From NCBI GenBank assembly GCA_021789555.1, contig JAJYJK010000001.1, forward strand, positions 76,581-140,580: 64,000 bases of DNA, in the 5' to 3' direction. The stretch comes from Nitrospirota bacterium. GTDB taxonomy: Bacteria; Nitrospirota; Thermodesulfovibrionia; Thermodesulfovibrionales; JdFR-88. The translations under genes and the position numbers were made by a program. This document shows positions 1 to 64,000 of this stretch, piece by piece. Below the pieces are notes generated by a model. That model saw nothing but the letters and a program-made list of their open reading frames with translations. It made no database searches and was not told the DNA's origin. Numbering within the stretch: the first letter of the stretch is position 1; each line of letters opens with the position of its first letter.

Positions 1-73
1 GAAAGCCGATGCGAAAGCCGGGCCGTGATGATTCAGGAACGGCCGGCCGGCGCGAAAGAGAGGGCAAAAGTCC

Positions 74-2788
74 ATGGCAGGAAAAGAGGCCGGAAGGCTC
101 ATAAAAGTCGTCATAAACGGCAAGGGCGTCGATTGCGAGGAGGGCAAGACCGTCCTCGAGGTGTGCAGAATGGCGGGCATATTCATCCCCACCCTCTGCT
201 TCGATGAGCGCCTGGAGCCCTATGGCGCCTGCCGGCTTTGCCTGGTGGAGATAAAAGGCATCCCGAAACCGCTTTCCTCCTGCACGACCCCGATCCAGGA
301 CGGCATGGAGATAACGACCGAAAGCGAAAACCTCACAGGGCTCAGAAAGACCATACTCTCCCTGATACTCTCAAATCACCCGAACGACTGCATGTGCTGC
401 GAGAAGTCGGGGGACTGCGCCCTGCAGGACCTCGCCTATATGTATAACATCAGCCCCGGCCAATACGAGGGAGAGCGGTGGGACCTCCCGGTAAAGGACA
501 ACAACCCTTTCATATCGTTTGATCCGAAGAAATGCATCCTGTGCGGACGGTGCGTGAACATCTGCAAGCAAGTGATGCTCAAGGGCGGCATCGACATGAC
601 CGGCAGGGGTTTCCATACGAAACCGGACGCCGCCTTCGGCGGGCCCCTGAGCCCGGAGAATTGCCTCTTTTGCGGCCAGTGCGTCTCCACGTGCCCCACA
701 GGCGCGCTCGTGGAGAAACCCTCCATCGGCGCCGGCAGGGGCCAGTCGGTAAAGAGGATCAGGACCACTTGTTCTTATTGCGGGACGGGATGCGGGTTCT
801 ACCTGAACGTGAAGGACGGCAGGGTCATAAAGGTGACCTCCGCTTATGACGCCCCGGTAAACAGGGGGAACCTCTGCATCAAGGGGCGCTTCGGATACGA
901 GTTCATCCACCACAAAGACAGGATCACCACCCCTCTCATACGGGAAGGGCAAAAAGGGAATTTCCGCGCCGCATCCTGGGATGAGGCCCTGGGCCTGGTG
1001 GCCAGGCGCTTCCTGGAGCTGAAGGAAAAATACGGCGCTGAAGCCGTGGGCGCATTTTCCTCCTCGCGCTGCACCAACGAGGAGAATTACCTCGTCTCCA
1101 AGTGGGTGAGGGCTGTTTTAGGCAGCAACAACGTAGACAACTGCGCCCGGGTCTGACACGCCCCCACTGTGGCCGGTCTGGCCACTTCACTCGGGGCCGG
1201 GGCGGCCAGCAATTCATTTAATCAGATCGGGGACGCGGACACCCTTCTCATCATCGGCTCCAATACCACGGAGGGCCATCCTGTCATATCGATCCACGTA
1301 AACAGGGCCATCAGGCGCGGGGCCCGCATAATAGTGGCCGACCCCCGCAGGATAGAGCTTGCGAAATACGCCGACCCCTGGCTCAACCTGAGACCCGGCA
1401 CGAACATCGCCCTCGTAAACGGCCTGATCCATGTGATACTCGAAGAGGGCCTTGAAAACAGGGCCTTCATCGAAAAAAGGACCGAGGGTTTCGCAGAGCT
1501 GAAGAAAGCGGTGAAAAAATACACGCCGGAGCACGTGGAGAAGATAACCGGCGTCCCGAAAGAAAAACTGGTCAAAGCTGCGCGCATATACGCGGCCGCC
1601 AGGGACGCCATGATCCTCTACGGCCTCGGTGTCACCGAGCACCAGAGCGGGACGGAAAACGCGATGGCCATCGCAAACCTCGCCCTCGTCTGCGGGCATA
1701 TAGGCAGGCCCGCCACCGGCATCATGGCCCTGAGGGGGCAGAATAATGTCCAGGGCGCCTCAGATATGGGCCCGGCCCCAACGGTCTTTACCGGATATCA
1801 GCCCATCAGCGACCCCGTGATCAGCGCCAAGTTCGAAAAGACATGGGGCGTAATCAAGCTGCCTTCAAAACCCGGGCTGAAATCGGTCGAGATGCTCGAC
1901 GAGGCGAAAAAAGGCAATTTCAAGGGGCTCTTTATCCTGGGCGAGGACCCCGCGCAGACTGACCCGGACTTAAACCACGTCCGGGAGGCGCTCTCTGCGC
2001 TTGAATTCCTCGTCGTGCAGGACATCTTCCACACAGAGACGACACGGTTCGCCCACGTCGTCCTCCCCGGGGCAAGCTTCGCGGAAAAAGACGGCACTTT
2101 CACTAACGGCGAGAGGCGCATCCAACGAGTCAGAAAGGCGATAGAGCCCGTCGCCGGCATGGCCGAATGGCAGGTCGTATGCGAGATAGCCTCCAGGATG
2201 GGCTACCCGATGAATTACGGCGACCCTTCCGAGGTCATGGAGGAGATTGCGAGCCTCGCCCCGATATATGGCGGCATAAGCTACGCCCGTCTCGAAAACG
2301 GCGGCATCCAGTGGCCCTGCCCCACGAAAGAGCATCCGGGCACGACCACGCTCTATCAGGAGGCGTTCGCGCGGCCAGGCGGACTGGCCAGGTTCGTCGC
2401 CCTTGAGCATAAGGGCCCGGCCGAGCCCCCGGACGAGAAATACCCCTTCATCCTCATCACCGGAAGACGCCGCGAACACTACAACAACGGCTCGATGACA
2501 AGACGCGTTAAGGGGATCGCCGAGCTCTACCCGGAAGAGCTGCTGGAGATATCACCGGCCGATGCCGTGAAACTGGGGATCGATACCGGCGACATGGTCA
2601 AGGTCGCCTCGCGCCGCGGAGAGATAAAAGTCAGGGCTAAAATCTTCAACCGCTCGCAGGAAGGAAATGTCTTTCTCTCCTTCCACCACCAGGACGCGCT
2701 TACCAATATCCTCACCTCACCCCACAGGGACCCCATAACGGGAACACCTGAATACAAGGCCTGCGCCGTGAGAATAGAGAAAATTTAA
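74..2788 (+). CDS. fdhA: Selenocysteine-containing formate dehydrogenase catalytic subunit. NuoG-like 2Fe-2S/4Fe-4S N-terminus fused to a molybdo/tungstopterin domain. One gene read through in-frame TGA 1154-1156.
   Basis: Track ORFs 74-1156 and 1169-2788 share a frame and are separated only by TGA 1154-1156. The junction translates NCARV-U-HAPTVAGL, the FDH active-site Sec/Cys motif. The N-terminus has Cys clusters (CILCGRCVNIC, CLFCGQCVSTCP, CSYCGTGC) followed by a molybdopterin oxidoreductase body. GAGAGGG lies upstream of ATG 74. Confidence 0.9.
1157..1197 (+). promoter_or_regulatory. Bacterial SECIS element directing Sec insertion at UGA 1154-1156
   Basis: Directly 3' of the UGA: CAC GCC CCC ACU GUG GCC GGU CUG GCC AC. 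GUGGCC/GGCCAC form a 6-bp stem (1169-1174 / 1180-1185) with a GGUCU apical loop. GGU CUG sits at codons +7/+8, as in the E. coli fdhF SECIS as I recall it. Confidence 0.75.
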
Positions 2789-2823
2789 AAAAAACAAAAA
2801 AAAAAAGAAAAACACCCTCACCC

Positions 2824-2857
2824 AACCCTCTCCCTCGAGGGAGAGGGTTTCACAAAA
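2824..2857. repeat. Palindromic element copy A (11-bp stem, TCGA loop, GGGTTTCACAAA tail) between convergent fdhA and modC; probable bidirectional terminator
   Basis: AACCCTCTCCC-TCGA-GGGAGAGGGTT at 2824-2849. It is flanked by a long A-run on the plus strand, which is a T-run on the minus strand. A second copy lies at 36864-36900. Confidence 0.6.
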
Positions 2858-2861
2858 GGAT

Positions 2862-3587
2862 TCACGGCAGCCCGCCAACAAGCGCCGCGCTGTCGCCCCC
2901 TGCGGGCCGTTCCAGCACTTCCCAGGGACTGCCGGTCTGCGCGACCCTCCCCCCGGAGTAGACTATCAGCCTGTCGGCCACTTCGCAGGCCTCCTTGATG
3001 TCATGCGTCACAAGGACAATCGGAATGCCGAACTCGCGCCTTACAGCCAGAAGCATCCTTCCCATTTCATCGCGGAGGCCGCGGTCCAGGGCCGAAAAGG
3101 GCTCGTCCAGCAGAAGGACATCCGGCCTGCCGATAAGCGCCCTTGCAAGCGCGACCCGCTGCTTCTGGCCGCCCGATATCTCGCGCGGATACCTCTGCCA
3201 GAGACCCCCGATATGGAAAACCTCCAGCATACGGTCTATCGCGCAGGCCTCCTGCCCCCGCCCCCCCTTCAGGCCGAAGGCGATATTGGCGCGCACGGTC
3301 ATATGAGGGAAAAGGGCAAGGTCCTGGAATACAAAACCCAGCCTGCGCCGCTGCGGCGGCAGGTCCACTTCCGGCGAGCGGCGTCCCCCCGAGGACTCAA
3401 AGAGGGTCCTGCCCTGCGCGACTATCGCGCCCTCATCCGGCCGCATCAGCCCCGCGATGGCCCTCAGCGTGAGCGTCTTTCCCGCGCCGGAATGCCCAAA
3501 GAGGACCGCTATCTCGTCCTCCATCCGCCACTTGACGTCCAGGGAAAACCCGTTTAGTTTCTTTCTTATATCAACCGTGAGCCCCAT
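2862..3587 (-). CDS. modC: Molybdate/tungstate ABC transporter ATP-binding protein (no C-terminal TOBE domain)
   Basis: Walker A GHSGAGKT, signature LSGGQKQRVALARAL, Walker B LLLDEPFSALD. The ABC-like N-terminus begins at MGLTVDIRKK (ATG 3587). The 63 upstream codons of the track ORF are Arg/Pro/Gly-rich and not ABC-like. Confidence 0.85.
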   Translation of the reverse strand: MGLTVDIRKKLNGFSLDVKWRMEDEIAVLFGHSGAGKTLTLRAIAGLMRPDEGAIVAQGRTLFESSGGRRSPEVDLPPQRRRLGFVFQDLALFPHMTVRANIAFGLKGGRGQEACAIDRMLEVFHIGGLWQRYPREISGGQKQRVALARALIGRPDVLLLDEPFSALDRGLRDEMGRMLLAVRREFGIPIVLVTHDIKEACEVADRLIVYSGGRVAQTGSPWEVLERPAGGDSAALVGGLP

Positions 3588-3816
3588 ATTTTTTCTTATC
3601 TGGACTCGCCCATTGCCCTCATCCCAAATCCCGGCAAAAACGAAATGCGGGCGCAGCAAGTAGCGCCTATACGCACTTCCATGCCACTCTCCCTGGCTGC
3701 GGCTTGCGGCAAGCGAAGCGCGCCCTGGGGGCCGGCGCGGAAGCCCGCCCTGGCGGGGATGGAGTGCGCGGCCCACATTGGCGCGCGCAGCGAGCCGCCT
3801 TGCCGCGGCCGGGCCC

Positions 3817-4488
3817 TCAAATTATCCTCCTGCTCATCCTGTTTGCCAGGTAGATTACCGTGCCCGACAGCAGCGTAAGTATGATGACCATGCCGTGGAC
3901 GTGCGACCAGTCGCCGCTTTCAAGATAGCTGTAAATGGCAAGCGGCATCGTCTCCGTTCTGCCCGGGATGTCCCCGGCGAACATGAGTGTGGCCCCGAAC
4001 TCCCCTATCGCCCTCGCGAAGGAAAGCACCAGCCCCGCCAGTATCCCCTTGCCGGCCAGGGGAAGTATCACGCTGAAGGCGGTCCTCAACTCGCCGTGCC
4101 CAAGGGTGTACGAGGCGTTCACCAGGTTTTGGTCCACGGATTCCATCGCGGCCCGCGAGGTCCTTATCATGAGCGGCATCGCCACTATGAACGATGCCAG
4201 GGCCGCGGCGTACCATGTGAACGTGACCGTCCAGCCGGTAAGTTCGTAAAGGGGCCGGCCGACTATCCCCTCCCTGCCGAAGGTGATTATCAGATAATAG
4301 CCCGTCACCGTGGGCGGCAGCACCAGCGGCAGCGTCAGAAGGACGTCCAGCAGCCCCTTGCCCCAAAAATTCTTCCTGGCCAGGATATAGGCCATCGGCA
4401 CCCCGGCCAGCAGCATGAAGACCGTCACCACAAACGCCACCTGCAGCGACAGCCGGATCGAAAATAATACGGGGGAGGAAGCGCCCAT
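3817..4488 (-). CDS. modB: Molybdate ABC transporter permease
   Basis: Multi-TM protein with the ABC-permease EAA-type loop (SFARAIGEFGATLMFAG). Its N-terminus resembles ModB/CysT, and it lies immediately downstream of modA. Confidence 0.85.
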   Translation of the reverse strand: MGASSPVLFSIRLSLQVAFVVTVFMLLAGVPMAYILARKNFWGKGLLDVLLTLPLVLPPTVTGYYLIITFGREGIVGRPLYELTGWTVTFTWYAAALASFIVAMPLMIRTSRAAMESVDQNLVNASYTLGHGELRTAFSVILPLAGKGILAGLVLSFARAIGEFGATLMFAGDIPGRTETMPLAIYSYLESGDWSHVHGMVIILTLLSGTVIYLANRMSRRII

Positions 4489-4489
4489 T

Positions 4490-5329
4490 TTATTTCAATA
4501 CCGCCCGGAACCCGAATTCCTCCAAAATAGCCCTGCCCCGCGCGCTCCTGATCAGGGATATGAAGGCCAATGCCAGTTTCTTGTCGGGTGAAGACGAGCC
4601 TTTAACGGCGGCAATGGGATACAGGACCGGCTTGTGGCTCGCCGGCGGCGCGACCGCTGCAACCCTTACCTGATCGGGGATGGTGGCGGCATCAGTCGAA
4701 TAGACAATCCCCGCGTCCACCTCCTTCCTTGCGACGTAGGCAAGCACTTCCCTTACGTGCTGGCCGTAAATGAGCTTCCCGCTTATGGCGGGCAGCAGCT
4801 TGTAATAGCGCAGGACCGCTTCGGCATACCTGCCGGCAGGCACCGTCGCCGGATTGCCCATCGCAATCCTGGCCGCCTGCGGCCGGGCCAGATCGCTGAA
4901 ATTTTTTACCTGGGCAGCGGAGGGGTTGCCGGCCGGCACTATAAGCACCATGGTGTTGCCGGCGAAATCGGCCCTCGATCCGGGCTCTATCAGGCCCTTT
5001 TTTTCAATCTCATTCATCTCCTTCTCCGCGGCGGAGGCAAAGACGTCAACCGGCGCGCCCTGCTCTATCTGCATGGCCAAATCTCCGGAGGCCCCGAAAT
5101 TGAAAAATATCCTTGCGCCCCTGTTCTGCGCCACGAAGACCTTTGCCATCTCTTCAAAGGCGTTTTTCAGGCTTATCGCCGCCGAGACGGTAATGCTGCC
5201 CGCATTGGCGACCCCGCCGACCGAATATCCCCCGGCCGCGTATCCGTTTGCCGGGAAGGCAATCGACGCGACAAAAAAGGCCGCGCCAAACAAAAAAGTA
5301 ACCGCCTTAAGAAACCAAAATTTCTTCAT
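4490..5329 (-). CDS. modA: Periplasmic molybdate-binding protein
   Basis: Signal-peptide-like N-terminus, then the ModA-type stretch FNFGASGDLAMQIEQGAPVDVFASAA. First gene of the modABC order. Confidence 0.85.
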   Translation of the reverse strand: MKKFWFLKAVTFLFGAAFFVASIAFPANGYAAGGYSVGGVANAGSITVSAAISLKNAFEEMAKVFVAQNRGARIFFNFGASGDLAMQIEQGAPVDVFASAAEKEMNEIEKKGLIEPGSRADFAGNTMVLIVPAGNPSAAQVKNFSDLARPQAARIAMGNPATVPAGRYAEAVLRYYKLLPAISGKLIYGQHVREVLAYVARKEVDAGIVYSTDAATIPDQVRVAAVAPPASHKPVLYPIAAVKGSSSPDKKLALAFISLIRSARGRAILEEFGFRAVLK

Positions 5330-5415
5330 CCGCGAAAAAAGTCCCCCTTTGCACGATCGAATCGCCCGGCCATCCGGGGCGGTATATCCCTTTTCCCCCT
5401 TTCCCTGCGGGCGCT

Positions 5416-6381
5416 TCAGCCCCCAACCTGGCTCATGGCGTCGCAGGGGATGGATTTTTGGAGAAGGCTTCCTTTCGCCTTGCTCAATACTGAAGTGAGC
5501 AATAACCGTTCCATATCGCCTTCGCCGGAGGCGGCGCTGATATCCGCCTCGTAATCCGAGAAGAGGCAGGGCCTTATCCTGCCAGCCGCGGTTATGCGCA
5601 GGCGGTTGCAGGAGTCGCAGAAATGGTCGCTCATGGGGCTGATGAACCCGATTGTCCCCGCGCCCCCGGCGAGCCTGTAATTTGCGGAAGAGCCGCTCCT
5701 GCCGATGGGGATGAGCTCGCCCGTCGTCCGGATGGCCGCCCTCGCCTCATCCGCCGTTACGCGCCGTCCGTCGAAGAGTGAAGAATCAAACTCGCGCCCG
5801 ACCGGCATAAGCTCTATGAAGCGTATATGCCAGCGCCTTTTCAGGCTCAGGGCCGCAAACTCCGCGACCTCGTCATCGTTTACCCCCCTTATCGGTATCA
5901 TGTTTATCTTTACCGGGGTGAGCCCGGCCCCCTCGGCCTGCTCGATGGCCCGGTAGACATTTTGAAGATTTCCGCCACCCGTAATCCGTCTGTAGCGCTC
6001 CGGCCGCATCGAGTCCAGGCTTATGTTTATCCGGTCAAGCCCCGCTTCCTTAAGTCGCTTTGCGAAGAGCGGCAGGAGCTGCCCGTTTGTCGTAAGACTG
6101 AGGTCCTCCACCCCGATTTCCCTGATGGCCCGGACGAGCCCGGTTATGTCCTTTCTCAAAAGCGGCTCGCCCCCGGTGAGCCTGACCTTTTTGAGCCCGT
6201 GTCCCCTGGCGATCCTCAGAAACTGAAGCAGTTTTTCCGTCTTCAATATCCGGGAGGGTTTCAGACAAGGCGGCGGCGACGCCGGAACGCAGTACATGCA
6301 GCGCAGATTGCACCGGTCCGTCACGGAAACCCGGATGTAGTCTATCTTCCGGTTGAATGTGTCCCTCAGTTCCATCTTCAT
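5416..6381 (-). CDS. moaA: GTP 3',8-cyclase (radical SAM, molybdenum cofactor biosynthesis)
   Basis: VSVTDRCNLRCMYC radical-SAM cluster motif and a MoaA-like C-terminal Cys motif (FCDSCNRLR). ATG 6381 (MKMELRD) is preceded by AGGGGG. The longer track ORF would overlap the upstream gene. Confidence 0.85.
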   Translation of the reverse strand: MKMELRDTFNRKIDYIRVSVTDRCNLRCMYCVPASPPPCLKPSRILKTEKLLQFLRIARGHGLKKVRLTGGEPLLRKDITGLVRAIREIGVEDLSLTTNGQLLPLFAKRLKEAGLDRINISLDSMRPERYRRITGGGNLQNVYRAIEQAEGAGLTPVKINMIPIRGVNDDEVAEFAALSLKRRWHIRFIELMPVGREFDSSLFDGRRVTADEARAAIRTTGELIPIGRSGSSANYRLAGGAGTIGFISPMSDHFCDSCNRLRITAAGRIRPCLFSDYEADISAASGEGDMERLLLTSVLSKAKGSLLQKSIPCDAMSQVGG

Positions 6382-6434
6382 CGGCCCCCTAATATTTCCC
6401 GACCCGCCTTTGGTATTTTCCAAATGGACCCGCC

Positions 6435-7505
6435 TTAGTATTTTCCGAAGGGACAGGTCGGATATGTGCAGACCGGGCAGTGAAGGCAAAGACCTCCGTG
6501 GCCAAGCTCCGCCAGCTCGCCCCTTCCTATTTCCTCCCCCGCCAGGACCCTCGGCAGAATCAGGTCGAGCACCGTTATCCTGCTATACATGGCGCAGGTG
6601 GGCACCCCCAGCACGGGAATGCCGCCATCGACGTTTTCACTTTCTAAATAAGCGACCAGGAACATGGAGCCGGGCAGCACGGGGCAGCCATATGTCATCT
6701 TCGAGGCGCCCAGTCTCCTTATGGCGAACCTCGTGACGTCATCGGGGTCCACGGACATCCCGCCGGTTGCGATGAGCAAATCCGCTCCCCCCTCAATGAA
6801 TTCCCTCAGCCTGGCCTCGATAAAGACCTCGTCGTCGGGCGCGTAGGCGATGCCGGCGACCTCGCCACCGTATGCCTCTATCTTCTTCCTCATGACGGGG
6901 GCAAACGCGTCCTTGATCCTGCCTGAAAACACCTCGCCCCCCGTTATCACGATGCCCGCCTTCGGCCGCCTGAGCGGTTTTACCTCAACGATGCCGCCTT
7001 TTTTGCGGGCGGTCCTTGCGGCCTTCAGGACGGCCTTCCTTTCGACCACAAGCGGCACGGCGCGGGTGGCGGCAACCGTCTGCCCCTCCCTGACGAGCGA
7101 GCCGTCGTGAAGGGTGGCGCAGACGACCTCTCCGCCCAGGTTGAACTTCATCAGCGCGGACCTGTCTACCCTCAGAAGCCCGGCTTGCCCCGCGACGATA
7201 TTTAACTTTCCCTCTCGCGGCTCTCCCTGCATCCGGACCCCCGGGCCCATCAGCGCCTCTGCCAGGGCATACGCCGCATCGTCCTCATGCATCATGGCGG
7301 GCCCAAGCTCTAGGACATAAAGGTTTTCCTTCCCGAGCCTCCTTAGATGCCCTATGTCCTCCCGCTTTACGATATGGCCCTTACGGAAGGCGGGCCCCTT
7401 AAAATCCGGCCGCACTTCGGTAATATCATGCGCGAGCACCATCCCGACCGCTTCAACTACCGGTACGGTCCTGCCCGGCGTACCTTTATCGTTTTCCTTG
7501 CCCAT
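6435..7505 (-). CDS. Molybdopterin-binding (MoCF-biosynthesis domain, MoeA/MogA-like) protein with a C-terminal Cys cluster
   Basis: GIVITGGEV...ADLLIATGGMSVDPDD is the MoCF_biosynth-type core. The C-terminus is CLHCPVCTYPTCPFGKY. It sits inside the moa/mod block. Confidence 0.65.
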   Translation of the reverse strand: MGKENDKGTPGRTVPVVEAVGMVLAHDITEVRPDFKGPAFRKGHIVKREDIGHLRRLGKENLYVLELGPAMMHEDDAAYALAEALMGPGVRMQGEPREGKLNIVAGQAGLLRVDRSALMKFNLGGEVVCATLHDGSLVREGQTVAATRAVPLVVERKAVLKAARTARKKGGIVEVKPLRRPKAGIVITGGEVFSGRIKDAFAPVMRKKIEAYGGEVAGIAYAPDDEVFIEARLREFIEGGADLLIATGGMSVDPDDVTRFAIRRLGASKMTYGCPVLPGSMFLVAYLESENVDGGIPVLGVPTCAMYSRITVLDLILPRVLAGEEIGRGELAELGHGGLCLHCPVCTYPTCPFGKY

Positions 7506-7517
7506 TCATAAATCTCC

Positions 7518-8492
7518 CTACGGCCCGAACAATTCCTTAAAGCGCTCGTCCGCGGCCTTTCGTACGTCCTTCTCGATTTCATCGTATCTTGAGAGAAAAT
7601 CCCTGATTTCGGGCGTAAGCTCGGCGCCCCCTCCGCCCTTGCCGCCAGCCCTGCACTCCACAAGCGGGATGCCAAGCCGCTTTTCCATCGCCTTTATGTA
7701 GCTCCACGCCTTCCTGTACGAGATGCCCACTTCCCTTGCCGCGCGGTTTATCGAGCCGTATCTGCCGACGGCCGCAAGCAGCAGCATCTTGCCCTTGCCG
7801 AAAAAGGGCTCCCCCTCAAGCTCGATCCAGAGCTTCGACCTGATCCCGAAATCGTTATGCTTGATTTGCATAACGGACGGCGAAAAAAAAGAAGCTGCGG
7901 AATCATTCTCGCCCTTTAAAGTGAAATACCCGCCGTTTGCGCAGGGCCGGCACAGGGGCCGGCCGTTCTTTTCTACCTCGCGCCGGTCCTGGACGTACTC
8001 GCCGCAGGCCGCGCATCTGACCCTGCCCAGCGGCCTGCCGGGCATCTCCTCGGGCCTCATATTCACCGAGACCCGGGAGACTTTGAAGAGCTCGCCCTCG
8101 GGCATTATCCGGTAGGCCTTCAACTGCGCCTCGTATCTGTCTTCTATCTCGGGAAAATACTGCCGCGCCTTGTGCCTGGATTCCTCTTTCGCGAGCACCC
8201 GGAACGCCGCCCCGCTCCTAATATTCAAGAAAGTCGCCGCCATCTTCCCGTAATCCATGAATTTTAGCGACCTTTTGCCAAGCGTGCAGCCGGTGACCGA
8301 TTGAATGGCGTCCGTGGCGCACCTGTCTATCTCCACATAGACAATAAAGTCTTTCCTGTCTTTGCCCTTTGGGTCAGTTATCCCGATTGCCGCAAGCCCC
8401 ACCATCGACATGCGCACTCCTAATACCTGGCCGGCGCAGAGATGGCCGTGGACCCTCACCGACTCCCGAAGCAGTTCCTCGAAATCTTTCAT
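7518..8492 (-). CDS. FmdE-domain / zinc-ribbon / ModE-type HTH fusion protein (putative Mo/W-responsive regulator)
   Basis: The N-terminus VHGHLCAGQVLGVRM...EIDRCATDAIQ is FmdE-like. The middle is CAACGEYV...CRPC. The C-terminus LLLAAVGRYGSINRAAREVGISYRKAWSYIKAMEKRLG...GGKGGGGAELT is the ModE N-terminal HTH signature. Confidence 0.7.
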   Translation of the reverse strand: MKDFEELLRESVRVHGHLCAGQVLGVRMSMVGLAAIGITDPKGKDRKDFIVYVEIDRCATDAIQSVTGCTLGKRSLKFMDYGKMAATFLNIRSGAAFRVLAKEESRHKARQYFPEIEDRYEAQLKAYRIMPEGELFKVSRVSVNMRPEEMPGRPLGRVRCAACGEYVQDRREVEKNGRPLCRPCANGGYFTLKGENDSAASFFSPSVMQIKHNDFGIRSKLWIELEGEPFFGKGKMLLLAAVGRYGSINRAAREVGISYRKAWSYIKAMEKRLGIPLVECRAGGKGGGGAELTPEIRDFLSRYDEIEKDVRKAADERFKELFGP

Positions 8493-8543
8493 TGCTTACA
8501 AACGCCCTTTCAATCTTTTTATAAAGTCTACCAATCCTGAAGA

Positions 8544-8954
8544 TCAAAAGGAAGAAAATTCTCCAGGCTTCAGTCCTCCGGGTTTTAAGGGGGGCTGTCC
8601 GTCAAGCGCCCTCTTGATGGACTCCTTAAGCTCCTTCATCTTAAAGGGTTTCGGAAAGAAATCGTGCACGCCGCCCCTTATGGCCTCGATTGCGACATCA
8701 AGATTGGCGAAAGCCGTTATCATTATGACCTTGGTCCCGGGATAAAGGCCCTTTACGACCCTGAGGACCTCGAACCCGTCCTTGCCCTTCATCTTGAGGT
8801 CCGTCACAACGACATCGAACTCCAGATCCCTAATCCTGTCAAGGGCCAGCACCGAATTTACGAAGGTCTCGACTTCGTGGCCCTCCTGTTCCAGCGAGAG
8901 TTTGGCTATATCTCCCACGATCTTCTCGTCATCAATTATCATTATCCTGGCCAT
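8544..8954 (-). CDS. Stand-alone response-regulator receiver (CheY-like)
   Basis: IMIIDDE, VVVTDLKMKGKDG (phospho-Asp), VIMITA and FFPKPF give complete REC residues with no output domain. Confidence 0.85.
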   Translation of the reverse strand: MARIMIIDDEKIVGDIAKLSLEQEGHEVETFVNSVLALDRIRDLEFDVVVTDLKMKGKDGFEVLRVVKGLYPGTKVIMITAFANLDVAIEAIRGGVHDFFPKPFKMKELKESIKRALDGQPPLKPGGLKPGEFSSF

Positions 8955-9095
8955 TGAAAGAAGACCCCCGTCAAGATAAAAACAAAAAACCCATCCGCTT
9001 GCGCCCGCCCCCGTCCATAAAGCCGCCCTTTTTATGAATTATGCCATAACTTGCAAAGAAACGGTCCGCGCCTCTCATTCCGAGACGCTCGCCCC

Positions 9096-10280
9096 TCATT
9101 CCGATACAATCCTTGTGATGCCGTATTTCTCTTTCCGGACCGGCAGATACCAAAGCATTCCGTCCACGGTCATGAGGAAGCCCGCCAATATGAGGAAAAA
9201 ATCCAGGAAACTGTACGGGCCCTGCCTTAAAAATTTGCTCATCGCAAAGCCCAGTCCCATGAATGATATGCCGGTCCGTATGAAGGCCAGCCCCGTCCTC
9301 GCCCTCGCATATATCGTCCGGTAGCAGCCGGCAAGAGTCCTCTGGGCGGCCAGCATGTTACGCTCCCTGGCCAGGTGCGTCCTCTCCTTGCTGGCCGGAC
9401 TGGGGGGAAGGATGGTGCTGTAATCGGTCACGAAATCCCCCAAACGGGCCAGCATCGTGCCTTTTGTTTTTTTCCCGGGCGCGCCCTCCAGGTGATATTC
9501 CTGGGTGAAATGCAGTGTCACGCCCGTCACCTCCACCAGGGTCTGCTCTCCTGGCGTGCTCATGCGGGACCTGCGCACCCTGACATAGGTGACAAACCCG
9601 CTCAAGGAAAAAACTATCCCCACGAGCAGCATCAGCGCGTAAAACGGTTTCAGCGGATGGGCCTTGATCCTCATCAGGGCATCGGAGAGGGCCACTATGC
9701 CAAGCCCCCACCTCAGAAGGGCCAACCCCGTTCTGGCCTTGGCAAGGTCGGTCCTGTAGCAGGCAAGCCTCGTCCTCCAGTGGGCCATGACATTGCGCCA
9801 GCAGGCAAGCCCCGTCCTCTCTATGCCTATGAGAAATTCGGGCCTCGCGTGCAGGTAATCCTGTATATACCACTGTATGTCCTCCGCGAGGGCGACCCTG
9901 AACTCATACATCTCGGCCGGAATTAGCTTCATCGCCTCGCTCCTCACCGTCCGGCTCTCCGGGTTAACGGCCGCGATGACAACCGTTGCCCCCGTCATCA
10001 TCACCGGGAACCACTGGCTCCTCGAGAGCACGTCGCTTTTGAGCCCCTCAAAGAGATGCGTCGGCACGGGCAGCCTCTCGTCATACTGGATGGAGCCGCA
10101 TCCGAAATGCCTTGACAGGGCGGCCAGAAGGGCCCACCTTGGAACGCCAAATTCCCTCAAGAGCACCCTTTCGACCTCGACCCCGCGGGCCCTTGCCGCG
10201 TCCCGCGCCTTCAAGAGGGCCTCCTCCGTGATGACCCCCTCTTCCACCAGGGGCACGAATTTTCTCAACTTACCGGTCAT
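9096..10280 (-). CDS. T2SSE_N/MshEN-like N-terminal domain fused to two DUF202-like membrane modules (paralog B)
   Basis: The N-terminus KFVPLVEEGVITEEALLKARD...ALLAALSRHFGCGSIQYDE is GspE-N-like. Two modules follow with heptad-spaced RT motifs (ERTHLARERNMLAAQRTLAGCYRTIYARARTGLAFIRTG), each followed by 2 TM helices. ATG 10280 (MTGKLRKF) overlaps the upstream stop by 11 nt. Confidence 0.6.
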   Translation of the reverse strand: MTGKLRKFVPLVEEGVITEEALLKARDAARARGVEVERVLLREFGVPRWALLAALSRHFGCGSIQYDERLPVPTHLFEGLKSDVLSRSQWFPVMMTGATVVIAAVNPESRTVRSEAMKLIPAEMYEFRVALAEDIQWYIQDYLHARPEFLIGIERTGLACWRNVMAHWRTRLACYRTDLAKARTGLALLRWGLGIVALSDALMRIKAHPLKPFYALMLLVGIVFSLSGFVTYVRVRRSRMSTPGEQTLVEVTGVTLHFTQEYHLEGAPGKKTKGTMLARLGDFVTDYSTILPPSPASKERTHLARERNMLAAQRTLAGCYRTIYARARTGLAFIRTGISFMGLGFAMSKFLRQGPYSFLDFFLILAGFLMTVDGMLWYLPVRKEKYGITRIVSE

Positions 10281-11928
10281 GGCTGAAGAAAACCCTCTTC
10301 CAGGAGACGCAGGGCACGCTGTAGTCGGGCGGCTGTATCTCGAAGTCCCCGAAACAATACGGGAACTGCTTTTTTTCCCTCTCGGCCGGCACAAGCCAGT
10401 AAATGCCGTCGCCGGTCAGATACAGGCCCGCGGCGATAAGGAAAAGTTCGAACCCCGCCCAGTACATGTTTCTCGTCCCGAAATAGATAAAGAGCCCCGC
10501 CCCTACCGCCGAGATGCCAAGCCCCGTCCTGATGAAGGCCATTCCAGTCCGGCAGCGGGCCATCACCGTCCTTAATCTTGCCATTATATTGCGCCTGTCG
10601 GCAAGCAGCGTGCGCTCAAGCGCAAGGCCGGTCGTGGCCCAGACGCCGGGGCGCTGCCCCCGGCAGACCGCGGGGGCGGGATGATTTTCCCCGCTGTGTT
10701 TTCCATCTCCGGAGGCAAAATGGCTGAACATCGGGAAGACGCGGTCCCATATCGTCTTCGTCCTCTCGGCCCTCTTTATGCTTTCCAGCCCGGCCTTCCC
10801 CGCCCCCCTGCCGGGCAGGTACCAGTGAAAACCCTCGGCTATCATGGCCGCGCCGGACACAATCAAACCCCAGGTGAAGATGGAGGAGGCCCATCCTCCA
10901 TGGCCGAACTGGCGCAGAAACCCTATCCCTATGCCGGAGAAGGCGACCCCCGTCCTGGTGAACGAAAGCCCCATCCTGGCCTTGGCCATCCTGGTCCGAA
11001 GAAAAGCCAGGATCGTCCTTTCCTCGGCCAGATCGGTGCGGTCGCTGGCAAGAAACCTCCGTCTTTCAACCGGGGAGAGCGAATCCCACTGTCTCCTCAG
11101 GGGGCCGGCCCCTTTTACAACGGGGCTTCTGCCGAAATTCGGGGTTTCTCCCGGATTTGAGACCTCGAGGGCTGAAAAATCATCGGGGATATCATAGGGG
11201 TGATAGGGATAAATGTCCCTTGACTGCCGCCTCGCCGGCAGGTACCACAAAAAGCCGTCCCAAACGGCCGCAATCCCCAAAAATATCAGCGGCGCCTCCA
11301 TGGCAAGCAGCCATCCCGCGCCAAAAAGCCTGAGAAACGAGACCGAGATGGTGATAAACGCCAGGCCCGTCCGCAAAAACGCGAGCCCCGTCCTGCCCTT
11401 TGCGAAGGCCGTCCTCTGGGCGGCATATGCGGAGCGCCTGTCCGCCAGATATGTCCTCACCTTGGCAAGCGGCGTCCTGCCGGCCGAGGGGGGAAAAGCC
11501 GGGTTCAAGTCCCAATTGTTTTCTATTATCCTGATCAGGTCCGGGCGCGCGGCGGCCAGAAAATTTATCTCATTTACCCCGAGGGTCTCCCGGATGCCCC
11601 GGCCCAGCTCCGGATCGTCCGGCCTGCAGGCTATGACCTCCGCCCTGCCTTCAAGGATTGAGACAGGCAGCCAGAGCTCGGCCTTCAGCCTCTCCACATC
11701 CATCCTCCGCAGGATGGACTGCGAGACCATCAGGTTCTCCTCGTATTCGACGACAGGACAGCCGAAATGCTCCGCCAGGCAGAAAAGGACTTCGTGCTTC
11801 GGCACACCGGCCTCCAGTATGGCGTCCTCCAGGCAATTGCCGTTGCCGCCGGCCTTTTCCTGAAGGTCTTCCAGGTCCCGGGGGGTCAAAAACCCCCGCC
11901 TTATGAGCCGTTCGAATCTCTGCGGCAT
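10270..11928 (-). CDS. T2SSE_N/MshEN-like N-terminal domain fused to three DUF202-like membrane modules (paralog A)
   Basis: The N-terminus is RFERLIRRGFLTPRDLEDLQEKA...VLFCLAEHFGCPVVEYEE. Three modules follow, e.g. LERTLLADRRNIMARLRTVMARCRTGMAFIRTGLGI, each followed by 2 TM helices. Confidence 0.6.
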   Translation of the reverse strand: MPQRFERLIRRGFLTPRDLEDLQEKAGGNGNCLEDAILEAGVPKHEVLFCLAEHFGCPVVEYEENLMVSQSILRRMDVERLKAELWLPVSILEGRAEVIACRPDDPELGRGIRETLGVNEINFLAAARPDLIRIIENNWDLNPAFPPSAGRTPLAKVRTYLADRRSAYAAQRTAFAKGRTGLAFLRTGLAFITISVSFLRLFGAGWLLAMEAPLIFLGIAAVWDGFLWYLPARRQSRDIYPYHPYDIPDDFSALEVSNPGETPNFGRSPVVKGAGPLRRQWDSLSPVERRRFLASDRTDLAEERTILAFLRTRMAKARMGLSFTRTGVAFSGIGIGFLRQFGHGGWASSIFTWGLIVSGAAMIAEGFHWYLPGRGAGKAGLESIKRAERTKTIWDRVFPMFSHFASGDGKHSGENHPAPAVCRGQRPGVWATTGLALERTLLADRRNIMARLRTVMARCRTGMAFIRTGLGISAVGAGLFIYFGTRNMYWAGFELFLIAAGLYLTGDGIYWLVPAEREKKQFPYCFGDFEIQPPDYSVPCVSWKRVFFSHDR

Positions 11929-11990
11929 CTTTGGCAGATAAAACCCTTATTTATTATAAGTTATAGGGGGAACTATCAGCAAATTAAATT

Positions 11991-12019
11991 TTACATTCTA
12001 TCATAATTGGAGTTACAAT
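11991..12019 (+). promoter_or_regulatory. Sigma-70-type promoter candidate for the first MFS gene
   Basis: TTACAT (11991-11996), 17-nt spacer, TACAAT (12014-12019), in the AT-rich divergent intergenic region. Confidence 0.35.
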
Positions 12020-12060
12020 AAATCTAGGATTATTGAGTGATCAAGAGGAGGGAAGCAGAC

Positions 12061-13980
12061 GTGCGCAGGCAATTGAGGTTTCCGCATCCGTATTTTTCTT
12101 CACATCCCGGCTGGAAATGGTTGATCCTGGCAACCGTGCTGATGGGGGCCGCCATGTCCGCCCTGGACGTAAGCATCGTGAATGTGGCCATGCCCACCCT
12201 GAAGACGCAATTCCATGTATCCATGCCCGTAATCGAGTGGATAACCATGGCCTATATGCTCGCGTTGACCGTCTTCCTGCCGCTGTTTGGCAGACTCTCG
12301 GACATTTACGGCAGGTCGAGACTCTACAACGCCGGTTTCCTGGTATTTGCGACGGGTTCGCTTCTCTGCGGGCTGTCGTCTTCCGCGGCGCTGCTCATCG
12401 CATCGAGGGTCGTCCAGGCAGTCGGCGCAGGGCTTCTTCAGGCCAACTCGATCGCCCTTGTTGTGCAGGCCTTCCCGGCAAAAGAGAGGGGCAAGGCAAT
12501 CGGCATCCAGGGCGCCGTTCAGGCGATCTCGATGGCGTTGGGTCCCTTCGTGGGCGGTCTTCTTATCTCCACAATAAGCTGGCGCGCGATCTTTTTCCTC
12601 AATATCCCCATAGGCGTCATGGGCATTATAGCCGGTATCCTTGTGCTGCCTGCCGATGAAAGGTCCGCCGCGAAGGAAAAAGTGGATTATTCGGGGGCCA
12701 TTTTACTTGCCTCCGGTCTGGGCTTCCTGATGCTTGCGATAAACGAGGTCGTGAAACTCGGCTGGGGCTCGGGCACGATCCTGGCCTATTTCCTCTCTTC
12801 GCTTGTGCTCCTTGGCCTTTTCATAATGCGGGAGCTGAAGGCCGCAAACCCGCTCATCGATTTGAAGCTCCTGAAAAATTCCTCGTTCCTCCTGGGCAAT
12901 CTCAGCAGCATGTTCTCCTATTACGTCCTCTTTGCGATGCTGTTTCTCATGCCCTTCTACCTGGAAAAGGCGCTGGGCTACGGGGTGGAGCTTACCGGCT
13001 TTCTGCTGACGCCGCTCCTGCTTGCGATGGCGGTTGTGGCCCCTTTTTCCGGCCACATGTCGAGCAAATACGGGGCAAGGATAATGACCACCCTGGGCAT
13101 GCTCGTCTCGGCCACGGCCTGCCTTTTTCTGCTTCTGGGCGAGTCCTCCGGGATACCCGCGCTGGTAGGCGTGATGATATTTCTTGGCGTAGGGATGGGT
13201 CTCTTTACGCCCTCCAATAATAACGCGGTGATGGCGGCCGCCCCCAGGGACAAACTAAGCGTTGCCGGCGGGATATTGAACATGATGCGTTCCCTGGGGC
13301 TCATCTTCGGCGTGAACATCTCCGGGATGATATTCACCGGCCTGGAGCACCGGTACCTGACCGAAAAGGGGTTCCCCAACGCGCAGCATGTCTTCAGCAA
13401 CCTGAGCATCCCCGCAGGGATAAAAGACAACGCGTTTTTGCACGGTTTCGTGGTTGTGCTGCTGGTGCTGGTGCTGCTGAACCTCCTTTCCTTCATCTTT
13501 TCAGCGGCCAAGAAAGGCGGCCCTTCAGGCGTAATAGACGATGAGATCACGCCGGTTGTCATATCCTCGGGCTTCCTCACCGGGCTTACACGCGAGATGG
13601 AGGGAAAGGCCGTATATGTGGCCCTTCTTCTGTTTGTCGGGTTTATGGGCACGTTTGCCACTGAGCAGCTCAGGCGGGAGGGTTTCCGTCCGGCCTCAGG
13701 CGACGTCCAGAGCTGTTATCTCTCTCCTTCTGAAACCGGCATCCCCGCCAAAACCCCGGAGTCGGAAGCGGCAAAAAGACTGGCCCTGGTATATTACGCC
13801 GACAAATACGGCGACAAGGATGTATCGGTCGAGGTCAGGGCGGCCGGCGACCATATGGAGGCCCTGCTGTTCAAGGATGAAGCGCTCGTCAAAAAACTGG
13901 AGATACGCGGCAACTCCGTAATGGAAGCGAAAACCGGCCTGCGCGACACATTGTATGATTTCTTTGTGCTTGTCAATTAG
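12061..13980 (+). CDS. MFS transporter, DHA2 (EmrB/QacA-like, 14-TM) family, with an extra C-terminal TM and a ~95-aa soluble extension
   Basis: Paralogous to the next gene from FPHPYFSS onward. LPLFGRLSDIYGRSRLY is the MFS motif A region. GTG 12061 follows AGGAGG (12046-12051) and aligns with the paralog N-terminus; the track start at 12037 is also possible. Confidence 0.8.
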   Translation: MRRQLRFPHPYFSSHPGWKWLILATVLMGAAMSALDVSIVNVAMPTLKTQFHVSMPVIEWITMAYMLALTVFLPLFGRLSDIYGRSRLYNAGFLVFATGSLLCGLSSSAALLIASRVVQAVGAGLLQANSIALVVQAFPAKERGKAIGIQGAVQAISMALGPFVGGLLISTISWRAIFFLNIPIGVMGIIAGILVLPADERSAAKEKVDYSGAILLASGLGFLMLAINEVVKLGWGSGTILAYFLSSLVLLGLFIMRELKAANPLIDLKLLKNSSFLLGNLSSMFSYYVLFAMLFLMPFYLEKALGYGVELTGFLLTPLLLAMAVVAPFSGHMSSKYGARIMTTLGMLVSATACLFLLLGESSGIPALVGVMIFLGVGMGLFTPSNNNAVMAAAPRDKLSVAGGILNMMRSLGLIFGVNISGMIFTGLEHRYLTEKGFPNAQHVFSNLSIPAGIKDNAFLHGFVVVLLVLVLLNLLSFIFSAAKKGGPSGVIDDEITPVVISSGFLTGLTREMEGKAVYVALLLFVGFMGTFATEQLRREGFRPASGDVQSCYLSPSETGIPAKTPESEAAKRLALVYYADKYGDKDVSVEVRAAGDHMEALLFKDEALVKKLEIRGNSVMEAKTGLRDTLYDFFVLVN

Positions 13981-13999
13981 AACTATCAGAGTGTATAAT
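13970..13999 (+). promoter_or_regulatory. Sigma-70-type promoter candidate for the second MFS gene
   Basis: TTGTCA (13970-13975), 18-nt spacer, TATAAT (13994-13999), overlapping the stop of the first MFS gene. Confidence 0.35.
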
Positions 14000-14043
14000 A
14001 ATTCATTTTTCCGGTTGAAATTGCTAAGGAGGCATCATAGAAA

Positions 14044-15555
14044 ATGAGTAGAAAGTTTCAGTTTCCTCACCCTTATTTCTCTTCAAAGCCAAGCTGGAAA
14101 TGGTTCATCCTGGTCAACGTCCTGATCGGCGCGACCATGTCGGCCCTCGATGTAAGCATCGTGAACATCGCGATGCCTACGCTTAAGAACGATTTCAACG
14201 TCTCGCTGGCGGTAATCGAATGGGTCGCGATGGCCTACATGCTCACGCTCACGATCTTCCTGCCGCTCTTCGGAAGGCTGGCGGACATGTACGGCCGCTC
14301 CAAGCTCTATAATACCGGGTTCATCATCTTCTCGGTCGGCTCTCTCTTTTGCGGCATGGCCCCTTCGGCGGCGTTCCTGATCGGCGCTCGCGCCCTTCAG
14401 GCGGTGGGGGCCGGGCTCCTGCAGGCAAATTCCGTGGCGATAATAACCGCGGCGTTCCCTTCCTATGAAAGGGGCAAGGCCATCGGCATCCAGGGGGCCG
14501 TGCAGGCTGTCGCAATGTCCATCGGCCCGTTCGTGGGCGGCGTGCTCATAGCCGCGGTGGGATGGCGCGCCATATTCTACGTGAACCTGCCGATAGGCGC
14601 CCTGGGCACAATAGCCGGCCTCCTCATTCTGCCCCGCGACAAGAAGAAGGAGCAGAAAGAGACCGTGGATTACTTCGGGACCGCCTTTTTCTCCTCCGGG
14701 CTCCTCTTCCTCGTGCTGGCCTTCAACGAGGGGGCAAAGCTGGGCTGGACTTCCCACACGATCGTCCTCTACTTCACCCTTGCGGTCGCCTTACTGAGCC
14801 TCTTCGTAATTACGGAACTGAAGGTCAAATATCCCCTTATAGACCTGAAGATGTTCAAGAACTTCACGTTCTCCGCGGGCAATCTGACCGGCATGATGTC
14901 CTATTACGTGCTGTTCGCGATAATGTTCCTGATGCCTTTCTACCTGGAAAGGGTGGTCGGCTACAGCGTAGCGCTCACGGGCAGCCTGCTTACTCCGATC
15001 CCGCTTGCCATGGCGTTCGTGGCCCCCTGGGCCGGCAGTGTGTCGGACAGGCGCGGCCCAAGGCTGATGACCACGAGCGGCATGCTGATCTCCGCCCTGT
15101 CCTGTTTCCTGCTGATGCTCCTGGGGGAGTCCTCCCATCTTGTTTCCCTGGTGGGCATCCTGATCATGCTTGGCATAGGGATGGGGCTCTTCACACCGCC
15201 CAATAACAGCGCCATAATGGGTGCCGCCCCCAAGGACAAACTGAGCGTGGCCGGCGGCATCCTGAACATGATGCGTTCCCTGGGGCTCATATTCGGCGTC
15301 GATATCTCGGGCGTCATATTCACCACCCTGGAGCACAGATACGTGGCCGAAAACGGATATCCGAACGCCCGCCATATATTCCGCAGCCACAACATGCCTG
15401 TCCCTGTTAAGGTGAACGCCTTCATGAAAGGCTTCCTGGTTGTGCTGGGCGTGCTTATAGCGCTGAACCTGGTCTCCGCGTTCCTGTCCGTCCTGAGAAA
15501 CGACAAGATAGATAAAGAGGCCGCCGAGGCTGCAAAGGAATTCGAAGGGGCCTAA
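14044..15555 (+). CDS. MFS transporter, DHA2 (EmrB/QacA-like) family
   Basis: A 14-TM pattern, LPLFGRLADMYGRSKLY, and high identity to the upstream paralog. AAGGAGG lies 9 nt upstream of the ATG. Confidence 0.85.
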   Translation: MSRKFQFPHPYFSSKPSWKWFILVNVLIGATMSALDVSIVNIAMPTLKNDFNVSLAVIEWVAMAYMLTLTIFLPLFGRLADMYGRSKLYNTGFIIFSVGSLFCGMAPSAAFLIGARALQAVGAGLLQANSVAIITAAFPSYERGKAIGIQGAVQAVAMSIGPFVGGVLIAAVGWRAIFYVNLPIGALGTIAGLLILPRDKKKEQKETVDYFGTAFFSSGLLFLVLAFNEGAKLGWTSHTIVLYFTLAVALLSLFVITELKVKYPLIDLKMFKNFTFSAGNLTGMMSYYVLFAIMFLMPFYLERVVGYSVALTGSLLTPIPLAMAFVAPWAGSVSDRRGPRLMTTSGMLISALSCFLLMLLGESSHLVSLVGILIMLGIGMGLFTPPNNSAIMGAAPKDKLSVAGGILNMMRSLGLIFGVDISGVIFTTLEHRYVAENGYPNARHIFRSHNMPVPVKVNAFMKGFLVVLGVLIALNLVSAFLSVLRNDKIDKEAAEAAKEFEGA

Positions 15556-15615
15556 AGAAATATTCTATAGGGAAACCCCACAGCAGAGACTGTGGTGTAT
15601 TGAAAAATTAATAAG

Positions 15616-15650
15616 AAACCCCGCGGACACCAAGCCGCGGGGTTTTTTTT
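15616..15650 (+). terminator. Rho-independent terminator of the MFS pair
   Basis: CCCCGCGG / CCGCGGGG 8-bp stem (15619-15626 / 15635-15642), 8-nt loop, then T8 (15643-15650). Confidence 0.8.
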
Positions 15651-15698
15651 GGCGCGTTTATCCGGCATCCATTTTAAACAATGATCGTGAGGCAGGTC

Positions 15699-16235
15699 CT
15701 AATCGATGGCGGGGTTTTCAGTCTCCGATATGTCGAATTCATAGCCGAATTCCGTCCCGGCCTTTGACAGAAACTGGCATATCTCGTCCCGCCCGGCCGG
15801 CTTCTCGAAGAAAATCCGGGTGATCCCGTGCCCCGTTTCCACAAGCAGATGATATTTGGCCCGGAACACCCCGACCAGCAGAAACAGACCCGTCCCCAGC
15901 ATCACCCAAAAGCCGACCGGGATCAGCGGGATAACGAAACCGTCGGGGTCCGTGTCCGCGTCGAGACGGAGCCCCGTCAGGCTCGAAACCAGGATTATAA
16001 ATTCGCCGATGACTCCGAGCATTACCATGGTGAAACCGGAGAGAAAATGGCAAAACGGGCGTTTCACCCCCGTGTCGCGGCAGAGCTTCAGTTTAATTAT
16101 CCGTTCCCTCGGGATCGTCTTGACGGGCTTTCCGCGCCGCAGCCGGCTGATCGAATTGGGCGAAATCATCACCCCGGAACATCTGAGATGCCCGCTTCCG
16201 CTTTCCTGCCCCCCATATGCGGAAGTCTCACTCAT
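15699..16235 (-). CDS. Hypothetical membrane protein (2 predicted TM helices)
   Basis: Open frame with two hydrophobic helices (FLSGFTMVMLGVIGEFIILV, VIPLIPVGFWVMLGTGLFLLVGVF). No family recognised. An extended -10 (TGATATAAT) ends 7 nt before ATG 16235. Confidence 0.5.
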   Translation of the reverse strand: MSETSAYGGQESGSGHLRCSGVMISPNSISRLRRGKPVKTIPRERIIKLKLCRDTGVKRPFCHFLSGFTMVMLGVIGEFIILVSSLTGLRLDADTDPDGFVIPLIPVGFWVMLGTGLFLLVGVFRAKYHLLVETGHGITRIFFEKPAGRDEICQFLSKAGTEFGYEFDISETENPAID

Positions 16236-16241
16236 AAAAAA

Positions 16242-16250
16242 ATTATATCA
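16242..16250 (-). promoter_or_regulatory. Extended -10 element positioned for a leaderless transcript of the 15699-16235 gene
   Basis: Minus strand reads TGATATAAT-TTTTTT-ATG, with no SD between the -10 and the ATG. Confidence 0.35.
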
Positions 16251-16269
16251 TTAGCACCATAAGGAAAGA

Positions 16270-16301
16270 CACCAAAAACCCCAAGCCGTGGAAAACACGG
16301 C
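16270..16301 (-). terminator. Hairpin plus U-rich tail, candidate terminator of the PilZ-REC transcript
   Basis: Minus strand reads GCCGUG-UUUUC-CACGGC followed by UUGGGGUUUUUGG. Confidence 0.45.
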
Positions 16302-16544
16302 CCGAAATTGCATAACCGGACGGGATAGGCAACGCCGGCGCCGTTTTTTGTATTTTCCATAATACCATGATATCAGCCCGCCCCCGTAATGGGAATCGGA
16401 AATACTTCCTATACCGGGGGGGAAAAACTCCTAGGCCTGCCGCCAAAAAACTCCCTTGGGCCGGGTAAAGCATCGGGAAACCGGGGGGAATACGCCCGCT
16501 ATCTATTTGAAAAACAAGAAAATAAGGTGATGATGGCGCCTTTT

Positions 16545-17414
16545 TTATTTTATGCCGAAAAAATCCCTGATCCTCTCGAGCACGGACTCCGGGTTTCCCG
16601 ACTTGATGATATGGTCATCAACCCCGTGCTGAATGGCCATATGCGCCGTTTCCCTGTCGCCGTCCGTGACCAGAAAAACCGGCACGCCGCCCATGTCGCG
16701 GGAGCTTTTGAGCTTCTTTAATATCTGCCAGCCGCAGTCCAGCCCAGCCGGCCCGCAAAAATCCATCAAAACAAGGTCGGGCTTTATCCCGAGGGCCAGC
16801 TCCTCGGCCTTGGGACCCCCGTCCGCGTATGCCTCGAAATCCGCTCCGGAAAAAATGGCGCTGTAGCTCTCACGTCCTGAAGCGCTGGGGTCTATTATCA
16901 GTATCTTTTTCTTTTCGGCGGCGTCCGCGCCTCCCCGGGGCAGCTCCCGCGGGGCCATTGCCCCCTTCCGGGTCGCCTGGGACTCCATGAGCCAGTTATA
17001 AAGCCCGCCGGTCTGCCTGTATTCGAAGGCCTTTTCTTCCGGCCATTTCGAGGTGTCATGCCCAAGCAGCTCCACCTGCCTCTGATGGACATACCTGGCA
17101 AGCCTTTTCTGCTCCGGCTCGTTCCTGAGGAACTCTATTCCCCTCAGGCTCCCATACGTAAACCTGACTATGCCCGAAAGCTCGCAGACGCCCTGCCGGG
17201 GCAGAAAAATCCGTATCTGTTCGATCAGTGTGCCCGACGGAAGAAGGCCGTCCCGGCCGGCAACGGCGTCGCTGATCTGTATCATGACGCCCCCGATGCT
17301 TATATTTCTCACCTTGATGAAAGGGGCCATGCCTTTCAGCTCTTCCTGCATGAATGAAACTTTCACAGGATCGGCGCCCGAGGGGGGCACCCTCAGGTAA
17401 TCTCTTTTCTTCAC
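16545..17414 (-). CDS. PilZ domain - receiver domain hybrid protein (candidate c-di-GMP-responsive stator regulator)
   Basis: The N-terminus has the PilZ signatures RDYLR (RxxxR) and NISIGG (D/NxSxxG). The C-terminal REC has ILIID, LVLMDF, FLVTD and IIKS. GTG 17414 is preceded by GGAGGG. Confidence 0.75.
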   Translation of the reverse strand: MKKRDYLRVPPSGADPVKVSFMQEELKGMAPFIKVRNISIGGVMIQISDAVAGRDGLLPSGTLIEQIRIFLPRQGVCELSGIVRFTYGSLRGIEFLRNEPEQKRLARYVHQRQVELLGHDTSKWPEEKAFEYRQTGGLYNWLMESQATRKGAMAPRELPRGGADAAEKKKILIIDPSASGRESYSAIFSGADFEAYADGGPKAEELALGIKPDLVLMDFCGPAGLDCGWQILKKLKSSRDMGGVPVFLVTDGDRETAHMAIQHGVDDHIIKSGNPESVLERIRDFFGIK

Positions 17415-17598
17415 TCTACCCTCCGGGACCGAAACTCAATAACGACGGCCGCCTGTCCTCTCCGCAGGCGCACGGCCGGGCGCCCCTTCACCCGGCGCAT
17501 ATGTTGCCGCAAAAAACCCCGTAGTTTACTATACCAGAAGCAGGCCGGTTTGTATAAAAAGCCTGCTTTTTTCCGGGTCCGGCGCTGTTTCCGCGGCC

Positions 17599-18384
17599 CT
17601 ATTCATATGCCCTGGCCTGTTTGAAGAGGACTATCACCGAAATCCTTCTGTTTCTCGGGTCCAGGGGGTCGTCTTTCACGAGGGGGACCGTCTCGGCATA
17701 TCCGGCGACCCTCGATATGCGGGAAGGGTCCAGGCCATAGACGGTCAGGAGCCTCCTGGCGGCAAGCGCCCTCTCCGTGGAGAGGTCCCAGTTTGTATAT
17801 GCGCCGCGCACATAGGGGAGCGCGTCGGTATGGCCTTCTATGGCGACCTCGTTCGGGGCGTGCCTTATGGCCCCGCCGATGACGCTCAATATCCTTTTTG
17901 CGTCGGGGGTTGGGTTGGACGAACCGGTGTCGAACATCGGCCTGCCCTTTTTGTCCATGATCTGGATGCGCACGCCGCCATTGATGATGTCCACCCGGAT
18001 CTGGTCTTTTACATCGCCCAGCTTCTGCTGGATAAGGTGTTTAAGCATCTGCTCCATCAGCACCGGGCTGTTGGCCGAGCTGCTTGCGAACCGCTTTCTC
18101 ATCTCAAGGGAGAGTTTCGAGGCGTTGGCGCCGGACTCATTGAATACATTGCTGGATTTTTTCATGATGGACTGGCCGCTCTCGGTGAAGATACTGAAAT
18201 TCTTGAAGTAATCGGCGACCCTCGCCCTCTTCTCCGGCGCGATCATCGTAATCAGCCACAGCAGGAGGAAAAAGGCCATCATGGCCGTAACGAAATCGGC
18301 GTAGGCGACCTTCCAGGAGCCGCCGTGCGCCTCCTCACCGATCCTTTTAATCTTCTTTTTGATGATTATCTTCTTGTCTTTCAC
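17599..18384 (-). CDS. motB: Flagellar stator protein MotB (OmpA-like C-terminus)
   Basis: GGSWKVAYADFVTAMMAFFLLLWL contains the conserved plug/TM Asp. The C-terminus is OmpA-like, EGHTD...N..LS..RA. Confidence 0.9.
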   Translation of the reverse strand: MKDKKIIIKKKIKRIGEEAHGGSWKVAYADFVTAMMAFFLLLWLITMIAPEKRARVADYFKNFSIFTESGQSIMKKSSNVFNESGANASKLSLEMRKRFASSSANSPVLMEQMLKHLIQQKLGDVKDQIRVDIINGGVRIQIMDKKGRPMFDTGSSNPTPDAKRILSVIGGAIRHAPNEVAIEGHTDALPYVRGAYTNWDLSTERALAARRLLTVYGLDPSRISRVAGYAETVPLVKDDPLDPRNRRISVIVLFKQARAYE

Positions 18385-19232
18385 TTGCCCCTGACTTCCT
18401 CTTCAAGCTCGTTGAAGGATGGGCGGTCCTCGGCGGGGATAGCCCTGCGGCCGAACTCGACGGCTATCTGCGGCGCCGCGCCGCCTACAAAGGCCACTAT
18501 CGCCACCTTTATCAGCTGGAATTCCACCTCGTCCTTCTTGGCCCTGTTTTCAAGGTTCGTGGCGACGGGGCCGACGAAACCGTAGGAGAGCAGGACCCCC
18601 AGAAAAGTCCCCGTGAGCGCGGAGCCTATGCTGTGCCCGAGCACGGAGGGGGGCTGGTCTATCTTGCCCATCGTAAGCACCACCCCCAGCACCGCGGCCA
18701 CTATGCCGAGCCCCGGCAGCGCGTCGGCGAGCTTGGCCAGGCTCCGGGAAGGCCCCAGCGCCTCGTGCTGTCTCGTCTCTATCTCCAGGTCCATCAGGCT
18801 TTCAAGCTCGTGCGAGGGCACATTCGTCGTTATTATCACCTTCATGTTGTCGCAGATGAAATCGACGACATTGTGGTTGTCGGCATTTACCTGGTAAGAG
18901 CTGAACACGGGGCTGCCTTCCGGCCTCTCTATGTCGGCCTCCACCGCGACAAGCCCCTCCTTCCTGATCTTGGAAAACAGCCTGTAGAGCAGGACAAGCA
19001 GTTCCAGATACTCCGCCCTGCCCTGGCTCCTGCCCCCTATCGAGCCGCGTATGCTTTTGACCACGTAGACAAGCAGACTGTACGGGGATGATATCAGGAA
19101 GGAGCCCAGGGCCGCCCCGGCGATTATGATTATCTCGGAGGGCTGATAGAGGAGGCTTACGTTGCCCTTCTCCATGAGGAAGCCGCCGAGGACCGACACG
19201 ATCACGACCACAATGCCTATTATTATGAGCAT
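18381..19232 (-). CDS. motA: Flagellar stator protein MotA
   Basis: 4-TM MotA/TolQ/ExbB-type layout. It has a 4-nt overlap with motB. Confidence 0.9.
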   Translation of the reverse strand: MLIIIGIVVVIVSVLGGFLMEKGNVSLLYQPSEIIIIAGAALGSFLISSPYSLLVYVVKSIRGSIGGRSQGRAEYLELLVLLYRLFSKIRKEGLVAVEADIERPEGSPVFSSYQVNADNHNVVDFICDNMKVIITTNVPSHELESLMDLEIETRQHEALGPSRSLAKLADALPGLGIVAAVLGVVLTMGKIDQPPSVLGHSIGSALTGTFLGVLLSYGFVGPVATNLENRAKKDEVEFQLIKVAIVAFVGGAAPQIAVEFGRRAIPAEDRPSFNELEEEVRGK

Positions 19233-19251
19233 GCGGCCTCCCCTGGCATCG

Positions 19252-20757
19252 TCATGTCTTCTCCAGGCGCTCCTCTTTCAGGATGTCCCCCGTCTGCCTC
19301 TGCGGTATATCGATGATGAAGCGGGAGCCGCCCTCCTCGGTCCTGCCGACCTTTATGGAGCCGCCGTGCCCGATTATGATGCCGTGCGATATCGAGAGGC
19401 CGAGCCCCGTGCCCACGCCGACGGACTTGGTGGTGAAGAAGGGGTCGAAAATCTTGTCCGCGATCTGCTCCGGTACGCCCGCGCCGTTGTCGGATATCGT
19501 GACGGACGCCTTTTTTGCCGCGCCGTCAAACCGGGTGGCGAAGACGATCCTGCCTTTCGGGGGCCGGGCGTCGGCTATGGCCTGTTCCGCGTTTATGAGG
19601 ACGCTCAGAAAGACCTGCTGCATCTGCTGCGCGTCCACAAAGAGGGTCGGCACGGCCCCGTAGTCCCTTACCACCTCGATACCGCCCAGCCTGAGCCAGT
19701 AGTTCCGTAGCTCTATGGTGCGGTCTATGATGTCGTTTACGGACTCGAAACTCTTGGAGAGCGCCTGCTGCCTGGAAAAGGTGAGCAGGTTTTCCACTAT
19801 CTTCTTGCACCTCTCGGCGCTTATCATTATCTTGCCGATCACCTCGCCGCCCTGCTCCACGCCCTTTCTCATCTTCAGCAGCTCGGTATAGGCTATTATC
19901 CCGGTGAGGGGGTTGTTCAGCTCGTGCGCGACCCCCGAGACCAGAAGCCCTATCGAGGCCAGCTTGTCCGAATGGAAGAGCTGCTCCTTCAGGCGCCTCA
20001 TCTCGGTTATGTTCTTGAGGAAGTAGATGGTCATGTCCTGGTTTTCGAACCGCAGAGGGAAGATGCTCACCAGGTAATAATCGTTGTTTATCTTCTTTTC
20101 GACGGGCTGCGAGGCCTTTTGGTTTTGTCTCCTGATGGCCTCGAGCTCCATGGAAAGCCCCCTGCCCAGGAGGTCGCGGCTCTTCATCCCGGTGACGTCC
20201 TTTGGATGTTTCCCGTAGGCGCCGGCCAGGGCCGAATTGACCTTGATGATCCTCTGCTGCTCATCGGTTATGAATATGAAGTCGGTTATGGCGTCCAGAA
20301 AGGCAAGCCACCTTACATGGTTTTCGAAGAATATGTTTTCGAGGCGGTTTCTGCCGGCGCTGCCGGCCTGGCGCGCGGCGGCCTTCCTGAGCGCAAGCGG
20401 CAGCTTCAGGGCAAAATCCGGGGCCTCCGAGGACAGGAAGTCGTCGGCCCCCTCGTCCATGGCCTGCAGACATAACTCCTCGTCCTCGCGCTCCGCGACG
20501 ACAATCACCGGCGCCGCGGCGTTCATGAACTTGAACCCTTTCACGAATTCGCGCCAGTCGGCGCCCGGCAGCGGCGCCGTTATGAAAAGCGCCGTAAGGC
20601 CCTCGGCCTCAGCATGTGAAAACCCCTCGGCCCGCGGGATGAATCTCAGCTTGTAGAGGCCATTGCCGCGCCCCCTGAAGGCGTTTTTTATCCCTTCCGC
20701 GGGCAGCGGACCACCCAGAAAAACTACCCTGTTTCTTTTTCCTTCTTTTTGCCTCAT
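19252..20757 (-). CDS. Sensor histidine kinase: pseudo-receiver - PAS - HisKA - HATPase
   Basis: H-box VSGVAHELNNPLTGI, N/G boxes (INAEQAI, DNGAGV, GTGLGLSI), and a PAS-like middle. The N-terminal REC-like fold lacks the acceptor Asp (ALFITAPLPG). ATG 20757 (MRQKEGK) was chosen because the longer track ORF overlaps the upstream gene. Confidence 0.8.
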   Translation of the reverse strand: MRQKEGKRNRVVFLGGPLPAEGIKNAFRGRGNGLYKLRFIPRAEGFSHAEAEGLTALFITAPLPGADWREFVKGFKFMNAAAPVIVVAEREDEELCLQAMDEGADDFLSSEAPDFALKLPLALRKAAARQAGSAGRNRLENIFFENHVRWLAFLDAITDFIFITDEQQRIIKVNSALAGAYGKHPKDVTGMKSRDLLGRGLSMELEAIRRQNQKASQPVEKKINNDYYLVSIFPLRFENQDMTIYFLKNITEMRRLKEQLFHSDKLASIGLLVSGVAHELNNPLTGIIAYTELLKMRKGVEQGGEVIGKIMISAERCKKIVENLLTFSRQQALSKSFESVNDIIDRTIELRNYWLRLGGIEVVRDYGAVPTLFVDAQQMQQVFLSVLINAEQAIADARPPKGRIVFATRFDGAAKKASVTISDNGAGVPEQIADKIFDPFFTTKSVGVGTGLGLSISHGIIIGHGGSIKVGRTEEGGSRFIIDIPQRQTGDILKEERLEKT

Positions 20758-20867
20758 CCGCCAGCGGCCTGCGCCCCCCGAAAAGTCCGCGGGGGCGGGC
20801 AAGTTATTATGACCGTTTGCGCCCATATTATCCAGTGCGCCCGAATGGCTGTCCCGGCCATGGGCCA

Positions 20868-22343
20868 TTATACGCCCTGGGACGGCGCCCCTCTGCCGGC
20901 GGGGGTCTGCAGAAAGGCATTCACTATCAGCCCGTCGAACTGCGTCCCGGAACACCTGACCAGCTCCTTCACAGCCGCCTGATGGGATTTCGCCGACCTG
21001 TAGGGCCTCACGCTCGTCATCGCGTCGAAGGTGTCGGCGATCGACAGTATCCGCACTATGAGGGGTATCTCGTCTCCGCCTATGCCGTCCGGGTAACCGC
21101 CCCCGTCGAACCTCTCATGATGGTGCCGGATGAGGGATTTCTCCTTGGGGAAGAATTTCATCGGGGATATGATGTTGTCCCCGATGACGGGGTGGAGCCT
21201 TATCTCTTCCACTTCCTCGCTCGTAAGCACCCCCTGTTTAAGCAGCACCATGTCCCTGACGCCGATCTTGCCTATGTCGTGCAGGTACCCGCCAAAGGCG
21301 ATCGCGTTTTTTTCATCCTCGGAGAGACCCATTATCGCGGCAATCTGGAGGGCATAGCCGGTCACCCTCTCGGAGTGTTGTTTCGTGTATGAGTCCCTCG
21401 CCTCGATGCTGTTTACGAGCGATTTCAGCGCGCTCACCAGGGAGGTGTAAAAGACATCATAGAGGGCGTTGTTCTCTATCCTCAGCGCCACTTTCCTGGC
21501 AAAGGTGAGGCCGAGACCTATTTCGTCCTCGCTGAAACTGGTCCCGTCGGCCTTGTCCCCGATATTGAGCACGCCGAAGACCTCGCCGTTTATGGCAAAG
21601 GGGATTGAAAGCATCTGCGCCCTGAGGAGGTTGCCGTCGTGGGGGTCCATCTCCCCGGCCGCGGCCAGGTAGTGTTTGCCGTTTTTCACGACCTTCTCAA
21701 GGAGGCTTCCGGCAACCGGTATTTCCTTTTCCTTCATGCCCTTGGATTTCTTTATCTTCAGGTAACCGTTTTCGACGATGCCGAAGCTGACCAGCCTGGC
21801 GAAAAGCAGTCTGGAGGCCATCCCGACGATCTTTTCATAAAGCTCCGCATTGCTTGAGAGGCCGTCTACTTCGGCGCTTATCGTCTTCAGGAGGTTTATC
21901 TTCTGTATCTTCGAAAAGAGGGCGGAATTGAGCCTCTTGACGGATTCGGAGGAGAACCCGCCGTCCTGCCTGGTCAGGCTCCTCGCTCCGGCAAGCCTGT
22001 TTATTATGGATTGGATGGAATCTATGTTGAAGGGCTTCGTTATGAAATCGTCGGCCCCCTCCTTCATGGCGCTCACGGCGGCCTCCACCGTCGGGTAGCC
22101 CGTGATCACCACCACCGAAACACCCGGATTGCCCTTCTTCACCTCCTTAAGGAAGTCCATCCCGCCCAGGCCGGGCATCTTCAAGTCGGTGAAAATTATG
22201 TCATATTCGTTTTCACTTGCCTTGCGGAGGCCGTCAAGGCCGTCTTTCGCCGCCTCCGGCCTGTGGCCTATGCCCGCTATGATCTCCTGAAGGACCTCCC
22301 GCACGACCGGGTCGTCATCTACTATCAGTATCCTGGACGCCAT
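20868..22343 (-). CDS. Response regulator REC - GAF - HD-GYP (c-di-GMP phosphodiesterase type)
   Basis: REC motifs ILIVDDD and IIFTDLKMPG. HD-GYP motifs YLHDIGKIGV, RHHHERFDGGGYPDG and ADTFDAMTSVRPYR. Confidence 0.85.
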   Translation of the reverse strand: MASRILIVDDDPVVREVLQEIIAGIGHRPEAAKDGLDGLRKASENEYDIIFTDLKMPGLGGMDFLKEVKKGNPGVSVVVITGYPTVEAAVSAMKEGADDFITKPFNIDSIQSIINRLAGARSLTRQDGGFSSESVKRLNSALFSKIQKINLLKTISAEVDGLSSNAELYEKIVGMASRLLFARLVSFGIVENGYLKIKKSKGMKEKEIPVAGSLLEKVVKNGKHYLAAAGEMDPHDGNLLRAQMLSIPFAINGEVFGVLNIGDKADGTSFSEDEIGLGLTFARKVALRIENNALYDVFYTSLVSALKSLVNSIEARDSYTKQHSERVTGYALQIAAIMGLSEDEKNAIAFGGYLHDIGKIGVRDMVLLKQGVLTSEEVEEIRLHPVIGDNIISPMKFFPKEKSLIRHHHERFDGGGYPDGIGGDEIPLIVRILSIADTFDAMTSVRPYRSAKSHQAAVKELVRCSGTQFDGLIVNAFLQTPAGRGAPSQGV

Positions 22344-22914
22344 TGCCTCTTAACAACCTTTCCTTTAGGATTTCAGCTTCAGCCAGGCTCAGTATGTTGT
22401 CCGATTTCAGCTTCTCCAGCCTTTCTATCCACTCTGTGACGAGGCATGGGTTGTCTCCGCTTGAGACGGCCTTGAGGATTTTCAAATCCCTGTAGGTCTC
22501 CCTGAGATGTTCTTTAAGTTCACGGTTTTCCGCGAGCAGCCTGGCCCTTTTAAAGGCCCTGTCGGCCACTATGATAATCTCCTGTATCTTGAAGGGCTTC
22601 GTGAGATAATCGTATGCCCCCTCGGCGATCGCCTCCAGCGTGGCCTCCAGCGTGCCGTAGGCCGTAATTATGACCACGCTGGTCTCCGGGTTTGCCCGCA
22701 CGCTGGTCCTCAGCACCTCGAAGCCATCGGCCCCCGGCATCTTGAAATCGGTGATGACCATGCCGATCTCCTCGGTCATGAGCGCGCTAATGGCCTGGAG
22801 CCCGTCCACGGCGGTAAGGACCGCATACCCTTCCTTCGAAAGGATGGAGCCGACGACCTCGCGGGCGATATCGTCGTCATCGACCACAAGGATCTTAAAA
22901 TCCCTTTTATTCAT
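22315..22914 (-). CDS. Response regulator receiver with a C-terminal coiled-coil tail
   Basis: ILVVDDDD, MVITDFKMPG, VVIITA and LTKPF, with ~70 aa of helical tail. It overlaps the next gene by 29 nt. Confidence 0.85.
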   Translation of the reverse strand: MNKRDFKILVVDDDDIAREVVGSILSKEGYAVLTAVDGLQAISALMTEEIGMVITDFKMPGADGFEVLRTSVRANPETSVVIITAYGTLEATLEAIAEGAYDYLTKPFKIQEIIIVADRAFKRARLLAENRELKEHLRETYRDLKILKAVSSGDNPCLVTEWIERLEKLKSDNILSLAEAEILKERLLRGNGVQDTDSR

Positions 22915-22943
22915 CGCGCAGAGCCTTCCCGGGAAGGCACCCG

Positions 22944-23141
22944 CTACCTGGCCTGCCTGATCCGCTCAAGGACCGCGCCCTTTGCCTCGTCGAGGACCTG
23001 TTTCTTCTTGGCCTCCGAGGAGATCATCACGACGTCCTTGGGCTCCGCCTGGTCCTTTTCAAGGAGGACCGAGGTCGGCAGTTTCAGCGCCCTGGTGTAC
23101 AGGTGCATCATCTCTTTCATCTGGAAGGGGAAAATCGTCAT
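22944..23141 (-). CDS. Small hypothetical protein (65 aa) translationally coupled to fliS
   Basis: Its ATG overlaps the fliS stop (ATGA, 23138-23141). It contains DVVMISSEAKKKQ, reminiscent of the (I/L)S.EAK segment of FlgM-family proteins. Confidence 0.45.
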   Translation of the reverse strand: MTIFPFQMKEMMHLYTRALKLPTSVLLEKDQAEPKDVVMISSEAKKKQVLDEAKGAVLERIRQAR

Positions 23142-23509
23142 CTGATGCCCTTCCAGCCGTCCCTCAGCACCCGCAGAAGTCCCTGCACCCGGTTTATTTT
23201 TTCGGGGTCGTTTCTTATGTTGGCGGAAGTCAGTTCCTTCATCATGTATATGTAGAGGTTCTGGAGGTTGCAGGCCACCTCGCCCCCGTCTTTCATGTTA
23301 AGCGAATTCAAGAGCTCCGTTATGATGTCCAGCGACTTGGACATGTAATGGAGTTTTTTGGCGACGTCCTGCCGGCCCATGTAAAACACCGCCTTGTGCA
23401 GGAACTCTATCGCCCCGTCGTAGAGCAGTATCACCAGGTCGAGCTTCGACTCCGAGGTATTGACCATGGTCTTTAAATATGCGTTGCTGGCGTACTCAAG
23501 GTTTGTCAT
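23138..23509 (-). CDS. fliS: Flagellin export chaperone FliS
   Basis: LVILLYDGAIEFL...NLYIYMMKELTSANI is a FliS four-helix signature. It lies downstream of fliD. Confidence 0.9.
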   Translation of the reverse strand: MTNLEYASNAYLKTMVNTSESKLDLVILLYDGAIEFLHKAVFYMGRQDVAKKLHYMSKSLDIITELLNSLNMKDGGEVACNLQNLYIYMMKELTSANIRNDPEKINRVQGLLRVLRDGWKGIR

Positions 23510-23572
23510 GCCGTCGTGCCTCCGCTGGTGCCGGTTGATGTTGACGAAGATATCTGGTCAAGGGCATTGTTT

Positions 23573-25030
23573 TCACTTGAGAGTGGTGGATGTTGAGCCT
23601 GACGAAGAGCTCGATGTTGATGGGTTAAGCATGTTCGTCATGGAGCTGCTTTCACTTGAGAGCGTGCTGAGGTACTGCTCCATGGCCGCAAACTGCGCGG
23701 TGAGCGTCTGCTGTATGATAGCCAGCTTCGCCGCCCACTGGTTCTCCTGCTGCTGGTAGAGGGATATCTCGCCGTTTAACCCCTGCTCCGCACCCGGGAT
23801 GATCGTGTTCATGTAGCTGTTCATGGTGGTCTGAAGCGATGAGGCCATCTGGTTTACCGCGCCCAGGACCTGGCTCGGGTTGGCCGCAAGCGCGGCGTTC
23901 CACGCGGTCGAGTTGAGCGTGAGATTGCCGTTGGAGCCGTGCGTTATGCCGAGGGCCGCAAGGGAGGTCCCGTTATAGGTGGTTGTGGTCATGTTATAGA
24001 GCGTCTCCCGGAGGCCCTTTGTAAGGCTGTCCCCGTAGAGGGGGCCGGGGATCGACTGGGTGCCAAGCGCGCCGTTGATTGCGCCCATGACGGTGTTATA
24101 TGTGGATATGAAGCTGTTTATCTGCGAGGTAAAACCGCTATTGTCGTTGGCCACGGACAGGGTGGACGAGCCCGCCTGGAGGAGATTGACCGTGACCCCG
24201 GTTATCAGGTCCGTTATCGTGTTTGTGGAGCGGGTGACGCTGAGGCCGTTTAAGGTCAGGTTCGCGTCAAGCCCGGCCATGGATTGCTGCATGTTCGTGT
24301 AAGTCCCGTAGCCTGCCACGCTGCCGTTTGAATTATACGTGGGGTCGAAGGCGAGCCGGTTAATGCCGGCGCTGCCGGTGGCGTCGCCATAGCCGCTGCC
24401 GGTATTGACCAGTATCTTCACCCTGTTTGAGGCGCCCGTCTGGGCGGAGGTCAGCACCAGTTGGTAACCCGACCCGTTGTTTATGACCGAGGCGGTCACC
24501 CCGGCGCCCGCGGCGTTGATGGCGGCCCTCACGCCGTCGAGGCTGTTTGAGTACGTGTTTGAGCCCACGACGAAGTTTGTCCCGTTAAAGGTGATGGCGA
24601 CGGGCGAGCCGCTTCCCACCTGTATCTCGAAACCCGCATCCCCGGAGTTCGCCACCGGGGTGGCGGTCTCCGACGCGAAATTGGCCGAGTATATGCTCTG
24701 GGCCTGGGCAATCTGGCTTACAGTCATGCTGTATGTGGCCGCGGCGGCGTTCGTGCCGGCGGTGGCCGTGAGCACCGTGCTGTTCGAAGACGTTGCCGCC
24801 ATCCCGTATATGGTGGGAAGCGCCATGTTCTGCGCCAGGGTGTTCAGGGACGAAAGGGAGTTTATGAGGCCGCCGTAGGCGCTTATCTCCGCCTGATCGG
24901 CAGCCACCTTGTTTTGCAGGTCGACCAGGGGCTGACTGTCGGCCTGCACGATGGTGCTGATTATCTGCTGGGTGTTCAGCCCCGAGTAGGCGCCGGTAGA
25001 GCTTGTTACCAGTCCCGTCCACTCCGCCAT
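23573..25030 (-). CDS. fliD: Flagellar filament cap protein FliD
   Basis: N-terminal SGLNTQQIISTIVQADSQPL...QAEISAYG and a C-terminal coiled coil are FliD hallmarks. Confidence 0.9.
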   Translation of the reverse strand: MAEWTGLVTSSTGAYSGLNTQQIISTIVQADSQPLVDLQNKVAADQAEISAYGGLINSLSSLNTLAQNMALPTIYGMAATSSNSTVLTATAGTNAAAATYSMTVSQIAQAQSIYSANFASETATPVANSGDAGFEIQVGSGSPVAITFNGTNFVVGSNTYSNSLDGVRAAINAAGAGVTASVINNGSGYQLVLTSAQTGASNRVKILVNTGSGYGDATGSAGINRLAFDPTYNSNGSVAGYGTYTNMQQSMAGLDANLTLNGLSVTRSTNTITDLITGVTVNLLQAGSSTLSVANDNSGFTSQINSFISTYNTVMGAINGALGTQSIPGPLYGDSLTKGLRETLYNMTTTTYNGTSLAALGITHGSNGNLTLNSTAWNAALAANPSQVLGAVNQMASSLQTTMNSYMNTIIPGAEQGLNGEISLYQQQENQWAAKLAIIQQTLTAQFAAMEQYLSTLSSESSSMTNMLNPSTSSSSSGSTSTTLK

Positions 25031-25031
25031 T

Positions 25032-25379
25032 TTAGGCCTCCTTGCTGAAAAGGTTTTTCATAAGCTCCTGAAGCTCTTTTTTTACCGATCGCGCTTCCTC
25101 AGGCGGTATCTGCATGACCACCCTGCCCTTGCCGTCCAATATCCGGATGACGACTTTCTTGTCGCCGTCCACCGCAAAGACCGCCCGGTCTTTTGAAACC
25201 GCATCATCTTCAGCCGGGGCCGGTTTTTGGGGCTGGTTTCCCTCCCGCGCCGCTTGCGCCTGCAATGCCGCCTTTGATCCCGAGGGGACAGGCTGGGCGG
25301 CCGGCCTTTGGCCTTCCGCCGCTGCGGACCAGGCTGCGCCCAGATCCCCAGCCCCTGCTGCTACCCCGTTAATGTTCAT
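25032..25379 (-). CDS. flaG: FlaG-family flagellar protein
   Basis: The C-terminal VVIRILDGKGRVVMQIPPEE is the FlaG motif. It lies between fliC and fliD. Confidence 0.8.
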   Translation of the reverse strand: MNINGVAAGAGDLGAAWSAAAEGQRPAAQPVPSGSKAALQAQAAREGNQPQKPAPAEDDAVSKDRAVFAVDGDKKVVIRILDGKGRVVMQIPPEEARSVKKELQELMKNLFSKEA

Positions 25380-25391
25380 CCGCCCACTCCT

Positions 25392-25440
25392 TCAAAAAGG
25401 GCGGAAGGGGATGTGGATAAATCCCCTTCCCGCCTTTTTT
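25392..25440 (-). terminator. Rho-independent terminator after fliC (bidirectional form)
   Basis: Minus strand reads GGCGGGAAGGGGAU-UUAUCCAC-AUCCCCUUCCGCC followed by CUUUUUG. The plus-strand version also ends in T6. Confidence 0.7.
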
Positions 25441-25447
25441 CCCGCGT

Positions 25448-26266
25448 TTACTGCAGGAGTTTGAGTACCATCTGCGGCTGCGAGTTGGCCTGCGCCAGGA
25501 CCGAGATGCCGGCCTGCTGCAGGACCATGTCCTTCGTCATCTGCGCGGTCTCCGACGCGAAGTCCGCGTCCACTATCTGCGACCGCGCCGCCGTGGTGTT
25601 CTCTGCGACGTTCTGCAGGTTGGCCACCTGGGTGTCGAGCCTGTTGCTGTCCGCGCCGAGTGTCCCCTGGTCCCCACTGAGCGTGCTCAGTGCGGTGGAG
25701 ACCGTGCTGATGGCGGCCTGCGCGGCGGCCTGCGTCGTGAGGGCTGCAGTGCTCAGGCCCAGGGCGCCGGACGTCACGGCCACGGTGGATATGGCCAGCT
25801 GGTCGTTGGCGGTGTTCTGATAGCCGATCTGGAACGTGATGGAAGAGGAGCTGTTAAGTACGGATGTGCCGTTAAACTTGGTCTGGTTGGCTATGGTGTC
25901 GATTTCGTTCTTGAGCGCCTGGAACTCGGAGTCGATCGATGTGAGGTTGTTGTTGTAAGAGCCGTCAGACGCCTCGACCGCAAGCTCGTTCATCCTCTGG
26001 AGGGCGTCCTGTATCTGGTTCATGGCGCCCATCATGGTCTGGACCATGGAGTTTGCGTTATTTGCGTTGTTTACCGCCTGCCCGAGACCGTTTATCTGCG
26101 CGGTCATGTTGCTGGCGATTGCGTAGCCGGCGGCGTCGTCCTTCGCCGAGTTGATCTTCAGGCCCGATGAGAGCCTCTCCATGGCCGTCTTCAGGTCGTT
26201 TCCGGTCGACCAGAGGTTCCTCTGTGCATCGATAGACGCGATGTTTGTGTTGATAACCAAAGACAT
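25448..26266 (-). CDS. fliC: Flagellin (short, D0/D1-only type, Ser/Thr-rich centre)
   Basis: N-terminal MSLVINTNIASIDAQRNL...LSSGLKINSAKDDAAG and C-terminal ...QAGISVLAQANSQPQMVLKLLQ. It is 272 aa long. Confidence 0.95.
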   Translation of the reverse strand: MSLVINTNIASIDAQRNLWSTGNDLKTAMERLSSGLKINSAKDDAAGYAIASNMTAQINGLGQAVNNANNANSMVQTMMGAMNQIQDALQRMNELAVEASDGSYNNNLTSIDSEFQALKNEIDTIANQTKFNGTSVLNSSSSITFQIGYQNTANDQLAISTVAVTSGALGLSTAALTTQAAAQAAISTVSTALSTLSGDQGTLGADSNRLDTQVANLQNVAENTTAARSQIVDADFASETAQMTKDMVLQQAGISVLAQANSQPQMVLKLLQ

Positions 26267-26310
26267 GTTTTTTTCCTCCGTGAATTTTTGTCTACCGGCA
26301 TCCTTGCCGG
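26267..26310 (-). promoter_or_regulatory. fliC 5' leader with two CsrA-type GGA sites
   Basis: Minus strand has the hairpin CCGGCA-AGGA-UGCCGG (26310-26295), with GGA in the loop. CACGGAGGAAAAAAACAUG carries a second GGA overlapping the SD. Confidence 0.6.
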
Positions 26311-26419
26311 TTTTAAAAGGTCTCTTTTCCGCCCTCCTCCTGATCCCCTGACCGGGCGGGCAGGCGCTTGAACCTTTGCAGTCACCCCTTTCTCGCGCCT
26401 TTTGAAACCCTTTAGTTAT

Positions 26420-26447
26420 TTATCGGAAGGGATAGGGGAAAACTTTA
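26420..26447 (-). promoter_or_regulatory. Sigma-28 (FliA) promoter of fliC
   Basis: Minus strand reads TAAAGTTT-N12-TCCGATAA. Confidence 0.8.
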
Positions 26448-26523
26448 GCGGAATGCCGAAAAACTCCTCCGGTTGCCGTTGCCGACGAGGTAATGCAACC
26501 TAATAATTCGATAAATCAATAAG

Positions 26524-29500
26524 TTATGAGACTGCCTCGCCGCCTGCACCACTCGCTACAGCCTGAAAAGAGGCTTTTTCAGCCTGCATGCTTCTCAACA
26601 TATCGGCCAATTCCATTCCGATTTTCTCCAGGGAGTAATGTCTTGCGATAAATTCCCTTGAATTGATAGCTATCCGACGCCAAAGGCCGTCATCGGAATA
26701 CAAGCCCACCACACATTCGGCGAAGCCATCCGCGGAGTCCGCAATCAAGGCGGTTTCACCGGAAATGAGGCCTATTCCTTCAGCTCCAATTGAAGTAGTG
26801 ACTACAGGGACCCCATGCGCCATCGCCTCGCCTATCTTCCCTTTCATGCCGGCGCCGTATCGCAGCGGTGCAATGGAAATTCTTGCCCTTTTCAGATAAG
26901 GTCCCGTTTCCGGCACGTACCCGGCGACGATGATATCCTTGTTTTGAAGGGATGCAATTTCTTTGGGAGGAAGTGGTCCGACAATCGTAAACGTCATGTC
27001 CGGTATCTTCGCCTTGATTTTGGGGAAAATCTCGCCCAGGAAATATTTAACCGCGTCTACATTGGGCAGGTGATTGAAATTCCCGACAAAAATCAACCCG
27101 GAGCGTCCGTCCGATTCTATCGGGCCTTCATCTACGCAATGGATATTGGGAATTACAAAGTGTCTTGCGCCGGGGAGATAATCTCTTATGTGGTCCCAAT
27201 CCCTGTCCGTTATGGTTATGATGGCGTCGGCTTTGCCATAAATATATAATTCATCTTTTTTTGTCGCCTCTGCCTTCTTCAGCAATGCCTTATCGCTGTT
27301 CAATTCGGCCATTCTCTGTTCCCGGACGAAATGGATGTCGACAGTGTCTATCAGGATCTTGGTGCCAGGGGAGCAAGCCCTTATTTCGGGCAGATACTGA
27401 AGCGCGACATCATAGAAAGATAGAAATGCCGTCTCATAAAACCTGTCGGACAAGATCCTTTTTAAATCAATCGACTCGATGCCGGAAATCCCTGATCGGT
27501 CCAATTTTTGCGGGTCCGTGGCATAAACTTCAACTCCCAGCCGTTGCAAGACCCTGATGTAACGCTCCTGATCTCTGCCTTCACGTGCAATATATGTAAT
27601 GTGATAATTCTGTTTTTTCAAAAGACGGATAATCGAAAGAAGCCTCAACGAACCGGACGCCCTGTCAAACCAGGGCAAATATTTATCGATTATTAAAATA
27701 TTCCCCTCGATCTGACGTTCGCTGCCCGGAATCACATTACCGCTGCCGGCAGGATACTGATTTTTCAGCGCGCCGGACCATTTTATGACGAATTTCTCTT
27801 TATTTATGTCTTGAAATTTTTTCATCCCCGCGGACAAGTCCGTTCCACTCGTGGCCCCCTCGTGATGTATTACAAGCGAGAGCGGACAATAGACCACCTT
27901 ATAACCGGCAGACCGCGCGCCGAAACACAAATCGGTATCTTCATAATACCCGGGGGAGTATCGTTCATCAAAATAATTCAACTGCTGCAAAAGGGACCTG
28001 CGAATTAACAGACAGGCCCCGGAGACATAATCAATCTCTTTCACATAATTATAAATCGGCCTGGAGGGATCATCGCCCCTGCCGAAATTCCAGCCGCTCC
28101 CATCATTGAAAATGATGCCCCCGGCTTCCTGTAACCGTCCGTCAGGATACGTGAATTTTGGCCCGGCAATACCTGCTTCAGCGTCGGATTCAATTGTCTC
28201 CACAAGATATTCCAACCACTTTGGCTGCGGCTCCGTATCGTTGTTGAGGAAAACGATATATTTCCCGCCGGCCGCGGCGGCCCCTTGGTTGCATGCCTTC
28301 GTGAAGCCCAGGTTTGCATCATTGGAAATTACATTTACACGCATCTTTTCATTCAGGCCCTTCAGATAATCCTTTGTCCCATCCGTGGAGGCATTGTCGA
28401 TTATGATAATTTCGCAAAGGTCGCAGGGCGTGTTTCTCCTGATTGCCTCGATGCATTTTCTTGTATATTCGACCTTATTAAAAACGGGTATGATAATCGA
28501 GACCACTGGAATTTCCCTCTTTTGGCCTTGTTTGGCCGGTTCCGCTTCAAGCGCCCTTCCAAATAGTGACTCGGCCCTGGCCCCCTGCCCCTTGTCCAAA
28601 CGGAGGCCACCCAGGGCCAAAAGGGCGTCCGCATCGCGCGGCGATACACTCAATATCTCCTCATACGTCTGCATCGCCTCTTTTTCGCGCCCCGACGCCT
28701 GAAGGAGGCGGGCGAGGTTTTTCCTTGCCGCAATGTTTCCCCCGTCTGCGGCCGCCGCATGGCGCAGGCAGAAAAGGGCTTTCAATTTATCGCCCAGGAG
28801 TGCATAATTCATGCCGGTAAGGTCCAACACCCAGGAGTTCCTGGATGAGTTGCCGGACAGGATTTTCGCATGGTCCCGTTTCGCGCTCTCCGGGCCGCTT
28901 GCAAATTTCAGGGCGCGCCCGTTGTGGAAATTCCGCGCCATCGCCTTAATAGTAAGCCTCAGCGACTGGTCCAGGTATCTTCCGGCCGCCTTCGCGTCCG
29001 ACCCTTTAAGCGCCGAGCCCAGGAACAGACAGGCTGCCGCCTCGTCCTCAACGTACTTGCCTTCCGGTGGCGCCTGGCGGACTGCTCCTTCGGCGCCGGT
29101 CGGCAATGCCGCCCTTATTGCATCGAGTGTCGCCTCGAGCCAGGCGCGCCCGAATTTCAGGTCCGGCTCGAGATGATTGCCCTCGCCCCACTCGTTCCAG
29201 GCGTTTATGAATACGATATCATCGTCCAGGTTGCGTTCTTCCAGTGTGTCTATCTCGTGGCCAAGCCACTTGCCGTAAAGCGAAGGCGTGGCCCCCAGAA
29301 AAATAAAGGCATCCGTCGATTTGCGCGCCGTGTTGTCCCATGACGGAGTTACGCAGGGGAACCTCTTGAAAGGAGGTATCTCCTTCCTGCAGACCAGCTC
29401 TACCGCATCCCGGTAGGAGCTGACCCAGTTGCCGTCAGTCAGCAGATTTGCAACCGGCCTCAGGCCGGTCCAGTCCGGCTGAAATTCCACCGAGGCGTCA

Positions 29501-30195
29501 AAGCCGAGGGTTTCAGGGCGTGAAAGTTCGCCCCCGAAGGCCTCCACCCTGCAGAGGTAGAGGCCGGGCAGCCCGAGCCTCTGCGCTTCTTTTCTCCAGA
29601 GAGAAGTCGTCCCAAGCGGATCGGGAAGGTCGCTCACCCTGTAGACGAGCAGAAGCGGTTTCCCATTCACCCTTATGTATCTGTCGTCGCCAAAGACGCC
29701 GCAGAGCCACCGTATATGATTAAGGTCGTCCTCCTTGCTGTAATGCTGGTCAATGAGCACCTCGCTTGAGCGCCCGTCCCAGTTCCTCGTCCATTTCTCA
29801 TTGGCCCAGCAGAGGCAGAAGGGGAAATCGGGTTTGCCTGAGGCGAGCACCTCCTGCAAGGGACGCCCAAGCGGTCTCTTCCCGTTAAACCAGTAATGGT
29901 AATAGCAGAAACCGTAAACGCCGTACTGCCTGGCAAGCTCCGCCTGGGCCTCCCTGGTCTCGGCCAGGCGAAGGTCGTAAAATCCCAGGTCGGCGGGTAT
30001 ATGCGGCTGATAATGTCCGGGGAAAAGGGCTTTCGCCTTTGTAACATTCGTCCATTCGGTGAAACCCTTCCCCCAGGCGCTGTCGTTTTCCGGTATGGGA
30101 TGATACTGCGGAAGATAAAAAGCTATCAGTTTGGGATGACGCCTTTGCTTGTCCATGCCTGTCCTTTCAGCTGCGGATTCGCCCGTCTTTTTCAT
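26524..30195 (-). CDS. Multi-domain glycosyltransferase (1223 aa): WbsX/GH99-like - TPR - GT2 - GT-B (GT4-like)
   Basis: aa ~20-370 FYLPQYHPIPENDSAWGKGFTEWTNV...CWANEKWTRNWDG (WbsX-like). TPR-like helices ~aa 470-545. GT2 from aa ~563 (VVSIIIPVFNK...IIIDNASTDGT...DTDLC). C-terminal GT-B (GAGMKGKIGEAMAHGVPVVTTSIGAEGI). Confidence 0.8.
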   Translation of the reverse strand: MKKTGESAAERTGMDKQRRHPKLIAFYLPQYHPIPENDSAWGKGFTEWTNVTKAKALFPGHYQPHIPADLGFYDLRLAETREAQAELARQYGVYGFCYYHYWFNGKRPLGRPLQEVLASGKPDFPFCLCWANEKWTRNWDGRSSEVLIDQHYSKEDDLNHIRWLCGVFGDDRYIRVNGKPLLLVYRVSDLPDPLGTTSLWRKEAQRLGLPGLYLCRVEAFGGELSRPETLGFDASVEFQPDWTGLRPVANLLTDGNWVSSYRDAVELVCRKEIPPFKRFPCVTPSWDNTARKSTDAFIFLGATPSLYGKWLGHEIDTLEERNLDDDIVFINAWNEWGEGNHLEPDLKFGRAWLEATLDAIRAALPTGAEGAVRQAPPEGKYVEDEAAACLFLGSALKGSDAKAAGRYLDQSLRLTIKAMARNFHNGRALKFASGPESAKRDHAKILSGNSSRNSWVLDLTGMNYALLGDKLKALFCLRHAAAADGGNIAARKNLARLLQASGREKEAMQTYEEILSVSPRDADALLALGGLRLDKGQGARAESLFGRALEAEPAKQGQKREIPVVSIIIPVFNKVEYTRKCIEAIRRNTPCDLCEIIIIDNASTDGTKDYLKGLNEKMRVNVISNDANLGFTKACNQGAAAAGGKYIVFLNNDTEPQPKWLEYLVETIESDAEAGIAGPKFTYPDGRLQEAGGIIFNDGSGWNFGRGDDPSRPIYNYVKEIDYVSGACLLIRRSLLQQLNYFDERYSPGYYEDTDLCFGARSAGYKVVYCPLSLVIHHEGATSGTDLSAGMKKFQDINKEKFVIKWSGALKNQYPAGSGNVIPGSERQIEGNILIIDKYLPWFDRASGSLRLLSIIRLLKKQNYHITYIAREGRDQERYIRVLQRLGVEVYATDPQKLDRSGISGIESIDLKRILSDRFYETAFLSFYDVALQYLPEIRACSPGTKILIDTVDIHFVREQRMAELNSDKALLKKAEATKKDELYIYGKADAIITITDRDWDHIRDYLPGARHFVIPNIHCVDEGPIESDGRSGLIFVGNFNHLPNVDAVKYFLGEIFPKIKAKIPDMTFTIVGPLPPKEIASLQNKDIIVAGYVPETGPYLKRARISIAPLRYGAGMKGKIGEAMAHGVPVVTTSIGAEGIGLISGETALIADSADGFAECVVGLYSDDGLWRRIAINSREFIARHYSLEKIGMELADMLRSMQAEKASFQAVASGAGGEAVS

Positions 30196-30244
30196 ACGGC
30201 CCGCCTTTTTTCAAACAGCCTGCCTTTTTTTTAAACGGATTCCA

Positions 30245-33200
30245 TCAGACCTTCAAACAACTTTCATTTTTATTTTTATTTTCAAGCCGCTTCCTCACCG
30301 CCTCCAGCGCCCGACCGAGCGGGATTTCGGAGGCCGGCCCCTTTTCATTGAACAGGATTTCGGCCTTATCCCCTTCCGCGTAACAGCCGGTATAAGGCAT
30401 GTATCGCTCAAAGATGCGGTATCTGCCAAGCAGTATGACCCCCGGCGTCATAGTCGCGTTCGCCAGGTGGGCGGGCCCGCTGTCTACACCTGCGAAGAGG
30501 GCCGCCCGCCTGATGACCTCCGCCGTCTCAAGAAGCGATAATTTATTGCAGAGGTTTATGCCCGCGCCCTCCGGCAAAACGGGCCTTGCGCCGACTTCGA
30601 CAACCGGAATCCGTAATTCTTTTGCCATAAATGAGGAAAGCTGTGCCCATTTGGAGGCCGGCCAGTCCTTGGCCGCCTCGTTGGACTCGCAATGAAACAC
30701 GGCGTACCGTGCCGGAAGCGGCAATTGTCGTACCCGCCGGACTGCGGAATCCGTGATGTATACCCTGGGCTGCCTGTCCCCGACGGTAACGCCCGCGCCA
30801 AGTGAAAAGGCCTCAAGCAGGCTGCCGAAGGAAAAATAGTTTTCGACATTTATCTCGGTCCTGCCCCTTTTTTTCCTGAGCGGGACCCCGCAGACAGGGC
30901 ATATCCTGCCGTTTACATGAAGATCGAAGACCTCGTCGAAGATGCCGCTTTCGGCAATCAAAATCCACTCCGTAAGGCAGTCGACAACGAGCGTTTCATC
31001 GATGTTTGGATTGCTGTCGATCAATTCCCTGTAAGGTTCTCTTACCGCCCAGGTAATCCTGGCCTCGGGATATCTCTCTTTCAGGCTGCGCGATACGGGT
31101 TCACAGGCCACTATGTCGCCGAAATGCTCAGTAAGCCCGACAAGGACACTCTTTACAAAAGGAGAACCGGCGGTGTTCCCGGCGCTTCCGGCCGCCATGC
31201 CCGGCATCGGACTGCCGGCGGCTTCTGCATCATGGCCCAAATTCGGCTTGCTGCTTTTGCGCGCAAGGCCGGATCCCTTTTTGCGGCCTAAAACAATAAT
31301 CTCGTCCGGATTGAATCCACGGCACAGCTCGAACGCTTCCAGACCGGATGCCAGGAACAACCTTTTGATGCTGTCCCGTGTAAACAGAAAGAGATGCTCA
31401 TCGGGCTTGAACTGCATCCATTCCCTGCCCTCCCCGCTCCAACACGGGGTCTGGAATATGCATACGCCGTCGTCCTTGAGTCCGGCCGCGACCGCGGAAA
31501 GTCCTTCCACGGGAGAAGAGAAGTGCTCGATGACGTCAAATCCGCAAATAACGTCGAACTTGTCGTACGGCAAATTTACATCCGGAAACAGGCCGCCTAT
31601 GATGAAAGGCAGATTAAAGCGCTCGCGGGCGAAACTGCATGTCCGTTCGTCGACTTCCACGCCCACGACGTGCGCGGCCCCGCGCTCGCGGCAGTAATGC
31701 AGGAACCCGCCGTGGGCGCAACCGATTTCAAGCAGATGCTCCGGCCTGGGATTATATCTCGTGAGGATCTGATGCCAAAATGGAATTCGGTTCTTGAAGT
31801 CCATTTCCGCGCGCTCTTCTATCGGCGGGTAACCAAAATCCTTCGCTACATACTCGTGCCAGTAACCATCAAATGAATAGAACTCCCTCAGCCTTTCCTT
31901 TTCGGGAAATTCTTTTACCACATAAGTTCCGCATTCGACGCACCGCGAGTACGACGGATTCACTGCTTCCACGAGCCCGCCCCCGCACCAGCATTTCCGA
32001 CCGGGTAAAACTTCCGGGACTGACCCTTTTTCATTTGCGGGCATCTTGCCATCCCCTGATTTCGCAATCAGGAAAGAACATTCCGTCAGCATAACCTGAA
32101 CATCCGGGTTTAGTTTTTCTCCCCTGAGACCTTCGAGGACCCGGCGGGCGTAATCGGTCCTGCCGCTTTCAATCAGCTTTCTCGCGTAAACCGCCAGCGC
32201 GGCGGGCATATCCATGAACTGGCCGGCCCGTCTCGCAAGCTCCATGCCGCTTTCCTTCCTGCCGGCGCAAAGATGGGCCAGGGCCAGCGTGGAGAGGACC
32301 ATGGGGTGCGTGTTTTTGCTTTTTCCATTTTCAAGCAGTGCAATCGCGGCCCCGGCATCCCCTAGAAATACCTGGCAGCGGGCGTACAGATAGCTCGTCT
32401 CCAGGCAGTCAAGCGGCGACTTGAAGGCCTTCTCGATGACCTCTTTGGCCTCGCCGTAACGTGCCAGCGCGCACAGGGAGTCGGCGACCCCCAGGTGCGC
32501 CTCCAGGTGGCCGGGCCTGATGCGGGCGGCCTTCTTCCAGTTGTCAAGTGCGTCTTCAAACCTGCCCAGTTCCCCGGCCTGAACGGCCAGTTCCATGGCG
32601 GACTTGAAATCGTCCCCGCCTTTTTCAGAGAGTTTCGCCCTCCCCATTTCAAAATAGTCCCTGCCTTTTTCCTGCACCTTGTCCGCGAAGAGTTTCCCAT
32701 AATGGTGGATGGGTACGCCGCAGGGCGCGATTTTTATGCCCGCCTCCGCCAGGGAGTCCTCCACCACCTCGTGGACCGGGTTTTTGAAACGTATCCTCTC
32801 ATCGTTCGCAAAGAGCCTTACCTTAATGCTCGGCAGCCAGCCGGTGCCCGCCTGTTCCGGGTAAGCGCCGTCGTTGGCCCTCCAGCCCCAGATTGAGGGC
32901 GAGAGTATGTAATTTCTCGTAGTGAAGCTGTAGGCCGTCTTTTTCGTTTTCGCCCCGTCGATAAGCGCCCTGAGTTGCTTGCGGCTCGACGGGGATATGA
33001 CCTCGTCCGCGTCCATCACGAGTATCCAGTCGCCCGTGGCGCGGGATATGGAGAAATTCCTCGCCCCGGAGAAATTGAAATCCCCGGTCCACTCGAAATC
33101 GAAGACCTTTGCCCCGAGCGCCCTGGCAATTTCCTTCGTGCGGTCCCGGGAGCCCGTGTCCACGACTATCAGCTCGTCCGCAAGCGGCCTGAGATTCAGC

Positions 33201-35932
33201 AGCGCGCGCACGATGTTTTTTCCCTCGTTTTTCACTATCATGCAAATGGAAAGCGTCTCTCTATCTTTATTTTTGCCCGGACCGGACGCAAGTGTTCCCC
33301 CCGCCGGGCCGATAAGCTCCCTGATTTGAAGCGCTACGGAAAGCGCGGCGTCGTCAACCCCGAACGCCAAAAACGTCTCTTCAAGAACATTCAGCGCCTC
33401 CCCGAGCTGGTTGCACTTTAAGTGAAACTCCGCCAGGATGTGCCTTAAACGCCTTTTTAAAGGATAAAAGACGATGGCGTCCCTGACCGCCCTTATGCCC
33501 CTTTCAAATATGCCCTTATCGTCTTCAAGTGAAAGCTCCATGAGCGCGCCATAATAATTTGTGATTATGTCTTCCGTTGCCGGGGAAAGGGTGAAAGCCC
33601 TTTCAAAGAGCGCAAACGCCTCCTGTCTTTTGCCCTCCGCCCACCTTATCGCCCCGAGATTGGCATAGGCCTCTGCGTAACCGCTGTCGGCCTTTATGGC
33701 CTCTGCGAAAAACGACTCCGCGCCTTCGGGCATCCCCTTTTTGAATTGGATGACGCCCATCAGGTTTAGAGAGCTTGCCCGCCTATGGAGGTCAAGCGCC
33801 CTCCGGGCAAGCCTGTCCGCTTCTTCGACTTCCCCGAGGCCGTCCTTGCAGTATCCCCTTAACTCAAGCTCCATCGAATCCGGATTTGGCGGCGACTGGG
33901 CCGGGGACTGGCCCCCTGCGGGACTGGTCTCCCTGGGCATATTGGAGAGCAGCTCAAGGGCGTGCCTGAACCGGCCGTTATCGATGAGCATCCGGGCGAA
34001 CCGGTAATAGAGCCCCTTTACGAACGGCATATCACCAAGGGGGGAATTCTTGATGGTCTCGACAAATATCTTCACGGCCTTTTCCAGATCGCCCCTCTGG
34101 TCCGCCTCCACCGCGCCTTCAAAGAGTTTTAGCGCACGGAGTTTTTTTGCTTCGGGGCCAAGGGGGTCGATGGCCCGCCATTTTTCCTCGAAGGCCATTT
34201 TATCGGCCGCGTCATCTTCGGGCGTTTTCGATTTCGTCGTAGCCGGCCCTTCCCTGTAGAGAAGCGTATCGGCCGCCACGAAACACTTCGAGCCGTCGAG
34301 CACGGCGCGCTGCATGAGGTCCAGTATGGCAAAAGGCCGTGAACTGAAGACCTCGTCAAAAAAGCCCGTCTTTTCAAATAACGCGCGGGACAACAGAATG
34401 CAAAAATCATCGAGCCTCGGCACGGGAAAACGGCAGTGCATGTTTTTTTCCCTGAAGGCGCGCGCGTACTGCTGCCAGGAGGCGGTCCCGGTCTTTCCAT
34501 TGCCGCCTTCAGTGGTCTCCGGGATGGAGGGCAAGATGGCCTTTTGGGGTCCTTCCGCCCGGTTTGATATTGGACCAATTATAGGGGGTCCAACTATGGG
34601 GGGGCCGATTATAGGGGGCCCCGTTGTCGCGGAGCCGGCAAGGTCTCCGCCGGGTGCGGATTTCTCAACATTTTTCATGCATCCGAGCATCCCGGAGAGC
34701 CATCCTTCGCTTACTTCCACGCCGCCGGCCAGAAGGACTATATACTGGCCGGATGCCGCCCTGATTCCTTCATTGCAGAGGGCGGCAAAACAGGGGCCGG
34801 AGGTCTCAATAAACTTGTATCCCGGGTAGTCGGCCGCATGCTTTTTAAGCCATTTCGCGGCGCCATCCGCATAGTCGAAGCCGGTTAAAATTGTCTCATG
34901 GGGCTCGGGAGTATATTTGTCCAGGAGCCGGAGGCATCTCTGGATTTCCTTGAGCCGGTTTTCCTGTTTATTTCCGGGGGCCGCAAGCACAATCGAGACC
35001 ATACTGCCGCCCCGGGCATTCATGCGCGCCTGAGGGGACTGGTCCCCCCGGGCCCAGAAGGAGCCTGCCCAGGACAGTCCGGCGCTGAGATACCCGGCCT
35101 CGTCCTTTTTTGAGAATATATCGAATGCGGACTTTTCAAGCGCCGCCCTTTTTTCATCGTCTTCCACCAGTTTCCTGCACTCCGCTGCGATATTCCCATA
35201 GGGGACCGCGGCCAAGGCGTCACGGAGCCAGGGCGAAATCTCGGTCTTCTCATCACATTCGGCGACTACGGCCTTCCGGTTGGCAAGCAGATACGACACC
35301 CTGACCAGCTCGAAGATGCTCGATTCATAGAAATGGAGGTTTAGCACCACCTTCGCCCTGGCAATATAGGCATCGCGCGCGGCGCCATATACGTCAAACA
35401 GCGACTCCACGCTGAGACCTTCCAGGCTGAGGGCCTCCAGTATCTTTTTTCGCCGCTCGTTTACGGAGCCGTAGAACAGGACGTCGATGTCCTGCCGGGC
35501 GGCTGGACTGATGCGCGCCATCTCCGGCCTGAAACCTATCGGCACATGCAATACGGCGTCTCCATATCCCATCGCCCCGAGGGCCTCAATATTTCGCAGG
35601 CTGTAGTCCCAGACGGGAAAACGGCCGAGCAACGGCTTTATCCGCCCCCACATGGAAGACGGGCCGGCCTGCTCCAGGTTGTATATCACGGTTTTTTCCG
35701 GCAGCCGGGCCGCCTGCTCCGCAGAAAGCAGATGCGCCCCGAAGACAATATTCAGCGGACCAGTCCGCCCATCCTGAATAAAATTGTTCGTCCCAATTGC
35801 CGCCTCGTACCCGAGCGCCTGCAGTCCGTAAAAAACGGTCTCCGCCACCTCCTGGAAGGCCGCGCTGTGCGGATAACCTGGCGGCTGAACAATCGTAACG
35901 GCTGCCTTGCCCTTGACTGAATCTTTTCTCAA
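30245..35932 (-). CDS. Giant multi-domain glycan-assembly protein (1895 aa): CgeB-like GT - GT2 - TPR - GT2 - TPR - Zn-ribbon/SAM methyltransferase - GT9 (heptosyltransferase-like)
   Basis: TTG 35932 follows GGGAGGAG. GT2a starts ~aa 310 (MVSIVLAAPG). GT2b starts ~aa 893 (LSICMIVKNEGKN...VVDTGSRDRT...LVMDADE). The MTase sits at ~aa 1397 (LLEIGCAHGGF) after CWCGG...CVECG. GT9 starts ~aa 1594 (VLVGLTEHFGDIVACEP...GVDSGPAHLANA). TPR-like helical repeats lie between the catalytic domains. Confidence 0.75.
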   Translation of the reverse strand: MRKDSVKGKAAVTIVQPPGYPHSAAFQEVAETVFYGLQALGYEAAIGTNNFIQDGRTGPLNIVFGAHLLSAEQAARLPEKTVIYNLEQAGPSSMWGRIKPLLGRFPVWDYSLRNIEALGAMGYGDAVLHVPIGFRPEMARISPAARQDIDVLFYGSVNERRKKILEALSLEGLSVESLFDVYGAARDAYIARAKVVLNLHFYESSIFELVRVSYLLANRKAVVAECDEKTEISPWLRDALAAVPYGNIAAECRKLVEDDEKRAALEKSAFDIFSKKDEAGYLSAGLSWAGSFWARGDQSPQARMNARGGSMVSIVLAAPGNKQENRLKEIQRCLRLLDKYTPEPHETILTGFDYADGAAKWLKKHAADYPGYKFIETSGPCFAALCNEGIRAASGQYIVLLAGGVEVSEGWLSGMLGCMKNVEKSAPGGDLAGSATTGPPIIGPPIVGPPIIGPISNRAEGPQKAILPSIPETTEGGNGKTGTASWQQYARAFREKNMHCRFPVPRLDDFCILLSRALFEKTGFFDEVFSSRPFAILDLMQRAVLDGSKCFVAADTLLYREGPATTKSKTPEDDAADKMAFEEKWRAIDPLGPEAKKLRALKLFEGAVEADQRGDLEKAVKIFVETIKNSPLGDMPFVKGLYYRFARMLIDNGRFRHALELLSNMPRETSPAGGQSPAQSPPNPDSMELELRGYCKDGLGEVEEADRLARRALDLHRRASSLNLMGVIQFKKGMPEGAESFFAEAIKADSGYAEAYANLGAIRWAEGKRQEAFALFERAFTLSPATEDIITNYYGALMELSLEDDKGIFERGIRAVRDAIVFYPLKRRLRHILAEFHLKCNQLGEALNVLEETFLAFGVDDAALSVALQIRELIGPAGGTLASGPGKNKDRETLSICMIVKNEGKNIVRALLNLRPLADELIVVDTGSRDRTKEIARALGAKVFDFEWTGDFNFSGARNFSISRATGDWILVMDADEVISPSSRKQLRALIDGAKTKKTAYSFTTRNYILSPSIWGWRANDGAYPEQAGTGWLPSIKVRLFANDERIRFKNPVHEVVEDSLAEAGIKIAPCGVPIHHYGKLFADKVQEKGRDYFEMGRAKLSEKGGDDFKSAMELAVQAGELGRFEDALDNWKKAARIRPGHLEAHLGVADSLCALARYGEAKEVIEKAFKSPLDCLETSYLYARCQVFLGDAGAAIALLENGKSKNTHPMVLSTLALAHLCAGRKESGMELARRAGQFMDMPAALAVYARKLIESGRTDYARRVLEGLRGEKLNPDVQVMLTECSFLIAKSGDGKMPANEKGSVPEVLPGRKCWCGGGLVEAVNPSYSRCVECGTYVVKEFPEKERLREFYSFDGYWHEYVAKDFGYPPIEERAEMDFKNRIPFWHQILTRYNPRPEHLLEIGCAHGGFLHYCRERGAAHVVGVEVDERTCSFARERFNLPFIIGGLFPDVNLPYDKFDVICGFDVIEHFSSPVEGLSAVAAGLKDDGVCIFQTPCWSGEGREWMQFKPDEHLFLFTRDSIKRLFLASGLEAFELCRGFNPDEIIVLGRKKGSGLARKSSKPNLGHDAEAAGSPMPGMAAGSAGNTAGSPFVKSVLVGLTEHFGDIVACEPVSRSLKERYPEARITWAVREPYRELIDSNPNIDETLVVDCLTEWILIAESGIFDEVFDLHVNGRICPVCGVPLRKKRGRTEINVENYFSFGSLLEAFSLGAGVTVGDRQPRVYITDSAVRRVRQLPLPARYAVFHCESNEAAKDWPASKWAQLSSFMAKELRIPVVEVGARPVLPEGAGINLCNKLSLLETAEVIRRAALFAGVDSGPAHLANATMTPGVILLGRYRIFERYMPYTGCYAEGDKAEILFNEKGPASEIPLGRALEAVRKRLENKNKNESCLKV

Positions 35933-36006
35933 GATTTTTCTCCTCCCGGTTCAAACCGCCTCGGATGCCAAATATCCGCCAAACACCTCAATTGGCCTTG
36001 AAAAAA

Positions 36007-36021
36007 GCAATTATTATGCCA
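36007..36021 (-). promoter_or_regulatory. Sigma-54 promoter upstream of the 1895-aa gene
   Basis: Minus strand reads TTGGCAT-AATAA-TTGCT (TGGCAT-N5-TTGC), ~63 nt upstream of the TTG start. Confidence 0.65.
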
Positions 36022-36098
36022 ATAGGAAGGACTTTGATTTTTAAGGATTTTTTATTTTCAGTCAGAAATTTGACAGAAGGATTACTAAACTGCTCAGG

Positions 36099-36179
36099 GC
36101 CGTCATCCCGGCGAAAGCCGGCAACCGGCGACTCTCGCCGGCAAAGTCACGGGGCAGCGACTTTGCCGGCAATGACGGC
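36099..36179 (-). promoter_or_regulatory. GC-rich dyad/multi-hairpin region with three GCCGGCAA motifs (candidate enhancer-binding-protein UAS or fliW 3' structure)
   Basis: GCCGTCAT...ATGACGGC outer dyad enclosing CCGGC-GAAA-GCCGG, CCGGCGA-CTC-TCGCCGG and CAAAGTC-N10-GACTTTG. GCCGGCAA occurs at 36117, 36137 and 36165. The region lies 96-150 bp upstream of the -24 element. Confidence 0.35.
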
Positions 36180-36206
36180 AGGAAATGCGCGCGGCACGGC
36201 GCGCCT

Positions 36207-36596
36207 TTAAAGCCTGTCGGGCAGAAGCTGCATGCCCCTCATGAGGGCGGCGTTAAGCAGGAGCGGGGCCCTCGTGTTGACGATGACATTGCCGGCTTCC
36301 ACCCGCACTATAAGCAGCACCGCGAGGTCCTCCTTTTTTTCGAGCCCCAAAAACCGTATGGCCGCATCGTCCACCGGGGCCTCGTAGCCCGGCGAAACGC
36401 TCCCGGGGAGGCTGACGATGAAGGCGACGGCCGGGTCGTCCACCGACTGGAGCCATTTCAGCCCGGTGTCCTTGTAGTCCATGATGATATAGCGTTTCAG
36501 GGCGGAGAAGCCGGGTATGCCCTCCGGGAAGTCTATTACCTTTGAATCATCCATCTCGATGGGGCCGAAGCGGGAGGTTTCAAACTTTATCTTCAT
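36207..36596 (-). CDS. fliW: Flagellar assembly factor FliW (CsrA antagonist)
   Basis: MKIKFETSRFGPIEMDDSKVIDFPEGIPGFS...WLQSVDDPAVAFIV is FliW-typical. ATG 36596 lies inside the csrA 3' end. Confidence 0.9.
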   Translation of the reverse strand: MKIKFETSRFGPIEMDDSKVIDFPEGIPGFSALKRYIIMDYKDTGLKWLQSVDDPAVAFIVSLPGSVSPGYEAPVDDAAIRFLGLEKKEDLAVLLIVRVEAGNVIVNTRAPLLLNAALMRGMQLLPDRL

Positions 36597-36825
36597 GTTT
36601 TTGCCCGAGCGCCTCCTTGATCTTGCCGAACTCGTCAACCGAGAGGTCCGAGGACATCATGTTTTCCCTGAGTATCTTTTCATAGACCTCCGCCCGGTAT
36701 ATCCTTACGCCGGGAGGCGCCTCAATCCCAAGCCGTACCTGCCCTCCCTTGATCTCTACGACCGTAACGGTGATGTCACCGCCTATCCTGATGGCCTCCT
36801 TCGACTTCCTTGTCAGTGCCAGCAT
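36580..36825 (-). CDS. csrA: Carbon storage regulator CsrA (long, FliW-partnered type, 81 aa)
   Basis: MLALTRKSKEAIRIGGDITVTVVEIKGGQVRLGIEAPPGVRIYRAEV plus a ~25-aa C-terminal extension. Confidence 0.9.
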   Translation of the reverse strand: MLALTRKSKEAIRIGGDITVTVVEIKGGQVRLGIEAPPGVRIYRAEVYEKILRENMMSSDLSVDEFGKIKEALGQKHEDKV

Positions 36826-36863
36826 CCTTGCCCGCCTTTCAAAAGATATTCATCCTCTCCCAA

Positions 36864-36900
36864 GTGAAACCCTCTGCCTCAAGGCAGAGGGTTTCACAAA
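36864..36900. repeat. Palindromic element copy B (15-bp stem, TCAA loop, GGGTTTCACAAA tail)
   Basis: GTGAAACCCTCTGCC-TCAA-GGCAGAGGGTTTCAC. It matches copy A at 2824-2857 apart from a compensatory C:G to G:C swap and one loop base. Confidence 0.6.
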
Positions 36901-36958
36901 CTCCACAAGCACTCCCATCTCCCGCTGTCTTTCGATTGAATGATATTTTATCGGATAA

Positions 36959-37984
36959 TCACTTCAGAAAATCAAGCAGGGACTGCGAGACGGAAGTCGC
37001 GGTCGTCTCCCTTATGGACTGCAGGATCGCCTGGTACTTCGCCAACTGGGTGGTCGTGGCCGCCAGGTCGTCGTCCTGTACGTTCGAAAGGAGGCTCTGG
37101 GCGTTAAGCGTATCATTTTCTATGGAGTTTTCCTGGGCGGTAAGCCTGTTTTGCCTCGCGCCGATATCGGCGCTCACGCTCGTCGCCTGGCCTATGGCGT
37201 CGTCAAATGGGGTCAGGAGGGCATTTATCCTCATGGTGTTGTTGCTGTTGAGCGCATCCCCCAGCAGCCCGGTAAGCTGCATGAAATTGGAGAAGCTGAA
37301 TTTGTCGAGGACGTTGCCGCCACTATCCGTGATTTGGACATTTATCGTCGTGTCGCCAGCCGGCGGCGGATAGCTGGCCATCGAATACGTGACAGTCGTC
37401 CCGCCGGCCTGCTGGGCGGTCACGGGGCCGCCAAGGGTATATGCGAAGGCGGTGCTCCCCGGCACGTTCGCGGGAAGCAACTGCGAGCCCGATATATTGG
37501 CGTTCATCACGTTTGAGTCCCCGTTATAGTCGTACGTGGAGGGGTCAAATGCGCTCACGTTCGTCTTTAAACCCGCAAACACGCTCTGGCCGTCCGCGGT
37601 CTTCGTATTTGCGAACCCAAGCAGTTCGTCCCTTATCTGGTAGACCTGCTGGGCCATCGCGGCCCTGTCCGAGCTGCCGGCCGTGCCGTTTAGCCCCTCA
37701 AGCGCAACCTCCTTGGCGTTATTGAGCGCGTCCAGGGTGGACGACATCGCCGTCGATGCGTCACTTAGAAGCGTAGTGGCGCTGTCGATGCCGGACTTGT
37801 ACCGGTTGTCCTGGCTCAGTTCCATGTTATAGTCCATGGCGCTTATCACGCTGATTACATCATCGGAGTTCTTGCTGAACTTCTTTCCGGAGGAAAGCTC
37901 GTTCTGGAGCTGGCTTATCGTGGAGATGTCCTGGTTCATGTAATTCGAGAGCTGGTCGTAAATTGAATAGGATCCTATTTTCAT
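36959..37984 (-). CDS. flgL: Hook-filament junction protein FlgL (HAP3)
   Basis: Flagellin-like N and C termini (…QLQNELSSGKKFSKNSDD…; …TQLAKYQAILQSIRETTA…). It has a 4-nt overlap with flgK. Confidence 0.85.
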   Translation of the reverse strand: MKIGSYSIYDQLSNYMNQDISTISQLQNELSSGKKFSKNSDDVISVISAMDYNMELSQDNRYKSGIDSATTLLSDASTAMSSTLDALNNAKEVALEGLNGTAGSSDRAAMAQQVYQIRDELLGFANTKTADGQSVFAGLKTNVSAFDPSTYDYNGDSNVMNANISGSQLLPANVPGSTAFAYTLGGPVTAQQAGGTTVTYSMASYPPPAGDTTINVQITDSGGNVLDKFSFSNFMQLTGLLGDALNSNNTMRINALLTPFDDAIGQATSVSADIGARQNRLTAQENSIENDTLNAQSLLSNVQDDDLAATTTQLAKYQAILQSIRETTATSVSQSLLDFLK

Positions 37985-39618
37985 ATGTTCATCAGGGTAG
38001 TCAGGAGTTCATTCGTGGTCTCTATCACCTTTGCCCCCGCCTCGTAGGCGCGTTGGTACTTTATCAGGTTGACGGTCTCCTGGTCCAGTGAAACTCCGGA
38101 TATGGAGTCGCGCTGCTGATTGAGCTGATCGAGCAGATTGCTGTTGAATGTCTCGCTGTCGGAGGCGGCGCTGCTCAGAGCCCCCGTCGTCGAGACTATG
38201 CCTTTGTAATAGTCCATCAGGGTCTCGCCGCCAAGACCCGCGACCTGCCCGTTCTGGAGCATGTTCATCATGGCAAGCGCGTTTGAGTTGTCCCCGGGCA
38301 CATTCGCGGACTGGGCGGCGGCCACCGGGCTGCCGTCGGTGAGGGCCACACCGAAATTATTTACGGCATTTTTCAGCGGGTTTATGGAGAAGGTGTCGCC
38401 CGAGTTCACCGTGCCCGTTATCTCGGCCTGGATCCCGTCGAAGCTGATGGTGGTGGTGGTGCCGGATGTGGTTACAGACGCCGTGACGGACTGGCCCGTA
38501 TTACTGTCGGTGACGCTGTAACTGCCGCCTGAATACGCGATGTTGTATGCGTCCAGTGTGAGCTGGCTCTCGCTCGTGACCGAGGCGGTTATGGATGCCT
38601 GGGAGTTTGCCGTCGCATAAAGGGAAAGAGGCGTGAAAAAGGGCTCGCCGGAGGCCTGGTTGCCGTTTAAGTCGTAGCCCTGCTCCTGAATCTTGTTTAC
38701 CTGCTGGACGAGGGCCGCGACAAACCTGCTCAGGGGGGCAAGCCCCTGGGTCTCGGCATCGCTGCGTCCCGCTATCAGGCCGCCAAGCGAGCCCTTCTGA
38801 ATAGACGAGGTTATGTTCATGCCGTTCATGTAGAGCTGGTTGTCGCCGTTTGAATCGGGCTGGACGGAAAGGGCTTCCGTATGGTCCCCGGACACCAGGT
38901 CATTCATGCCGGTGATTATGGTCACCTGTCCGGTCGAGTCCTCAAAAGAGTTGAAGTCCACGTACTGGGAGAGCTGGTTCATGAGGTTGTCCCGCTCGTC
39001 CCTCAACTGGCTGTCGCTGCCGTCGCCCGTGCCGGCCATCCGGGCTATCTGCTGGTTCATATCTGCGATTTGAGAGGCCAGATTGTTTACCGTCTGCACG
39101 GTCTGGGCAATCGAGTCGTTGGCCCATTTGATGGCCGACTGCACGGCGCCCTGTTTTTCCTGCGCCGCCCCTACGAGCGCCTGGGCATTGGAGAGCAGCA
39201 CGGTCCTGCCGGAGGCGTCCGTCGGGTTGTCGGCCACCTGCTGCCAGGAGTCCACAAAATTGCCGAAATAGGTGGCAAGCCCCGTATTGCCCGTCTCGTT
39301 AAAGGCCTGCTCCAACTGGCTAAGTATGGTGCTGGAGGAGTCCGAACTGCTCAGGCTCTGCTGCTGCTGATAAATCTGCTTCTGGAGAAAGGAATCATAC
39401 TGCCTCTGAACGCCGGCCACCGTCACGCCGCCGGGGTTGTTCATATTCGCGTTGGAGCCGGCGAGGCTGACGTAATCGACAGGTTCGAGCAGGGTGATCT
39501 CCGCGTCGTAGCCGGGGGTGTTTGCGTTTGCTATATTGTTGCTCGTTGTATTCATGGCTGCCTGGCTGGCAAAAAGGGCCGAGTTGCCGATATCCAGGAT
39601 ACTTAGGAGCCCTCCCAT
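37981..39618 (-). CDS. flgK: Hook-filament junction protein FlgK (HAP1)
   Basis: N-terminal LSILDIGNSALFASQAAMNTTSNNIANANTPGY and C-terminal VNLIKYQRAYEAGAKVI. Confidence 0.9.
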   Translation of the reverse strand: MGGLLSILDIGNSALFASQAAMNTTSNNIANANTPGYDAEITLLEPVDYVSLAGSNANMNNPGGVTVAGVQRQYDSFLQKQIYQQQQSLSSSDSSSTILSQLEQAFNETGNTGLATYFGNFVDSWQQVADNPTDASGRTVLLSNAQALVGAAQEKQGAVQSAIKWANDSIAQTVQTVNNLASQIADMNQQIARMAGTGDGSDSQLRDERDNLMNQLSQYVDFNSFEDSTGQVTIITGMNDLVSGDHTEALSVQPDSNGDNQLYMNGMNITSSIQKGSLGGLIAGRSDAETQGLAPLSRFVAALVQQVNKIQEQGYDLNGNQASGEPFFTPLSLYATANSQASITASVTSESQLTLDAYNIAYSGGSYSVTDSNTGQSVTASVTTSGTTTTISFDGIQAEITGTVNSGDTFSINPLKNAVNNFGVALTDGSPVAAAQSANVPGDNSNALAMMNMLQNGQVAGLGGETLMDYYKGIVSTTGALSSAASDSETFNSNLLDQLNQQRDSISGVSLDQETVNLIKYQRAYEAGAKVIETTNELLTTLMNI

Positions 39619-39664
39619 CAGATTTCCCCGCCTATGGGATATAGCTCAGCCATCGAATATTCCA

Positions 39665-40147
39665 TCAGATATTCCGGGATACTACAAGGCCGCTGCCACT
39701 CCGGCCCCCCCTGCCCTGCACAGCGGGGCCGCGCGCGCCCAGGGTTTCAAGCGACCGGTTCACGACCGTCAGCGAACGCTCTACAAGCACCCGGTTGAAC
39801 TCGTTTAACTCCGCGATGCCCTGCAGCAGGCAGATGAGCTGTCCCCTGAGGGCCTGGAAGGCGACATTGCCGGTCTTGGCCGCGAGCTCCCTGAGACCCA
39901 AAAGCCCATCGGCCCCGAAACCGGCGGAAATCTTCTCCAGGAGTCTCAGCCTCTCTTGTTCCAAGAGACGCAGTTTCAGGACGACGGTGTCTTTCTGCTT
40001 CGAAAGCTCCTCCACCGCTTCCCCATCGAGCTCCATGAGGCGCAGCCTCTCCTTCTGCAGGAGTTTCAATAAATCCTTGTATTCCCCTACCTGCCGCTCC
40101 AGTATGTCCCTTATCTTTTGCAGGTTCTCATCCATCTCATCCGTCAT
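39665..40147 (-). CDS. flgN: FlgN-like export chaperone for FlgK/FlgL
   Basis: Helical protein (LKLLQKERLRLMELDGEAVEELSKQKD) in the position flgM-flgN-flgK. It has a 4-nt overlap with flgM. Confidence 0.7.
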   Translation of the reverse strand: MTDEMDENLQKIRDILERQVGEYKDLLKLLQKERLRLMELDGEAVEELSKQKDTVVLKLRLLEQERLRLLEKISAGFGADGLLGLRELAAKTGNVAFQALRGQLICLLQGIAELNEFNRVLVERSLTVVNRSLETLGARGPAVQGRGGRSGSGLVVSRNI

Positions 40148-40422
40148 GTCATCTCACTTATCATCTTTTCGGCTATCCTGCCGGACTCCACCTTGTAATT
40201 GCCCGCCTTCACCGCCTCCGCAGCCGCGTTCACCTTGTCCGTCCTCATCTCGGGCAGCCGGCTTATGGAGTCCATAATCCCCTGCGCTTCCTTGCCCTTC
40301 TTTGAGATCTCTATGCTGTCGGCCGGGCCCGCCGCGCCCCCCGGAGCCCCGCCCCTGTCGGAAATCCTTTTCATGCTGCTGGGGTCCAGGCCATCGGGTG
40401 GTTTGTTGCTGTTTACCTTCAC
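40144..40422 (-). CDS. flgM: Anti-sigma-28 factor FlgM
   Basis: The C-terminus VNAAAEAVKAGNYKVESGRIAEKMISEM is the FlgM sigma-28-binding motif. GTG 40422 follows GGAGGAACGA. The track start at 40446 (GTG) has no SD and is the alternative. Confidence 0.8.
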   Translation of the reverse strand: MKVNSNKPPDGLDPSSMKRISDRGGAPGGAAGPADSIEISKKGKEAQGIMDSISRLPEMRTDKVNAAAEAVKAGNYKVESGRIAEKMISEMT

Positions 40423-40474
40423 TCGTTCCTCCGGGCGTTCAAACACTGTTTTTCTGGCAACGTCCTATGCTTAT

Positions 40475-40502
40475 TTATCGTGACCCGCCCGGCAAATCTT
40501 TA
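40475..40502 (-). promoter_or_regulatory. Sigma-28 promoter of flgMN(-flgKL)
   Basis: Minus strand reads TAAAGATT-N12-CACGATAA, the same geometry as the fliC promoter. Confidence 0.7.
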
Positions 40503-40546
40503 ATCGGACCTCCTCCCTGCCACGGATAGCTTACGGGCCCCATGCT

Positions 40547-41326
40547 CTAACTGGCGGAATTATCCGCATATACGGCATCCGGCGGCCCAAGCTGCACCTT
40601 CCCGTTCCGTACCGATGTCCACTGATTCCAGCCTCCGTGCCTGTATATCCAGGCGGCCGCTTCAATGTTCCTCTGCGGGTCAAACAGATCATTGACATTA
40701 TTTATGATCCCGTTACTTTTAAGCCGGTCCGCCCAATATTTATCGTTTATTTGAAACAGCCCATAATCCGTGCTCCCATAAAAAGCATTAAAATGCACGG
40801 CATTAGGGTTCCCTGAGCTTTCAGCGGCGATTACAGCCATTGCATTGGTGGCCTGGCCGCCAAATGCCGCCTTTATCATGCTTTTTATTTTCCCGTCCGT
40901 CCTGCCGCTTGTCGCCCCTTTGACTGGGACATGAGCGCCGCTGGCAGGGGCGTTTTGGATTCCGGGTAAGGGAGTTTTAATTTCCGTTTCGGTTTTCCCC
41001 TTTGATTCTGAAGTGTTATCAGATGATTCCTCAGGTTTTCCTTTAGAATCCATTCTCTCCATCTGCTTGATCATGACGTTTTCCATGCCCATTCCCTGTT
41101 CGGCCCAGAGGTTGGCAAGCTGCATGTCGAACATGCTCGAATAAGTCTGCCCGGCGAAATCGCTGCTGCCGTCCTCTGTCGTGGCCCGCATCTCTTTTAT
41201 CAATTCGTAAGCGAACATGGCCTCCATCGCTTTGGCCACCGCCTTCATGGCGTCCGGCGACTCCTTGCCCCGGTATTTGTTCAGGGACTCGGGGCTCAGG
41301 CCGTCGTCGATATACATATCGTCCAT
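40547..41326 (-). CDS. flgJ: FlgJ-like protein: rod-binding N-domain fused to an SLT/lysozyme-like muramidase domain
   Basis: N-domain AMEAMFAYELIKEMR...SSMFDMQLANLWAEQG (rod-binding). C-domain AAESSGNPNA...YGLFQINDKYW (catalytic Glu-Ser and GLxQ-type SLT motifs). Confidence 0.8.
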   Translation of the reverse strand: MDDMYIDDGLSPESLNKYRGKESPDAMKAVAKAMEAMFAYELIKEMRATTEDGSSDFAGQTYSSMFDMQLANLWAEQGMGMENVMIKQMERMDSKGKPEESSDNTSESKGKTETEIKTPLPGIQNAPASGAHVPVKGATSGRTDGKIKSMIKAAFGGQATNAMAVIAAESSGNPNAVHFNAFYGSTDYGLFQINDKYWADRLKSNGIINNVNDLFDPQRNIEAAAWIYRHGGWNQWTSVRNGKVQLGPPDAVYADNSAS

Positions 41327-41330
41327 TCGC

Positions 41331-42467
41331 CTAAATAATCTCTAAATCGGCTTTCAGCGCCCCTTCCGCCTTCAGGGCCTGCATGATGGAGATGAGGTCT
41401 CTGGGGGTGACGCCCAGGGCATTCAGGGCGCTGACGACCTCGCCCAGGGTCGACCCGGAGGCCTCCATGAGGCTCGCCTTCTGTTCCTTCACGTTTACGT
41501 CTTTGTTCGGGACGACTACGGTCTTGGACGACTCAGGTCCGAAGGAGGCCGGCTGAGAGACGGCGTATGTCGTCTTTATCTCTATCGTCAGGTTGCCGTG
41601 GGCGATTGCCACGGGGGCTATTTTCACGTTCTGTCCGATTATTATCGTTCCCGTCCTCTCGTTTATCACGACCTTTGCCGGGGCATCGACCGCGACATCC
41701 ATGTCGCCCAGCAGGGAGACGAAGTCCACTATCCGGTCCTCGTAGGCGGGCGGGATATCGATAGATACCATGGAGGGGTCCGGGGCGGTGGCGCAACCCG
41801 GCCCGAATGTCCCGTTTATCTTCTTTGCTATCCCGGACGCAGTGGAAAAATCGGGGGTGTCGAGAAAGAGTTTTATGGTCCGGCCGTCGCCGAGTGTAAA
41901 CGGCAGGGTCTTCTGGATTATGGCTCCTTCGGGCACCCTTCCGGCAGTCGGATGGTTCTTCTGCAGCGAGGTGCCGCCGCCACCGCCGACAAAACCCCCT
42001 ATCGAGACGGGGCCCTGGGCAAGGGCGTAAACCTTTCCGTCCGGCCCATAGAGGGGGGTCAGCAGCAACGTGCCGCCCTGCAGGTTTTTGGCGTCCGCAA
42101 TTGCAGAGACTGTCACGTCTATCTTCATGCCCGCCTTCGGGAAGGGCGGCAGCGTGGCCGTCACCATCACGGCGGCGGTGTCCTTCGCCCTTATGTCGGT
42201 CAGCGAAACGGTAAGCCCCATCCTCTCAAGCACATTCGCAATCGCCTGCATGGTGGCGTTTCCGGTGTCGCCCGACCCGTTCAGGCCCACGGCGAGCCCG
42301 TAGCCGACGACCTGGTTTTCCGTCATCCCCTGAAAACTCGCTATGTCCTTTATGCGGTCCGCCCGCGCTCCCCGCGGCGCCGCCCAGAGCAGGAAGGCCG
42401 CGAAGAAGATAAATATGACTTTAAACTTCACTTTCCCCATTTTCATCCCCATGATCAAAAGGGCCAT
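41331..42467 (-). CDS. flgI: Flagellar P-ring protein FlgI
   Basis: RIKDIASFQGMTENQVVGYGLAVGLNGSGD and full-length similarity to the FlgI pattern. The true start may be one of the internal Met codons at 42440-42452. Confidence 0.9.
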   Translation of the reverse strand: MALLIMGMKMGKVKFKVIFIFFAAFLLWAAPRGARADRIKDIASFQGMTENQVVGYGLAVGLNGSGDTGNATMQAIANVLERMGLTVSLTDIRAKDTAAVMVTATLPPFPKAGMKIDVTVSAIADAKNLQGGTLLLTPLYGPDGKVYALAQGPVSIGGFVGGGGGTSLQKNHPTAGRVPEGAIIQKTLPFTLGDGRTIKLFLDTPDFSTASGIAKKINGTFGPGCATAPDPSMVSIDIPPAYEDRIVDFVSLLGDMDVAVDAPAKVVINERTGTIIIGQNVKIAPVAIAHGNLTIEIKTTYAVSQPASFGPESSKTVVVPNKDVNVKEQKASLMEASGSTLGEVVSALNALGVTPRDLISIMQALKAEGALKADLEII

Positions 42468-43171
42468 ACCTTGTCAAGAAACCTCATCAGCCAGCCGGGG
42501 CCCTGCTTCTCCTGCACAACGCCGTCACCCACAAAAAAGACCTTCGCGTCCGTTATGCGGGTGCTTGCAATCGTATTGTCGGGGGCGATATCGAAGGGCC
42601 TTGCCATCCCCTGGAACACGAGTATCTGCTTTTCGTTGTTTATGGTGATCTCCTTTCTCGCCTCCAGCAGCAGGTTGCCGTTTGGCATCACCCGGACGAC
42701 CTTGGCGGTTATCGTCCCCACCAGGGTGCCCGTCCTGTCGGTCGCGCCGCTTCCCTTGAAGCTGTCCTGCATCTGGCCGGCGACACTCGGAGAAAACGTG
42801 TGGCCCCCGCCATAGAGATTATTGAGATTGCCGTTAAGCGGGGCGCCAAAAAAATTGTCCACACTCGCATTGAGGCTCGAATTCTTCGACGTGTTCGTGT
42901 TCGCCGCCCCGGAGCCCGAGATGTTCTCCAGCACGTCTATCGTGACCAAATCATTGAGCCTCCTGGCCCTGAGGTCCTCATAGAGGCTCGCCTGCTCCAC
43001 CCACAGGGAATTATTCGGATAATTCTCCGGCGCCTGGACGGTCTTCTGCCCATAGACATATTGCGGCGGCGGGGGCGGCAGTTTAGGTGTAAACGCGCAC
43101 GAGGCGAGGAAAACGGACGTTAGGGCAATTGCCGTTCCAAATGCCTTCGTTGACATGAAAAATCTCCTCAC
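42455..43171 (-). CDS. flgH: Flagellar L-ring lipoprotein FlgH
   Basis: Lipobox LASC. It contains LYEDLRARRLNDLVTIDVLEN and GSGATDRTGTLVGTITAKV. Confidence 0.9.
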   Translation of the reverse strand: MRRFFMSTKAFGTAIALTSVFLASCAFTPKLPPPPPQYVYGQKTVQAPENYPNNSLWVEQASLYEDLRARRLNDLVTIDVLENISGSGAANTNTSKNSSLNASVDNFFGAPLNGNLNNLYGGGHTFSPSVAGQMQDSFKGSGATDRTGTLVGTITAKVVRVMPNGNLLLEARKEITINNEKQILVFQGMARPFDIAPDNTIASTRITDAKVFFVGDGVVQEKQGPGWLMRFLDKVWPF

Positions 43172-43893
43172 TTCACGTCCTCCGCCCGGATGCGGACCGT
43201 GTCCGCATCGGCCAGAAACCCTGAAAGCAATTTTTTCGAAGACAGGTTCATCACCTTCGCGTATGTCCCCACGCGGGCGTCCTGCAGGATTTCCCCGGTG
43301 GCCGTTATCCTGAAGGCCGGGGACTCTATCACTATATTGACCTTCTGGCCGCGTTTGACAAGCGGGCGGAAGCTTACCATCCGCCTCGATATGGTCACGC
43401 CCGGCCCTATCGAGCAGGTGAGCCAGCCGCCGACAACGGAGGAGGCGTCAGTGAAAAAGCCTTCCCCGAGGCGGGAAACCTCTTGCGGCGCGGAATAGAC
43501 GTCGTCCGGACCGATGGCGGAGTCCTTGTTTAAAAGCCTCTTGCTCTTTATCACCGTTGCGTAGGCGGTCACCTCCGCGGTCGCCTCCGTTTTGCGGCCG
43601 TCGGCGAAGCTGAGTTCGAAGACCGTCTTGCCCGGCGGCTCCCTGACAATCCCTATGTCCGCGGGAAGCCCCGATTCTTCGCCCGGTAAAATATCTTTAC
43701 CCGGTAAAACATCTTCGCCCCCGAGCGTAAGGTCCTTAATCTCGACGCGGCTCCAGTGATACCGCCCCTCGAGATAGGCCGTGAGCACGGCCTTTACGGC
43801 GTCCGTATTCGCCTTCGCGCCCGCGGCGGCCGGGAGGGGAAGGCACGCGAAGAGAAGGAGGACCACTGTGACAAGCGCGGTCTTTTTGATCAT
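43168..43893 (-). CDS. flgA: P-ring assembly chaperone FlgA
   Basis: Signal peptide and a SAF-like C-terminus (VKRGQKVNIVIESPAFRITATGEILQDARVG). Position flgG-flgA-flgH. Confidence 0.8.
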   Translation of the reverse strand: MIKKTALVTVVLLLFACLPLPAAAGAKANTDAVKAVLTAYLEGRYHWSRVEIKDLTLGGEDVLPGKDILPGEESGLPADIGIVREPPGKTVFELSFADGRKTEATAEVTAYATVIKSKRLLNKDSAIGPDDVYSAPQEVSRLGEGFFTDASSVVGGWLTCSIGPGVTISRRMVSFRPLVKRGQKVNIVIESPAFRITATGEILQDARVGTYAKVMNLSSKKLLSGFLADADTVRIRAEDVK

Positions 43894-43894
43894 G

Positions 43895-44689
43895 CTATGC
43901 TCCGGACTTCATGTTGTTTGCCATCTGGAGCATGTTGTCCGAGGCCGTGACCGCCTTTGAATTTATCTCGTAGGCCCTTTCGCTGGCTATCATGTTGACC
44001 ATCTCCTCGACCACGTTTACGTTGCTCATCTCCAGGTATCCCTGCTGGATAGTGCCCATGCCGTCCTGGGACGGGTTGGCGAGGATTGGGTCGCCGGAGG
44101 AGCCTGTGGGCGCAAACAGTCCGTTTCCAAGGGCCTGGAGCCCGCTTTCGTTCGTGAATTTCGCAAGCTGTATCTGCCCTATGTCGACCGGCGTGGTGCT
44201 GCCGGCCTCCACCACCGTGACCTTCCCGTCATAGCCCACGGATATCTGCGTGGCGTTGGTCGGTATGGTTATGGCGGGCTGTATCTGGTAGCCGTCTGAA
44301 TTGACGATATTGCCGTTGTTGTCGAGCTTGAAGGCCCCGGCCCTCGTGTAGGCCGTAGTGCCATCGGGCATTGTGACCTGAAAGAGGCCGTCGCCCTGGA
44401 TCACAAGGTCCAGTTGATTGCCCGTCTGGACGAAATCCCCCTGCTGGAATATCTTCTGCACGGCGGCGGGTTTCACGCCGAGTCCCACCTGTATGCCGGT
44501 GGGCAGTTGCGTTTTGTCGGACGAGGAGGCCCCGGGCGCGCTTACGTCCTCGTAAATGAGGTCCTGGAAGTCCGCCCGGCTTTTCTTGAAACCCGTCGTG
44601 TTGACGTTCGCCAGGTTGTTGGCGATGACGTCCATGTTCAGTTTCTGCGCCTCCATGCCGGTGGCCGCTATCATCAATGACCTTAACAT
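43895..44689 (-). CDS. flgG: Distal rod protein FlgG
   Basis: [35 protein letters not shown]...[17 protein letters not shown]. Confidence 0.9.
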
Positions 44690-44772
44690 CCCTTTAAAAT
44701 CCTCCTTCTTTGCCCCCGCCTGCGGCGGGGCCGCAACTTGCCCGTTTTAGAACTTCGCCATGCCACCCGACT

Positions 44773-45492
44773 TTAGAGCGTTGCCATGCTACCCGTAACT
44801 TTGCTGGCGGCCTCATCGAAAGTCTGTATCGCCTTCTGGTAGGTCTCGTATTCCCTCAGTGCGTCTATCATCCTCACCATCTCATTGACGACATCGACGT
44901 TTGAGGCCTCGAGATAACCCTGCTTTACCGCGGCATCCGACTTCACCACCGCGCCCTTCCAGTAATAGATGCCGGACCCCATCTTCACGACTGCCGCATT
45001 GTCCGGGAAGTCCACGAGTTTCAGGCTGTCCACCTGCTCCCCGTCCACGTATATGTTGCCTCCGGTGTCTATCTTTATTGACCCCTGCATCTGGTCCGCG
45101 GTCAACTTGACAGGTCCCTTTTCCCCAAGGACCTTTATCCCGTTGGCAGTCGTCAAAAAACCGTCGCCCGTCAATTTCAGGTCCCCCCTCCTCGTGTAAC
45201 GGTTCCCCTCGAGAGCTATGAAACCCTGCCCCTCGACGCACAAATCCATGGAGTTTGAAGTCTTGAATATGTTGCCTTCTGAAAAGTCGGTCTTCTCGGC
45301 GGACAATGTGCTCATGTCCCTTTCCTCCTCCTCTGGATTCGTTGCCGGGGAATTTACCAGATAATCCTTGAACGACATGTTCTCCTTCTTAAAACCGGGG
45401 GTGTTTACGTTTGAAAGGTTGTTGGAGATGGTGTCCATCTGGAGCTGCTTTAGTACCGCGCCTGACAACGCTATGTAAATTCCTTTGTACAT
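44773..45492 (-). CDS. flgF: Proximal rod protein FlgF
   Basis: MYKGIYIALSGAVLKQLQMDTISNNLSNVNTPGFK...YLEASNVDVVNEMVRMI. It is shorter than FlgG. Confidence 0.85.
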   Translation of the reverse strand: MYKGIYIALSGAVLKQLQMDTISNNLSNVNTPGFKKENMSFKDYLVNSPATNPEEEERDMSTLSAEKTDFSEGNIFKTSNSMDLCVEGQGFIALEGNRYTRRGDLKLTGDGFLTTANGIKVLGEKGPVKLTADQMQGSIKIDTGGNIYVDGEQVDSLKLVDFPDNAAVVKMGSGIYYWKGAVVKSDAAVKQGYLEASNVDVVNEMVRMIDALREYETYQKAIQTFDEAASKVTGSMATL

Positions 45493-45505
45493 GACCGGTT
45501 ATATT

Positions 45506-45520
45506 GCAATTTCAGTGCCA
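45506..45520 (-). promoter_or_regulatory. Sigma-54 promoter of the flgFGAHIJ operon
   Basis: Minus strand reads CTGGCAC-TGAAA-TTGCA, an exact TGGCAC-N5-TTGC. The -12 C at 45506 lies only 14 nt upstream of the flgF ATG at 45492. Confidence 0.75.
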
Positions 45521-45654
45521 GCCTGAAAAAAATAGCCGAGGGCATTGCCGCCGGTCGAATAATATGCCTTGAATGAAGATTTCCCGGGATATCCGCCCCG
45601 TGGAATCTGCAATAGAGGTTTTTGTTTTTTTCGGCCGGCGGAGGGAAAACTTTT

Positions 45655-45702
45655 CCCCCCGGCAAATTTTTGCCGCCCCCCGATTAAATAGTTTGCCGGG
45701 GG
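45655..45702 (-). promoter_or_regulatory. Dyad CGGCAAA-TT-TTTGCCG plus a third TTTGCCGG half-site (candidate UAS for a sigma-54 activator)
   Basis: CCCCCCGGCAAATTTTTGCCGCCCCCC (45655-45680) and TTTGCCGGGGG (45692-45702), 136-183 bp upstream of the -24 element. It shares the CCGGCAA core with 36117-36172. Confidence 0.35.
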
Positions 45703-45765
45703 CAGGGGGAGTGTCTCACCTATATTGACACAGAGGGAGGCGGGCGAAGTGAAGAACCGGCGGCC

Positions 45766-46329
45766 CTACTTGCCGCGAATCAGGCCCACGGCAAAGACCC
45801 ATCCGGTCAGGGGGAATTGTTTGAATACAACGGTCCTGCTGCCCTCAAACTCGTATCTCACAACGCCTTCGGGTTTTGAGAGCATCACGCGCACTTTTTC
45901 ACTCAGGCTCCGGCTGCCCATGTCCGCTGGATAGGCAAACAGCAGTGATGCCTTCCTGTGCAGGCAGGTCTGTCCGGTTGAGTTCAAGGCGTAAAAGACC
46001 ATATCCTCCGGCAGGGCCATTTTTTCATCTATCATCCGGCTTAGCTCCTGGACCGAAAGGGATGCGCCGAGGGCCCCGATAATCCTGCCGTTTCTTTTCA
46101 CCGGGACCGCGACGATGGCCGTCCGCTTTCCCGTGGACTTGCTGATAACCAGCCGGCCGATTACATCCTTGCCCGCAATGAGCCCTGGGAAATACGCGCG
46201 GTTCCGCAGACTGAGGCCCGTGAGACCCTTCTCGACCGTGTAATAGGACCCGTCGGGCCGCGCGAACCAGAGGGCGGCGGCCCCTATGCCGCTTCCGCCG
46301 AAACGGGCAATCACTCCCGTGCTCTTCAT
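45766..46329 (-). CDS. Stand-alone Cache-like sensor-domain protein (no TM or output domain seen)
   Basis: RNRAYFPGLIAGKDVIGRLVISKSTGKRTAIVAVPVKRNGRIIGALGASLSVQEL is a Cache-type ligand-module pattern. ATG 46329 follows GGAGG. Confidence 0.55.
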   Translation of the reverse strand: MKSTGVIARFGGSGIGAAALWFARPDGSYYTVEKGLTGLSLRNRAYFPGLIAGKDVIGRLVISKSTGKRTAIVAVPVKRNGRIIGALGASLSVQELSRMIDEKMALPEDMVFYALNSTGQTCLHRKASLLFAYPADMGSRSLSEKVRVMLSKPEGVVRYEFEGSRTVVFKQFPLTGWVFAVGLIRGK

Positions 46330-46655
46330 GGCGCACACCTCCGCCTTCCCCCGCGCCGGTCGCCCTCCGGGCGGCGCGCGTCCTGTTTCGGGGCGGTTTA
46401 TAGAGAACATTACCTGTTATTACCGTAACACATATCCATACGGTGTCAACTCAAGGTTGTGAAAGGGAACTGAAAAGTTGTGAAGGAGAACCGAATAAAA
46501 AATCATTTAAAGACAGGGCGCGTGCAACCGCGTTATGTACTCATGGCCTGGACAGGAGGAGGAAGCAATGCGCTAAAATTCACTGAAACTTCGGAGAGGG
46601 AGAAACCATCCGGGGGCGGGCCGGAGGCGGACGCGAAACAAAAGGCGCTGCGCGG

Positions 46656-47024
46656 CTATTTTTTGTTCAGCCCCAGTATAAGCTCCACTTCGCCCGCGGG
46701 GACGGAGAGTATCCGCGCTATTTCAAGCGCGTCAAGCCCCTTTTCCCTGAGCGCCAGTATCTCGTCCATACGGTTTAGGCGGCGGCCCGCCCCCTCCGGG
46801 CCGGACTCCGCGTACATCGAGGCATAGAGGAGTTTTTCAAGGGCCTCTATCTTTTTGCCGGCTTTTTCCTCAAGGATTTTCAGGAGGGCGATTTTTTCGT
46901 CTATTCTTTGTTCAAAACCCTGCAATTCGGGGCTGTCTTCAAGGCCCTTCCCGTCCGGTCCTTCCTCCCGGGCCTTCGGGTCCGTCTTCTTCTTTTTTTG
47001 AGATTTTTTGTTTTTCCAGAGCAT
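46656..47024 (-). CDS. Small coiled-coil protein with a C-terminal HTH-like motif (DUF2802-like, seen in flagellar/che clusters)
   Basis: Lys-rich N-terminus and a central coiled coil. The C-terminus MDEILALREKGLDALEIARILSVPAGEVELILGL resembles the DUF2802 C-terminal motif as I recall it. Confidence 0.5.
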   Translation of the reverse strand: MLWKNKKSQKKKKTDPKAREEGPDGKGLEDSPELQGFEQRIDEKIALLKILEEKAGKKIEALEKLLYASMYAESGPEGAGRRLNRMDEILALREKGLDALEIARILSVPAGEVELILGLNKK

Positions 47025-47045
47025 TTAAAATAAAATGAACTCCTT

Positions 47046-47195
47046 TCAGACCTTTATGTCTATCTTGCCTTTTTCCTTCTTGCCTTGCTCCTGTTGGTCC
47101 TTGTCCTTATCTTTTTTCTTTTTCGGGAGGGCGCCGTCCTCATGCCTTATCACCTGCGGGGGCTGCGGCACGCTTACAACGGGTTCGATGGACAT
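47046..47195 (-). CDS. Candidate small ORF (49 aa, Lys/Asp-rich), not in the ORF track
   Basis: GGAGGTGGAAAGAGAA-ATG gives a strong SD. It translates MSIEPVVSVPQPPQVIRHEDGALPKKKKDKDKDQQEQGKKEKGKIDIKV and fills the otherwise empty 189-bp gap between two co-oriented genes. Confidence 0.35.
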   Translation of the reverse strand: MSIEPVVSVPQPPQVIRHEDGALPKKKKDKDKDQQEQGKKEKGKIDIKV

Positions 47196-47213
47196 TTCTC
47201 TTTCCACCTCCTT

Positions 47214-48422
47214 TTACATGAAATGCATCTTTTCATTGAGGAAGGTCTCTTTGAACTTGGAAGCGATTTCGCCGTATCTTCCGTCATCGATCTTGAGGAG
47301 CCTCTGGAGTTCCTTTTCGCCCAAATCCAGCTCCGGCATCGGGGACTTATACCCGATTCCGAGCCTTGTGCAAAGCGCATCCGCGAGGGCGACAATCAGG
47401 CACAGCTCGCGCACGTCGCCCTGTACCGCCTTATCAAAGCTTTTCCAGCTATGGTGGTACAGGATGGCGCCGGAGAGGATGTCCGGGAAGCCCCATTTCT
47501 CGCCGAGGAGCGATCCCACCTCCGCATGGCCGAAGCCGAAGACCTCGGTTTCGACCGTATGGAAGGGCACTTTCTCCTCCTGCACGGACTGCGCGAGAAA
47601 CAGATACCTCTCGGGCTGATTGCTGTTCATTACGAGCTTGCCGGTGTCATGCAGAAGGCCGGCGATAGCGGCCTCCTCCCTGCCCGAGCGTATTTCCGCC
47701 GCTATGGCGCCGGAGGCAAGCGACACACCGAGGTTGTGTTCCCAGAGCTTTTCCTCCAGGAGGCCGAAAGGCCTGTAGATGTCGCGGGTGGAAACGGCAA
47801 GCGTCACGGAACGGATAGTGTTGAAACCGAGGACCGAGACGGCATCGGAGATCGTGTCGACATTCTGGCGGAACCGGAAAAAGACCGAATTGGCCATCTG
47901 CAGTATCCGGGTTGTAAGGGAGCTGTCGGCCATGATGGCATCCTTCAGGTCCTCAATGGTCGTATTTTCCTGGCCTATGAGGGCCAGTATCTTCGCCGCC
48001 ACCAGGGGGACAGCCGGCAATTTGGCGCTCTGCAGTATGAGGCTCCTCGTATCAACCGGCCCCTCCATCGATTGGAGCGCCGCCTTGATGTCCTCGAAAT
48101 TGAATGGTTTCTTCACCAGTCTTATTTTTTTGGCCTTTATCTGCCGTTCGACGCCCTCATCCATGACGGCACCGGTCAGCAGGACAAACCTGCCCGCAAG
48201 CCTGGGGTCCAGTCCGCTTATTTTTTCGAATATCTGCAGGCCGTTTGTTCCCTGCAGGGTCAGGTCGCAAAAAACGGCGCTATAAAAACGTTTGCCGGCG
48301 AGGTGTTTCCCCGCCTCCTGCCAGCCCGGCGCCACGTCCGCCTCGTAGCCCAGGAAATCCCCATACAAATCCAGTATCTCGGTTATGTCGGGATCGTCAT
48401 CTATGATCAGGAGTCTGGCCAT
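47214..48422 (-). CDS. Response regulator REC - HDOD domain protein
   Basis: REC motifs LLIIDDD and AVFCDLTLQG. HDOD: LPAVPLVAAKILALIGQENTTIEDLKDAIMADSSLTTRILQMANSVFF...VLGFNTIRSV...LHDTGKLV. Confidence 0.85.
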   Translation of the reverse strand: MARLLIIDDDPDITEILDLYGDFLGYEADVAPGWQEAGKHLAGKRFYSAVFCDLTLQGTNGLQIFEKISGLDPRLAGRFVLLTGAVMDEGVERQIKAKKIRLVKKPFNFEDIKAALQSMEGPVDTRSLILQSAKLPAVPLVAAKILALIGQENTTIEDLKDAIMADSSLTTRILQMANSVFFRFRQNVDTISDAVSVLGFNTIRSVTLAVSTRDIYRPFGLLEEKLWEHNLGVSLASGAIAAEIRSGREEAAIAGLLHDTGKLVMNSNQPERYLFLAQSVQEEKVPFHTVETEVFGFGHAEVGSLLGEKWGFPDILSGAILYHHSWKSFDKAVQGDVRELCLIVALADALCTRLGIGYKSPMPELDLGEKELQRLLKIDDGRYGEIASKFKETFLNEKMHFM

Positions 48423-48437
48423 TTTTAAAGTACACTA

Positions 48438-48466
48438 ATTATAATTTCCATCCTTATTAAGGTCAA
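48438..48466 (-). promoter_or_regulatory. Sigma-70-type promoter candidate directly upstream of the REC-HDOD gene
   Basis: Minus strand reads TTGACC-N17-TATAAT. The -10 ends 15 nt before ATG 48422 and no SD intervenes. Confidence 0.4.
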
Positions 48467-48481
48467 GCAAGGACCATTGCC

Positions 48482-49546
48482 TCATTTGCATACGTACCCG
48501 ATTATCGCGCCGGGGATATCCTCCGCGGGCAGGACATCATCGGCGATGCCGGCCTCCACGACGGCCTTCGGCATGCCGTAGATAACGCTGGTCTTCTCGT
48601 CCTGGGCGATGATCCTGCCGCCCGCGCTTTTGACCCCCCTTAGACCTGCCAGGCCGTCGTTTCCCATGCCTGTGAGTATCACGCCGACGGCCCTTCTCTG
48701 GAAATGGGCGGCAACCGAGGCCATCAGCGCGTCAACCGACGGACGGTAGATGAAATCCCCGCCCTCCTCGACTGAGATGAACGGCCTTGGCATCCCGCTT
48801 GCCACCCTCATATGCCCGCGGCCGGGCGCTATATAGACAACGCCGTTTTTGACGCTTTCGCCGTCTTCGGCCTCTTTTACCGAGACGTTGCTTATCTGGT
48901 CCAGCCGTTCGGCAAAGGGTTTCGTGAAGTAGGGCGGCATGTGCTGGCTGATCAGAACGGGGACCGGGAAATCCCTTGGCAGGCTGGGTATTATCTGCTG
49001 GAGAATTTTTGGCCCGCCCGTGGAGGCCCCGATTGCAACAATGTCCACCTTTGCGCCGTTCGCGCAGCAAAAGACATGGTGGGACGCGACGATGTGGGGG
49101 AGGGCTATCGCGGGTGCAGGGGGCGGCCGCATAAAGTACCCCTTCCTGCCCAGGTGCTTTATCTTCTCCCTGAGCACCTCCCTTATCTTTACTATGTCCA
49201 TGCTGGTGCCGGAGAGGTTCTTGGGGATGAAGTCCACGGCCCCCAGCTCCAGGGCGTGAAGGGTGATCTTTGCCCCCTCCACCGTCTGCGCGCTGACCAT
49301 TACGACCGGCATGGGGGTCTCACTCATGATCCGCTTCAGGGCCTCGATGCCGTCCATCTTCGGCATCTCCACGTCCATCGTTATGATATCGGGTTTCAGG
49401 GCCGCAGCCTTCTCCACCGCCTCATAGCCGTCGGCCGCCGTGCCCACCACGTTTATCCCGGGGTCGGAGCCGAGCATCGTGGTGAGCGCCTTCCTCATGA
49501 ACGGGGAATCATCGACCACGAGCACCCTTACCATGCCTGCCTCCAT
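48482..49546 (-). CDS. cheB: Chemotaxis methylesterase/deamidase CheB (REC + CheB_methylest)
   Basis: VLVVDDSPFMR, IITMDVEMPKMDG, IGASTGGP and GMGNDG. The alternative start is ATG 49534. Confidence 0.9.
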   Translation of the reverse strand: MEAGMVRVLVVDDSPFMRKALTTMLGSDPGINVVGTAADGYEAVEKAAALKPDIITMDVEMPKMDGIEALKRIMSETPMPVVMVSAQTVEGAKITLHALELGAVDFIPKNLSGTSMDIVKIREVLREKIKHLGRKGYFMRPPPAPAIALPHIVASHHVFCCANGAKVDIVAIGASTGGPKILQQIIPSLPRDFPVPVLISQHMPPYFTKPFAERLDQISNVSVKEAEDGESVKNGVVYIAPGRGHMRVASGMPRPFISVEEGGDFIYRPSVDALMASVAAHFQRRAVGVILTGMGNDGLAGLRGVKSAGGRIIAQDEKTSVIYGMPKAVVEAGIADDVLPAEDIPGAIIGYVCK

Positions 49547-49576
49547 TTGCCCATCTCCCTTTCGGGCGAAGCGGGG

Positions 49577-50776
49577 CTAGAAGCCCAGCCCGGAAAGCAT
49601 CTGGTCCACCCCCGCCTGAGACACCTTCTCCGGGGCCTGAGCGAGGGAGGGACTTTGTTCTATCTTTACGCCAAAGTTGGCTATGAGCCCCATGAGTTCC
49701 TTTTCCACCTCGCCCACAAGCCCTATCACCTTCTTCAGCGCCTGCCCGGTCAGGTCCTGGAAAGACTGCGTCGTAAGGACCTCGGTGAGGTCGTCCTCGA
49801 GCCTGTTCTTGAAACTCTTCAGATAAGCGACCGTCTCCTCCGGCTCCTTTATCTGCCTTATATGAGAGGAGAGCTCGTCGATGCTCAGGATGTATTTTTC
49901 GACGAAGGCCATCGTCTTGTTGGCCGCCTCCTCCGTCTTGTCGATCACGTACTTCAGACGGTCGACTGCGTGGGGCATCTCCGTAGTGGCCATGTCCTTC
50001 AGTTTCGGGTCGATTGCGTCGTTGAAATTCTTGAGGGAGTCGTGGAGTTTCCGGGTCACCTTGCCCACCTCGTTGTACAGCTCGCCCCGGCCTTTCTTGA
50101 TGATCCTCTGAATGACGGCCTCGGCCTTTTCGTAATCGCGCGCGTCCAGGGAGTCCAGGAATTCCATCACCTCCGTCATGATCCCGTCGAGGTCGCCCGA
50201 TAATTTTTTCCCGAAGAACTCCTTGGCGTCATGGACTTCCTTCAACTTCATCTCCCCCGCCATGGTCTGAACGCTCCTCGTGACCTCGACGCTGCCGTCG
50301 TTGCCGATCTGCTTTACCTCAAGGGCTTCATCCTCGAAGAGGGCCACGTCCTCGAACGGGATAAGTTTCTTGGGGTCCAGGAGGACCAGCAGCTTGTCTT
50401 TTATCTTCGCCACGCCCTTTATCTGCTCCATCTTCTCGGAGAAGAACCTCTCGGGGTGCTCGACGGCGCCGCCGTCAATCTCGACGACGCCCGTGATGCC
50501 GTCCACCAGGACGCCGAAAGTGATCTTGCCGCTTGAAATGACGATGATCTTGCCGCCGGAGGCCCCGCCGTTGGAGCCGTTCGAGCCGTTCATGTTAAGG
50601 AGGCTTTTAAGGTTCACTATCACTATGATGCTGCCCCTGAGATTCGTAACGCCCTCTATGTAAGCCGGCGCCTGCGGCATCCGCGTGATCACCGGGGCGT
50701 TTAGTATCTCACGGACCTTGAGGATGGGTATGGTGTATTCCATCGACCCGAGTTTAAACCCTATGTATTGCTCCAT
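49577..50776 (-). CDS. CheW-CheZ fusion protein (N-terminal CheW-like domain, C-terminal CheZ phosphatase)
   Basis: The N-terminus EYTIPILKVREIL...AYIEGVTNLRGSIIVIVNLK...FGVLVDGITGVVEI is CheW-like. The C-terminus has the CheZ active-site motif SFQDLTGQALKKV and the CheY-P-binding tail AGVDQMLSGLGF (compare E. coli QDFQDLTGQVIKR and QVDDLLDSLGF). Confidence 0.8.
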   Translation of the reverse strand: MEQYIGFKLGSMEYTIPILKVREILNAPVITRMPQAPAYIEGVTNLRGSIIVIVNLKSLLNMNGSNGSNGGASGGKIIVISSGKITFGVLVDGITGVVEIDGGAVEHPERFFSEKMEQIKGVAKIKDKLLVLLDPKKLIPFEDVALFEDEALEVKQIGNDGSVEVTRSVQTMAGEMKLKEVHDAKEFFGKKLSGDLDGIMTEVMEFLDSLDARDYEKAEAVIQRIIKKGRGELYNEVGKVTRKLHDSLKNFNDAIDPKLKDMATTEMPHAVDRLKYVIDKTEEAANKTMAFVEKYILSIDELSSHIRQIKEPEETVAYLKSFKNRLEDDLTEVLTTQSFQDLTGQALKKVIGLVGEVEKELMGLIANFGVKIEQSPSLAQAPEKVSQAGVDQMLSGLGF

Positions 50777-50822
50777 GTCCTACCTCCTGGCAGTTTTTCA
50801 TTTTCCATCTTCACTTTCATTT

Positions 50823-52736
50823 TCACGTGTTCACGTGCTCTTTATCGAAGAGATTGCGGGCGATATAGCCCAGGTCTATTATGAGTATCACCCTGCCGTC
50901 GCCCGAGATAGTGGCGCCCAGAATCGAGGGCGCAGCCGACCCGGAGCCGGTGATGGATTTTATCACCACCTCCTGAAGCCCCAAAAGCTTGCCCACGCCT
51001 ATGCAAAACCTGCTGTCGGCAACGGCGACCACAATAATGTACCTGTCTGCCCGGCCCGGCTGCCCGTCTGACCCCCCATCCGAAGACTCGGGGGACTGGT
51101 CCGGGGACTGGTCCCCTCGGGATAAAATCTCGTGCGCCGCGTATTGACGGATCTGGCTTAGTTGTCCGGAGTGGTCTTCCAGCAGCCAGGCGAGCTCGAA
51201 ATACGGATAGACCTTCCCCCTGATATTGATGACTTTTTTGTCCACGAGGTCTTTTATCTCGCTGCCGGCCATCTTCATCGTCTCATCGACAAGGGTAAGG
51301 GGGATCGCGTAAACCGAGCCCTTCACCTCGACGAGGAGGGCATGGATTATGGCGAGGGTAAGCGGCAGGCTTATCCTGAAAGTGGTGCCCGCGCCCCGCT
51401 TGGTCATGACCTCGATGAAGCCGTTTAATTTGCCTACGTTGTTTTTGACCACGTCCATGCCCACGCCCCGGCCGCTTATTTCGGTGGCCACATCATTCGT
51501 TGAAAGCCCGGGCAGGAATATGAGGTTCACCGCGGCATCGAGGCCAAGATCCGCGGCCTCCGCCTCCGTTATGAGGTCCTTCTGGACGGCCTTTCTCTTT
51601 ACCTTTTCGACGTCGATGCCCTTGCCGTCGTCGGCCACCTCGATGACTATCTGGTTGCCTTTCTGGCTGGCGTTTATCGATACCACGCCCCGTCCGGGCT
51701 TGCCCCTCGCCACCCTTTCAGCCGAAGGCTCGATGGCATGGTCCAGGGCGTTTCTTATTATGTGCACCATCGGGTCCGCGATGTGCTCTATGACCGATTT
51801 GTCCACCTCGGTCTGCTCCCCGGATATCCTGAGTTCGACGTCCTTGCCGAGGGAGGCCGACAATTCCTTCACGAGGCGCGGGAATTTCCCGAACACTTTT
51901 TTGAGCGGCTGCATCCTCATCTTCATCACGGCGGCCTGCATGTCGGAGGTGAGGAGGTCCAGGAAAGAGACGGCCTCGAAGAGGTTTTCCATCTGCGGGT
52001 CCGAGGAATATTTCTGCTCGAGACCGCCCGCGAGGTTTAGGAGCCTGTTTCTTATCAGCACCACCTCGCCGGTGAGGTTCATGACCTGGTCCACCTTCTC
52101 CACGCTTATACGCAGGGTCTGGATGGAATCGTCCTTCTTGTCCGCCGGGGAGGCCGTTGCCGCCGCGCCCTTTTGGGGATGGCCATCCCCCGGATGATTT
52201 GCATCCGCCGCGGGGCGCGGGGCCGGCGCCGCGTCCGCGATGACCGCCGGCCTTGCCTTTATCTCTCCCGGGTCTGTTTGCCTTTCGGCCTGCCCGGCAG
52301 GCCCCGCCCCCTGTGCGGGATGGCCGGCCTGCAAGGGTTTTGCGGCCGTGAGGGCGGCCTCAAGCCCGGCAAGCAAGGCGGCCGTCTCCGTCCCGTCCTG
52401 CCCCTCATTGCCCTTTGTCCTTATATGTTTCAGAAGGACCCGCACCATATCGAAGCTCTTGAGTAGGACGTCTATAAGCGGCCGGGCGAGGGCTATCTCC
52501 TTGTCGCGGACCTTTTTAAGTATCGTCTCGGCCCGGTGAGAGACGTCCACGATCTGCTGGAAGCCCAGGAAGCCCGCGGCCCCCTTTATCGTGTGCATGC
52601 CCCTGAATATATCGTTGATGGTCTCCTGGTCGAAACCCTTGTCGTCCATTTCGACCAGCTTCGGGTCTATGCGGTCCAGGGTCTCCTCGGCCTCGGTCAC
52701 AAAATCCGCTATTATCTCTTCCATGTCGTCGGGCAT
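50823..52736 (-). CDS. cheA: Chemotaxis histidine kinase CheA (P1-linker-P3-P4-P5; no obvious P2)
   Basis: Hpt motif FRGMHTIKGAAGFLGF. HATPase motifs (HIIRNALDHAIE, DDGKGID, GRGVGMDVV). A C-terminal CheW-like domain. P1 is followed by a Pro/Ala/Gly-rich low-complexity linker. Confidence 0.9.
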   Translation of the reverse strand: MPDDMEEIIADFVTEAEETLDRIDPKLVEMDDKGFDQETINDIFRGMHTIKGAAGFLGFQQIVDVSHRAETILKKVRDKEIALARPLIDVLLKSFDMVRVLLKHIRTKGNEGQDGTETAALLAGLEAALTAAKPLQAGHPAQGAGPAGQAERQTDPGEIKARPAVIADAAPAPRPAADANHPGDGHPQKGAAATASPADKKDDSIQTLRISVEKVDQVMNLTGEVVLIRNRLLNLAGGLEQKYSSDPQMENLFEAVSFLDLLTSDMQAAVMKMRMQPLKKVFGKFPRLVKELSASLGKDVELRISGEQTEVDKSVIEHIADPMVHIIRNALDHAIEPSAERVARGKPGRGVVSINASQKGNQIVIEVADDGKGIDVEKVKRKAVQKDLITEAEAADLGLDAAVNLIFLPGLSTNDVATEISGRGVGMDVVKNNVGKLNGFIEVMTKRGAGTTFRISLPLTLAIIHALLVEVKGSVYAIPLTLVDETMKMAGSEIKDLVDKKVINIRGKVYPYFELAWLLEDHSGQLSQIRQYAAHEILSRGDQSPDQSPESSDGGSDGQPGRADRYIIVVAVADSRFCIGVGKLLGLQEVVIKSITGSGSAAPSILGATISGDGRVILIIDLGYIARNLFDKEHVNT

Positions 52737-52743
52737 ATCGTTT

Positions 52744-53133
52744 TTATCCCCTCTTTTCGAATATCTTCTCGAGCTTTTCCTTCAGTATCTCCGCGGTGAA
52801 GGGTTTCACCACGTAATTGCTGACGCCCGCCTTGATCGCCTCGATGACCTTGTGTTTTTCGGCCTCGGCGGTGACCATGAGAAAGGGCAGGTCCTTGAGG
52901 TCCTGGTTTGCCCGGACTTTCTTCAGCAGGTCGAGCCCGTCCATGTTGGGCATGTTCCAGTCGCATACGACGAACTGGAAACCTTCGCCCGTGAGCTTTG
53001 AATAGGCCTGCATCCCGTCTTCCGCCTCCTCGATCCTTTCAAACCCGAGCTGCCTCAGGATGTTCTTCACAATGCGCCTCATTGTGGAGAAATCGTCGAC
53101 CACGAGTACCTTCATATTGGTGTCAATGGCCAT
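52744..53133 (-). CDS. cheY: Chemotaxis response regulator CheY
   Basis: [20 protein letters not shown]...[12 protein letters not shown]...LMVTAEA...YVVKPFT closely follows the E. coli CheY pattern. Confidence 0.9.
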
Positions 53134-53514
53134 TTACGCCTCCTCGCCGAAGATGTTCTTCATTATGTTCCTGACGTTCTTCACCACGTCATCGGAGCTT
53201 ACCGGCTTCATCATGAACCCGTTGACCCCGGCGGCGTATGCCCTCTTTTTTTCCTCGGCGTCCTTCTCGGTTGTGACCATCAGGACCGGGATATGGGCGC
53301 GGGACGGGTCCGCTTTCAGCGTCTTTATGAGCTCTATGCCGTCCATGAACGGCATGTTCAGGTCGGTTATGATCATGTTTATGTCGCCCTGGGCGACTTT
53401 CGACATCGCGTCGAGGCCGTTTTCCGCGGTCGCCACGTCAAACCCCTTCGACTTGATATAGAAGCTGAGGAGCTTCCTTGTGGTGCGGCAGTCATCCACT
53501 ATCAGGACTTTCAT
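53134..53514 (-). CDS. Second CheY-like single-domain response regulator
   Basis: MKVLIVDDCRTTRKLL...IITDLNMPFMDG...LMVTTE...FMMKPV. ATG 53514 lies 1 nt after the cheR stop. Confidence 0.85.
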   Translation of the reverse strand: MKVLIVDDCRTTRKLLSFYIKSKGFDVATAENGLDAMSKVAQGDINMIITDLNMPFMDGIELIKTLKADPSRAHIPVLMVTTEKDAEEKKRAYAAGVNGFMMKPVSSDDVVKNVRNIMKNIFGEEA

Positions 53515-53515
53515 T

Positions 53516-54331
53516 TCACGTTGTCCTCTGGTAAACAAGGGTATTATTGAATATCAGGGGTTTGAAGGCCCTGGTCACGTCGTGCAGGCTCTCGGACTTC
53601 CCTATGAAGAGATACCCCCCCGGCCTGAGGCTGTCATACAGGCCGGAGACGACCTTCCTCTTTGACCGGGCGTCAAAATAGATGAGCACGTTGCGGCAGA
53701 AGATGACGTCCATGCCGGTGAGGAATTTCCTGCCGTCCGCGAGGTTTATATTCATGAACCTGACGGAGTTTCTTATCTCCGGGTCAAGCTCATAGAGCTG
53801 TCCGCCGTTTTTGAAGTATTTCGCCAGATAGCAGCCGGGCGTGTTCCTGATGGAGTAGGAATTGTAAAGTCCCCTTCTGGCGGCCTCAAGCGTCTGGTTG
53901 CTGATGTCCGAGGCGTAGATGCTGAGCCTGGCCGCGGGGTGTTTCTCCCTGAGCACGATGGCCATGGTGTAAGGCTCCTCGCCGGTTGAGCACGCACTGG
54001 ACCAGAACGAAACGCCCTTCATGCCGGAACGCCCCAGCAGGTCCGGCAGCACATGCTCCACGAGCGCCGCGAAATGCTCCGGCTCCCTGAAAAAAGAGGT
54101 CTCATTAGTGGTGATTGAGTCAAAAAGACAGTTGAGCTCCTCGGCGTTCCGGCCGGAGGACAGCAGTTCAAGGTACTGGTCGAACCCGGCCAGTCCCCTG
54201 GCCCCAAGCCTCGGGGAGAGTTTCTTTTCGACCAGGTATTTCTTGGTGTCGGGTATGAAGATGCCGCTTTCCTCATATATAATGTCCCTCAGCCGCCTGA
54301 AGGTATCCTCTCGAAGGACAGTCTCCGCCAC
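53516..54331 (-). CDS. cheR: Chemotaxis methyltransferase CheR
   Basis: TNETSFFREPEHF, WSSACSTGEEPYT and FCRNVLIYFD. Confidence 0.9.
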   Translation of the reverse strand: MAETVLREDTFRRLRDIIYEESGIFIPDTKKYLVEKKLSPRLGARGLAGFDQYLELLSSGRNAEELNCLFDSITTNETSFFREPEHFAALVEHVLPDLLGRSGMKGVSFWSSACSTGEEPYTMAIVLREKHPAARLSIYASDISNQTLEAARRGLYNSYSIRNTPGCYLAKYFKNGGQLYELDPEIRNSVRFMNINLADGRKFLTGMDVIFCRNVLIYFDARSKRKVVSGLYDSLRPGGYLFIGKSESLHDVTRAFKPLIFNNTLVYQRTT

Positions 54332-55560
54332 TAGTCAATTTTCTCCCCGTCCGGCCGGATGCTCTGCCCTCCTTCAGGCCCGGATTTTCCGCCTTTGGCC
54401 CCGGCGGCCTCGCGTATCTGCCTGAGCGTCTTGACGCTGGCGTTTCTTATGTCATGGATATTGCTGTCCTGCATCTGCTCTACCAGCGGGGCAGCTTCGG
54501 CGCAGCCCATCTCTCCAAGCAGCCCCAGGAGGAAGGCAAGCCCCCTGAATTTCAGACGGGCATCCCTTAAAAGACCGATAAGCGCGGGGGAGCAGTCGAA
54601 TCTCGCCAGAGCGCTCCTGATCTCCTCAAGCTTGCCTTCGCAGTCCGGGACGGATGGGTCCAGCGAGCCGGCCGCGTCGATGATGTGGAAAAGCGCCCTT
54701 TCCTCCCTGAACGCGGAGAGCCCCATGAGGGCCAGCATCTTGTCGTCCCAGTCCCCGCCTGTAAAGAGTTCGAGCAGCAGCTCCCTGATCCCCTTCACCT
54801 CCGGGATAACGCCCGCCGAAAGCAGGCTTTTGACGGTCAGCATCCTTTCCAGATCAGATATCCCCTCCCACTCGAGGTGCTCATTCAGGGCGGCAATGGC
54901 CCTGGCGGTCTCGATCGAGGCCAGACAGGATATGGCCCCGCTCCTGATGACCTCGCTGGGGCTCATCAGCAACTCGGCCACGGCCTCAACCGACCCGTCG
55001 TCCTTTATCGCGGCGAGGGCCTCGAGGACCGCAAACGAGACCCACTCGGTGTCCCTGAGGGCCTCGACAAGCGCCGGCACGGCCCCGGACATGCGGAGCG
55101 CGCCGATGGCCTTTGCGGCCGAAACCCGGACGTTCGGGTTCGGGTCCCGCTGCAGCAGTTCCTGGAGCAGCTCCGGCGCCGGGCACTCGCCGATTTCGCA
55201 TATCAGGTCCAGGGCGAATTTCCGTATATCGTCGTCCTTGTCCCTCATAAGAGGGCCAAGCATCGGAACAACCACCTTGCCCAGCTCCTGGAGGATTATG
55301 ACGGCCATGTTCCTTGTGACGACATCGTCCCTCAGAAGCGGCAGCACCATGTAGGCGGCGGCCTCCCCTCCGATAGCGATCAGGGAGCGCATGGCCGCGT
55401 CCTGCACGCCCTGGTTTCCGTCCTTCAGGGCCTTTATGAGCGGCAGCACGGCCCTCTCGTCGCCCATCGAGAGCTGTTCGGCGGCCTCGCGCCTTTTGGA
55501 AGAATTGGCCGCCCCCAGGTCCCACACCAGGGCCCTTATCTTCTGGCTTGTCAAGTTCAT
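54331..55560 (-). CDS. HEAT-repeat (PBS-lyase-type) protein in the che operon
   Basis: Repeated R..A...L..IG...A...L...L.D motifs, e.g. KRREAAEQLSMGDERAVLPLIKALKDGNQGVQDAAMRSLIAIG. Confidence 0.75.
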   Translation of the reverse strand: MNLTSQKIRALVWDLGAANSSKRREAAEQLSMGDERAVLPLIKALKDGNQGVQDAAMRSLIAIGGEAAAYMVLPLLRDDVVTRNMAVIILQELGKVVVPMLGPLMRDKDDDIRKFALDLICEIGECPAPELLQELLQRDPNPNVRVSAAKAIGALRMSGAVPALVEALRDTEWVSFAVLEALAAIKDDGSVEAVAELLMSPSEVIRSGAISCLASIETARAIAALNEHLEWEGISDLERMLTVKSLLSAGVIPEVKGIRELLLELFTGGDWDDKMLALMGLSAFREERALFHIIDAAGSLDPSVPDCEGKLEEIRSALARFDCSPALIGLLRDARLKFRGLAFLLGLLGEMGCAEAAPLVEQMQDSNIHDIRNASVKTLRQIREAAGAKGGKSGPEGGQSIRPDGEKID

Positions 55561-55588
55561 TTCGAAATGCTTCCCTTTTTATATATAT

Positions 55589-56353
55589 TTACTTATCGGC
55601 AACCCGGGCCGGCTTCTTTAAGGCCCCGGTGTCTCCGAAACGGCTTTTCAATCTCATGAGCGCCTGTTTGTGGAGCTGGGAGACCCTTCCTTCGGTGAGG
55701 TCCAGCACCCGCGCGATCTCCTTCATCGTAAGCTCGTCCCAGTAATAGAGCGAAAGTATCATCCTCTCCTTCTTCGGGAGCCGGTCTATGGCGGCCGCAA
55801 TCGCCTCCTTGAGCCTGTTTTCCTCCAGTTCCTCAAACGGCCCCTTGGCGTCTTTGTCGCCTATGCACTCCGAGACGTCCATCTCCCCCTCGTCCGCGTT
55901 TATCCTGAAATCCTCGAACCTGAGCATTATCGAGCCGCTGGCGTCCTGGAGTATCTGGCGGTACTCCTGCACGCTTATGTCCATCGCCTGGGCGATCTCC
56001 TCCTCCTCGGGCATGCGGCAGAGCTCCTTTTCGAGCCTGGCGTGGACCTTCCTGACGGCGTCGATCTTCTTCTTCATCGACTTGGGGACCCAGTCATATG
56101 CCCTGATCTCGTCGAGCATGGCCCCCTTGATGCGGAATTCGACGAACGTGCGGAGTTTTGCCTTCTGCTCGTCATAGCGCCCGAGGGCGTCCAGAAGACC
56201 CATCGTGCCCACGCTTATCAGGTCCTCCTCGGTGAGGTGCCCCGGGAGCCTCCAGGCAAGCCTGTAGGCCGTATATTTGATAAACGGCAGGAACTCCTTT
56301 ACCAGCGACTCCTTCTGCTGATCATTTATGGTCTTGTAACTTATCATCTGCAC
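55589..56353 (-). CDS. fliA: Flagellar sigma factor FliA (sigma-28)
   Basis: Regions 2-4 are present: LISVGTMGLLDALGRYD, RIKGAMLDEIR and the region 4.2 HTH LTMKEIARVLDLTEGRVSQLH. Confidence 0.9.
   Translation of the reverse strand: MQMISYKTINDQQKESLVKEFLPFIKYTAYRLAWRLPGHLTEEDLISVGTMGLLDALGRYDEQKAKLRTFVEFRIKGAMLDEIRAYDWVPKSMKKKIDAVRKVHARLEKELCRMPEEEEIAQAMDISVQEYRQILQDASGSIMLRFEDFRINADEGEMDVSECIGDKDAKGPFEELEENRLKEAIAAAIDRLPKKERMILSLYYWDELTMKEIARVLDLTEGRVSQLHKQALMRLKSRFGDTGALKKPARVADK
55593..55620 (-). promoter_or_regulatory. Sigma-28 promoter embedded in the fliA 3' end, reading into the HEAT-cheR-cheY-cheA operon
   Basis: Minus strand reads TAAAGAAG-N12-GCCGATAA. GCCGATAAGTAA also encodes the last fliA codons (A-D-K-stop). 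The geometry is identical to the fliC and flgM promoters. Confidence 0.6.
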
Positions 56354-57180
56354 CTCGTGGGACTCGTTCCCGAAAGCAGGTTTCCAAGAAAAAATTGCAG
56401 CGACCCTTTCACCTTACCCTTGGACTCCATTATCTTTGACGCCATCTGGCAGACCTGACGCGAGGCCTCGGTGCCGGGGAACATGTCTACAAACGGCCTT
56501 TGCGCCCTCACGGCCTTCCCGACGGAACCGTCCGTCGGTATATAGCCCACGTAGTTGAGCGAGACGTTCAGGAATTTTTCCGTCACCAGCATGAGCCGCT
56601 TGAAAACCTCGAACGCCTCTTCCGGGCCCCTGGCCGAATTCACCATCACGCTGAACTCCCGCTCCTGATAGCGCGTGAAGAGCACCTTTATAAGCGCATA
56701 CGCGTCCGTCAGGGCCGTGGGCTCGGGCGAGGTGACTATGAGGGTCTCCTCCGCGGCAACGCAGAAGAAGGCCACGTTCTCCGAGATGCCGGCGGCGGTG
56801 TCGATTATGAGGAGGTCGAAACTCCCCGTATAGGCGTCGAACTCCTCCATGATCTTCAGCCTCTGGAACTCGTCCAGGCTGGTCAGCTCCTGCACCCCGG
56901 AGCTTGCGGGCAGTATCTTTATGCCGTGGGGGCCGTCCACCATGATCTCCGCCAGCGTCTTCTGTCCGGAGAGCACGTGCTGGATGTTGTACCTGGGGGC
57001 GAGCTGCAGCAGCACGTCCACATTGCTGAGCCCGAGGTCGGCGTCGAGTATTATCACCTTCTTGCCGAGCCTGTTTGCGGCCACGGCAAGGTTCACCACC
57101 ACATTGGTCTTGCCCACCCCCCCCTTGCCGCTTGCGACCGCCAGCGTTTTCACTCGTCCTTTTCCGTAGCCGTTCAGCAT
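56344..57180 (-). CDS. flhG: MinD/ParA-type ATPase FlhG (FleN/YlxH)
   Basis: Deviant Walker A SGKGGVGKT. Position flhF-flhG-fliA. Confidence 0.85.
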   Translation of the reverse strand: MLNGYGKGRVKTLAVASGKGGVGKTNVVVNLAVAANRLGKKVIILDADLGLSNVDVLLQLAPRYNIQHVLSGQKTLAEIMVDGPHGIKILPASSGVQELTSLDEFQRLKIMEEFDAYTGSFDLLIIDTAAGISENVAFFCVAAEETLIVTSPEPTALTDAYALIKVLFTRYQEREFSVMVNSARGPEEAFEVFKRLMLVTEKFLNVSLNYVGYIPTDGSVGKAVRAQRPFVDMFPGTEASRQVCQMASKIMESKGKVKGSLQFFLGNLLSGTSPTRCR

Positions 57181-58313
57181 CTGACCAGTCCTTTCGAGAG
57201 TATCAGGTTTCCGAGCGTGGTTTCGTCCGGGAATTCTATGTCATCGGGCACCTTCTGGCCCGTGGACAGGTATGCCACGGGTCTGCCGTAGACCATCCGC
57301 AGGTTATAGATGGAACCGAAGCTCACCGCCTCGTCGAGTTTCGTAAACGAGATGCGGTCCACGGGCAGCCTCCGGTAATTCGAGTAGGCCCGGGTCATGA
57401 AATCATCGTCGCTTGAGGCGCTCATGAGCAGATGGATTTCAGGGGGCGCCAACTCCGCGGCGGCCGCCTCGTGCATCGTCCGGATGTGTTCGATGTAGGA
57501 GGCGTCGCCGGGGTTTCTGCCGGTGGTGTCTATGAATATGACGTCCCTTGTCCTGTAAAAGTTCGCCAGGTGCCTCCGGAACTCCGCGGGCCCGGCGGCG
57601 GTCGCCAGCGGGACCCCCATTATCCTGGAATATATCCTCACCTGCTCGCCCGCGCCTATCCTGTAGGTGTCCAGGTTTATAATCGCCGCCCTCTCGCCCC
57701 GCCTGATGGCCCTGGCCGAGAGTTTTGCGATAGTCGTCGTCTTGCCCACCCCGGTGGGGCCGATGAGCATGAAGGCCTTTTTACTTTCGCCGCCGGATAA
57801 AGGCGGCCTCTTCGCCTTCAAATCCGAGACGATGAGCGGCAGCAGGTCGTTTTCATCCCGGGCCTTTTCGCAAAGCCTGACGGCGAACTCCTCCCTGATC
57901 TTCCTTTCCCTCAGTATTTGGAGGAGCGCCTTTTTGCGCCGGTCCGAGGGGACATCCGGCCCGGCGTATTTCATGTCCCGGATAACGGCCTTCAGGCCGT
58001 CGATCTCCAGCTTCAGCTCCTCGGTTATCTCCTGCCTGAAGCGCGCGCTGAGGGCGTTCAGGGCCCGGCGGCCCTCCGCGGGGCAGTCCTCCGCGCGGGT
58101 ATGGCCAACGGCAGCGTCCCGACCGCCGGCATCGCCGTCGCCGGCCGTCATCCTGTCGAAGTCATAGTCCACGGCGGCCGTCACCTCGACGAAGGGTTTC
58201 ATGCCGCCGTTTTTCTCCTCGGACGAGAGTATCACGGCGTCTTCGCTTAACTCCCTGCGCACCATCTCAAGAGCCTCGGCAAAGTTCTTTGCCTTGAATT
58301 TCCTAATCTTCAT
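57174..58313 (-). CDS. flhF: SRP-type GTPase FlhF
   Basis: GPTGVGKTTT, DTYRIGA and DTTGR G-motifs. The N-terminus is MKIRKFKAKNFAEALEMVRRELSEDAVIL. Confidence 0.9.
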   Translation of the reverse strand: MKIRKFKAKNFAEALEMVRRELSEDAVILSSEEKNGGMKPFVEVTAAVDYDFDRMTAGDGDAGGRDAAVGHTRAEDCPAEGRRALNALSARFRQEITEELKLEIDGLKAVIRDMKYAGPDVPSDRRKKALLQILRERKIREEFAVRLCEKARDENDLLPLIVSDLKAKRPPLSGGESKKAFMLIGPTGVGKTTTIAKLSARAIRRGERAAIINLDTYRIGAGEQVRIYSRIMGVPLATAAGPAEFRRHLANFYRTRDVIFIDTTGRNPGDASYIEHIRTMHEAAAAELAPPEIHLLMSASSDDDFMTRAYSNYRRLPVDRISFTKLDEAVSFGSIYNLRMVYGRPVAYLSTGQKVPDDIEFPDETTLGNLILSKGLVRC

Positions 58314-60342
58314 ATCTCAGGACCCCGGTTGTATAAATTTTCACTGGCTGCGATATCTCGGCGTTCGAAAGGACGGCAATCGAGGGGATGAATTTCTCGA
58401 TCATCCGCCTCAAAAACCTTCTGACCTGTGTGGAGCAGAGTATGACCGGCTGACCGCTGCGGAACTTGTTCTCCTTTATCGCGGATTCTATCGCCCGGAC
58501 AAGACGGTTTACGAGGTCGGGGGTCACTATGCCGCCCGAGTCAACCGACTGCGCGATCGCCTTCTCGAACCTCGGGTCCAGGGCCATGACCTTTATGTCG
58601 CCCGTCTCCGACATGTACTGCCTGCTTATGAACCTGCCAAGGGCCTGCCTTACGTACTCCGTCAGCAGCTCCGTGTCCTTCGTCGCGGGCGCGTAATCCA
58701 GCAGCGTCTCGACTATGGAGAGCAGGTCGTTTATCGGCACTCTCTCTTTAAGCAGGCTCTGGAGGACGCGTTGGACGCCCCCAAGCGACATGTGCGTGGG
58801 GATGAGCTCGTCCACTATCTTCGGGTTGTTCTTGGTGAGGTTGTTCAGCAGCCCCTGCACCTCGCTTCTTGTCAGCAGCTCCCAGGCGTGGGCCTTCACC
58901 AGCTCCGTAAGATGGGTGGCTATGACGGTGGCCGGGTCCACGACCGTGTAGCCGCTTGCCCGCGCCTTCTCCCTGTCCGCCTCCCTTATCCAGAGGGCCG
59001 GAAGCCCGAAGGCGGGCTCCCTGGCCGGGATGCCGTCGATCTTCCTGGCCTCGGCGGACGTCACGGCCAGGTAATGGCCGGTCATGATCTCGCCCTTGCC
59101 GACTTCCACCCCCCTTATGAGGAAGCTGTATTCGTTCGGCCTCAGCTGGAGGTTGTCCTTTATATGGATGGAGGGGACTATGAAGCCCAGGTCCTGGGCG
59201 AGCTGCCTCCTGAGGGCCTTTATCTTGCCGAGGAGCTCCGCTCCCTCCGACTCCACAAGCGGAATGAGGCCATAGCCTATCTCGAAGGTGAGCGGCTCTA
59301 TTTCCAAAAACTTCTCCAGCGGGCTATCCTCTTTCTGCGTCTTCGCCTTGTCGGGCTTTTCCGCCTCCTCCACGGGGGCGGACTTGTTTATCGCGTAGGC
59401 GATGGCGCCCGAAGACGCCGACAGCAGGAAGAAGGGCACGTGGGGCAGGCCGGGGATGAGGCCCAGCACCACCATTATGCCGGCCGCGCTGCCCAGGGCC
59501 TTGGGGTTCAGCACAAGCTGGGCCGTGATCTCCTTCGAGAGGTCGCGCTCCTGGCCGGCGCGCGTGACCACTATGCCGGCCGCAGTCGAAACCAGCAGGG
59601 CCGGCATCTGCGAGACGAGCCCGTCGCCGATGGTGAGGATCGTATAGGTTTGGGCGGCCTGGGCTATGGGCATTCCCTTCTGCAATATGCCGATGGCGAG
59701 GCCGCCTATGATGTTTATCGCGGTGATGATCAGGGCCGCTATGGCGTCGCCGCGCACGAACTTGCTGGAGCCGTCCATCGCGCCGTAGAAATCGGCCTCC
59801 CTCGATATGAGCGAGCGCCTCCTCCTTGCCTCGTCCTCGTCTATGAGGCCGGCGTTCAAGTCGGCGTCGATGGCCATCTGCTTGCCGGGCATCGCATCCA
59901 GGGTGAACCTGGCGGCCACCTCCGCCACCCTGCCCGAGCCCTTGGTTATGACCACGAAGTTGATGATTATCAGGATGAGAAAGATGATGAACCCGACGGC
60001 GCTGTTGCCGCCCACTATGAACTGGCCGAAGGATTTTATGACCTTGCCCGCGGCGTCCGTGCCCTGGCCTCCCCGCAGGAGGATGAGCCTCGTGGAGGCC
60101 ACTTCCAGGGAGAGCCGAAAGAGCGTGATCAGGAGAAGCACGGGGGGGAAGACGGAGAAATCCAGCGGTTTTTTGACGTAAATCGCCGTCACCAGGATGA
60201 CTATGGACATCGATATGGACAGCGACAGCAACAGGTCCAGCGCGAAGGGCGGCACCGGCAGCATCATGACCCCCAGTATGCCCAGCACGAAGACCGCCAC
60301 TACCAGGTCTGTCCTCTCTTTTATAAAAAGAAGAAATTTCAT
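58303..60342 (-). CDS. flhA: Flagellar export gate protein FlhA
   Basis: FHIPEP-family motifs (FPPVLLLITLFRLSLEVASTRLIL, KFVRGDAIA) and a full-length cytoplasmic domain. Confidence 0.95.
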   Translation of the reverse strand: MKFLLFIKERTDLVVAVFVLGILGVMMLPVPPFALDLLLSLSISMSIVILVTAIYVKKPLDFSVFPPVLLLITLFRLSLEVASTRLILLRGGQGTDAAGKVIKSFGQFIVGGNSAVGFIIFLILIIINFVVITKGSGRVAEVAARFTLDAMPGKQMAIDADLNAGLIDEDEARRRRSLISREADFYGAMDGSSKFVRGDAIAALIITAINIIGGLAIGILQKGMPIAQAAQTYTILTIGDGLVSQMPALLVSTAAGIVVTRAGQERDLSKEITAQLVLNPKALGSAAGIMVVLGLIPGLPHVPFFLLSASSGAIAYAINKSAPVEEAEKPDKAKTQKEDSPLEKFLEIEPLTFEIGYGLIPLVESEGAELLGKIKALRRQLAQDLGFIVPSIHIKDNLQLRPNEYSFLIRGVEVGKGEIMTGHYLAVTSAEARKIDGIPAREPAFGLPALWIREADREKARASGYTVVDPATVIATHLTELVKAHAWELLTRSEVQGLLNNLTKNNPKIVDELIPTHMSLGGVQRVLQSLLKERVPINDLLSIVETLLDYAPATKDTELLTEYVRQALGRFISRQYMSETGDIKVMALDPRFEKAIAQSVDSGGIVTPDLVNRLVRAIESAIKENKFRSGQPVILCSTQVRRFLRRMIEKFIPSIAVLSNAEISQPVKIYTTGVLRYED

Positions 60343-60348
60343 CGCCGT

Positions 60349-61386
60349 CTAGTTGAAGCCCCTTTTGAGCTTGAACACATAGGCGATTATCTTCGCCACG
60401 GCCTTGTAAAGCTCCTCCGGTATAAGGGAGTCCAGTTCCATCTTGTAGAGCGCCCTTGCGACCGGTTTGTCCTCCACTATGGGCACGCCGTGCAGCGAGG
60501 CCACTTCCTTTATCTTCTCCGCGATGGCGCCCGCGCCCTTGGCGACTATCCTCGGGGCCGGGGTCTTTTCCCTGTCGTACAGGAGGGCGACGGCGATGTG
60601 AGTGGGGTTGGTTATGACCACGGTCGCCTTGGGCACTTCCTGCATCATTCTTTTCCTGGCGGCCTCACGTTGGAGGCTCTTTATCCTGGATTTTATGAGC
60701 GGGTCGCCCTCCATCTCCTTGTATTCCTGCTTCAACTCCTCCTTGGTCATCCTGAGGGACTGCTCGAAACGCCACCTCTCGGCCAGATAATCGCCTGCCG
60801 CCGCCACCAGGAAGACCGCAAAGGCCTCTAGCACCGCCTTCGAGATGAAGGAGGAGCCGGTCTTTTGCAGGGCCCCCACGCCGAGGCCGGGTATCTGCGG
60901 CAGGTTTTCAAGCGCCCTTTTTATCACCAGGTAAAAGATCACCCCGCCCGCCGCGAATTTCAGCAGGCTCTTTAATAGCTCGATAAGGCCGTCTTTCGAA
61001 AACATCCGCGACAACCCCTCGATGGGATTTAACTTCTCTATTTGCAGGCCCAGCGGCTTGAACACCATCCCCCCCTGGGCAAATCCGGCCCCGAGGGACA
61101 GGGCGAAAGGCAGCACCAGGAAGGGCATGATTATGTGGATCATCTCCAGGGCCGCCGCCTTTACGGCCTTCACCGGATCCATGCCGTAGCGGAAGCCGAG
61201 GAGACCCCCGGTCATGTCCTCCAGCCTGCCCATGACGGCGTGGCCGTCGAAATAGACTATGAGGATGACCCCCGCCATGGCGGCCATGGACGTAAGCTCC
61301 CGGCCCCTTGCGACCTGGCCTTTTTCCCTGGCCTTCTGCCGCTTCCTTGGGGTTGCCCGTTCAGTTCTCTCTCCGGCTTCAGCCAT
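60349..61386 (-). CDS. flhB: Flagellar export switch protein FlhB
   Basis: ERTERATPRKRQKAREKGQVARGREL and the NPTH autocleavage site (VVITNPTHIAVAL). Confidence 0.95.
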   Translation of the reverse strand: MAEAGERTERATPRKRQKAREKGQVARGRELTSMAAMAGVILIVYFDGHAVMGRLEDMTGGLLGFRYGMDPVKAVKAAALEMIHIIMPFLVLPFALSLGAGFAQGGMVFKPLGLQIEKLNPIEGLSRMFSKDGLIELLKSLLKFAAGGVIFYLVIKRALENLPQIPGLGVGALQKTGSSFISKAVLEAFAVFLVAAAGDYLAERWRFEQSLRMTKEELKQEYKEMEGDPLIKSRIKSLQREAARKRMMQEVPKATVVITNPTHIAVALLYDREKTPAPRIVAKGAGAIAEKIKEVASLHGVPIVEDKPVARALYKMELDSLIPEELYKAVAKIIAYVFKLKRGFN

Positions 61387-61395
61387 CTCCGCCGC

Positions 61396-62166
61396 CTATC
61401 CCCTCGCCGCCGCCAATATCCTGATCATGTCGCCCTTCACGGAATCGAAACTGGCCCCCATGACCCCGACGAACGCCGGAAGCCCGATAAACAGGAGCAT
61501 GAAGCCCACGAATATGTAGACCGGGTAGCCTATGAAAAAGACGTTCATCTGCGGGGCCGCCTTGTAAATAAAGCCAAGCAGGATGTTGATTGCGAACATC
61601 GCTATCACAACGGGCGCGGAGAGCCGCAGGGCAAGGACAAACATCTTGCCGGCCATTGCGGTCAGCGCCGGGGTAAGCCTGGCGATATTTGCGCCCCCCG
61701 GGGGCAGCCACTCAAAACTCTTCACGAAGATATAAATGATCGAATGGTGGGCGTCAACCGCCAGGAAGACGAGCATCGAGAACATGGTGTAGAAGGTCGT
61801 AAGCTCGGTCGTCTGCCCTATCTCCGGATTAAGAAGGGTCGCCGTGGAGAGCCCCATCGAAAGGCTTATCAACTCGGCGGCCATATCGATGCCGAAGAAG
61901 ACGAGCCGCCCGGCGAACCCGAGGGCGGCCCCAAGGACCGTCTCCCTGAGGATCACGCCCGCGATCTCGGAGCGGGCGGGGATGGCGAAATTCACCACCG
62001 GGGTAAGCACGACGGCGAGCGCGACCACAAAGCCGATCCGGAACATCTTGGGAAATACCGAGCTGGAGAAAAACGGCAGGAAGGCCACCGCAACGCTCGT
62101 CCTCAAAAGGACCAGGAGGAATACCGGAATATAACGCGCAAATATGTTTATGCCGACCGGTTCCAT
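61396..62166 (-). CDS. fliR: Flagellar export apparatus protein FliR
   Basis: Polytopic membrane protein in the fliPQR order with a FliR-like N-terminus. Confidence 0.85.
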   Translation of the reverse strand: MEPVGINIFARYIPVFLLVLLRTSVAVAFLPFFSSSVFPKMFRIGFVVALAVVLTPVVNFAIPARSEIAGVILRETVLGAALGFAGRLVFFGIDMAAELISLSMGLSTATLLNPEIGQTTELTTFYTMFSMLVFLAVDAHHSIIYIFVKSFEWLPPGGANIARLTPALTAMAGKMFVLALRLSAPVVIAMFAINILLGFIYKAAPQMNVFFIGYPVYIFVGFMLLFIGLPAFVGVMGASFDSVKGDMIRILAAARG

Positions 62167-62170
62167 GCCG

Positions 62171-62440
62171 TCACCTTATGTATGAGGGTATGTTGTATAT
62201 CATCTGGTACGTGAATCCGACCAGGACCTTGGTAAGCCATGGCGCCAACACGAAGATGCACACAAAGACGGCTATTATCTTGGGCACGAACGTAAGCGTG
62301 AACTCCTGTATCTGGGTGACGGTCTGGAAGAGGCCTATCAAAAGGCCGGTGACCAGGCTCACGAGGAGCGCCGGGCCGGAGGCGAGCAGCACGACCCTGA
62401 ACGTCTGCGCGGCTATCTGCCTTATCGTGTCCTGGTTCAT
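62171..62440 (-). CDS. fliQ: Flagellar export apparatus protein FliQ
   Basis: An 89-aa 2-TM protein with LIGLFQTVTQIQEFTLTFVPK. Confidence 0.9.
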   Translation of the reverse strand: MNQDTIRQIAAQTFRVVLLASGPALLVSLVTGLLIGLFQTVTQIQEFTLTFVPKIIAVFVCIFVLAPWLTKVLVGFTYQMIYNIPSYIR

Positions 62441-62450
62441 TCAAGACCCC

Positions 62451-63107
62451 TCAATGGAAACTCCTTATTATCGAGCTGGTCACAAGGTTCCATCCGTCGA
62501 CCAGCACGAACAGCAGGAGCTTAAACGGCAGCGATATGAGCACCGGGGGCAGCATCATCATGCCCATCGACAGAAGGATGCTCGACACGACCATGTCTAT
62601 CACAAGAAACGGCAGGTATATGAGAAATCCTATCTCGAATGCCGTCTTCAGCTCGCTTATGACGAAGGCCGGCACCACCACCCTCAGGGGCAGATCCCCG
62701 GGGCTCTTCACGGCGGCGTCGCCGAGCTGCCCGTCCTGCCGGGCAATCTTGACGAAGAGGGCCAGGTCCTTCTGCCTGGTCTGCCGCAGCATGAAACTCT
62801 TTATCGGGGGGGCCGCCTGCTGGAGCGCCTGCTGCATATTTATCTGTCTTGCCATGTACGGGTTCACGGCGTCCGCCGTTATCGTGTTTATGGTCGGCGA
62901 CATTATGAACAGCGTCAGGAAGATCGACAGGCCGATTATCACCGGGTTCGGGGGGATCTGCTGCCCGCCGATGGCCTGGCGCATGAAGGACAGCACTATC
63001 ACGATCCTCGTAAAGGAAGTGAACATTATGAGGATGGCCGGCAGGACCGAAAGAAAGCTTATGAGGAAGAATACGCCGACCAGGGAATCGCGGGAACCGA
63101 AGTTCAT
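62451..63107 (-). CDS. fliP: Flagellar export apparatus protein FliP
   Basis: TSFTRIVIVLSFMRQAIG and GFLIYLPFLVIDMVVSSILLSMGMMMLPP. ATG 63107 overlaps the fliO stop (ATGA). The longer track ORF N-terminus is Gly/Arg-rich and unlikely to be translated. Confidence 0.9.
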   Translation of the reverse strand: MNFGSRDSLVGVFFLISFLSVLPAILIMFTSFTRIVIVLSFMRQAIGGQQIPPNPVIIGLSIFLTLFIMSPTINTITADAVNPYMARQINMQQALQQAAPPIKSFMLRQTRQKDLALFVKIARQDGQLGDAAVKSPGDLPLRVVVPAFVISELKTAFEIGFLIYLPFLVIDMVVSSILLSMGMMMLPPVLISLPFKLLLFVLVDGWNLVTSSIIRSFH

Positions 63108-63415
63108 CCGGCCAGGCCGTCCTTTCCGCCCGAGCGCGGGCCAGCCCCGGGGGCCGGCTCCGTATCCGGAAGGCCCAGTTCGCGCCACGAGTATACCTTC
63201 ATGAGCTTCAGTTCAGTCGGCGTCACTCCCAGAAGCAGTATATCGCCGCCGAGCCTCATAAGCGCAATTCCCCTCTTGGGCCCGAAGGACTGGTAGGCCA
63301 TCATGTTCAGAAGGCCGGGCTTCCCCTGGCGCTTTCTCATGAAGGAGGCCGCCAGGTATATGAGCCCTATCACGGCCCCCAGGGCGGCAAACATTCTCAG
63401 GTAAACCAACATCAT
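63104..63415 (-). CDS. fliO: Flagellar protein FliO
   Basis: Single N-terminal TM followed by GPKRGIALMRLGGDILLLGVTPTELKLM. Position fliN-fliO-fliP. Confidence 0.8.
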   Translation of the reverse strand: MMLVYLRMFAALGAVIGLIYLAASFMRKRQGKPGLLNMMAYQSFGPKRGIALMRLGGDILLLGVTPTELKLMKVYSWRELGLPDTEPAPGAGPRSGGKDGLAG

Positions 63416-63753
63416 TTCAGTTTCCTTATCCTCTCCGTGGGGCTTATGATGTCGGTGAGGCGCACGCCGAATTTTTCGTTTATGACGACGACTTCGCCCC
63501 GGGCCACGAGCTTCTTGTTCACAAGCACCTCCATGGGCTCGCCGGCGAGCTTCTCAAGCTCTATGACCGAGCCCTGCCCCAGCTGCAGCAGGTCGCGTAT
63601 GAACATGCGCGTGTTGCCCAGCTCCACCGTCACCTCCAGCGGGATGTCGAGGAGGAAATCCATGTCCCTGCCATCCTGCGCCACATGCGCCCTCGCCGCC
63701 TCGTGGGTGGCGGCCTCCGCCTGCTCCCTGACCTTTCCCGATTCTTCGCTCAT
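63412..63753 (-). CDS. fliN: Flagellar C-ring protein FliN
   Basis: SpoA domain: LLDIPLEVTVELGNTRMFIRDLLQLGQGSVIELEKLAGEPMEVLVNKKLVARGEVVV. Confidence 0.9.
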   Translation of the reverse strand: MSEESGKVREQAEAATHEAARAHVAQDGRDMDFLLDIPLEVTVELGNTRMFIRDLLQLGQGSVIELEKLAGEPMEVLVNKKLVARGEVVVINEKFGVRLTDIISPTERIRKLK

Positions 63754-64000
63754 ATCGTCTCCTCTTTCAGATCGGCCCGGATTGCCCTGGTTATCCTGAC
63801 GGCCTGGCTGCCTTTGCTCCTGCCGGGTCTGCCGTAGAATTTCCCGACGCCCTCCACCCTGACCGCCAGATCCCCGTCAACCGGTTTGCCGATATTTATG
63901 ACGCTGCCCTTCTCAAGGCGCATGATATCGCCGAAGGTGAGGTCCGTCCTGCCCAGTTCCACCGAAACCTCCACCATGGAATCAAGCAGTATCTCCCTGA
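63750..64000 (-). CDS. fliM: Flagellar C-ring protein FliM, C-terminal part only (gene continues beyond the window)
   Basis: SpoA-like VEVSVELGRTDLTFGDIMRLEKGSVINIGKPVDGDLAVRVEG. The frame is open to the window edge and overlaps fliN by 4 nt. Confidence 0.8.
   Translation of the reverse strand, partial: REILLDSMVEVSVELGRTDLTFGDIMRLEKGSVINIGKPVDGDLAVRVEGVGKFYGRPGRSKGSQAVRITRAIRADLKEETI

Follow-up and report, generated by a model that had tools for sequence, protein, structure and literature searches.

What is built from two overlapping genes whose products join a domain like the N-terminal domain of secretion ATPases to DUF202-like membrane modules, and is the product gated by a nucleotide second messenger? 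These questions are raised by a locus on the minus strand of a 64,000-nucleotide stretch of Nitrospirota bacterium DNA (the window). The gene pair and the 11-nt overlap that had been claimed for this locus are both present. Gene A (10270..11928(-)) encodes a 552-aa membrane protein and is backed by its ORF, Pfam matches, more than 900 homologs and an AF2 model. Gene B (9096..10280(-)) encodes a 394-aa paralog of A, backed by the same kinds of evidence and by its start codon. The stop of A and the start of B overlap at 10270..10280(-). The B start codon is an ATG at 10280 inside a longer ORF (9096..10394(-)), a choice supported by the gene call of the source assembly (394 aa) and by the N-termini of orthologs. 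Downstream of B, across a gap of 141 bp (8955..9095(-)), lies an ORF for a single-domain CheY-like receiver, REC (8544..8954(-)), at the distance originally described. No Pfam matches and no antisense genes were found on the opposite strand between 8300 and 12300, and an Rfam scan of the same interval matched no RNA family. A scan upstream of A revealed no sigma-54 promoter, and scans for sigma-70 promoters and terminators gave results at chance level only. A role in anti-phage defence was considered and rejected, as PADLOC returned only generic receiver and coiled-coil matches.

Profile searches recovered both of the domains named in the original prediction. DUF202 (PF02656, cut-off 23.4 bits) scores above threshold in A (47.9 bits, four stretches) and in B (37.4 bits, two stretches). 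MshEN (PF05157, cut-off 23.1) reaches 38.2 bits in B and a borderline 22.2 bits, just below the cut-off, in A. Searched with a family profile, the PDB yielded GSPII domains of PilF (E 2e-9 to 5e-5), and Foldseek aligned the AF2 model of A (pLDDT 79.7, pTM 0.72) to 5htl, 8pdk and 9g1w (target TM-scores 0.64-0.74, probability 1.00); matches to the A N-domain also include 7lko and 2d28. The MshEN assignment of A is thus confirmed by PDB-profile and predicted-fold evidence that is independent of Pfam. The N-domain of B (model pLDDT 77.3) matches 5htl with a TMt of 0.70. In both proteins, then, the claimed MshEN-like domain is present, as an MshEN/GSPII fold without a c-di-GMP motif that covers residues 1-139 of A (11512..11928(-)) and residues 1-145 of B (9846..10280(-)). 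Neither Pfam nor NCBIfam detects an ATPase domain in A or B, in agreement with the first description, and the TIGR02538 match (27.9 bits, cut-off 675) is confined to residues 11-145 of B. The two proteins are paralogs with 29% identity (BLASTP, E 3e-40), and their alignment shows that B corresponds to A less one module.

The DUF202 modules were counted correctly as 3 + 2, there being three helical hairpins in A and two in B. In A, module 1 spans residues 146-238 (11215..11493(-); ladder R151-R186 and R200; helices H151-202 and H208-236), module 2 spans residues 285-377 (10798..11076(-); ladder R290-R325 and R339; helices H286-341 and H346-389), and module 3 spans residues 427-521 (10366..10650(-); ladder R439-R467; helices H427-483 and H488-521). 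Module 3 holds ERTLLADRRNIMARLRTVMARCRTGMAFIRTG, the stretch cited when the repeats were first noticed. In B, a divergent module 1 spans residues 150-241 (9558..9833(-); helices H153-204 and H211-237) and module 2 spans residues 295-388 (9117..9398(-); ladder R300-R335; helices H296-350 and H358-386). The module alignment places Trp at the heptad g positions of B module 1, and RWG instead of RTG. In A, arginines spaced 7 residues apart line up in chains of 6 (from 151), 6 (from 290) and 5 (from 439); in B there are two chains of 6, from 155 and from 300. The ladder arginines number 29 across the five modules and are invariant across 73 A and 63 B sequences. Among 5000 shuffles of either protein, a 6-Arg heptad chain arose once. 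The strict spacing reported for the RT dipeptides is confirmed. The ERT.LA..RT signature had rightly been read as that of DUF202; it is found in all five modules, stretched to six heptads.

According to DSSP assignments on the AF2 models, each module is a helical hairpin in which an RT-heptad helix of ~55 residues runs into the first membrane helix. A second helix follows, giving two membrane helices per module in both the models and the hydropathy profile. This refines the layout first proposed, an RT module and then two TM helices: the RT part and the first of these helices are one continuous helix. Loops on the periplasmic side are ~5 residues long in the models and the module alignment. 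Within the heptad, information content is highest at position a (3.72 bits, Arg), followed by e (3.28, Ala), b (3.08, Thr) and d (2.67, Leu), with c, f and g at 2.0-2.5 bits. The series of a positions reads R,R,R,R,R,R,small,R/K, and the conserved residues within the membrane are R41, a small residue at 48 and R/K55, together with acidic residues in helix 2. Five module classes are kept across phyla, with identities of 58-71% inside a class and 31-46% from one class to another. Since each class is conserved in this way, we infer that a single assembly has five non-equivalent places for the modules.

We found A-B pairs in 187 species representatives, mainly Nitrospirota and sulfur-oxidising Proteobacteria, so the co-occurrence of both paralogs that had been set as a check is found well outside this genome. 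Full-length homologs of A share 53-86% identity with it. Wherever a related locus includes downstream DNA, B comes directly after A. A stop-start overlap of exactly 11 nt is the most frequent arrangement (38 of ~76 loci), and 52 of these loci overlap by 8-20 nt. With B always next to A and the 11-nt overlap recurring, A and B likely form a translationally coupled heteromeric complex of the inner membrane, and to this extent the heteromeric assembly of the original prediction is upheld. A few genomes have an A-A'-B arrangement with eight modules. Acidithiobacillus and Acidihalobacter are cultured hosts of the pair. Neither homolog searches nor the literature on DUF202, YidH, TIGR02186/Alph_Pro_TM and PPDK_N with receivers yielded any description of the A-B architecture. 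No protein of this architecture is characterised, in agreement with the first description, nor is any other member of the family.

The receiver matches Response_reg at 89.8 bits (Pfam), and its translation contains the conserved residues DD8-9, D52, T80 and K102. It had been called an orphan, a label that does not survive comparison with related genomes. In ~50 Nitrospirota loci a HAMP-HisKA-HATPase kinase comes before an orthologous receiver (64-77% identity) and a PPDK_N/PEP-utilizers enzyme comes after it, in the operon order A-B-HK-REC-PPDK_N. Among 81 loci, neighbours of A-B include the kinase in 53, the receiver in 50, the enzyme in 45, TauE in 45, Alph_Pro_TM in 43 and Usp in ~40; HSP20 and DnaJ, beside Usp, give the neighbourhood a stress-related context. 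In most Nitrospirota, a PEP-synthase-like ATP-dependent phosphotransferase, TauE, an Alph_Pro_TM protein and Usp are encoded alongside A-B, as are a HAMP kinase and a CheY-like receiver. Proteobacterial A-B loci are without kinase, receiver and enzyme. In relatives, the HAMP histidine kinase gene (~470 aa) sits at the position of the 141-bp gap. We detected no kinase remnant in this gap, and a 42-aa ORF called there by the source assembly has neither a Pfam match nor a tblastn match in related loci. No cognate histidine kinase adjoins REC, and orthologs of the kinase, the PPDK_N enzyme, TauE and Usp are all absent from the 64-kb window. The window carries a reduced locus in which the kinase has been lost and A, B and the receiver have been kept.

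Relatives with a single hairpin per chain extend this picture. Four of them (P0261, P0265, P0267 and P0269) match the module profile with E values of 1e-33 to 1e-42. P0261, P0265 and P0267 have from 6 to more than 20 heptads ahead of their one hairpin, and P0261, which is without an MshEN domain, has neighbours of the A-B type (PPDK_N, REC, HAMP kinase, TauE and Alph_Pro_TM). P0269 is an RT-heptad DUF202 hairpin fused to a C-terminal REC, and a PPDK_N gene follows it; the receiver part of P0269 is 45% identical to the REC of the window. P0351 joins a hairpin, a truncated REC and PPDK_N in one chain. These single-hairpin proteins are uncharacterised too.

In the original prediction, a nucleotide second messenger, c-di-GMP or another, would bind the MshEN-type N-domains and so gate a heteromeric, channel-like membrane assembly. 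The full MshEN/GSPII fold of these domains is consistent with such gating, as are the c-di-GMP genes, for a PilZ-REC protein (16545-17414) and a REC-HD-GYP protein, within 5-11 kb in the window and the GGDEF/EAL genes near the Acidihalobacter locus. The binding motif itself consists of two tandem copies of RLGxx(L/V/I)(L/V/I)xxG(L/V/I)(L/V/I)xxxxLxxxLxxQ, 24 residues each (Wang et al. 2016), and we searched for it in this strict form and in a relaxed form. Neither form occurs in any of the 136 family members (0/73 A, 0/63 B), and second-messenger gating is therefore unsupported. In motif 1, Phe stands in place of the Gly of RLG. In motif 2 of A this Gly is replaced by a near-invariant Glu, E34; in B the equivalent Glu, E37, is kept and a one-residue insertion upsets the motif spacing. 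The NCBIfam c-di-GMP_motif model (NF053729) gives 13.6 bits for B, far under its cut-off of 38, and no match for A. In PilF GSPII-A, minor deviations from the motif already abolish c-di-GMP binding (PMC12002112). Furthermore, the conserved neighbours of A-B do not include any GGDEF, EAL or PilZ gene. On the motif tests and the NCBIfam model we reject a c-di-GMP receptor identity, and gating by any nucleotide second messenger appears very improbable. The MshEN fold alone should not be read as that of a c-di-GMP receptor. The same N-domain, homologous to those of the GspE, PilB and MshE ATPases, is the sole source of the database names "type II secretion protein" and "GspE/PulE/PilB domain-containing". 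These names would make A and B accessory parts of either a type II secretion system or a type IV pilus, but both proteins are missing the ATPase domain and no T2SS or T4P gene is a conserved neighbour in 81 loci. We rejected this role, which is the least probable of those considered.

The reading that we tentatively prefer, by homology with the VTC complex, is that A and B may form a heteromeric, VTC-related anion conduit in the inner membrane under two-component control. Translational coupling would yield the two proteins in fixed proportion. The first helix of each hairpin would start ~30 residues out in the cytoplasm and then cross the membrane, presenting on one face Arg at six heptad a positions, a small residue at mid-membrane and Arg/Lys at the outer end, with Thr (b), Leu (d) and Ala (e) flanking the ladder arginines. 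In VTC, the channel is lined by Vtc1 K24/R31, Vtc4 K622/R629 and further basic residues of Vtc3 TM1, and these residues are required for building the vacuolar polyP store (PMC9911596). Because these homologous TM1 residues with the same spacing line a channel, we infer a pore geometry for the A-B complex in which five ladders would face a common axis as a long, positively charged conduit that could conduct or hold an anion; phosphate, polyphosphate and a sulfur oxyanion are candidate substrates. The cytoplasmic GSPII (MshEN-fold) domain, its c-di-GMP site lost, would most likely serve in protein docking or regulation, analogous to the docking of GspL and PilZ on the GSPII fold in secretion ATPases. 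Since kinase and receiver are co-encoded with the pair and receiver-hairpin fusions exist, the activity of the complex is probably set by receiver phosphorylation. A somewhat less probable alternative is a non-conducting membrane scaffold or signalling stalk, in which coiled-coil RT-heptad helices would position cytoplasmic partners (the receiver, the PEP-synthase-like enzyme and universal stress proteins) and the Arg face would bind a partner, anionic lipid or phospho-ligand. The 6 to >20 heptads of P0261, P0265 and P0267 are spacer-like, the short periplasmic loops mean that nothing is exposed outside, receiver and enzyme are closely associated to the point of fusion, GSPII domains are known as docking domains (PilB-N with PilZ in 7lko, XpsE-N in 2d28), and the Usp, HSP20 and DnaJ neighbours fit such a role. 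However, an inert anchor leaves R41, the small residue 48, R/K55 and the acidic residues of helix 2 within the membrane unexplained, the polar rather than the hydrophobic face is the most conserved, and DUF202 TM1 is the pore helix in the sole characterised member. The eight modules of A-A'-B and the range of heptad numbers in the relatives fit a variable-length stalk and a pore equally.

A bolder version of the conduit proposal, which we regard as improbable, is that A and B form a pseudo-pentameric, Arg-lined DUF202 tube, a prokaryotic counterpart of the VTC channel. In the full system its partner would be the adjacent PEP-synthase-like enzyme, with an ATP-grasp and a swivelling phospho-histidine domain. 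Together they would synthesise a phospho-polyanion, for instance polyphosphate, or load it, and move it across or store it at the membrane, under control of the HAMP kinase and CheY-like receiver. If true, this would be a second, unrelated enzymatic route to coupled polymer synthesis and translocation, and the first function for bacterial DUF202 proteins. Should the ladders line a pore at all, they would form a bacterial conduit of a new type, for anions or polyanions, and could help to trace how the VTC channel arose. The A-B pair and its RT-heptad relatives provide a tractable bacterial model of DUF202, with an explicit signature (29 arginines), an obligate two-subunit design, a conserved partner set and cultured hosts.

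DUF202 is a large family. To our knowledge, its only members that are understood are those of the eukaryotic VTC polyphosphate channel, and we know of no bacterial member with a known function. YidH-type DUF202 proteins resemble A and B in belonging to PF02656, in their ERT motif, in their inner-membrane location and in being uncharacterised, but they are small (~115 aa), with one module and no GSPII domain; E. coli YidH has three membrane helices and about two heptads. P0261, P0265, P0267 and P0269 share with A-B the extended RT..LA.. heptads, a matching hairpin and neighbours, and differ in having one hairpin per chain, up to ~20 heptads and no GSPII domain. The N-domains of MshE, PilB, PilF, GspE and XpsE have the same two-subdomain fold at the same N-terminal location (target TM-scores 0.6-0.74 for 5htl, 8pdk, 9g1w, 7lko and 2d28), but A and B carry no ATPase behind it. 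In having lost the motif, the N-domains of A and B are like PilF GSPII-A, which does not bind c-di-GMP, or like the N-domains through which GspE and PilB bind partners.

In VTC, five DUF202 subunits assemble into a pentamer whose five TM1 helices make the channel, and each DUF202 subunit has three membrane helices (PMC9911596); the subunits carry the DUF202 annotation (PMC7283521). A and B differ from VTC in having two membrane helices per module, six heptads rather than two, a ladder that extends ~30 residues into the cytoplasm, and modules concatenated in two chains. The TTM polymerase and SPX domain of VTC are missing from A and B (Pfam), and ppk, ppx, TTM and SPX are all absent from their conserved neighbours. 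Foldseek searches of both models against the PDB gave significant matches to the MshEN fold only, retrieving no VTC chains; the membrane part gave only non-significant matches to ABC exporters, ExbB and helical barrels. Likewise, searching the PDB with a 93-residue module profile retrieved no VTC chain at E<=10. An hhalign alignment of the module with Vtc1 places R34 on R31 and R27 on K24, but is weak and not significant (probability 2.4%). What A and B do share with VTC is membership of PF02656, the ERT..A..RT signature and a first helix with basic residues every seven positions (in A and B, Arg at a positions 6-41 and R/K55; in Vtc1, K24/R31), and their 3 + 2 modules recall the 3:1:1 pentamer.

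Gene A (10270-11928, minus strand) and gene B (ATG at 10280, end at 9096, minus strand) encode proteins of 552 and 394 aa, respectively. The genes share 11 nt, and a receiver gene (8544-8954) follows 141 bp downstream of B; coordinates, overlap and spacing all agree with the original description. The open frame of B extends upstream as far as a TTG at 10394; the ATG at 10280 is backed by an independent gene call (GCA_027328945.1) and by the aligned N-termini of 63 orthologs. Profile searches with PF05157 (MshEN) and PF02656 (DUF202) bear out the families originally named, although the MshEN score of A is borderline. A scored 47.9 bits for DUF202 (cut-off 23.4) and 22.2 bits for MshEN, just below the cut-off of 23.1, while B scored 38.2 bits for MshEN and 37.4 bits for DUF202. 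The receiver protein matched Response_reg at 89.8 bits. No ATPase domain was found in A or B, no Pfam family was matched by opposite-strand ORFs, and no Rfam family was matched in the A-B-receiver region. BLASTP aligned A with B (E 3e-40, 29% identity) across the N-domain and two modules, indicating that B corresponds to A minus one module.

In the AlphaFold2 models (A, pLDDT 79.7 and pTM 0.72; B, pLDDT 77.3), every DUF202 module is a helical hairpin, with helices at residues 151-202/208-236, 286-341/346-389 and 427-483/488-521 of A and at residues 153-204/211-237 and 296-350/358-386 of B. With outer loops of about five residues, the modules would expose next to nothing beyond the membrane. 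Alignment of the five module classes (A1-A3 in A and two in B) from many species gave the consensus P....RT.LA..RT.LA..RT..AC.RT..ARARTGLAF.RTG..F...G..L.R.FG.G....F...LI.AG.....DG..WYLP.R, in which six consecutive heptad positions of the module (6, 13, 20, 27, 34 and 41) are Arg. The sole exception in this ladder is class A3, with Thr at position 6. Within the membrane, the register is carried on by a small residue at 48 and by Arg or Lys at 55, where class A3 again deviates (Val/Ile). The Arg chains of the window proteins number 6, 6 and 5 in A and 6 and 6 in B, and a chain of 6 arises in 1 of 5000 shuffles. Information content is highest at register position a (3.72 bits), followed by e (3.28), b (3.08) and d (2.67), with c, f and g at 2.0-2.5 bits; as read from the alignment, the conserved surface is the Arg/Thr/Ala/Leu face. 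Across phyla, identity is 58-71% within a module class and 31-46% between classes, indicating that the five modules are old, non-equivalent and individually constrained. The linkers and C-terminal tail of A are likewise conserved.

Despite its borderline Pfam score, the N-terminal domain of A is predicted to be a GSPII/MshEN fold on the basis of PDB profile matches and models. A profile of 73 A orthologs matched the Thermus PilF GSPII domains in the PDB (E 2e-9 to 5e-5), and Foldseek placed residues 1-139 of the A model and 1-142 of the B model on MshE (5htl), on PilF GSPII-B and GSPII-A (8pdk, 9g1w), on XpsE-N (2d28) and on PilB-N from the PilB-PilZ complex (7lko). Across these structures, target TM-scores are 0.6-0.74 and the Foldseek probability is 1.00. 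Gating by a nucleotide second messenger had been suggested, MshEN-type domains being known c-di-GMP receptors; the alignments speak against c-di-GMP as the ligand here. The MshEN c-di-GMP motif also has a relaxed form, according to its authors (PMC5013675), and the 136 family sequences compared (73 of A, 63 of B) contain neither this nor the strict form. In motif 1, Phe replaces the Gly of RLG. At the corresponding place in motif 2, A has a near-invariant Glu (E34); the equivalent residue of B is likewise Glu (E37), but a one-residue insertion in this motif shifts the positions. The NCBIfam c-di-GMP_motif model scored B at 13.6 bits, far below its cut-off of 38, and did not match A. Even small deviations from the motif abolish binding in PilF GSPII-A (PMC12002112). 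Judged by these sequences, the ligand site is not kept in the N-domains of A and B, and we conclude that the GSPII fold here serves something other than canonical c-di-GMP binding. By analogy with GspE-GspL and PilB-PilZ, in which a GSPII-fold domain docks a partner protein, its use is most likely protein docking.

Databases contain more than 900 relatives of A, and the matches listed show full-length identities of 53-86%. Their names go no further than 'DUF202 domain-containing', 'GspE/PulE/PilB domain-containing', 'YidH' or 'hypothetical'; relatives of B are named likewise and at times 'type II secretion protein'. In a scan of one genome per species, the family was present in 187 of 185,579 species, mostly Nitrospirota (Thermodesulfovibrionales, Dissulfurispiraceae and Ca. 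Sulfobium), with further hosts in Acidithiobacillus, Acidihalobacter, Thiohalomonas and Parasulfuritortus. The hosts are thus largely sulfur-cycling organisms. The expectation that the paralogs co-occur elsewhere held, as B directly follows A in all loci with downstream DNA. Of about 76 loci, 38 have an A-stop/B-start overlap of exactly 11 nt and 52 one of 8-20 nt; gaps of at most 85 nt separate the genes in the rest. This constant order and overlap are strong evidence, at the level of gene organization, that A and B are co-translated and would form a fixed-ratio complex. Five Nitrospirota loci (L036, L046, L049, L050 and L067) carry two tandem A paralogs before B, giving eight modules, not five. 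In a neighbor-joining tree of A, the window sequence and its closest relative, L005 (both Nitrospirota), cluster with all proteobacterial sequences (L001, L006-L008, L012, L019, L027 and L052-L084), outside the main Nitrospirota clade, a grouping that suggests movement between phyla. The A and B DNA is 86% identical to that of L005 and the receiver DNA only 74%; DNA similarity stops at the B stop codon. Proteobacterial loci have A-B alone in unrelated surroundings. In Acidithiobacillus loci (L083 5909-7775 and others), the genes ahead of A-B encode a conserved 441-aa protein without a Pfam family and a 173-aa protein whose DsrE-like match is weak, with a Sugar_tr-type MFS transporter further upstream.

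About 50 Nitrospirota loci carry an ortholog of the window receiver (64-77% identity) approximately 1.4 kb downstream of B. A HAMP-HisKA-HATPase_c kinase gene separates it from B, and after it comes a gene for an 850-aa PPDK_N and PEP-utilizers (swivelling His) protein whose C-terminal ~290 residues have no domain assignment. The canonical gene order runs from a 165-aa protein through TauE, Alph_Pro_TM, a tandem Usp (universal stress protein) and a single Usp to A, B, kinase, receiver and enzyme. Of 81 loci, 53 have the kinase, 50 the receiver, 45 the enzyme, 45 TauE, 43 Alph_Pro_TM and about 40 Usp. The receiver alone is kept in the 64-kb window, where orthologs of the kinase, enzyme, TauE, Alph_Pro_TM and Usp are absent, and the 141-bp gap holds no kinase remnant. 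The window receiver also ends in a Pro-, Gly- and Lys-rich extension of about 15 residues that is missing in relatives. The original description of the receiver as an orphan does not extend to these operons, and to judge from them it is not an orphan by design.

In the window, a molybdenum/tungsten cluster (74-8492, mostly minus strand) sits in the slot of this operon, immediately after the receiver. Its members are an FmdE, zinc-ribbon and LysR-type HTH fusion (7518-8492), a MoCF_biosynth protein (6435-7505), MoaA (5416-6489), a ModA-like binding protein (4490-5329) with permease and ABC ATPase, and, at its end, molybdopterin oxidoreductase genes (74-2788). On the other side, two tandem MFS_1 paralogs (12037-15555, plus strand) diverge from A, the first with a C-terminal extension of ~150 aa; the pair is also upstream of A in L005. 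A 178-aa ORF (15699-16235, minus strand) has hydrophobic stretches and no Pfam family. A motility/c-di-GMP cluster lies 5-11 kb upstream of A-B (16545-22343, minus strand), encoding a PilZ-receiver protein (16545-17414), MotB and MotA (17599-19232), a PAS histidine kinase (19252-20955) and a receiver-HD-GYP protein (20868-22343). A link of A-B to flagellar or c-di-GMP genes had been raised; this cluster is common to the window and its closest relative only and is not a conserved neighbor. GC content dips to 0.494 at 26001-28000, compared with ~0.57-0.60 elsewhere, coinciding with a 1223-aa ORF (26524-30195, minus strand).

The module profile matched 2,890 cluster representatives at E<=0.001. 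P0261, P0265 and P0267 have a single hairpin and up to about 20 RT heptads. P0261 lacks MshEN and is adjoined by a PPDK_N enzyme, receiver, Alph_Pro_TM, TauE and HAMP kinase. P0269 combines heptads, one hairpin and a C-terminal receiver 45% identical to that of the window; a PPDK_N/PEP-utilizers gene follows after 1 nt, and the neighborhood also contains two Usp genes and another receiver-enzyme pair. These surroundings indicate a conserved link between RT-heptad DUF202 proteins and this set of partners that does not depend on the A/B architecture. P0351, from one assembly, carries hairpin, truncated receiver and enzyme in a single reading frame, probably as a deletion product. Receiver-enzyme pairs recur, twice in one locus (L086 8001-11688 and 15742-17092), and those of L086 and L085 (8001-9872) adjoin Usp, HSP20 and DnaJ genes. 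The receiver might be a substrate of the swivelling phospho-histidine enzyme.

A and B are present in public databases under domain-derived names only. Literature searches covering DUF202, YidH, architectures with MshEN, Alph_Pro_TM, and PPDK_N together with receivers turned up neither the architecture nor the gene set, consistent with the earlier statement that no such protein has been characterized. What is new is the architecture in which the DUF202 membrane module stands, together with the enlarged arginine ladder; the genes around it form a conserved neighborhood that is itself uncharacterized.

Given the constant A-B order and conserved start/stop overlap, the heteromeric membrane assembly originally proposed is highly probable. 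We tentatively suggest, by analogy, that it is an anion conduit. The five ladders of A and B would line a single long, positively charged path that begins about 30 residues out in the cytoplasm, then traverses the membrane and would conduct or hold an anion. From designed alpha-helical barrels, one would expect polar residues at a, Leu at d and Ala at e where a and d point into the lumen, and we infer that the a/d/e pattern of the modules fits helices packed in this manner. The main rival, that A and B form a non-conducting scaffold or stalk, is favored by the differing numbers of heptads in relatives and by the close ties to cytoplasmic partners; we consider it only slightly less probable than the conduit, and neither as more likely than not. 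In the conduit model, the GSPII domains and the receiver would form a regulatory layer, and the complete system would include the PEP-synthase-like enzyme as a functional partner.

Subunits of VTC, the eukaryotic polyphosphate polymerase/translocase, are annotated as DUF202 (PMC7283521) and are the only DUF202 proteins with known function. The VTC pentamer has a 3:1:1 composition, each subunit contributing three membrane helices; its channel is built by five TM1 helices and lined by their basic residues (Vtc1 K24 and R31; Vtc4 K622 and R629; Vtc3 K694, K698, R705 and R709), which are required for building up the vacuolar polyP store (PMC9911596). That polyphosphate is also the substrate of the A-B conduit is very improbable. 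In a weak hhalign alignment of the module with a Vtc1 sequence whose numbering matches the VTC paper, K24 falls on position 27 and R31 on position 34. The K24-R31 spacing of Vtc1 is seven residues, and the ladders of A and B place an Arg every seven.

Follow-up and report, generated by a model that had tools for sequence, protein, structure and literature searches.

An uncultured clade of Nitrospirota probably carries, within its stator operon, a c-di-GMP module dedicated to the flagellum. We analysed a 64,000-nt stretch of DNA (hereafter the window) from Nitrospirota bacterium GCA_021789555.1 (JAJYJK010000001.1:76581-140580), studying positions 16545-22914, where domain identities, intact sequence motifs, operon structure and a conserved linkage to motAB are all apparent. 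For the module itself we infer binding of c-di-GMP and of partner proteins, phosphotransfer and effects on the motor, as follows. A soluble PAS kinase would sense a cytoplasmic cue and phosphorylate the canonical receivers of two proteins whose genes lie immediately upstream, one with a helical tail and the other a REC-GAF-HD-GYP protein. Phosphorylation, possibly together with a GAF ligand, would set HD-GYP activity and thereby the c-di-GMP level seen by the motor. The gene after motB encodes a protein whose PilZ domain would read this level and serve as a brake or clutch at the MotAB/rotor interface, for which YcgR, MotI, FlgZ and MotL are precedents. The receiver fused to this PilZ domain is atypical and most likely is not a normal phospho-acceptor; it would more likely serve as a docking or second-contact domain, or be dispensable.

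The locus forms the end of a flagellar and chemotaxis supercluster lying wholly on the minus strand (flhBAFG, fliA, che genes, flgF-L, fliC, fliD and fliS). The original prediction had placed six genes in series after fliS and a 65-aa ORF, and this arrangement is upheld: all six lie on the minus strand with coordinates unchanged (Table 1), in the 5'-to-3' order fliS, 65-aa ORF (orf65), REC plus helical tail, REC-GAF-HD-GYP, kinase, motA and motB, with the PilZ-REC gene 184 bp past motB. Profile searches of Pfam and NCBIfam agreed with the earlier domain calls, and every motif then quoted is found in the sequence. The genes from fliS through motB are tightly coupled, by ATGA and TAATG overlaps and by a 29-nt overlap of the HD-GYP gene with the REC gene upstream.

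Table 1. Features of the stator-linked cassette, in window coordinates
Feature	Coordinates	Strand	Basis or detail
orf65, conserved 65-aa protein	22944..23141	-	ATG overlaps fliS stop codon (ATGA)
Response regulator, canonical receiver plus ~80-aa helical C-terminal tail	22315..22914	-	PF00072, 97 bits
REC-GAF-HD-GYP, predicted c-di-GMP phosphodiesterase	20868..22343	-	Pfam REC, GAF_3, HD_5, HD
Histidine kinase, cytoplasmic: pseudo-receiver, PAS, HisKA, HATPase_c	19252..20868	-	Pfam, start codon
MotA stator protein	18381..19232	-	TIGR03818
MotB stator protein	17599..18384	-	MotB_plug and OmpA
Promoter-like site, extended -10 (TGGTATAGT), in motB/PilZ-REC spacer	17528..17556	-	Consensus scan
PilZ-REC	16545..17414	-	Pfam, AF2 model, alignments
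Terminator-like hairpin and T-run, 3' of PilZ-REC	16277..16309	-	14-pair stem then TTTGGTGTCT; pattern match only

The orf65 product (66-91% identity over all nine lineages compared below, and 52-58% identity to a 69-aa ORF preceding the REC gene in the outgroup locus L020) has no match in Pfam and a weak one in NCBIfam, to the DVU0524 FlgM-associated family (22 bits, cut-off 40). Residues 8-149 of the first response regulator align to the receivers and coiled-coil linker of DctD and NtrC1; no known output domain follows the receiver, and a tail motif (WIERxExLKS...LKERL) is also kept in L020. In the second response regulator, Pfam scores are 96 bits for REC, 27.2 bits for GAF_3 (cut-off 27) and 118 bits for HD_5. 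Over residues 241-479 the protein aligns to PmGH (PDB 4mcw, E 2e-32); HDIGK, HHERFDGGGYP and DTFDA are conserved and the H, HD, H, HH, D and GYP positions kept. Tyr replaces PmGH E185, which may point to a binuclear-type metal site. By its HD_5 match, motifs and metal ligands the protein is a predicted c-di-GMP phosphodiesterase. It falls outside the NosR-family subfamily, since its score against NF053512 (201 bits) is under the cut-off of 400. The second-best PDB match is 5z7c, the cGAMP-specific HD-GYP protein V-cGAP3, and 3'3'-cGAMP is another molecule that HD-GYP enzymes can hydrolyse. Identity across the clade is 69-90%, and relatives at 55-61% identity fall into over 100 clusters, of which every named one is a Thermodesulfovibrionales or Nitrospirota MAG. 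No diguanylate cyclase was found among the window ORFs scanned.

The kinase ORF (19252-20955) encodes PAS_9, HisKA and HATPase_c domains and a sub-threshold REC match (18 bits). Its start is most likely at 20868, giving a protein of 538 aa (homologues have 532-537 aa) whose start codon shares the sequence TAATG with the stop codon of the HD-GYP gene. The N-terminal receiver had been described as lacking the acceptor Asp, and alignment agrees, with Ala at that position, no acidic pair, Ala for Thr and Ser for Lys.

MotA scores 369 bits against the NCBIfam equivalog TIGR03818 (cut-off 303.8), a match by which the pair is classed as a predicted MotA/MotB proton stator. MotB, whose gene overlaps motA by 4 nt, passes Pfam for MotB_plug and OmpA and reaches 252 bits against NF006548, below the cut-off of 277. 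The 184-bp spacer before PilZ-REC (17415-17598) had been credited with its own -10 element, and a consensus scan did locate TATACA-17-TGGTATAGT there (17556-17528), in a region where promoter-like matches are abundant (10 observed against 4.4 expected by chance). An extended -10, CTTCTG[GA]TATA[GC]TA, is kept in the window and the two closest lineages (L001 and L004) while its flanks diverge; an Rfam search of the spacer gave no family matches. A promoter-like site of its own and a gap of 150-184 bp mark the window's subclade, the gap in relatives running from 7 bp to ~165 bp.

Conservation of gene order in relatives had been named beforehand as one point on which the prediction could fail, and on this point it did not. 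Across nine lineages, all Nitrospirota MAGs related to one another, the order fliS-orf65-REC-(REC-GAF-HD-GYP)-kinase-motA-motB-PilZ(REC) is kept. A PilZ or PilZ-REC gene immediately follows motB in all nine, and synteny ends just past it, where neighbours vary: orf178 and an MFS gene may follow, L004 has others, and L009 has fliK with a short FlhB-like gene. No gene of the cassette evolves faster than PilZ-REC, whose identity over these lineages ranges from 76% down to 31%, that of MotA being 70-91%. Because the nine lineages are related, part of this synteny is simple inheritance. Three more distant Thermodesulfovibrionales loci (L020-L022), taken as outgroups, have the same REC/HD-GYP/kinase/MotAB frame. 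PilZ-REC is absent from these three loci, which carry a C-terminal-PilZ protein of 238-255 aa and a MotCD-like stator between the HD-GYP and kinase genes, the reverse of the ingroup pattern; these PilZ proteins match MotI weakly (E 0.025). The nine-lineage cassette and the three outgroup frames with their PilZ and stator genes therefore make a flagellar role for the module well supported, and the C-terminal-PilZ protein inside the same cassette makes a motor-directed c-di-GMP module a sound reading.

Most of what is known about control of the flagellar motor by c-di-GMP comes from Proteobacteria and Firmicutes, whose effector genes tend to be scattered. In the window the signal-removing enzyme, its probable kinase, the stator and the putative PilZ reader are encoded as one unit. 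The cassette is also a candidate case of local c-di-GMP signalling. The reader differs between sister lineages: it may be a YcgR-sized C-terminal-PilZ protein accompanied by a second stator, a PilZ-REC protein or a lone PilZ domain. Comparing these naturally occurring versions could show which portions of a PilZ effector its action on the motor requires. The value of the locus is comparative, the organisms being uncultured and all represented by MAGs. Within this conserved HD-GYP/kinase/stator cassette of Thermodesulfovibrionia, one clade may have swapped the C-terminal-PilZ protein and MotCD-like stator for a PilZ-pseudo-receiver, whose receiver, and not a PilZN domain, would provide the second motor contact (FliM or FliG, like CheY or Cle, or local docking of the kinase or HD-GYP protein). 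This is speculative, and we think it unlikely; if true, the protein would be a CheY mimic gated by c-di-GMP and independent of phosphorylation, and the stator would have a signalling complex physically local to it.

In PilZ-REC, residues 1-118 form a PilZ beta-barrel with its C-terminal helix, residues 119-167 a linker modelled at low confidence and residues 168-289 an atypical receiver. The full-length protein scores 33.2 bits for Pfam REC (cut-off 30.2) and 21.7 bits for PilZ (cut-off 22.5); the isolated N-terminal 124 aa score 24.7 bits for PilZ, above the cut-off, and 13 of the 14 family members match PF07238 (best E 3.3e-10). In the AF2 model, residues 10-118 have a pLDDT of ~90, with six strands and a helix at 99-116, and the first PilZ match found by Foldseek is the E. 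coli YcgR structure 5y6g (E 3e-6, TM 0.69). The motifs and residues predicted earlier are present: RxxxR (R4-D-Y-L-R8), NxSxxG (N37-I-S-I-G-G42), an acceptor Asp (D218) and a single residue of the acidic pair (D175-P176). RxxxR and [DN]xSxxG are intact in 9/9 motB-linked members. The assignment of the N-terminal domain as PilZ (PF07238), and as a predicted c-di-GMP receptor, holds by score, motifs and modelled fold. Pfam finds no PilZN (YcgR_N) in PilZ-REC, in which PilZ begins at residue 4 and the receiver comes after; with no PilZN before PilZ, the protein departs from the domain order of a YcgR/FlgZ/MotI-type brake.

That phosphorylation tunes the PilZ effector, as originally proposed, was not borne out. 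The second acidic residue is gone from 8/8 motB-linked receivers (DP, SP, DH or ER for DD) and present in all six unlinked paralogues, which have the canonical DD-D-T-K set; its CheY equivalent, D13, is a direct Mg2+ ligand. The DxxMP loop is replaced, with a 2-residue insertion, Thr is changed to Ala in L015 and L009 and Lys to Arg in L001, and in L007/L018 the receiver is deleted while a 138-aa PilZ-only gene remains after motB. Moreover, sequence change is faster in the receiver and linker than in PilZ. Against this, D218 is invariant in motB-linked members, Thr is kept in 6/8 and Lys in 7/8 (T250 and K271 in the window), the receiver exceeds its Pfam threshold and is modelled with a normal fold (TM ~0.84 to RR468), a kinase is encoded three genes upstream, and genetic data on PixA suggest a phosphorylated receiver (PMC8316039). 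The receiver might then be a working phospho-acceptor of the local kinase, integrating phosphorylation and c-di-GMP on one motor effector. We regard this as possible but somewhat unlikely, and the case for phospho-control of the PilZ protein, judged from these residues, as weak.

Adjacency to motB has been held in nine lineages despite changing downstream neighbours, with gaps of just 7 bp in L006 and 48 bp in L009 (where fliK begins 6 bp beyond PilZ-REC); a different PilZ protein lies in the cassette of sister lineages, beside a stator; and among solved structures the PilZ profile matches only the flagellar brakes PP4397/FlgZ (E 1.9e-4) and YcgR. These observations argue against a c-di-GMP effector with a non-motor target, such as cell polarity, that lies after motB by descent or operon hitch-hiking. 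Such a reading would draw on the PixA precedent, a characterised PilZ-REC acting in a non-flagellated organism, on distant family members away from flagellar genes (L011 and L013), on the promoter-like element in the window and on the rapid divergence of the gene; on balance it is quite unlikely. We consider it very improbable that the main task of the kinase and its receivers is to govern expression of late flagellar genes or flagellar assembly, as FlrBC or FleSR do, and not motor activity. The place of these genes in a late-gene operon, with fliS before them and motA after, the NtrC/DctD type of the first receiver and the weak FlgM-associated likeness of orf65 would suit that role, but Pfam detects no AAA+ or DNA-binding domain in either response regulator, catalytic motifs are intact in the HD-GYP enzyme that is one of the outputs, and the outgroup kinase gene lies between two stator pairs and adjoins the PilZ gene.

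The supposed novelty of PilZ-REC as a stator partner lacking PilZN needs qualifying, as precedents exist in PixA and MotL. PixA (MXAN_1087) of Myxococcus xanthus is already described as a PilZ-REC protein (PMC8316039), and REC is listed among common PilZ partners (10.1101/2020.02.11.943704). Like the window protein, PixA has its PilZ domain at the N terminus (RxxxR near residue 9) and a receiver at the C terminus. However, PixA is the product of an orphan gene, affects the polarity of type IV pili and of gliding in an organism that has no flagella, and keeps all phosphorylation residues, whereas the window receiver lacks the second acidic ligand and its gene follows motB. The YcgR, FlgZ (PP4397) and MotI (YpfA) proteins share the PilZ-mediated c-di-GMP control of the stator-rotor interface that we propose for the window, but have the order PilZN-PilZ. 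The Cle proteins of Caulobacter crescentus, which target the flagellar motor via FliM (PMC5677366), also join a receiver fold to a c-di-GMP-binding element; they cluster with CheY, however, and bind through a short arginine-rich C-terminal peptide, not PilZ. The outgroup cassettes, with MotC/MotD-like and MotA1/MotB stators and a PilZ protein, recall the dual MotAB/MotCD stators and FlgZ of Pseudomonas, whose genes are dispersed and unlinked to an HD-GYP/kinase pair; at this locus the window clade has a single stator pair.

MotL of Shewanella putrefaciens, a PilZ protein without PilZN encoded 34 bp after motB, has intact RxxxR and DxSxxG motifs and tunes its motor in response to c-di-GMP (PMC8203827). 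Compared by description, it shares with PilZ-REC a PilZ domain without the YcgR N-terminal domain and a gene that comes immediately after motA-motB in the same orientation. MotL differs in serving the lateral flagellar system of a gammaproteobacterium and in being a single domain of 144 aa, the window protein having 289 aa with linker and receiver. PilZ-REC proteins and a PilZN-less PilZ after motB are thus each known separately, and no new principle of c-di-GMP motor control is involved. Among the lineages compared, only L007/L018 fits the stand-alone MotL type (~144 aa), its PilZ-only gene lying at exactly MotL's position.

The window holds a single large supercluster of flagellar and chemotaxis genes, encoded on the minus strand. 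It opens with flhB, flhA, flhF, a MinD-like flhG and fliA, continues with a HEAT protein gene, cheR, cheA, a cheW-cheZ fusion, cheB and a REC-HDOD gene, and runs through flgF, flgG, flgA, flgH, flgI, flgJ, flgK, flgL, two very large ORFs, fliC, a FlaG-like gene, fliD and fliS into the cassette, all of whose genes share this strand. Every domain named in the original prediction was borne out by Pfam and NCBIfam. Alignment with PmGH (4mcw) showed that the HD-GYP protein keeps HDIGK, HHERFDGGGYP and DTFDA, in line with the intact motif read from the sequence. The N-terminal receiver of the kinase, said to lack the acceptor aspartate, indeed carries alanine there, and its acidic pair, threonine and lysine are also missing. 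Two relative loci (L006 and L007) have aspartate at the acceptor position of this pseudo-receiver, again with the acidic pair, threonine and lysine missing. Since its ATG overlaps the stop codon of the HD-GYP gene, the kinase is most likely 538 aa long rather than the 567 aa of the maximal ORF; its homologues have 532–537 aa.

Features of the window and of relative loci (window coordinates unless a locus is named)
Feature	Coordinates	Strand	Description
fliS/orf65 junction		minus	fliS stop codon overlaps orf65 start as ATGA
orf65	22944-23141	minus	65-aa ORF
First response regulator	22315-22914	minus	Begins 29 bp after orf65
REC-GAF-HD-GYP gene	20868-22343	minus	29-nt overlap with first response regulator
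Kinase start	20868	minus	Overlap reads TAATG
motA		minus	19 bp after kinase gene
motB		minus	4-nt overlap with motA
PilZ-REC gene	16545-17414	minus	184 bp after motB
orf178	15699-16235	minus	Hydrophobic, 178 aa, next after PilZ-REC
MshEN-DUF202 pair	9096-11928	minus	Two tandem membrane proteins; MshEN 22 and 38 bits
Very large ORFs	26524-35932	minus	1223 and 1895 aa, between flgL and fliC
Sigma-28-like promoter	26420-26447	minus	Upstream of fliC
REC-HDOD-HD response regulator	47214-48422	minus	Between che and rod genes
CheW-CheZ protein	49577-50776	minus	399 aa, between cheA and cheB; CheW 106 bits, CheZ 119 bits
Kinase with Asp in pseudo-receiver	L006 6802-8301; L007 6636-8132
PilZ-only gene	L007 10001-10417; L018 10001-10351		After motB
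orf65 counterpart	L020 8195-8404		52–58% identical
66-aa ORF	L023 7628-7828		Upstream of HD-GYP gene
C-terminal-PilZ and MotC/MotD-like stretch	L020 10476-12698; L021 10475-12690; L022 9798-11977		Between HD-GYP and kinase genes

The PilZ assignment of the last gene was borderline for the full-length protein, at 21.7 bits against a Pfam gathering score of 22.5. The isolated domain however scored 24.7 bits, PF07238 was matched by 13 of 14 relatives, and both RxxxR and NxSxxG, reported as intact in the original prediction, were found. A three-sequence AF2 model, in which the PilZ half reached a pLDDT of only 51, was replaced by an AlphaFold model from 15 sequences (mean pLDDT 81; PilZ and REC about 87–93, linker below 60), which matches the crystal structure of PilZ from YcgR as well as numerous receiver domains. 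On the isolated-domain score, the relatives, the motifs and the model match, the PilZ identity is secure.

PilZ-REC is rare. The window protein has the same sequence (100% identity) as a 'response regulator' from a Nitrospiraceae MAG; a word-indexed search with the protein returned three proteins, and a word-indexed profile search with a 14-sequence PilZ alignment only two. When 1.84 billion cluster representatives were scanned exhaustively with HMMER, six matches reached E<=1e-30, and about ten full-length relatives were among the top 150 matches. Genome contexts were recovered by contig look-ups and a GTDB scan, followed by tblastn. These data showed that the gene order, whose conservation in related genomes the circuit reading had depended on, is kept as fliC-flaG-fliD-fliS-orf65-REC-(REC-GAF-HD-GYP)-kinase-motA-motB-PilZ(REC) in nine lineages, the members from the genome collection all being 'Nitrospirae bacterium' MAGs. 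The genes 3' of PilZ-REC vary: both the window and L001 have the 178-aa membrane ORF followed by MFS genes, L004 has other genes, L016 and L017 have MFS, and one lineage (L009/L019) has, 6 bp downstream, fliK and a short FlhB-like gene. orf178, which matched no family, is kept only in the subclade of the window, L001 and L004, at 62–79% identity. Two distant PilZ-REC relatives (L011 and L013) lie away from flagellar genes.

A 65–69-aa orf65 protein is encoded ahead of the first response regulator in 9/9 ingroup lineages and in the outgroup locus L020. It has no Pfam family, its one match, to the DVU0524 FlgM-associated family, being sub-threshold, and it may be part of the signalling module. 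A Pfam search at E<=10 gave nothing credible for orf65, orf178, the tail of the first response regulator or the PilZ-REC linker.

Homologues of the REC-GAF-HD-GYP protein fell into more than 100 clusters at 55–61% identity, the named ones being Thermodesulfovibrionales or Nitrospirota MAGs, and we analysed three outgroup contexts, L020 (a 3.25-Mb contig), L021 and L022. These share the order REC, REC-GAF-HD-GYP, C-terminal-PilZ protein, MotC/MotD-like stator, kinase, MotA1/MotB, a dual-stator arrangement, and their REC protein has the same conserved tail as the first response regulator of the cassette; an orf65-like gene was called ahead of it in L020, and none directly before it in L021 or L022. 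In the outgroup PilZ protein (238–255 aa), RxxxR and NxSxxG flank a helical insert and are separated by about 80 residues. The protein matches MotI/YpfA weakly, and its PilZ half aligned to the profile of the PilZ-REC family with a probability of 82%. No PilZ-REC-type gene is present in the three outgroup loci, and the window and L001–L019 yielded neither a MotCD-like stator gene nor a gene for the 252-aa C-terminal-PilZ protein. A PilZ(-REC) gene after motB and the C-terminal-PilZ plus MotCD-like pair were mutually exclusive in 12/12 sampled cases. A further locus, L023, has GGDEF, a similarly placed 66-aa ORF, HD-GYP and kinase genes, without mot genes. A frame common to ingroup and outgroup loci that carry differing PilZ proteins suggests that the signalling frame is widespread and the PilZ reader its exchangeable part.

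The two halves of PilZ-REC differ in conservation. RxxxR and [DN]xSxxG are intact in 9/9 motB-linked proteins, whereas they are degraded in two to three of six unlinked paralogues. The receivers show the opposite: the acidic pair is DP, SP, DH or ER in 8/8 motB-linked receivers and DD in 6/6 unlinked ones; the DxxMP loop is replaced, with a two-residue insertion, in the former and retained in the latter; and threonine (alanine in 2/8) and lysine (arginine in 1/8) are retained in all six paralogues. In one motB-linked lineage (L007/L018) receiver and linker are deleted, leaving a 138-aa PilZ-only gene after motB, whereas all six paralogues keep the receiver. A truncated gene call was ruled out for L007 by a convergent MFS gene that starts on the opposite strand 23 bp later. 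PilZ-REC is the fastest-evolving cassette gene (31–76% identity by tblastn, against 70–91% for MotA and 69–90% for the HD-GYP protein), and identity to the window protein falls from PilZ to REC to linker (85/73/65% in L001, 51/39/26% in L006). This contrast in motifs and identity suggests that the half that binds c-di-GMP is the main target of selection. The other half seems to be an atypical receiver or a pseudo-receiver, mirroring that of the kinase.

The best-supported scheme, each step of which we infer, would have the PAS kinase phosphorylate the two canonical receivers, HD-GYP activity set c-di-GMP, and the PilZ domain encoded after motB read c-di-GMP and act on the stator–rotor interface, where its target could be MotA, FliG or FliM. 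The original prediction had proposed a circuit in which phosphorylation tunes both c-di-GMP turnover and a stator-directed PilZ effector. Linkage to motAB and intact c-di-GMP motifs favour a motor-directed c-di-GMP module; phospho-control of PilZ-REC itself is disfavoured by the altered acidic pair in 8/8 receivers, and the fused receiver would provide no conventional phospho-switch. By analogy, a CheY- or Cle-like contact of this receiver with FliM is possible (PMC5677366).

The classic flagellar brakes YcgR, FlgZ and MotI are defined by a PilZN-PilZ architecture, which the window PilZ-REC does not have. REC is listed as a domain that commonly accompanies PilZ (10.1101/2020.02.11.943704), and PixA of Myxococcus is a c-di-GMP-binding PilZ-REC protein that determines how often type IV pilus and gliding motility reverse (PMC8316039). 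MotL, a PilZN-less PilZ whose gene lies 34 bp after motB, regulates that motor (PMC8203827), and the PilZ-only gene of L007/L018 has a similar architecture. In the open-access literature we found no paper on a stator-adjacent PilZ-REC or on this Nitrospirota cassette. The underlying principle is already established and the organisms are uncultured, but the comparative pattern is clean and yields testable predictions.

The motB/PilZ-REC spacer had been credited with its own -10, and an extended -10 element there is shared with the two closest lineages, the sequence on either side having diverged. Rfam gave no family at gathering score anywhere in the window and, at E<=1, none within 17300-17700, so that known RNAs, a c-di-GMP riboswitch among them, were rejected for this spacer. 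A terminator-like hairpin lies 3' of PilZ-REC. The MshEN-DUF202 pair lies about 4.6 kb downstream of PilZ-REC; MshEN is a known c-di-GMP-binding domain. A sigma-28 or sigma-54 promoter ahead of the cassette or of PilZ-REC was rejected, the only good sigma-28-like site, TAAAGTTTTCCCCTATCCCTTCCGATAA, being that of fliC (11 of 12 positions match). At the position of the very large ORFs, L001, L009, L020 and L022 have genes for proteins with several glycosyltransferase and TPR domains, suggestive of a role in flagellin glycosylation.

Follow-up and report, generated by a model that had tools for sequence, protein, structure and literature searches.

GmaR of Listeria monocytogenes transfers GlcNAc to flagellin and is bifunctional, as it also acts as an anti-repressor (PMC9638930). 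In Clostridioides difficile, the enzyme named GT2 carries a fused methyltransferase domain, which has been proposed to act on the sugars that GT2 adds (PMC5207246), and FgtA (PA1091), a flagellin glycosyltransferase of family GT2 encoded in the flagellin locus of Pseudomonas aeruginosa, is fused to a phosphotransferase (PMC11833859). The TPR domain of FlmG from Caulobacter crescentus binds flagellins (PMC7591256), and GT41-methyltransferase fusions are known from genome analysis of enterobacterial flagellin glycosylation islands (De Maayer & Cowan 2016, PMC4875605). A literature search for flagellin glycosylation in the Nitrospirota found no report.

The two giant genes described here were analysed within a 64-kb window (the whole stretch of DNA under study) from an uncultured Nitrospirota MAG. 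The most likely role of the encoded proteins is decoration of the flagellar filament with a methylated glycan of complex structure, and a probability of about 0.72 is given to the reading that they O-glycosylate the flagellin encoded directly downstream, as a soluble and cytoplasmic system that is independent of carriers.

Gene order, promoters and flagellin

Genes 1 and 2 are intact open reading frames on the minus strand, in the order flgM-flgN-flgK-flgL-csrA-fliW, gene 1, gene 2, fliC-flaG-fliD-fliS (Table 1), and gene 1 begins with a TTG start codon behind a GGAGGAG Shine-Dalgarno sequence. Both genes are intact in at least five further assemblies, and identical or nearly identical copies of the gene 1 protein occur in other assemblies. 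The two proteins are predicted to be cytoplasmic because they are devoid of TM-like segments. The positions and lengths given in the initial annotation were reproduced, as was its domain order for both proteins. The FlgL protein encoded here also has flagellin N and C domains.

Table 1. Positions of the features of the locus in the 64-kb window.
Feature	Position	Strand	Remarks
Gene 1	30245..35932	-	1895 aa, seven modules: N-terminal GT-B, GT2a (degenerate), TPR1, GT2b, TPR2, Zn-ribbon/methyltransferase, GT9
N-terminal compact GT-B domain, residues 1-300	35033..35932	-	AF2 + Foldseek; PF13524 in homologues
GT2a, residues ~311-620	34073..35002	-	Degenerate GT-A domain, GPPII(V) repeat insertion
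TPR array 1, residues 620-880	33293..34075	-	Pfam; PDB matches to OGT TPR region
GT2b, residues 885-1095	32648..33280	-	GmaR-like GT-A domain, DTGS + DAD intact
TPR array 2, residues 1100-1290	32063..32635	-	TPR_19 + ANAPC3 matches; directly after GT2b
Four-Cys Zn-ribbon-like motif (CWC...CVEC) + class I SAM methyltransferase	31313..32005	-	LLEIGCAHGGF
GT9 heptosyltransferase-like GT-B domain, residues 1580-1895	30248..31195	-	PF01075 E 5e-14; GVDSGPAHLANA
Gene 2	26524..30195	-	1223 aa: WbsX/GH99-like barrel, TPR, GT2, GT4-type GT-B
WbsX domain, gene 2 residues 23-356	29128..30129	-	PF14307 E 5e-134; GH99-like (beta/alpha)8 barrel
TPR array 3, gene 2 residues ~400-555	28531..28998	-	Pfam
Canonical GT2 domain, gene 2 residues 563-790	27826..28509	-	PF00535 E 1e-31; DNAS, LNNDT, EDTD motifs
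GT4-type GT-B (Glyco_trans_1_4), gene 2 residues 800-1205	26581..27798	-	Pfam; in related genomes the same module is part of gene 1
Sigma-54-type promoter TGGCAT-N5-TTGCT, TGGCATAATAATTGCT	36006..36021	-	~75 nt upstream of gene 1 start
Sigma-28-like promoter of fliC, TAAAGTTT-N12-TCCGATAA	26420..26447	-	Variable-gap pattern search
fliC, 272-aa minimal flagellin, Ser/Thr-rich centre	25448..26266	-	Proposed substrate
csrA	36580-36825	-	Directly upstream of gene 1; flagellin translation control
fliW	36207 to ~36596	-	Directly upstream of gene 1; flagellin translation control
fliA	55589-56353		Inside window

The sigma-54 promoter proposed ahead of the giant genes is corroborated by two matches to the motif in the window against 0.12 expected, and by its recurrence in five related genomes (L001, L002, L006, L008 and L010), 80-110 nt ahead of the gene 1 orthologue. 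In other sigma-54-dependent flagellar systems, the rod and hook genes, which form the middle class, are under sigma-54 promoters. If the same applies here, production of the enzymes would precede the release of flagellin synthesis by sigma-28 and CsrA/FliW. The search for an intrinsic terminator between gene 2 and fliC was negative, so transcription from the sigma-54 promoter may run through into fliC, which has a structured leader containing GGA motifs. The flagellin is, as initially described, of a minimal type with a Ser/Thr-rich centre (33% Ser+Thr in residues 131-200), and this richness by itself is weak evidence for glycosylation.

The annotated genes of the window comprise flagellar, chemotaxis, Mo/W-cofactor and formate-dehydrogenase-type genes and MFS transporters. 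Genes for nucleotide-sugar synthesis, including those for pseudaminic or legionaminic acid, are absent from the annotated ORFs of the 64-kb window, the fliW-fliC interval included, as is MogR. The initial annotation had already noted the lack of nucleotide-sugar genes, and its description of a whole pathway condensed into two polypeptides is not established, with donor-sugar synthesis being presumably encoded elsewhere.

Modules of the two proteins

The N-terminal 300 residues of gene 1 alone had no Pfam match, even at E ≤ 1, and an alignment profile of the domain had no match in the PDB. An AF2 model of these residues (pLDDT 93.6) displays a GT4-like GT-B fold, for which the top Foldseek matches were PimA, MshA, SdgB and PglA (E ~1e-7), and PF13524 (CgeB-like) was matched by 10 of the 28 aligned homologues. 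As the direct searches were blank, the GT-B assignment is based on the model, the Foldseek matches and the scans of family members, and the ‘CgeB-like’ label originally given to this domain can be refined to a compact GT-B fold. The family is large and mobile, with 1931 clusters at E ≤ 1e-30.

The second domain, GT2a, has a weak Pfam match (E 1e-6, about residues 325-590) and a tandem repeat at 34575-34618. In alignment its canonical motifs are lost (DNGS replaced by GFDYA, LNNDV by LAGGVEV and EDDD by AILD), and GT2a is probably non-catalytic because of this loss. The count of eight catalytic-type domains in the initial annotation thus stands for the folds, while only about seven of them are plausibly active.

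With the whole gene 1 protein as query, the PDB sequence matched best was the GT domain of GmaR (E 4e-25), and in a phmmer search with the GT2b segment GmaR (22ao) was again the top match (E 1.2e-27, query residues 6-209 of 231), with SunS second. The GT2b segments VVDTGSRDRT and VMDADEV align with iivDTGStDst and aiDADe of GmaR, the DxD being intact, and GT2b is proposed to be the flagellin-directed initiating transferase.

This same kinship raises the possibility that gene 1 has a regulatory function, in part or for the most part, with GT2a and the TPR arrays sequestering a flagellar regulator or chaperone (FliW, CsrA, FliS, FlgM) and glycosylation being secondary. The bifunctionality of GmaR (PMC9638930), the conservation of GT2a despite its lost catalytic motifs, the position of gene 1 directly after csrA-fliW and the structured, GGA-containing fliC leader would all fit such a role. 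However, the PDB search gave no match in gene 1 to the GmaR linker/anti-repressor region, the sole GmaR sequence returned (204 residues) aligning to GT2b only, and TPR2 is followed by the methyltransferase where GmaR has its anti-repressor region. Seven other modules retain enzyme motifs, and the module exchange between strains described below fits glycan diversification better than it fits a regulatory interface, such that a regulatory function of this kind is very improbable.

The last two modules of gene 1 are of enzyme type. The four-Cys motif spans residues 1314-1336 and is joined to a domain that matches Methyltransf_23 (E 3e-22) and, weakly in the PDB, the sugar C-methyltransferase TcaB9. 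The C-terminal GT9 domain has matches to TIGR02193 and TIGR02201 below the cut-off and carries the GVDSGPAHLANA motif. The BAHT-type (TibC) protein heptosyltransferases were considered as a model for this domain and set aside, as the PDB gave only the generic GT9 entry 3tov (E 1e-5).

Gene 2 begins with the WbsX domain, for which the initial ‘WbsX/GH99-like’ assignment is upheld by the Pfam match and by an AF2 model (pLDDT 79.8) with GH99 endo-alpha-mannosidases as top Foldseek matches (E 1e-9). The domain is, as modelled, a GH99-like TIM barrel, for which a transferase and a hydrolase activity are both considered; a literature search on WbsX/PF14307 returned nothing useful. The GT2 domain of gene 2 adjoins a GT-B domain in all of the homologues examined.

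Distribution of the modules and a model for flagellin glycosylation

The succession of fliW, giant glycosyltransferase genes and a 272-aa fliC is kept in five related Nitrospirota (L001, L002, L003, L006 and L010), and two further loci (L008 and L009) each show whatever portion of this arrangement their contig spans. The same fused architecture is therefore found beside flagellins elsewhere, where the initial annotation had suggested that it be sought, with modules exchanged: the core of N-terminal domain, GT2a, TPR, GT2b and TPR is constant among these genomes and the accessory modules move. In L002 and L010, the GT-B module of gene 2 has moved to the C-terminal end of the gene 1 orthologue (66-68% identity), and a radical-SAM/SPASM protein can occupy the place of gene 2. 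In Syntrophus-like genomes, two relatives (P0034 and P0030, 32-37% identity) adjoin flagellin/FlaF/FlbT genes, and dTDP-sugar genes accompany one of the two. Genes for dTDP-sugars or NTP-transferases are present in the distant relatives L004 and L088.

The individual domains of gene 1 are also linked to flagellins in other phyla. Flagellin lies within 10 kb in half (27 of 54) of the N-terminal-domain loci of at least 15 kb, and the GT2b domain occurs in 27 of 31 flagellin loci as opposed to 4 of 44 others (other phyla; Fisher p 4e-12), where it takes the form of a 470-690 aa GT2+TPR protein adjoining fliC. In the Acidobacteriota, Acidimicrobiia and Gammaproteobacteria, the flagellin is flanked by two separate genes, one for a GmaR-like GT2-TPR protein and one for the N-terminal-type GT-B, 0.1-5 kb from fliC, which suggests from gene context that the GmaR-like enzyme and the unnamed compact GT-B are a recurrent flagellin-linked pair across phyla. 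By homology, gene 1 is a fusion of these two predicted activities. Many environmental GT41-methyltransferase proteins also bear the N-terminal GT-B domain of gene 1, and GT/TPR/methyltransferase fusions of 2100-2470 aa adjoin flagellins in other uncultured bacteria. With these fusions, and smaller ones already published, the domain load may be less unusual than initially suggested.

An alternative is that both proteins, like enzymes of the WbdA, WbbB and WbdD types, polymerise a surface polysaccharide, either lipid-linked or free, that resembles an O-antigen, EPS or sheath, and that they are only co-regulated with flagella. Proteins with the WbsX+GT2+GT4 composition of gene 2 are extremely abundant, with at least 7993 matches, and their sources mostly assign them to LPS or cell-wall synthesis. 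LPS cores are the classical substrate of GT9 enzymes, and the GT9 domain here resembles LPS heptosyltransferases. About half of the best 80 N-terminal-domain loci carry flagellar genes and about half are without any nearby. Orthologues of gene 1 are not consistently located in O-antigen or capsule loci, and the picture for gene 2 is mixed across the two relatives checked, as P0100 (44% identity over full coverage) belongs to a flagellar locus and P0095 has no flagellar neighbours. Against the polysaccharide alternative, the annotated ORFs of the window contain neither a polysaccharide ABC exporter of the Wzm/Wzt type, nor a Wzx/Wzy flippase or polymerase, nor a priming phosphoglycosyltransferase, the sole ABC transporter among them being a substrate-binding-protein uptake system beside molybdenum-cofactor genes. 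The fliW-fliC slot is also conserved across genomes, gene 1 contains a GmaR-like GT2-TPR module and the GT2b domain is strongly tied to flagellin loci. Polymerisation of a surface polysaccharide is thus unlikely.

It is similarly improbable that the clients, rather than being mainly FliC, are other or additional type III-exported flagellar proteins (FlgL, FlgK, FliD or the hook protein) or an unrelated cytoplasmic protein recognised by the TPRs. The giant genes do sit between flgKL and fliC-fliD, the presence of three TPR arrays would allow for several clients, and the flagellin N and C domains of FlgL would be in keeping with a wider substrate range. In other phyla, however, the core pair is found directly by fliC and not by hook or junction genes, and the characterised relatives (GmaR, C. 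difficile GT1-3 and FgtA) all act on flagellin.

Glycosylation of the flagellin is therefore retained as the preferred reading. The flagellin glycosylation machine of the initial annotation finds support in the GmaR homology, the synteny, the relatives in flagellar loci, the statistics of domains and flagellins and the predicted cytoplasmic location, and this support does not extend to a self-contained pathway. In the proposed mechanism, the GT2b-TPR2 unit would bind unfolded or chaperone-free flagellin through its TPRs, by analogy with FlmG and with a proposal made for GmaR, and GT2b would add the first sugar to Ser/Thr in the exposed centre (~residues 130-200) before type III export. We infer that GT2b, rather than the N-terminal GT-B, is the initiating domain. 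The glycan could then be lengthened on the protein by the N-terminal GT-B, the GT9 domain, the GT2 and GT4 pair and perhaps the WbsX barrel, with the methyltransferase capping or modifying it and the degenerate GT2a-TPR1 unit serving as a scaffold or binding module. Fusion would hold these steps together on one substrate-docked complex, and the exchange of accessory modules between strains would diversify the glycan.

A more far-reaching interpretation is that gene 1 is a ‘Rosetta-stone’ fusion exposing a widespread and uncharacterised core, namely the GmaR-like GT2-TPR initiator and the compact, Pfam-less GT-B. In the Nitrospirota this core would be joined to a portable set of six modules (N-terminal domain, GT2, GT4, methyltransferase, GT9 and GH99-like barrel) to give a carrier-free, substrate-docked assembly line. 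Such a line would make a complex methylated oligosaccharide on flagellin in a processive way, and strains would vary the glycan by swapping cassettes. This interpretation is tentative, and we would lean against it in its full form.

We know of no report of flagellin glycosylation for the Acidobacteriota or Acidimicrobiia. The compact GT-B family, with ~1900 clusters at E ≤ 1e-30, is without a reliable Pfam model, and the fused Nitrospirota proteins hint at which modules work together. The degenerate GT2a is a candidate pseudo-glycosyltransferase scaffold, and the giant proteins could provide a compact, soluble toolkit for protein O-glycoengineering that is independent of lipid carriers.

Comparison with described systems

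GmaR is homologous to GT2b over ~200 residues, with the DTGS and DxD motifs common to both, and the order of GT domain followed by TPR is the same in GmaR and in GT2b-TPR2. Both are encoded in flagellar loci, with gene 1 located by the flagellin. The differences are that the GmaR-like module sits inside an 1895-aa protein with five other modules, and that GmaR possesses a C-terminal linker/anti-repressor domain binding MogR, none being detected in gene 1.

The type B C. difficile enzymes GT1-GT3 (CDR20291_0241-0243) are fliC-adjacent GT2-family enzymes that build an O-linked oligosaccharide stepwise on flagellin in the cytoplasm, as is proposed here. They are three proteins of at most two domains each for which TPR arrays are not reported, whereas in the present case two polypeptides share some eight modules of enzyme type along with three TPR arrays. 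FgtA likewise unites GT2 and a second glycan-modifying activity in one protein, but has only two activities and a different second domain; a literature search for Fgt1, FgtA and FlmQ together with TPR returned nothing useful. FlmG shares the design principle of a flagellin-binding TPR tethered to a soluble glycosyltransferase, but has an N-terminal TPR and a C-terminal GT-B in ~600 aa, belongs to another GT family and transfers pseudaminic acid. An FlmG-type system was set aside, as the domain orders here are TPR2-methyltransferase-GT9 and TPR-GT2-GT-B and neither an FlmG-like unit nor nonulosonic-acid genes were seen among the annotated ORFs of the window. A Maf-type system was also set aside, with no MAF_flag10/DUF115 Pfam match in either protein.

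Multi-domain glycosyltransferases of the WbdA/WbbB type and terminating methyltransferases of the WbdD type serve ABC-transporter-dependent polysaccharide pathways. Several soluble glycosyltransferase modules and a methyltransferase in one or two polypeptides are shared with these systems, which does not discriminate between the readings, but their neighbouring Wzm/Wzt exporter and initiating polyprenyl-phosphate glycosyltransferase are both missing from the annotated ORFs of the window. Enterobacterial GT41-methyltransferase fusions resemble gene 1 as multi-domain enzymes, but GT41 is absent from both genes. Flagellin glycosylation islands have their sugar-nucleotide genes inside the island, which is not the case among the annotated ORFs here, and the other features of such islands, glycosyltransferase genes placed among flagellar genes, by the flagellin and variable between related strains, are all present. 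The system is an extreme form of an already known type, for which smaller flagellin-glycosylation fusions have been described (C. difficile GT2 with its methyltransferase, PA1091 and the enterobacterial GT41-methyltransferase proteins). Current concepts are not overturned, and the known flagellin glycosylation islands are extended to an extreme fusion.

Organization and anatomy of the locus

Gene 1 and gene 2 are genuine ORFs at the positions first assigned to them. Several independent assemblies (annotated as Nitrospiraceae MAGs) carry exact or near-exact copies, and so the long frames are not assembly artefacts. The minus-strand order is flgM, flgN, flgK, flgL, csrA, fliW, gene 1, gene 2, fliC (272 aa), flaG, fliD, fliS and response regulators. 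Outside this stretch, the window carries a regulon for flagella and chemotaxis (flhB, flhA, flhF, flhG, fliA, cheA, cheW-cheZ, cheB, cheR and motAB), with Mo/W-cofactor and formate-dehydrogenase-type genes also present. No nucleotide-sugar genes occur among the annotated ORFs of the window, in agreement with the initial annotation, and Pfam likewise recovers the domain order that it proposed for both genes.

Features of the gene 1-gene 2 locus (window positions, or residues of the protein)
Feature	Position	Strand	Detail
Gene 1	30245-35932	-	1895 aa; TTG start preceded by GGAGGAG
Gene 1 N-terminal domain	residues 1-300		no Pfam match
Gene 1 GT2a	residues ~325-590		Pfam, weak
Gene 1 TPR1	residues 620-880		Pfam
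Gene 1 GT2b	residues 885-1095		Pfam
Gene 1 TPR2	residues 1100-1290		Pfam
Gene 1 four-Cys motif + Methyltransf_23	residues 1314-1540		Pfam
Gene 1 GT9	residues 1580-1895		Pfam
Gene 2	26524-30195	-	1223 aa
Gene 2 WbsX	residues 23-356		Pfam, E 5e-134
Gene 2 TPR	residues ~400-555		Pfam
Gene 2 GT2	residues 563-790		Pfam
Gene 2 GT-B (Glyco_trans_1_4)	residues 800-1205		Pfam
Sigma-54-type motif TGGCATAATAATTGCT	36021-36006	-	upstream of gene 1
Second, perfect sigma-54-type motif TGGCACTGAAATTGCA	45505-45520	-	just upstream of flgF-flgG operon
fliC sigma-28-like promoter	26447-26420	-	fliA also in window
csrA	36580-36825		fliC leader lies downstream of csrA-fliW
fliW	36207-36596		

The N-terminal domain of gene 1 is modelled (pLDDT 93.6) as a compact GT-B fold nearest to GT4 enzymes, e.g. 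PimA, MshA, SdgB and PglA. It was aligned with 27 homologous segments (alignment A1). Of these 28 family members, 10 match the CgeB-like model PF13524, and the CgeB-like label given earlier thus holds at the family level. The WbsX model (pLDDT 79.8) matches GH99 endo-alpha-mannosidases (E 1e-9), a predicted TIM-barrel that is neither GT-A nor GT-B. Signature motifs are intact in every module other than GT2a, in which GFDYA, LAGGVEV and AILD replace the DNGS, LNNDV/T and EDDD of motif-intact homologues, and an insertion, GPPIIGPPIVGPPIIGP, derives from a 15-nt tandem repeat (34575-34618); judged by these motifs, GT2a is probably non-catalytic. The alignment is gapped across this repeat region, which differs in length among orthologues, none of which has the full three-unit repeat. 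Neither protein contains membrane-like segments.

The 49 nt that separate the stop codon of gene 1 from the start of gene 2 are filled by a 19-nt unit in ~2.7 copies (GTTTGAAAAAAGGCGGGCC-like, minus strand, 30181-30230), which also reaches the initial codons of gene 2. This repeat could be the scar of a recombination event where modules meet, or an element for translational coupling. Elsewhere in the window, a 399-aa protein (49577-50776, minus strand) joins an N-terminal CheW domain to a C-terminal CheZ phosphatase domain, an apparently unusual fusion, while a 372-aa ORF (62178-63296, plus strand) between minus-strand fliR and fliN has no Pfam match and is either lineage-specific or spurious.

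The sigma-54 promoter previously proposed before the two genes was located as one of only two sigma-54-type matches in the window (0.12 expected), and the motif is kept 80-110 nt upstream of gene 1 orthologues. A motif similar to the second match occupies the corresponding flgF-flgG position in loci L001, L002, L006 and L010 of other genomes. Middle (rod and hook) genes are driven by sigma-54 promoters in other sigma-54-dependent flagellar systems; should the sigma-54 class comprise the middle genes here, the two enzymes would be made before flagellin. The fliC leader (26267-26420, minus strand), downstream of the sigma-28-like promoter, has a more stable predicted fold than its shuffled versions (z = -3.5). 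It is rich in GGA motifs, which occur within a hairpin (CAGGGGAUCAGGAGGAGG) and also in the Shine-Dalgarno region (CACGGAGGA), a pattern consistent with a CsrA/FliW partner switch acting on translation of flagellin. Another sigma-28-like motif (TAAAGAAG...GCCGATAA; 55593-55620, minus strand) overlies the fliA 3' end, upstream of a gene for a 409-aa HEAT-repeat protein (54331-55560) in the che cluster.

Flagellin as the probable target

Flagellin is indicated as the target by four lines of evidence: GmaR homology, synteny, distant relatives and statistical association. Among proteins of solved structure, gene 1 is closest, through GT2b (E 1.2e-27), to the flagellin O-GlcNAc transferase GmaR of Listeria, with the DTGS and DAD motifs conserved between them; SunS, a peptide S-glycosyltransferase, and a related GT2 chain come next. 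TPR2 directly follows GT2b, just as TPRs follow the GT domain of GmaR (PMC9638930).

In related Nitrospirota the slot fliW, giant GT genes, 272-aa fliC is kept and the core (N-terminal GT-B, GT2a, TPR1, GT2b, TPR2) is retained at 51-82% identity, while accessory modules shift. Gene 2 lacks its GT2 module in L001 and L006, where a separate GT2 gene follows it, and in L002 and L010 the GT-B module known from gene 2 of the window (66-68% identity) forms the C-terminal part of the gene 1 product. A 1176-aa Methyltransf_24-GT2-radical SAM-SPASM protein takes the place of gene 2 in L002 (16577-20107; also present in L003, 6833-10363), an unusual fusion that hints at a radical reaction on either the glycan of flagellin or the protein itself. 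Possibly the same replacement occurred in L010, whose second gene (16365-19445) encodes 1027 aa with a GT2 match.

More distant core homologues (P0034 and P0030; 32-37% identity) occur in Syntrophus-like genomes, directly adjoining flagellin, flaF and flbT, with dTDP-sugar and methyltransferase genes accompanying one of them. P0100, related to gene 2 over its full length (44%), belongs to a flagellar locus, where its neighbours are a sugar nucleotidyltransferase and a protein of GT2-TPR type. Scanning species-representative genomes with an N-terminal-domain profile gave at least 576 loci; in the top 80 of these, flagellar genes occur within 10 kb in 37, and flagellin in 27/54 of those of at least 15 kb. 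Outside Nitrospirota, within these best 80, a GmaR-like GT2b domain is present in 27/31 flagellin-bearing loci compared to 4/44 others (Fisher p 4e-12). The order in Acidobacteriota, Acidimicrobiia and Chromatiales is fliC, a 470-690 aa GT2+TPR gene and an N-terminal-type GT-B gene, the last often fused to a methyltransferase. Gene 1 thus unites in one protein a gene pair that is conserved beside flagellin.

The accessory modules and a proposed route

A metagenomic protein, P0031 (1905 aa), combines N-terminal, GT2, GT-B, MT, GT9 and WbsX modules (48-62% identity to those of the window); they are arranged differently, and the GT2a-TPR-GT2b-TPR part is missing. Locus L087 (7793-15523) carries the accessory block as MT+TPR followed by GT9-WbsX-GT2-GT-B-GT2, with the gene boundary placed differently (45-57% identity for the five shared modules, 28-36% for the extra C-terminal GT2). 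The six modules thus travel together; they probably build one glycan, and the lineage of the window has them attached to the flagellin-directed core. The L087 block has no flagellar gene within 10 kb, and there the same set may serve another target. Such relatives in non-flagellar loci, the GT9 domain and the large number of WbsX+GT2+GT4 proteins with an LPS-enzyme annotation would suit a surface-polysaccharide polymerase co-regulated with flagella, but exporter and priming genes are absent from the annotated ORFs of the window, and with the GmaR homology, synteny, flagellar-locus relatives and statistical association this reading is disfavoured relative to flagellin glycosylation. Glycosylation of other axial flagellar proteins is less likely than that of flagellin.

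Flagellin would be O-glycosylated stepwise before export, by a soluble, cytoplasmic and lipid-carrier-independent route. GT2b-TPR2 would initiate on Ser/Thr in the exposed central segment, which varies between lineages and is, as first described, Ser/Thr-rich (33% over residues 131-200). The remaining GT modules would extend the glycan and the methyltransferase modify it, with degenerate GT2a-TPR1 as a putative scaffold. The TPRs may dock the substrate, as two-hybrid data indicate for FlmG (PMC7591256) and as proposed for GmaR (PMC9638930). The anatomy, synteny, homology and associations are observed; docking by the TPRs, the step order, the sugar identities and the activity of each module are inferred.

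Relation to known systems

GT2b-TPR2 agrees with the GmaR type in all testable respects except the Listeria-specific anti-repressor part, and a GmaR-style regulatory role is less likely than glycosylation. By domain content, the system is of neither the Maf nor the FlmG type. The literature already describes fusion proteins for flagellin glycosylation, including GT2+MT in C. difficile (PMC5207246), GT2+phosphotransferase in P. aeruginosa (PA1091; PMC11833859) and GT41+MT in enterobacteria (PMC4875605). Proteins of 2444-2468 aa (TPR-GT41x2-GT2-TPR-Nt-MT) are encoded beside flagellins in L019 (1572-8903) and L030 (5918-13321), and further flagellin-adjacent fusions in uncultured bacteria, likewise uncharacterised, have 2181 and 2225 aa. 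The counterpart in L020 (7895-11455) lacks GT2 and has one GT41 region, with sizes across the three spanning 1187-2468 aa. All three loci are from gammaproteobacterial MAGs, the giant gene lying within ~130-240 bp of tandem flagellin genes, with flaF and flbT also adjacent in L020 and L030.

The initial interpretation as flagellin glycosylation is largely right, though its details are unproven and its claim of uniqueness was overstated, given equally large flagellin-adjacent fusions elsewhere. What this analysis adds is the recognition that the core pair is conserved, that the six-module set is portable and that GT2a is degenerate. Because of the published fusions and those of equal size beside other flagellins, the gene 1-gene 2 system is an extreme, modular form of a known system type and not a new category.
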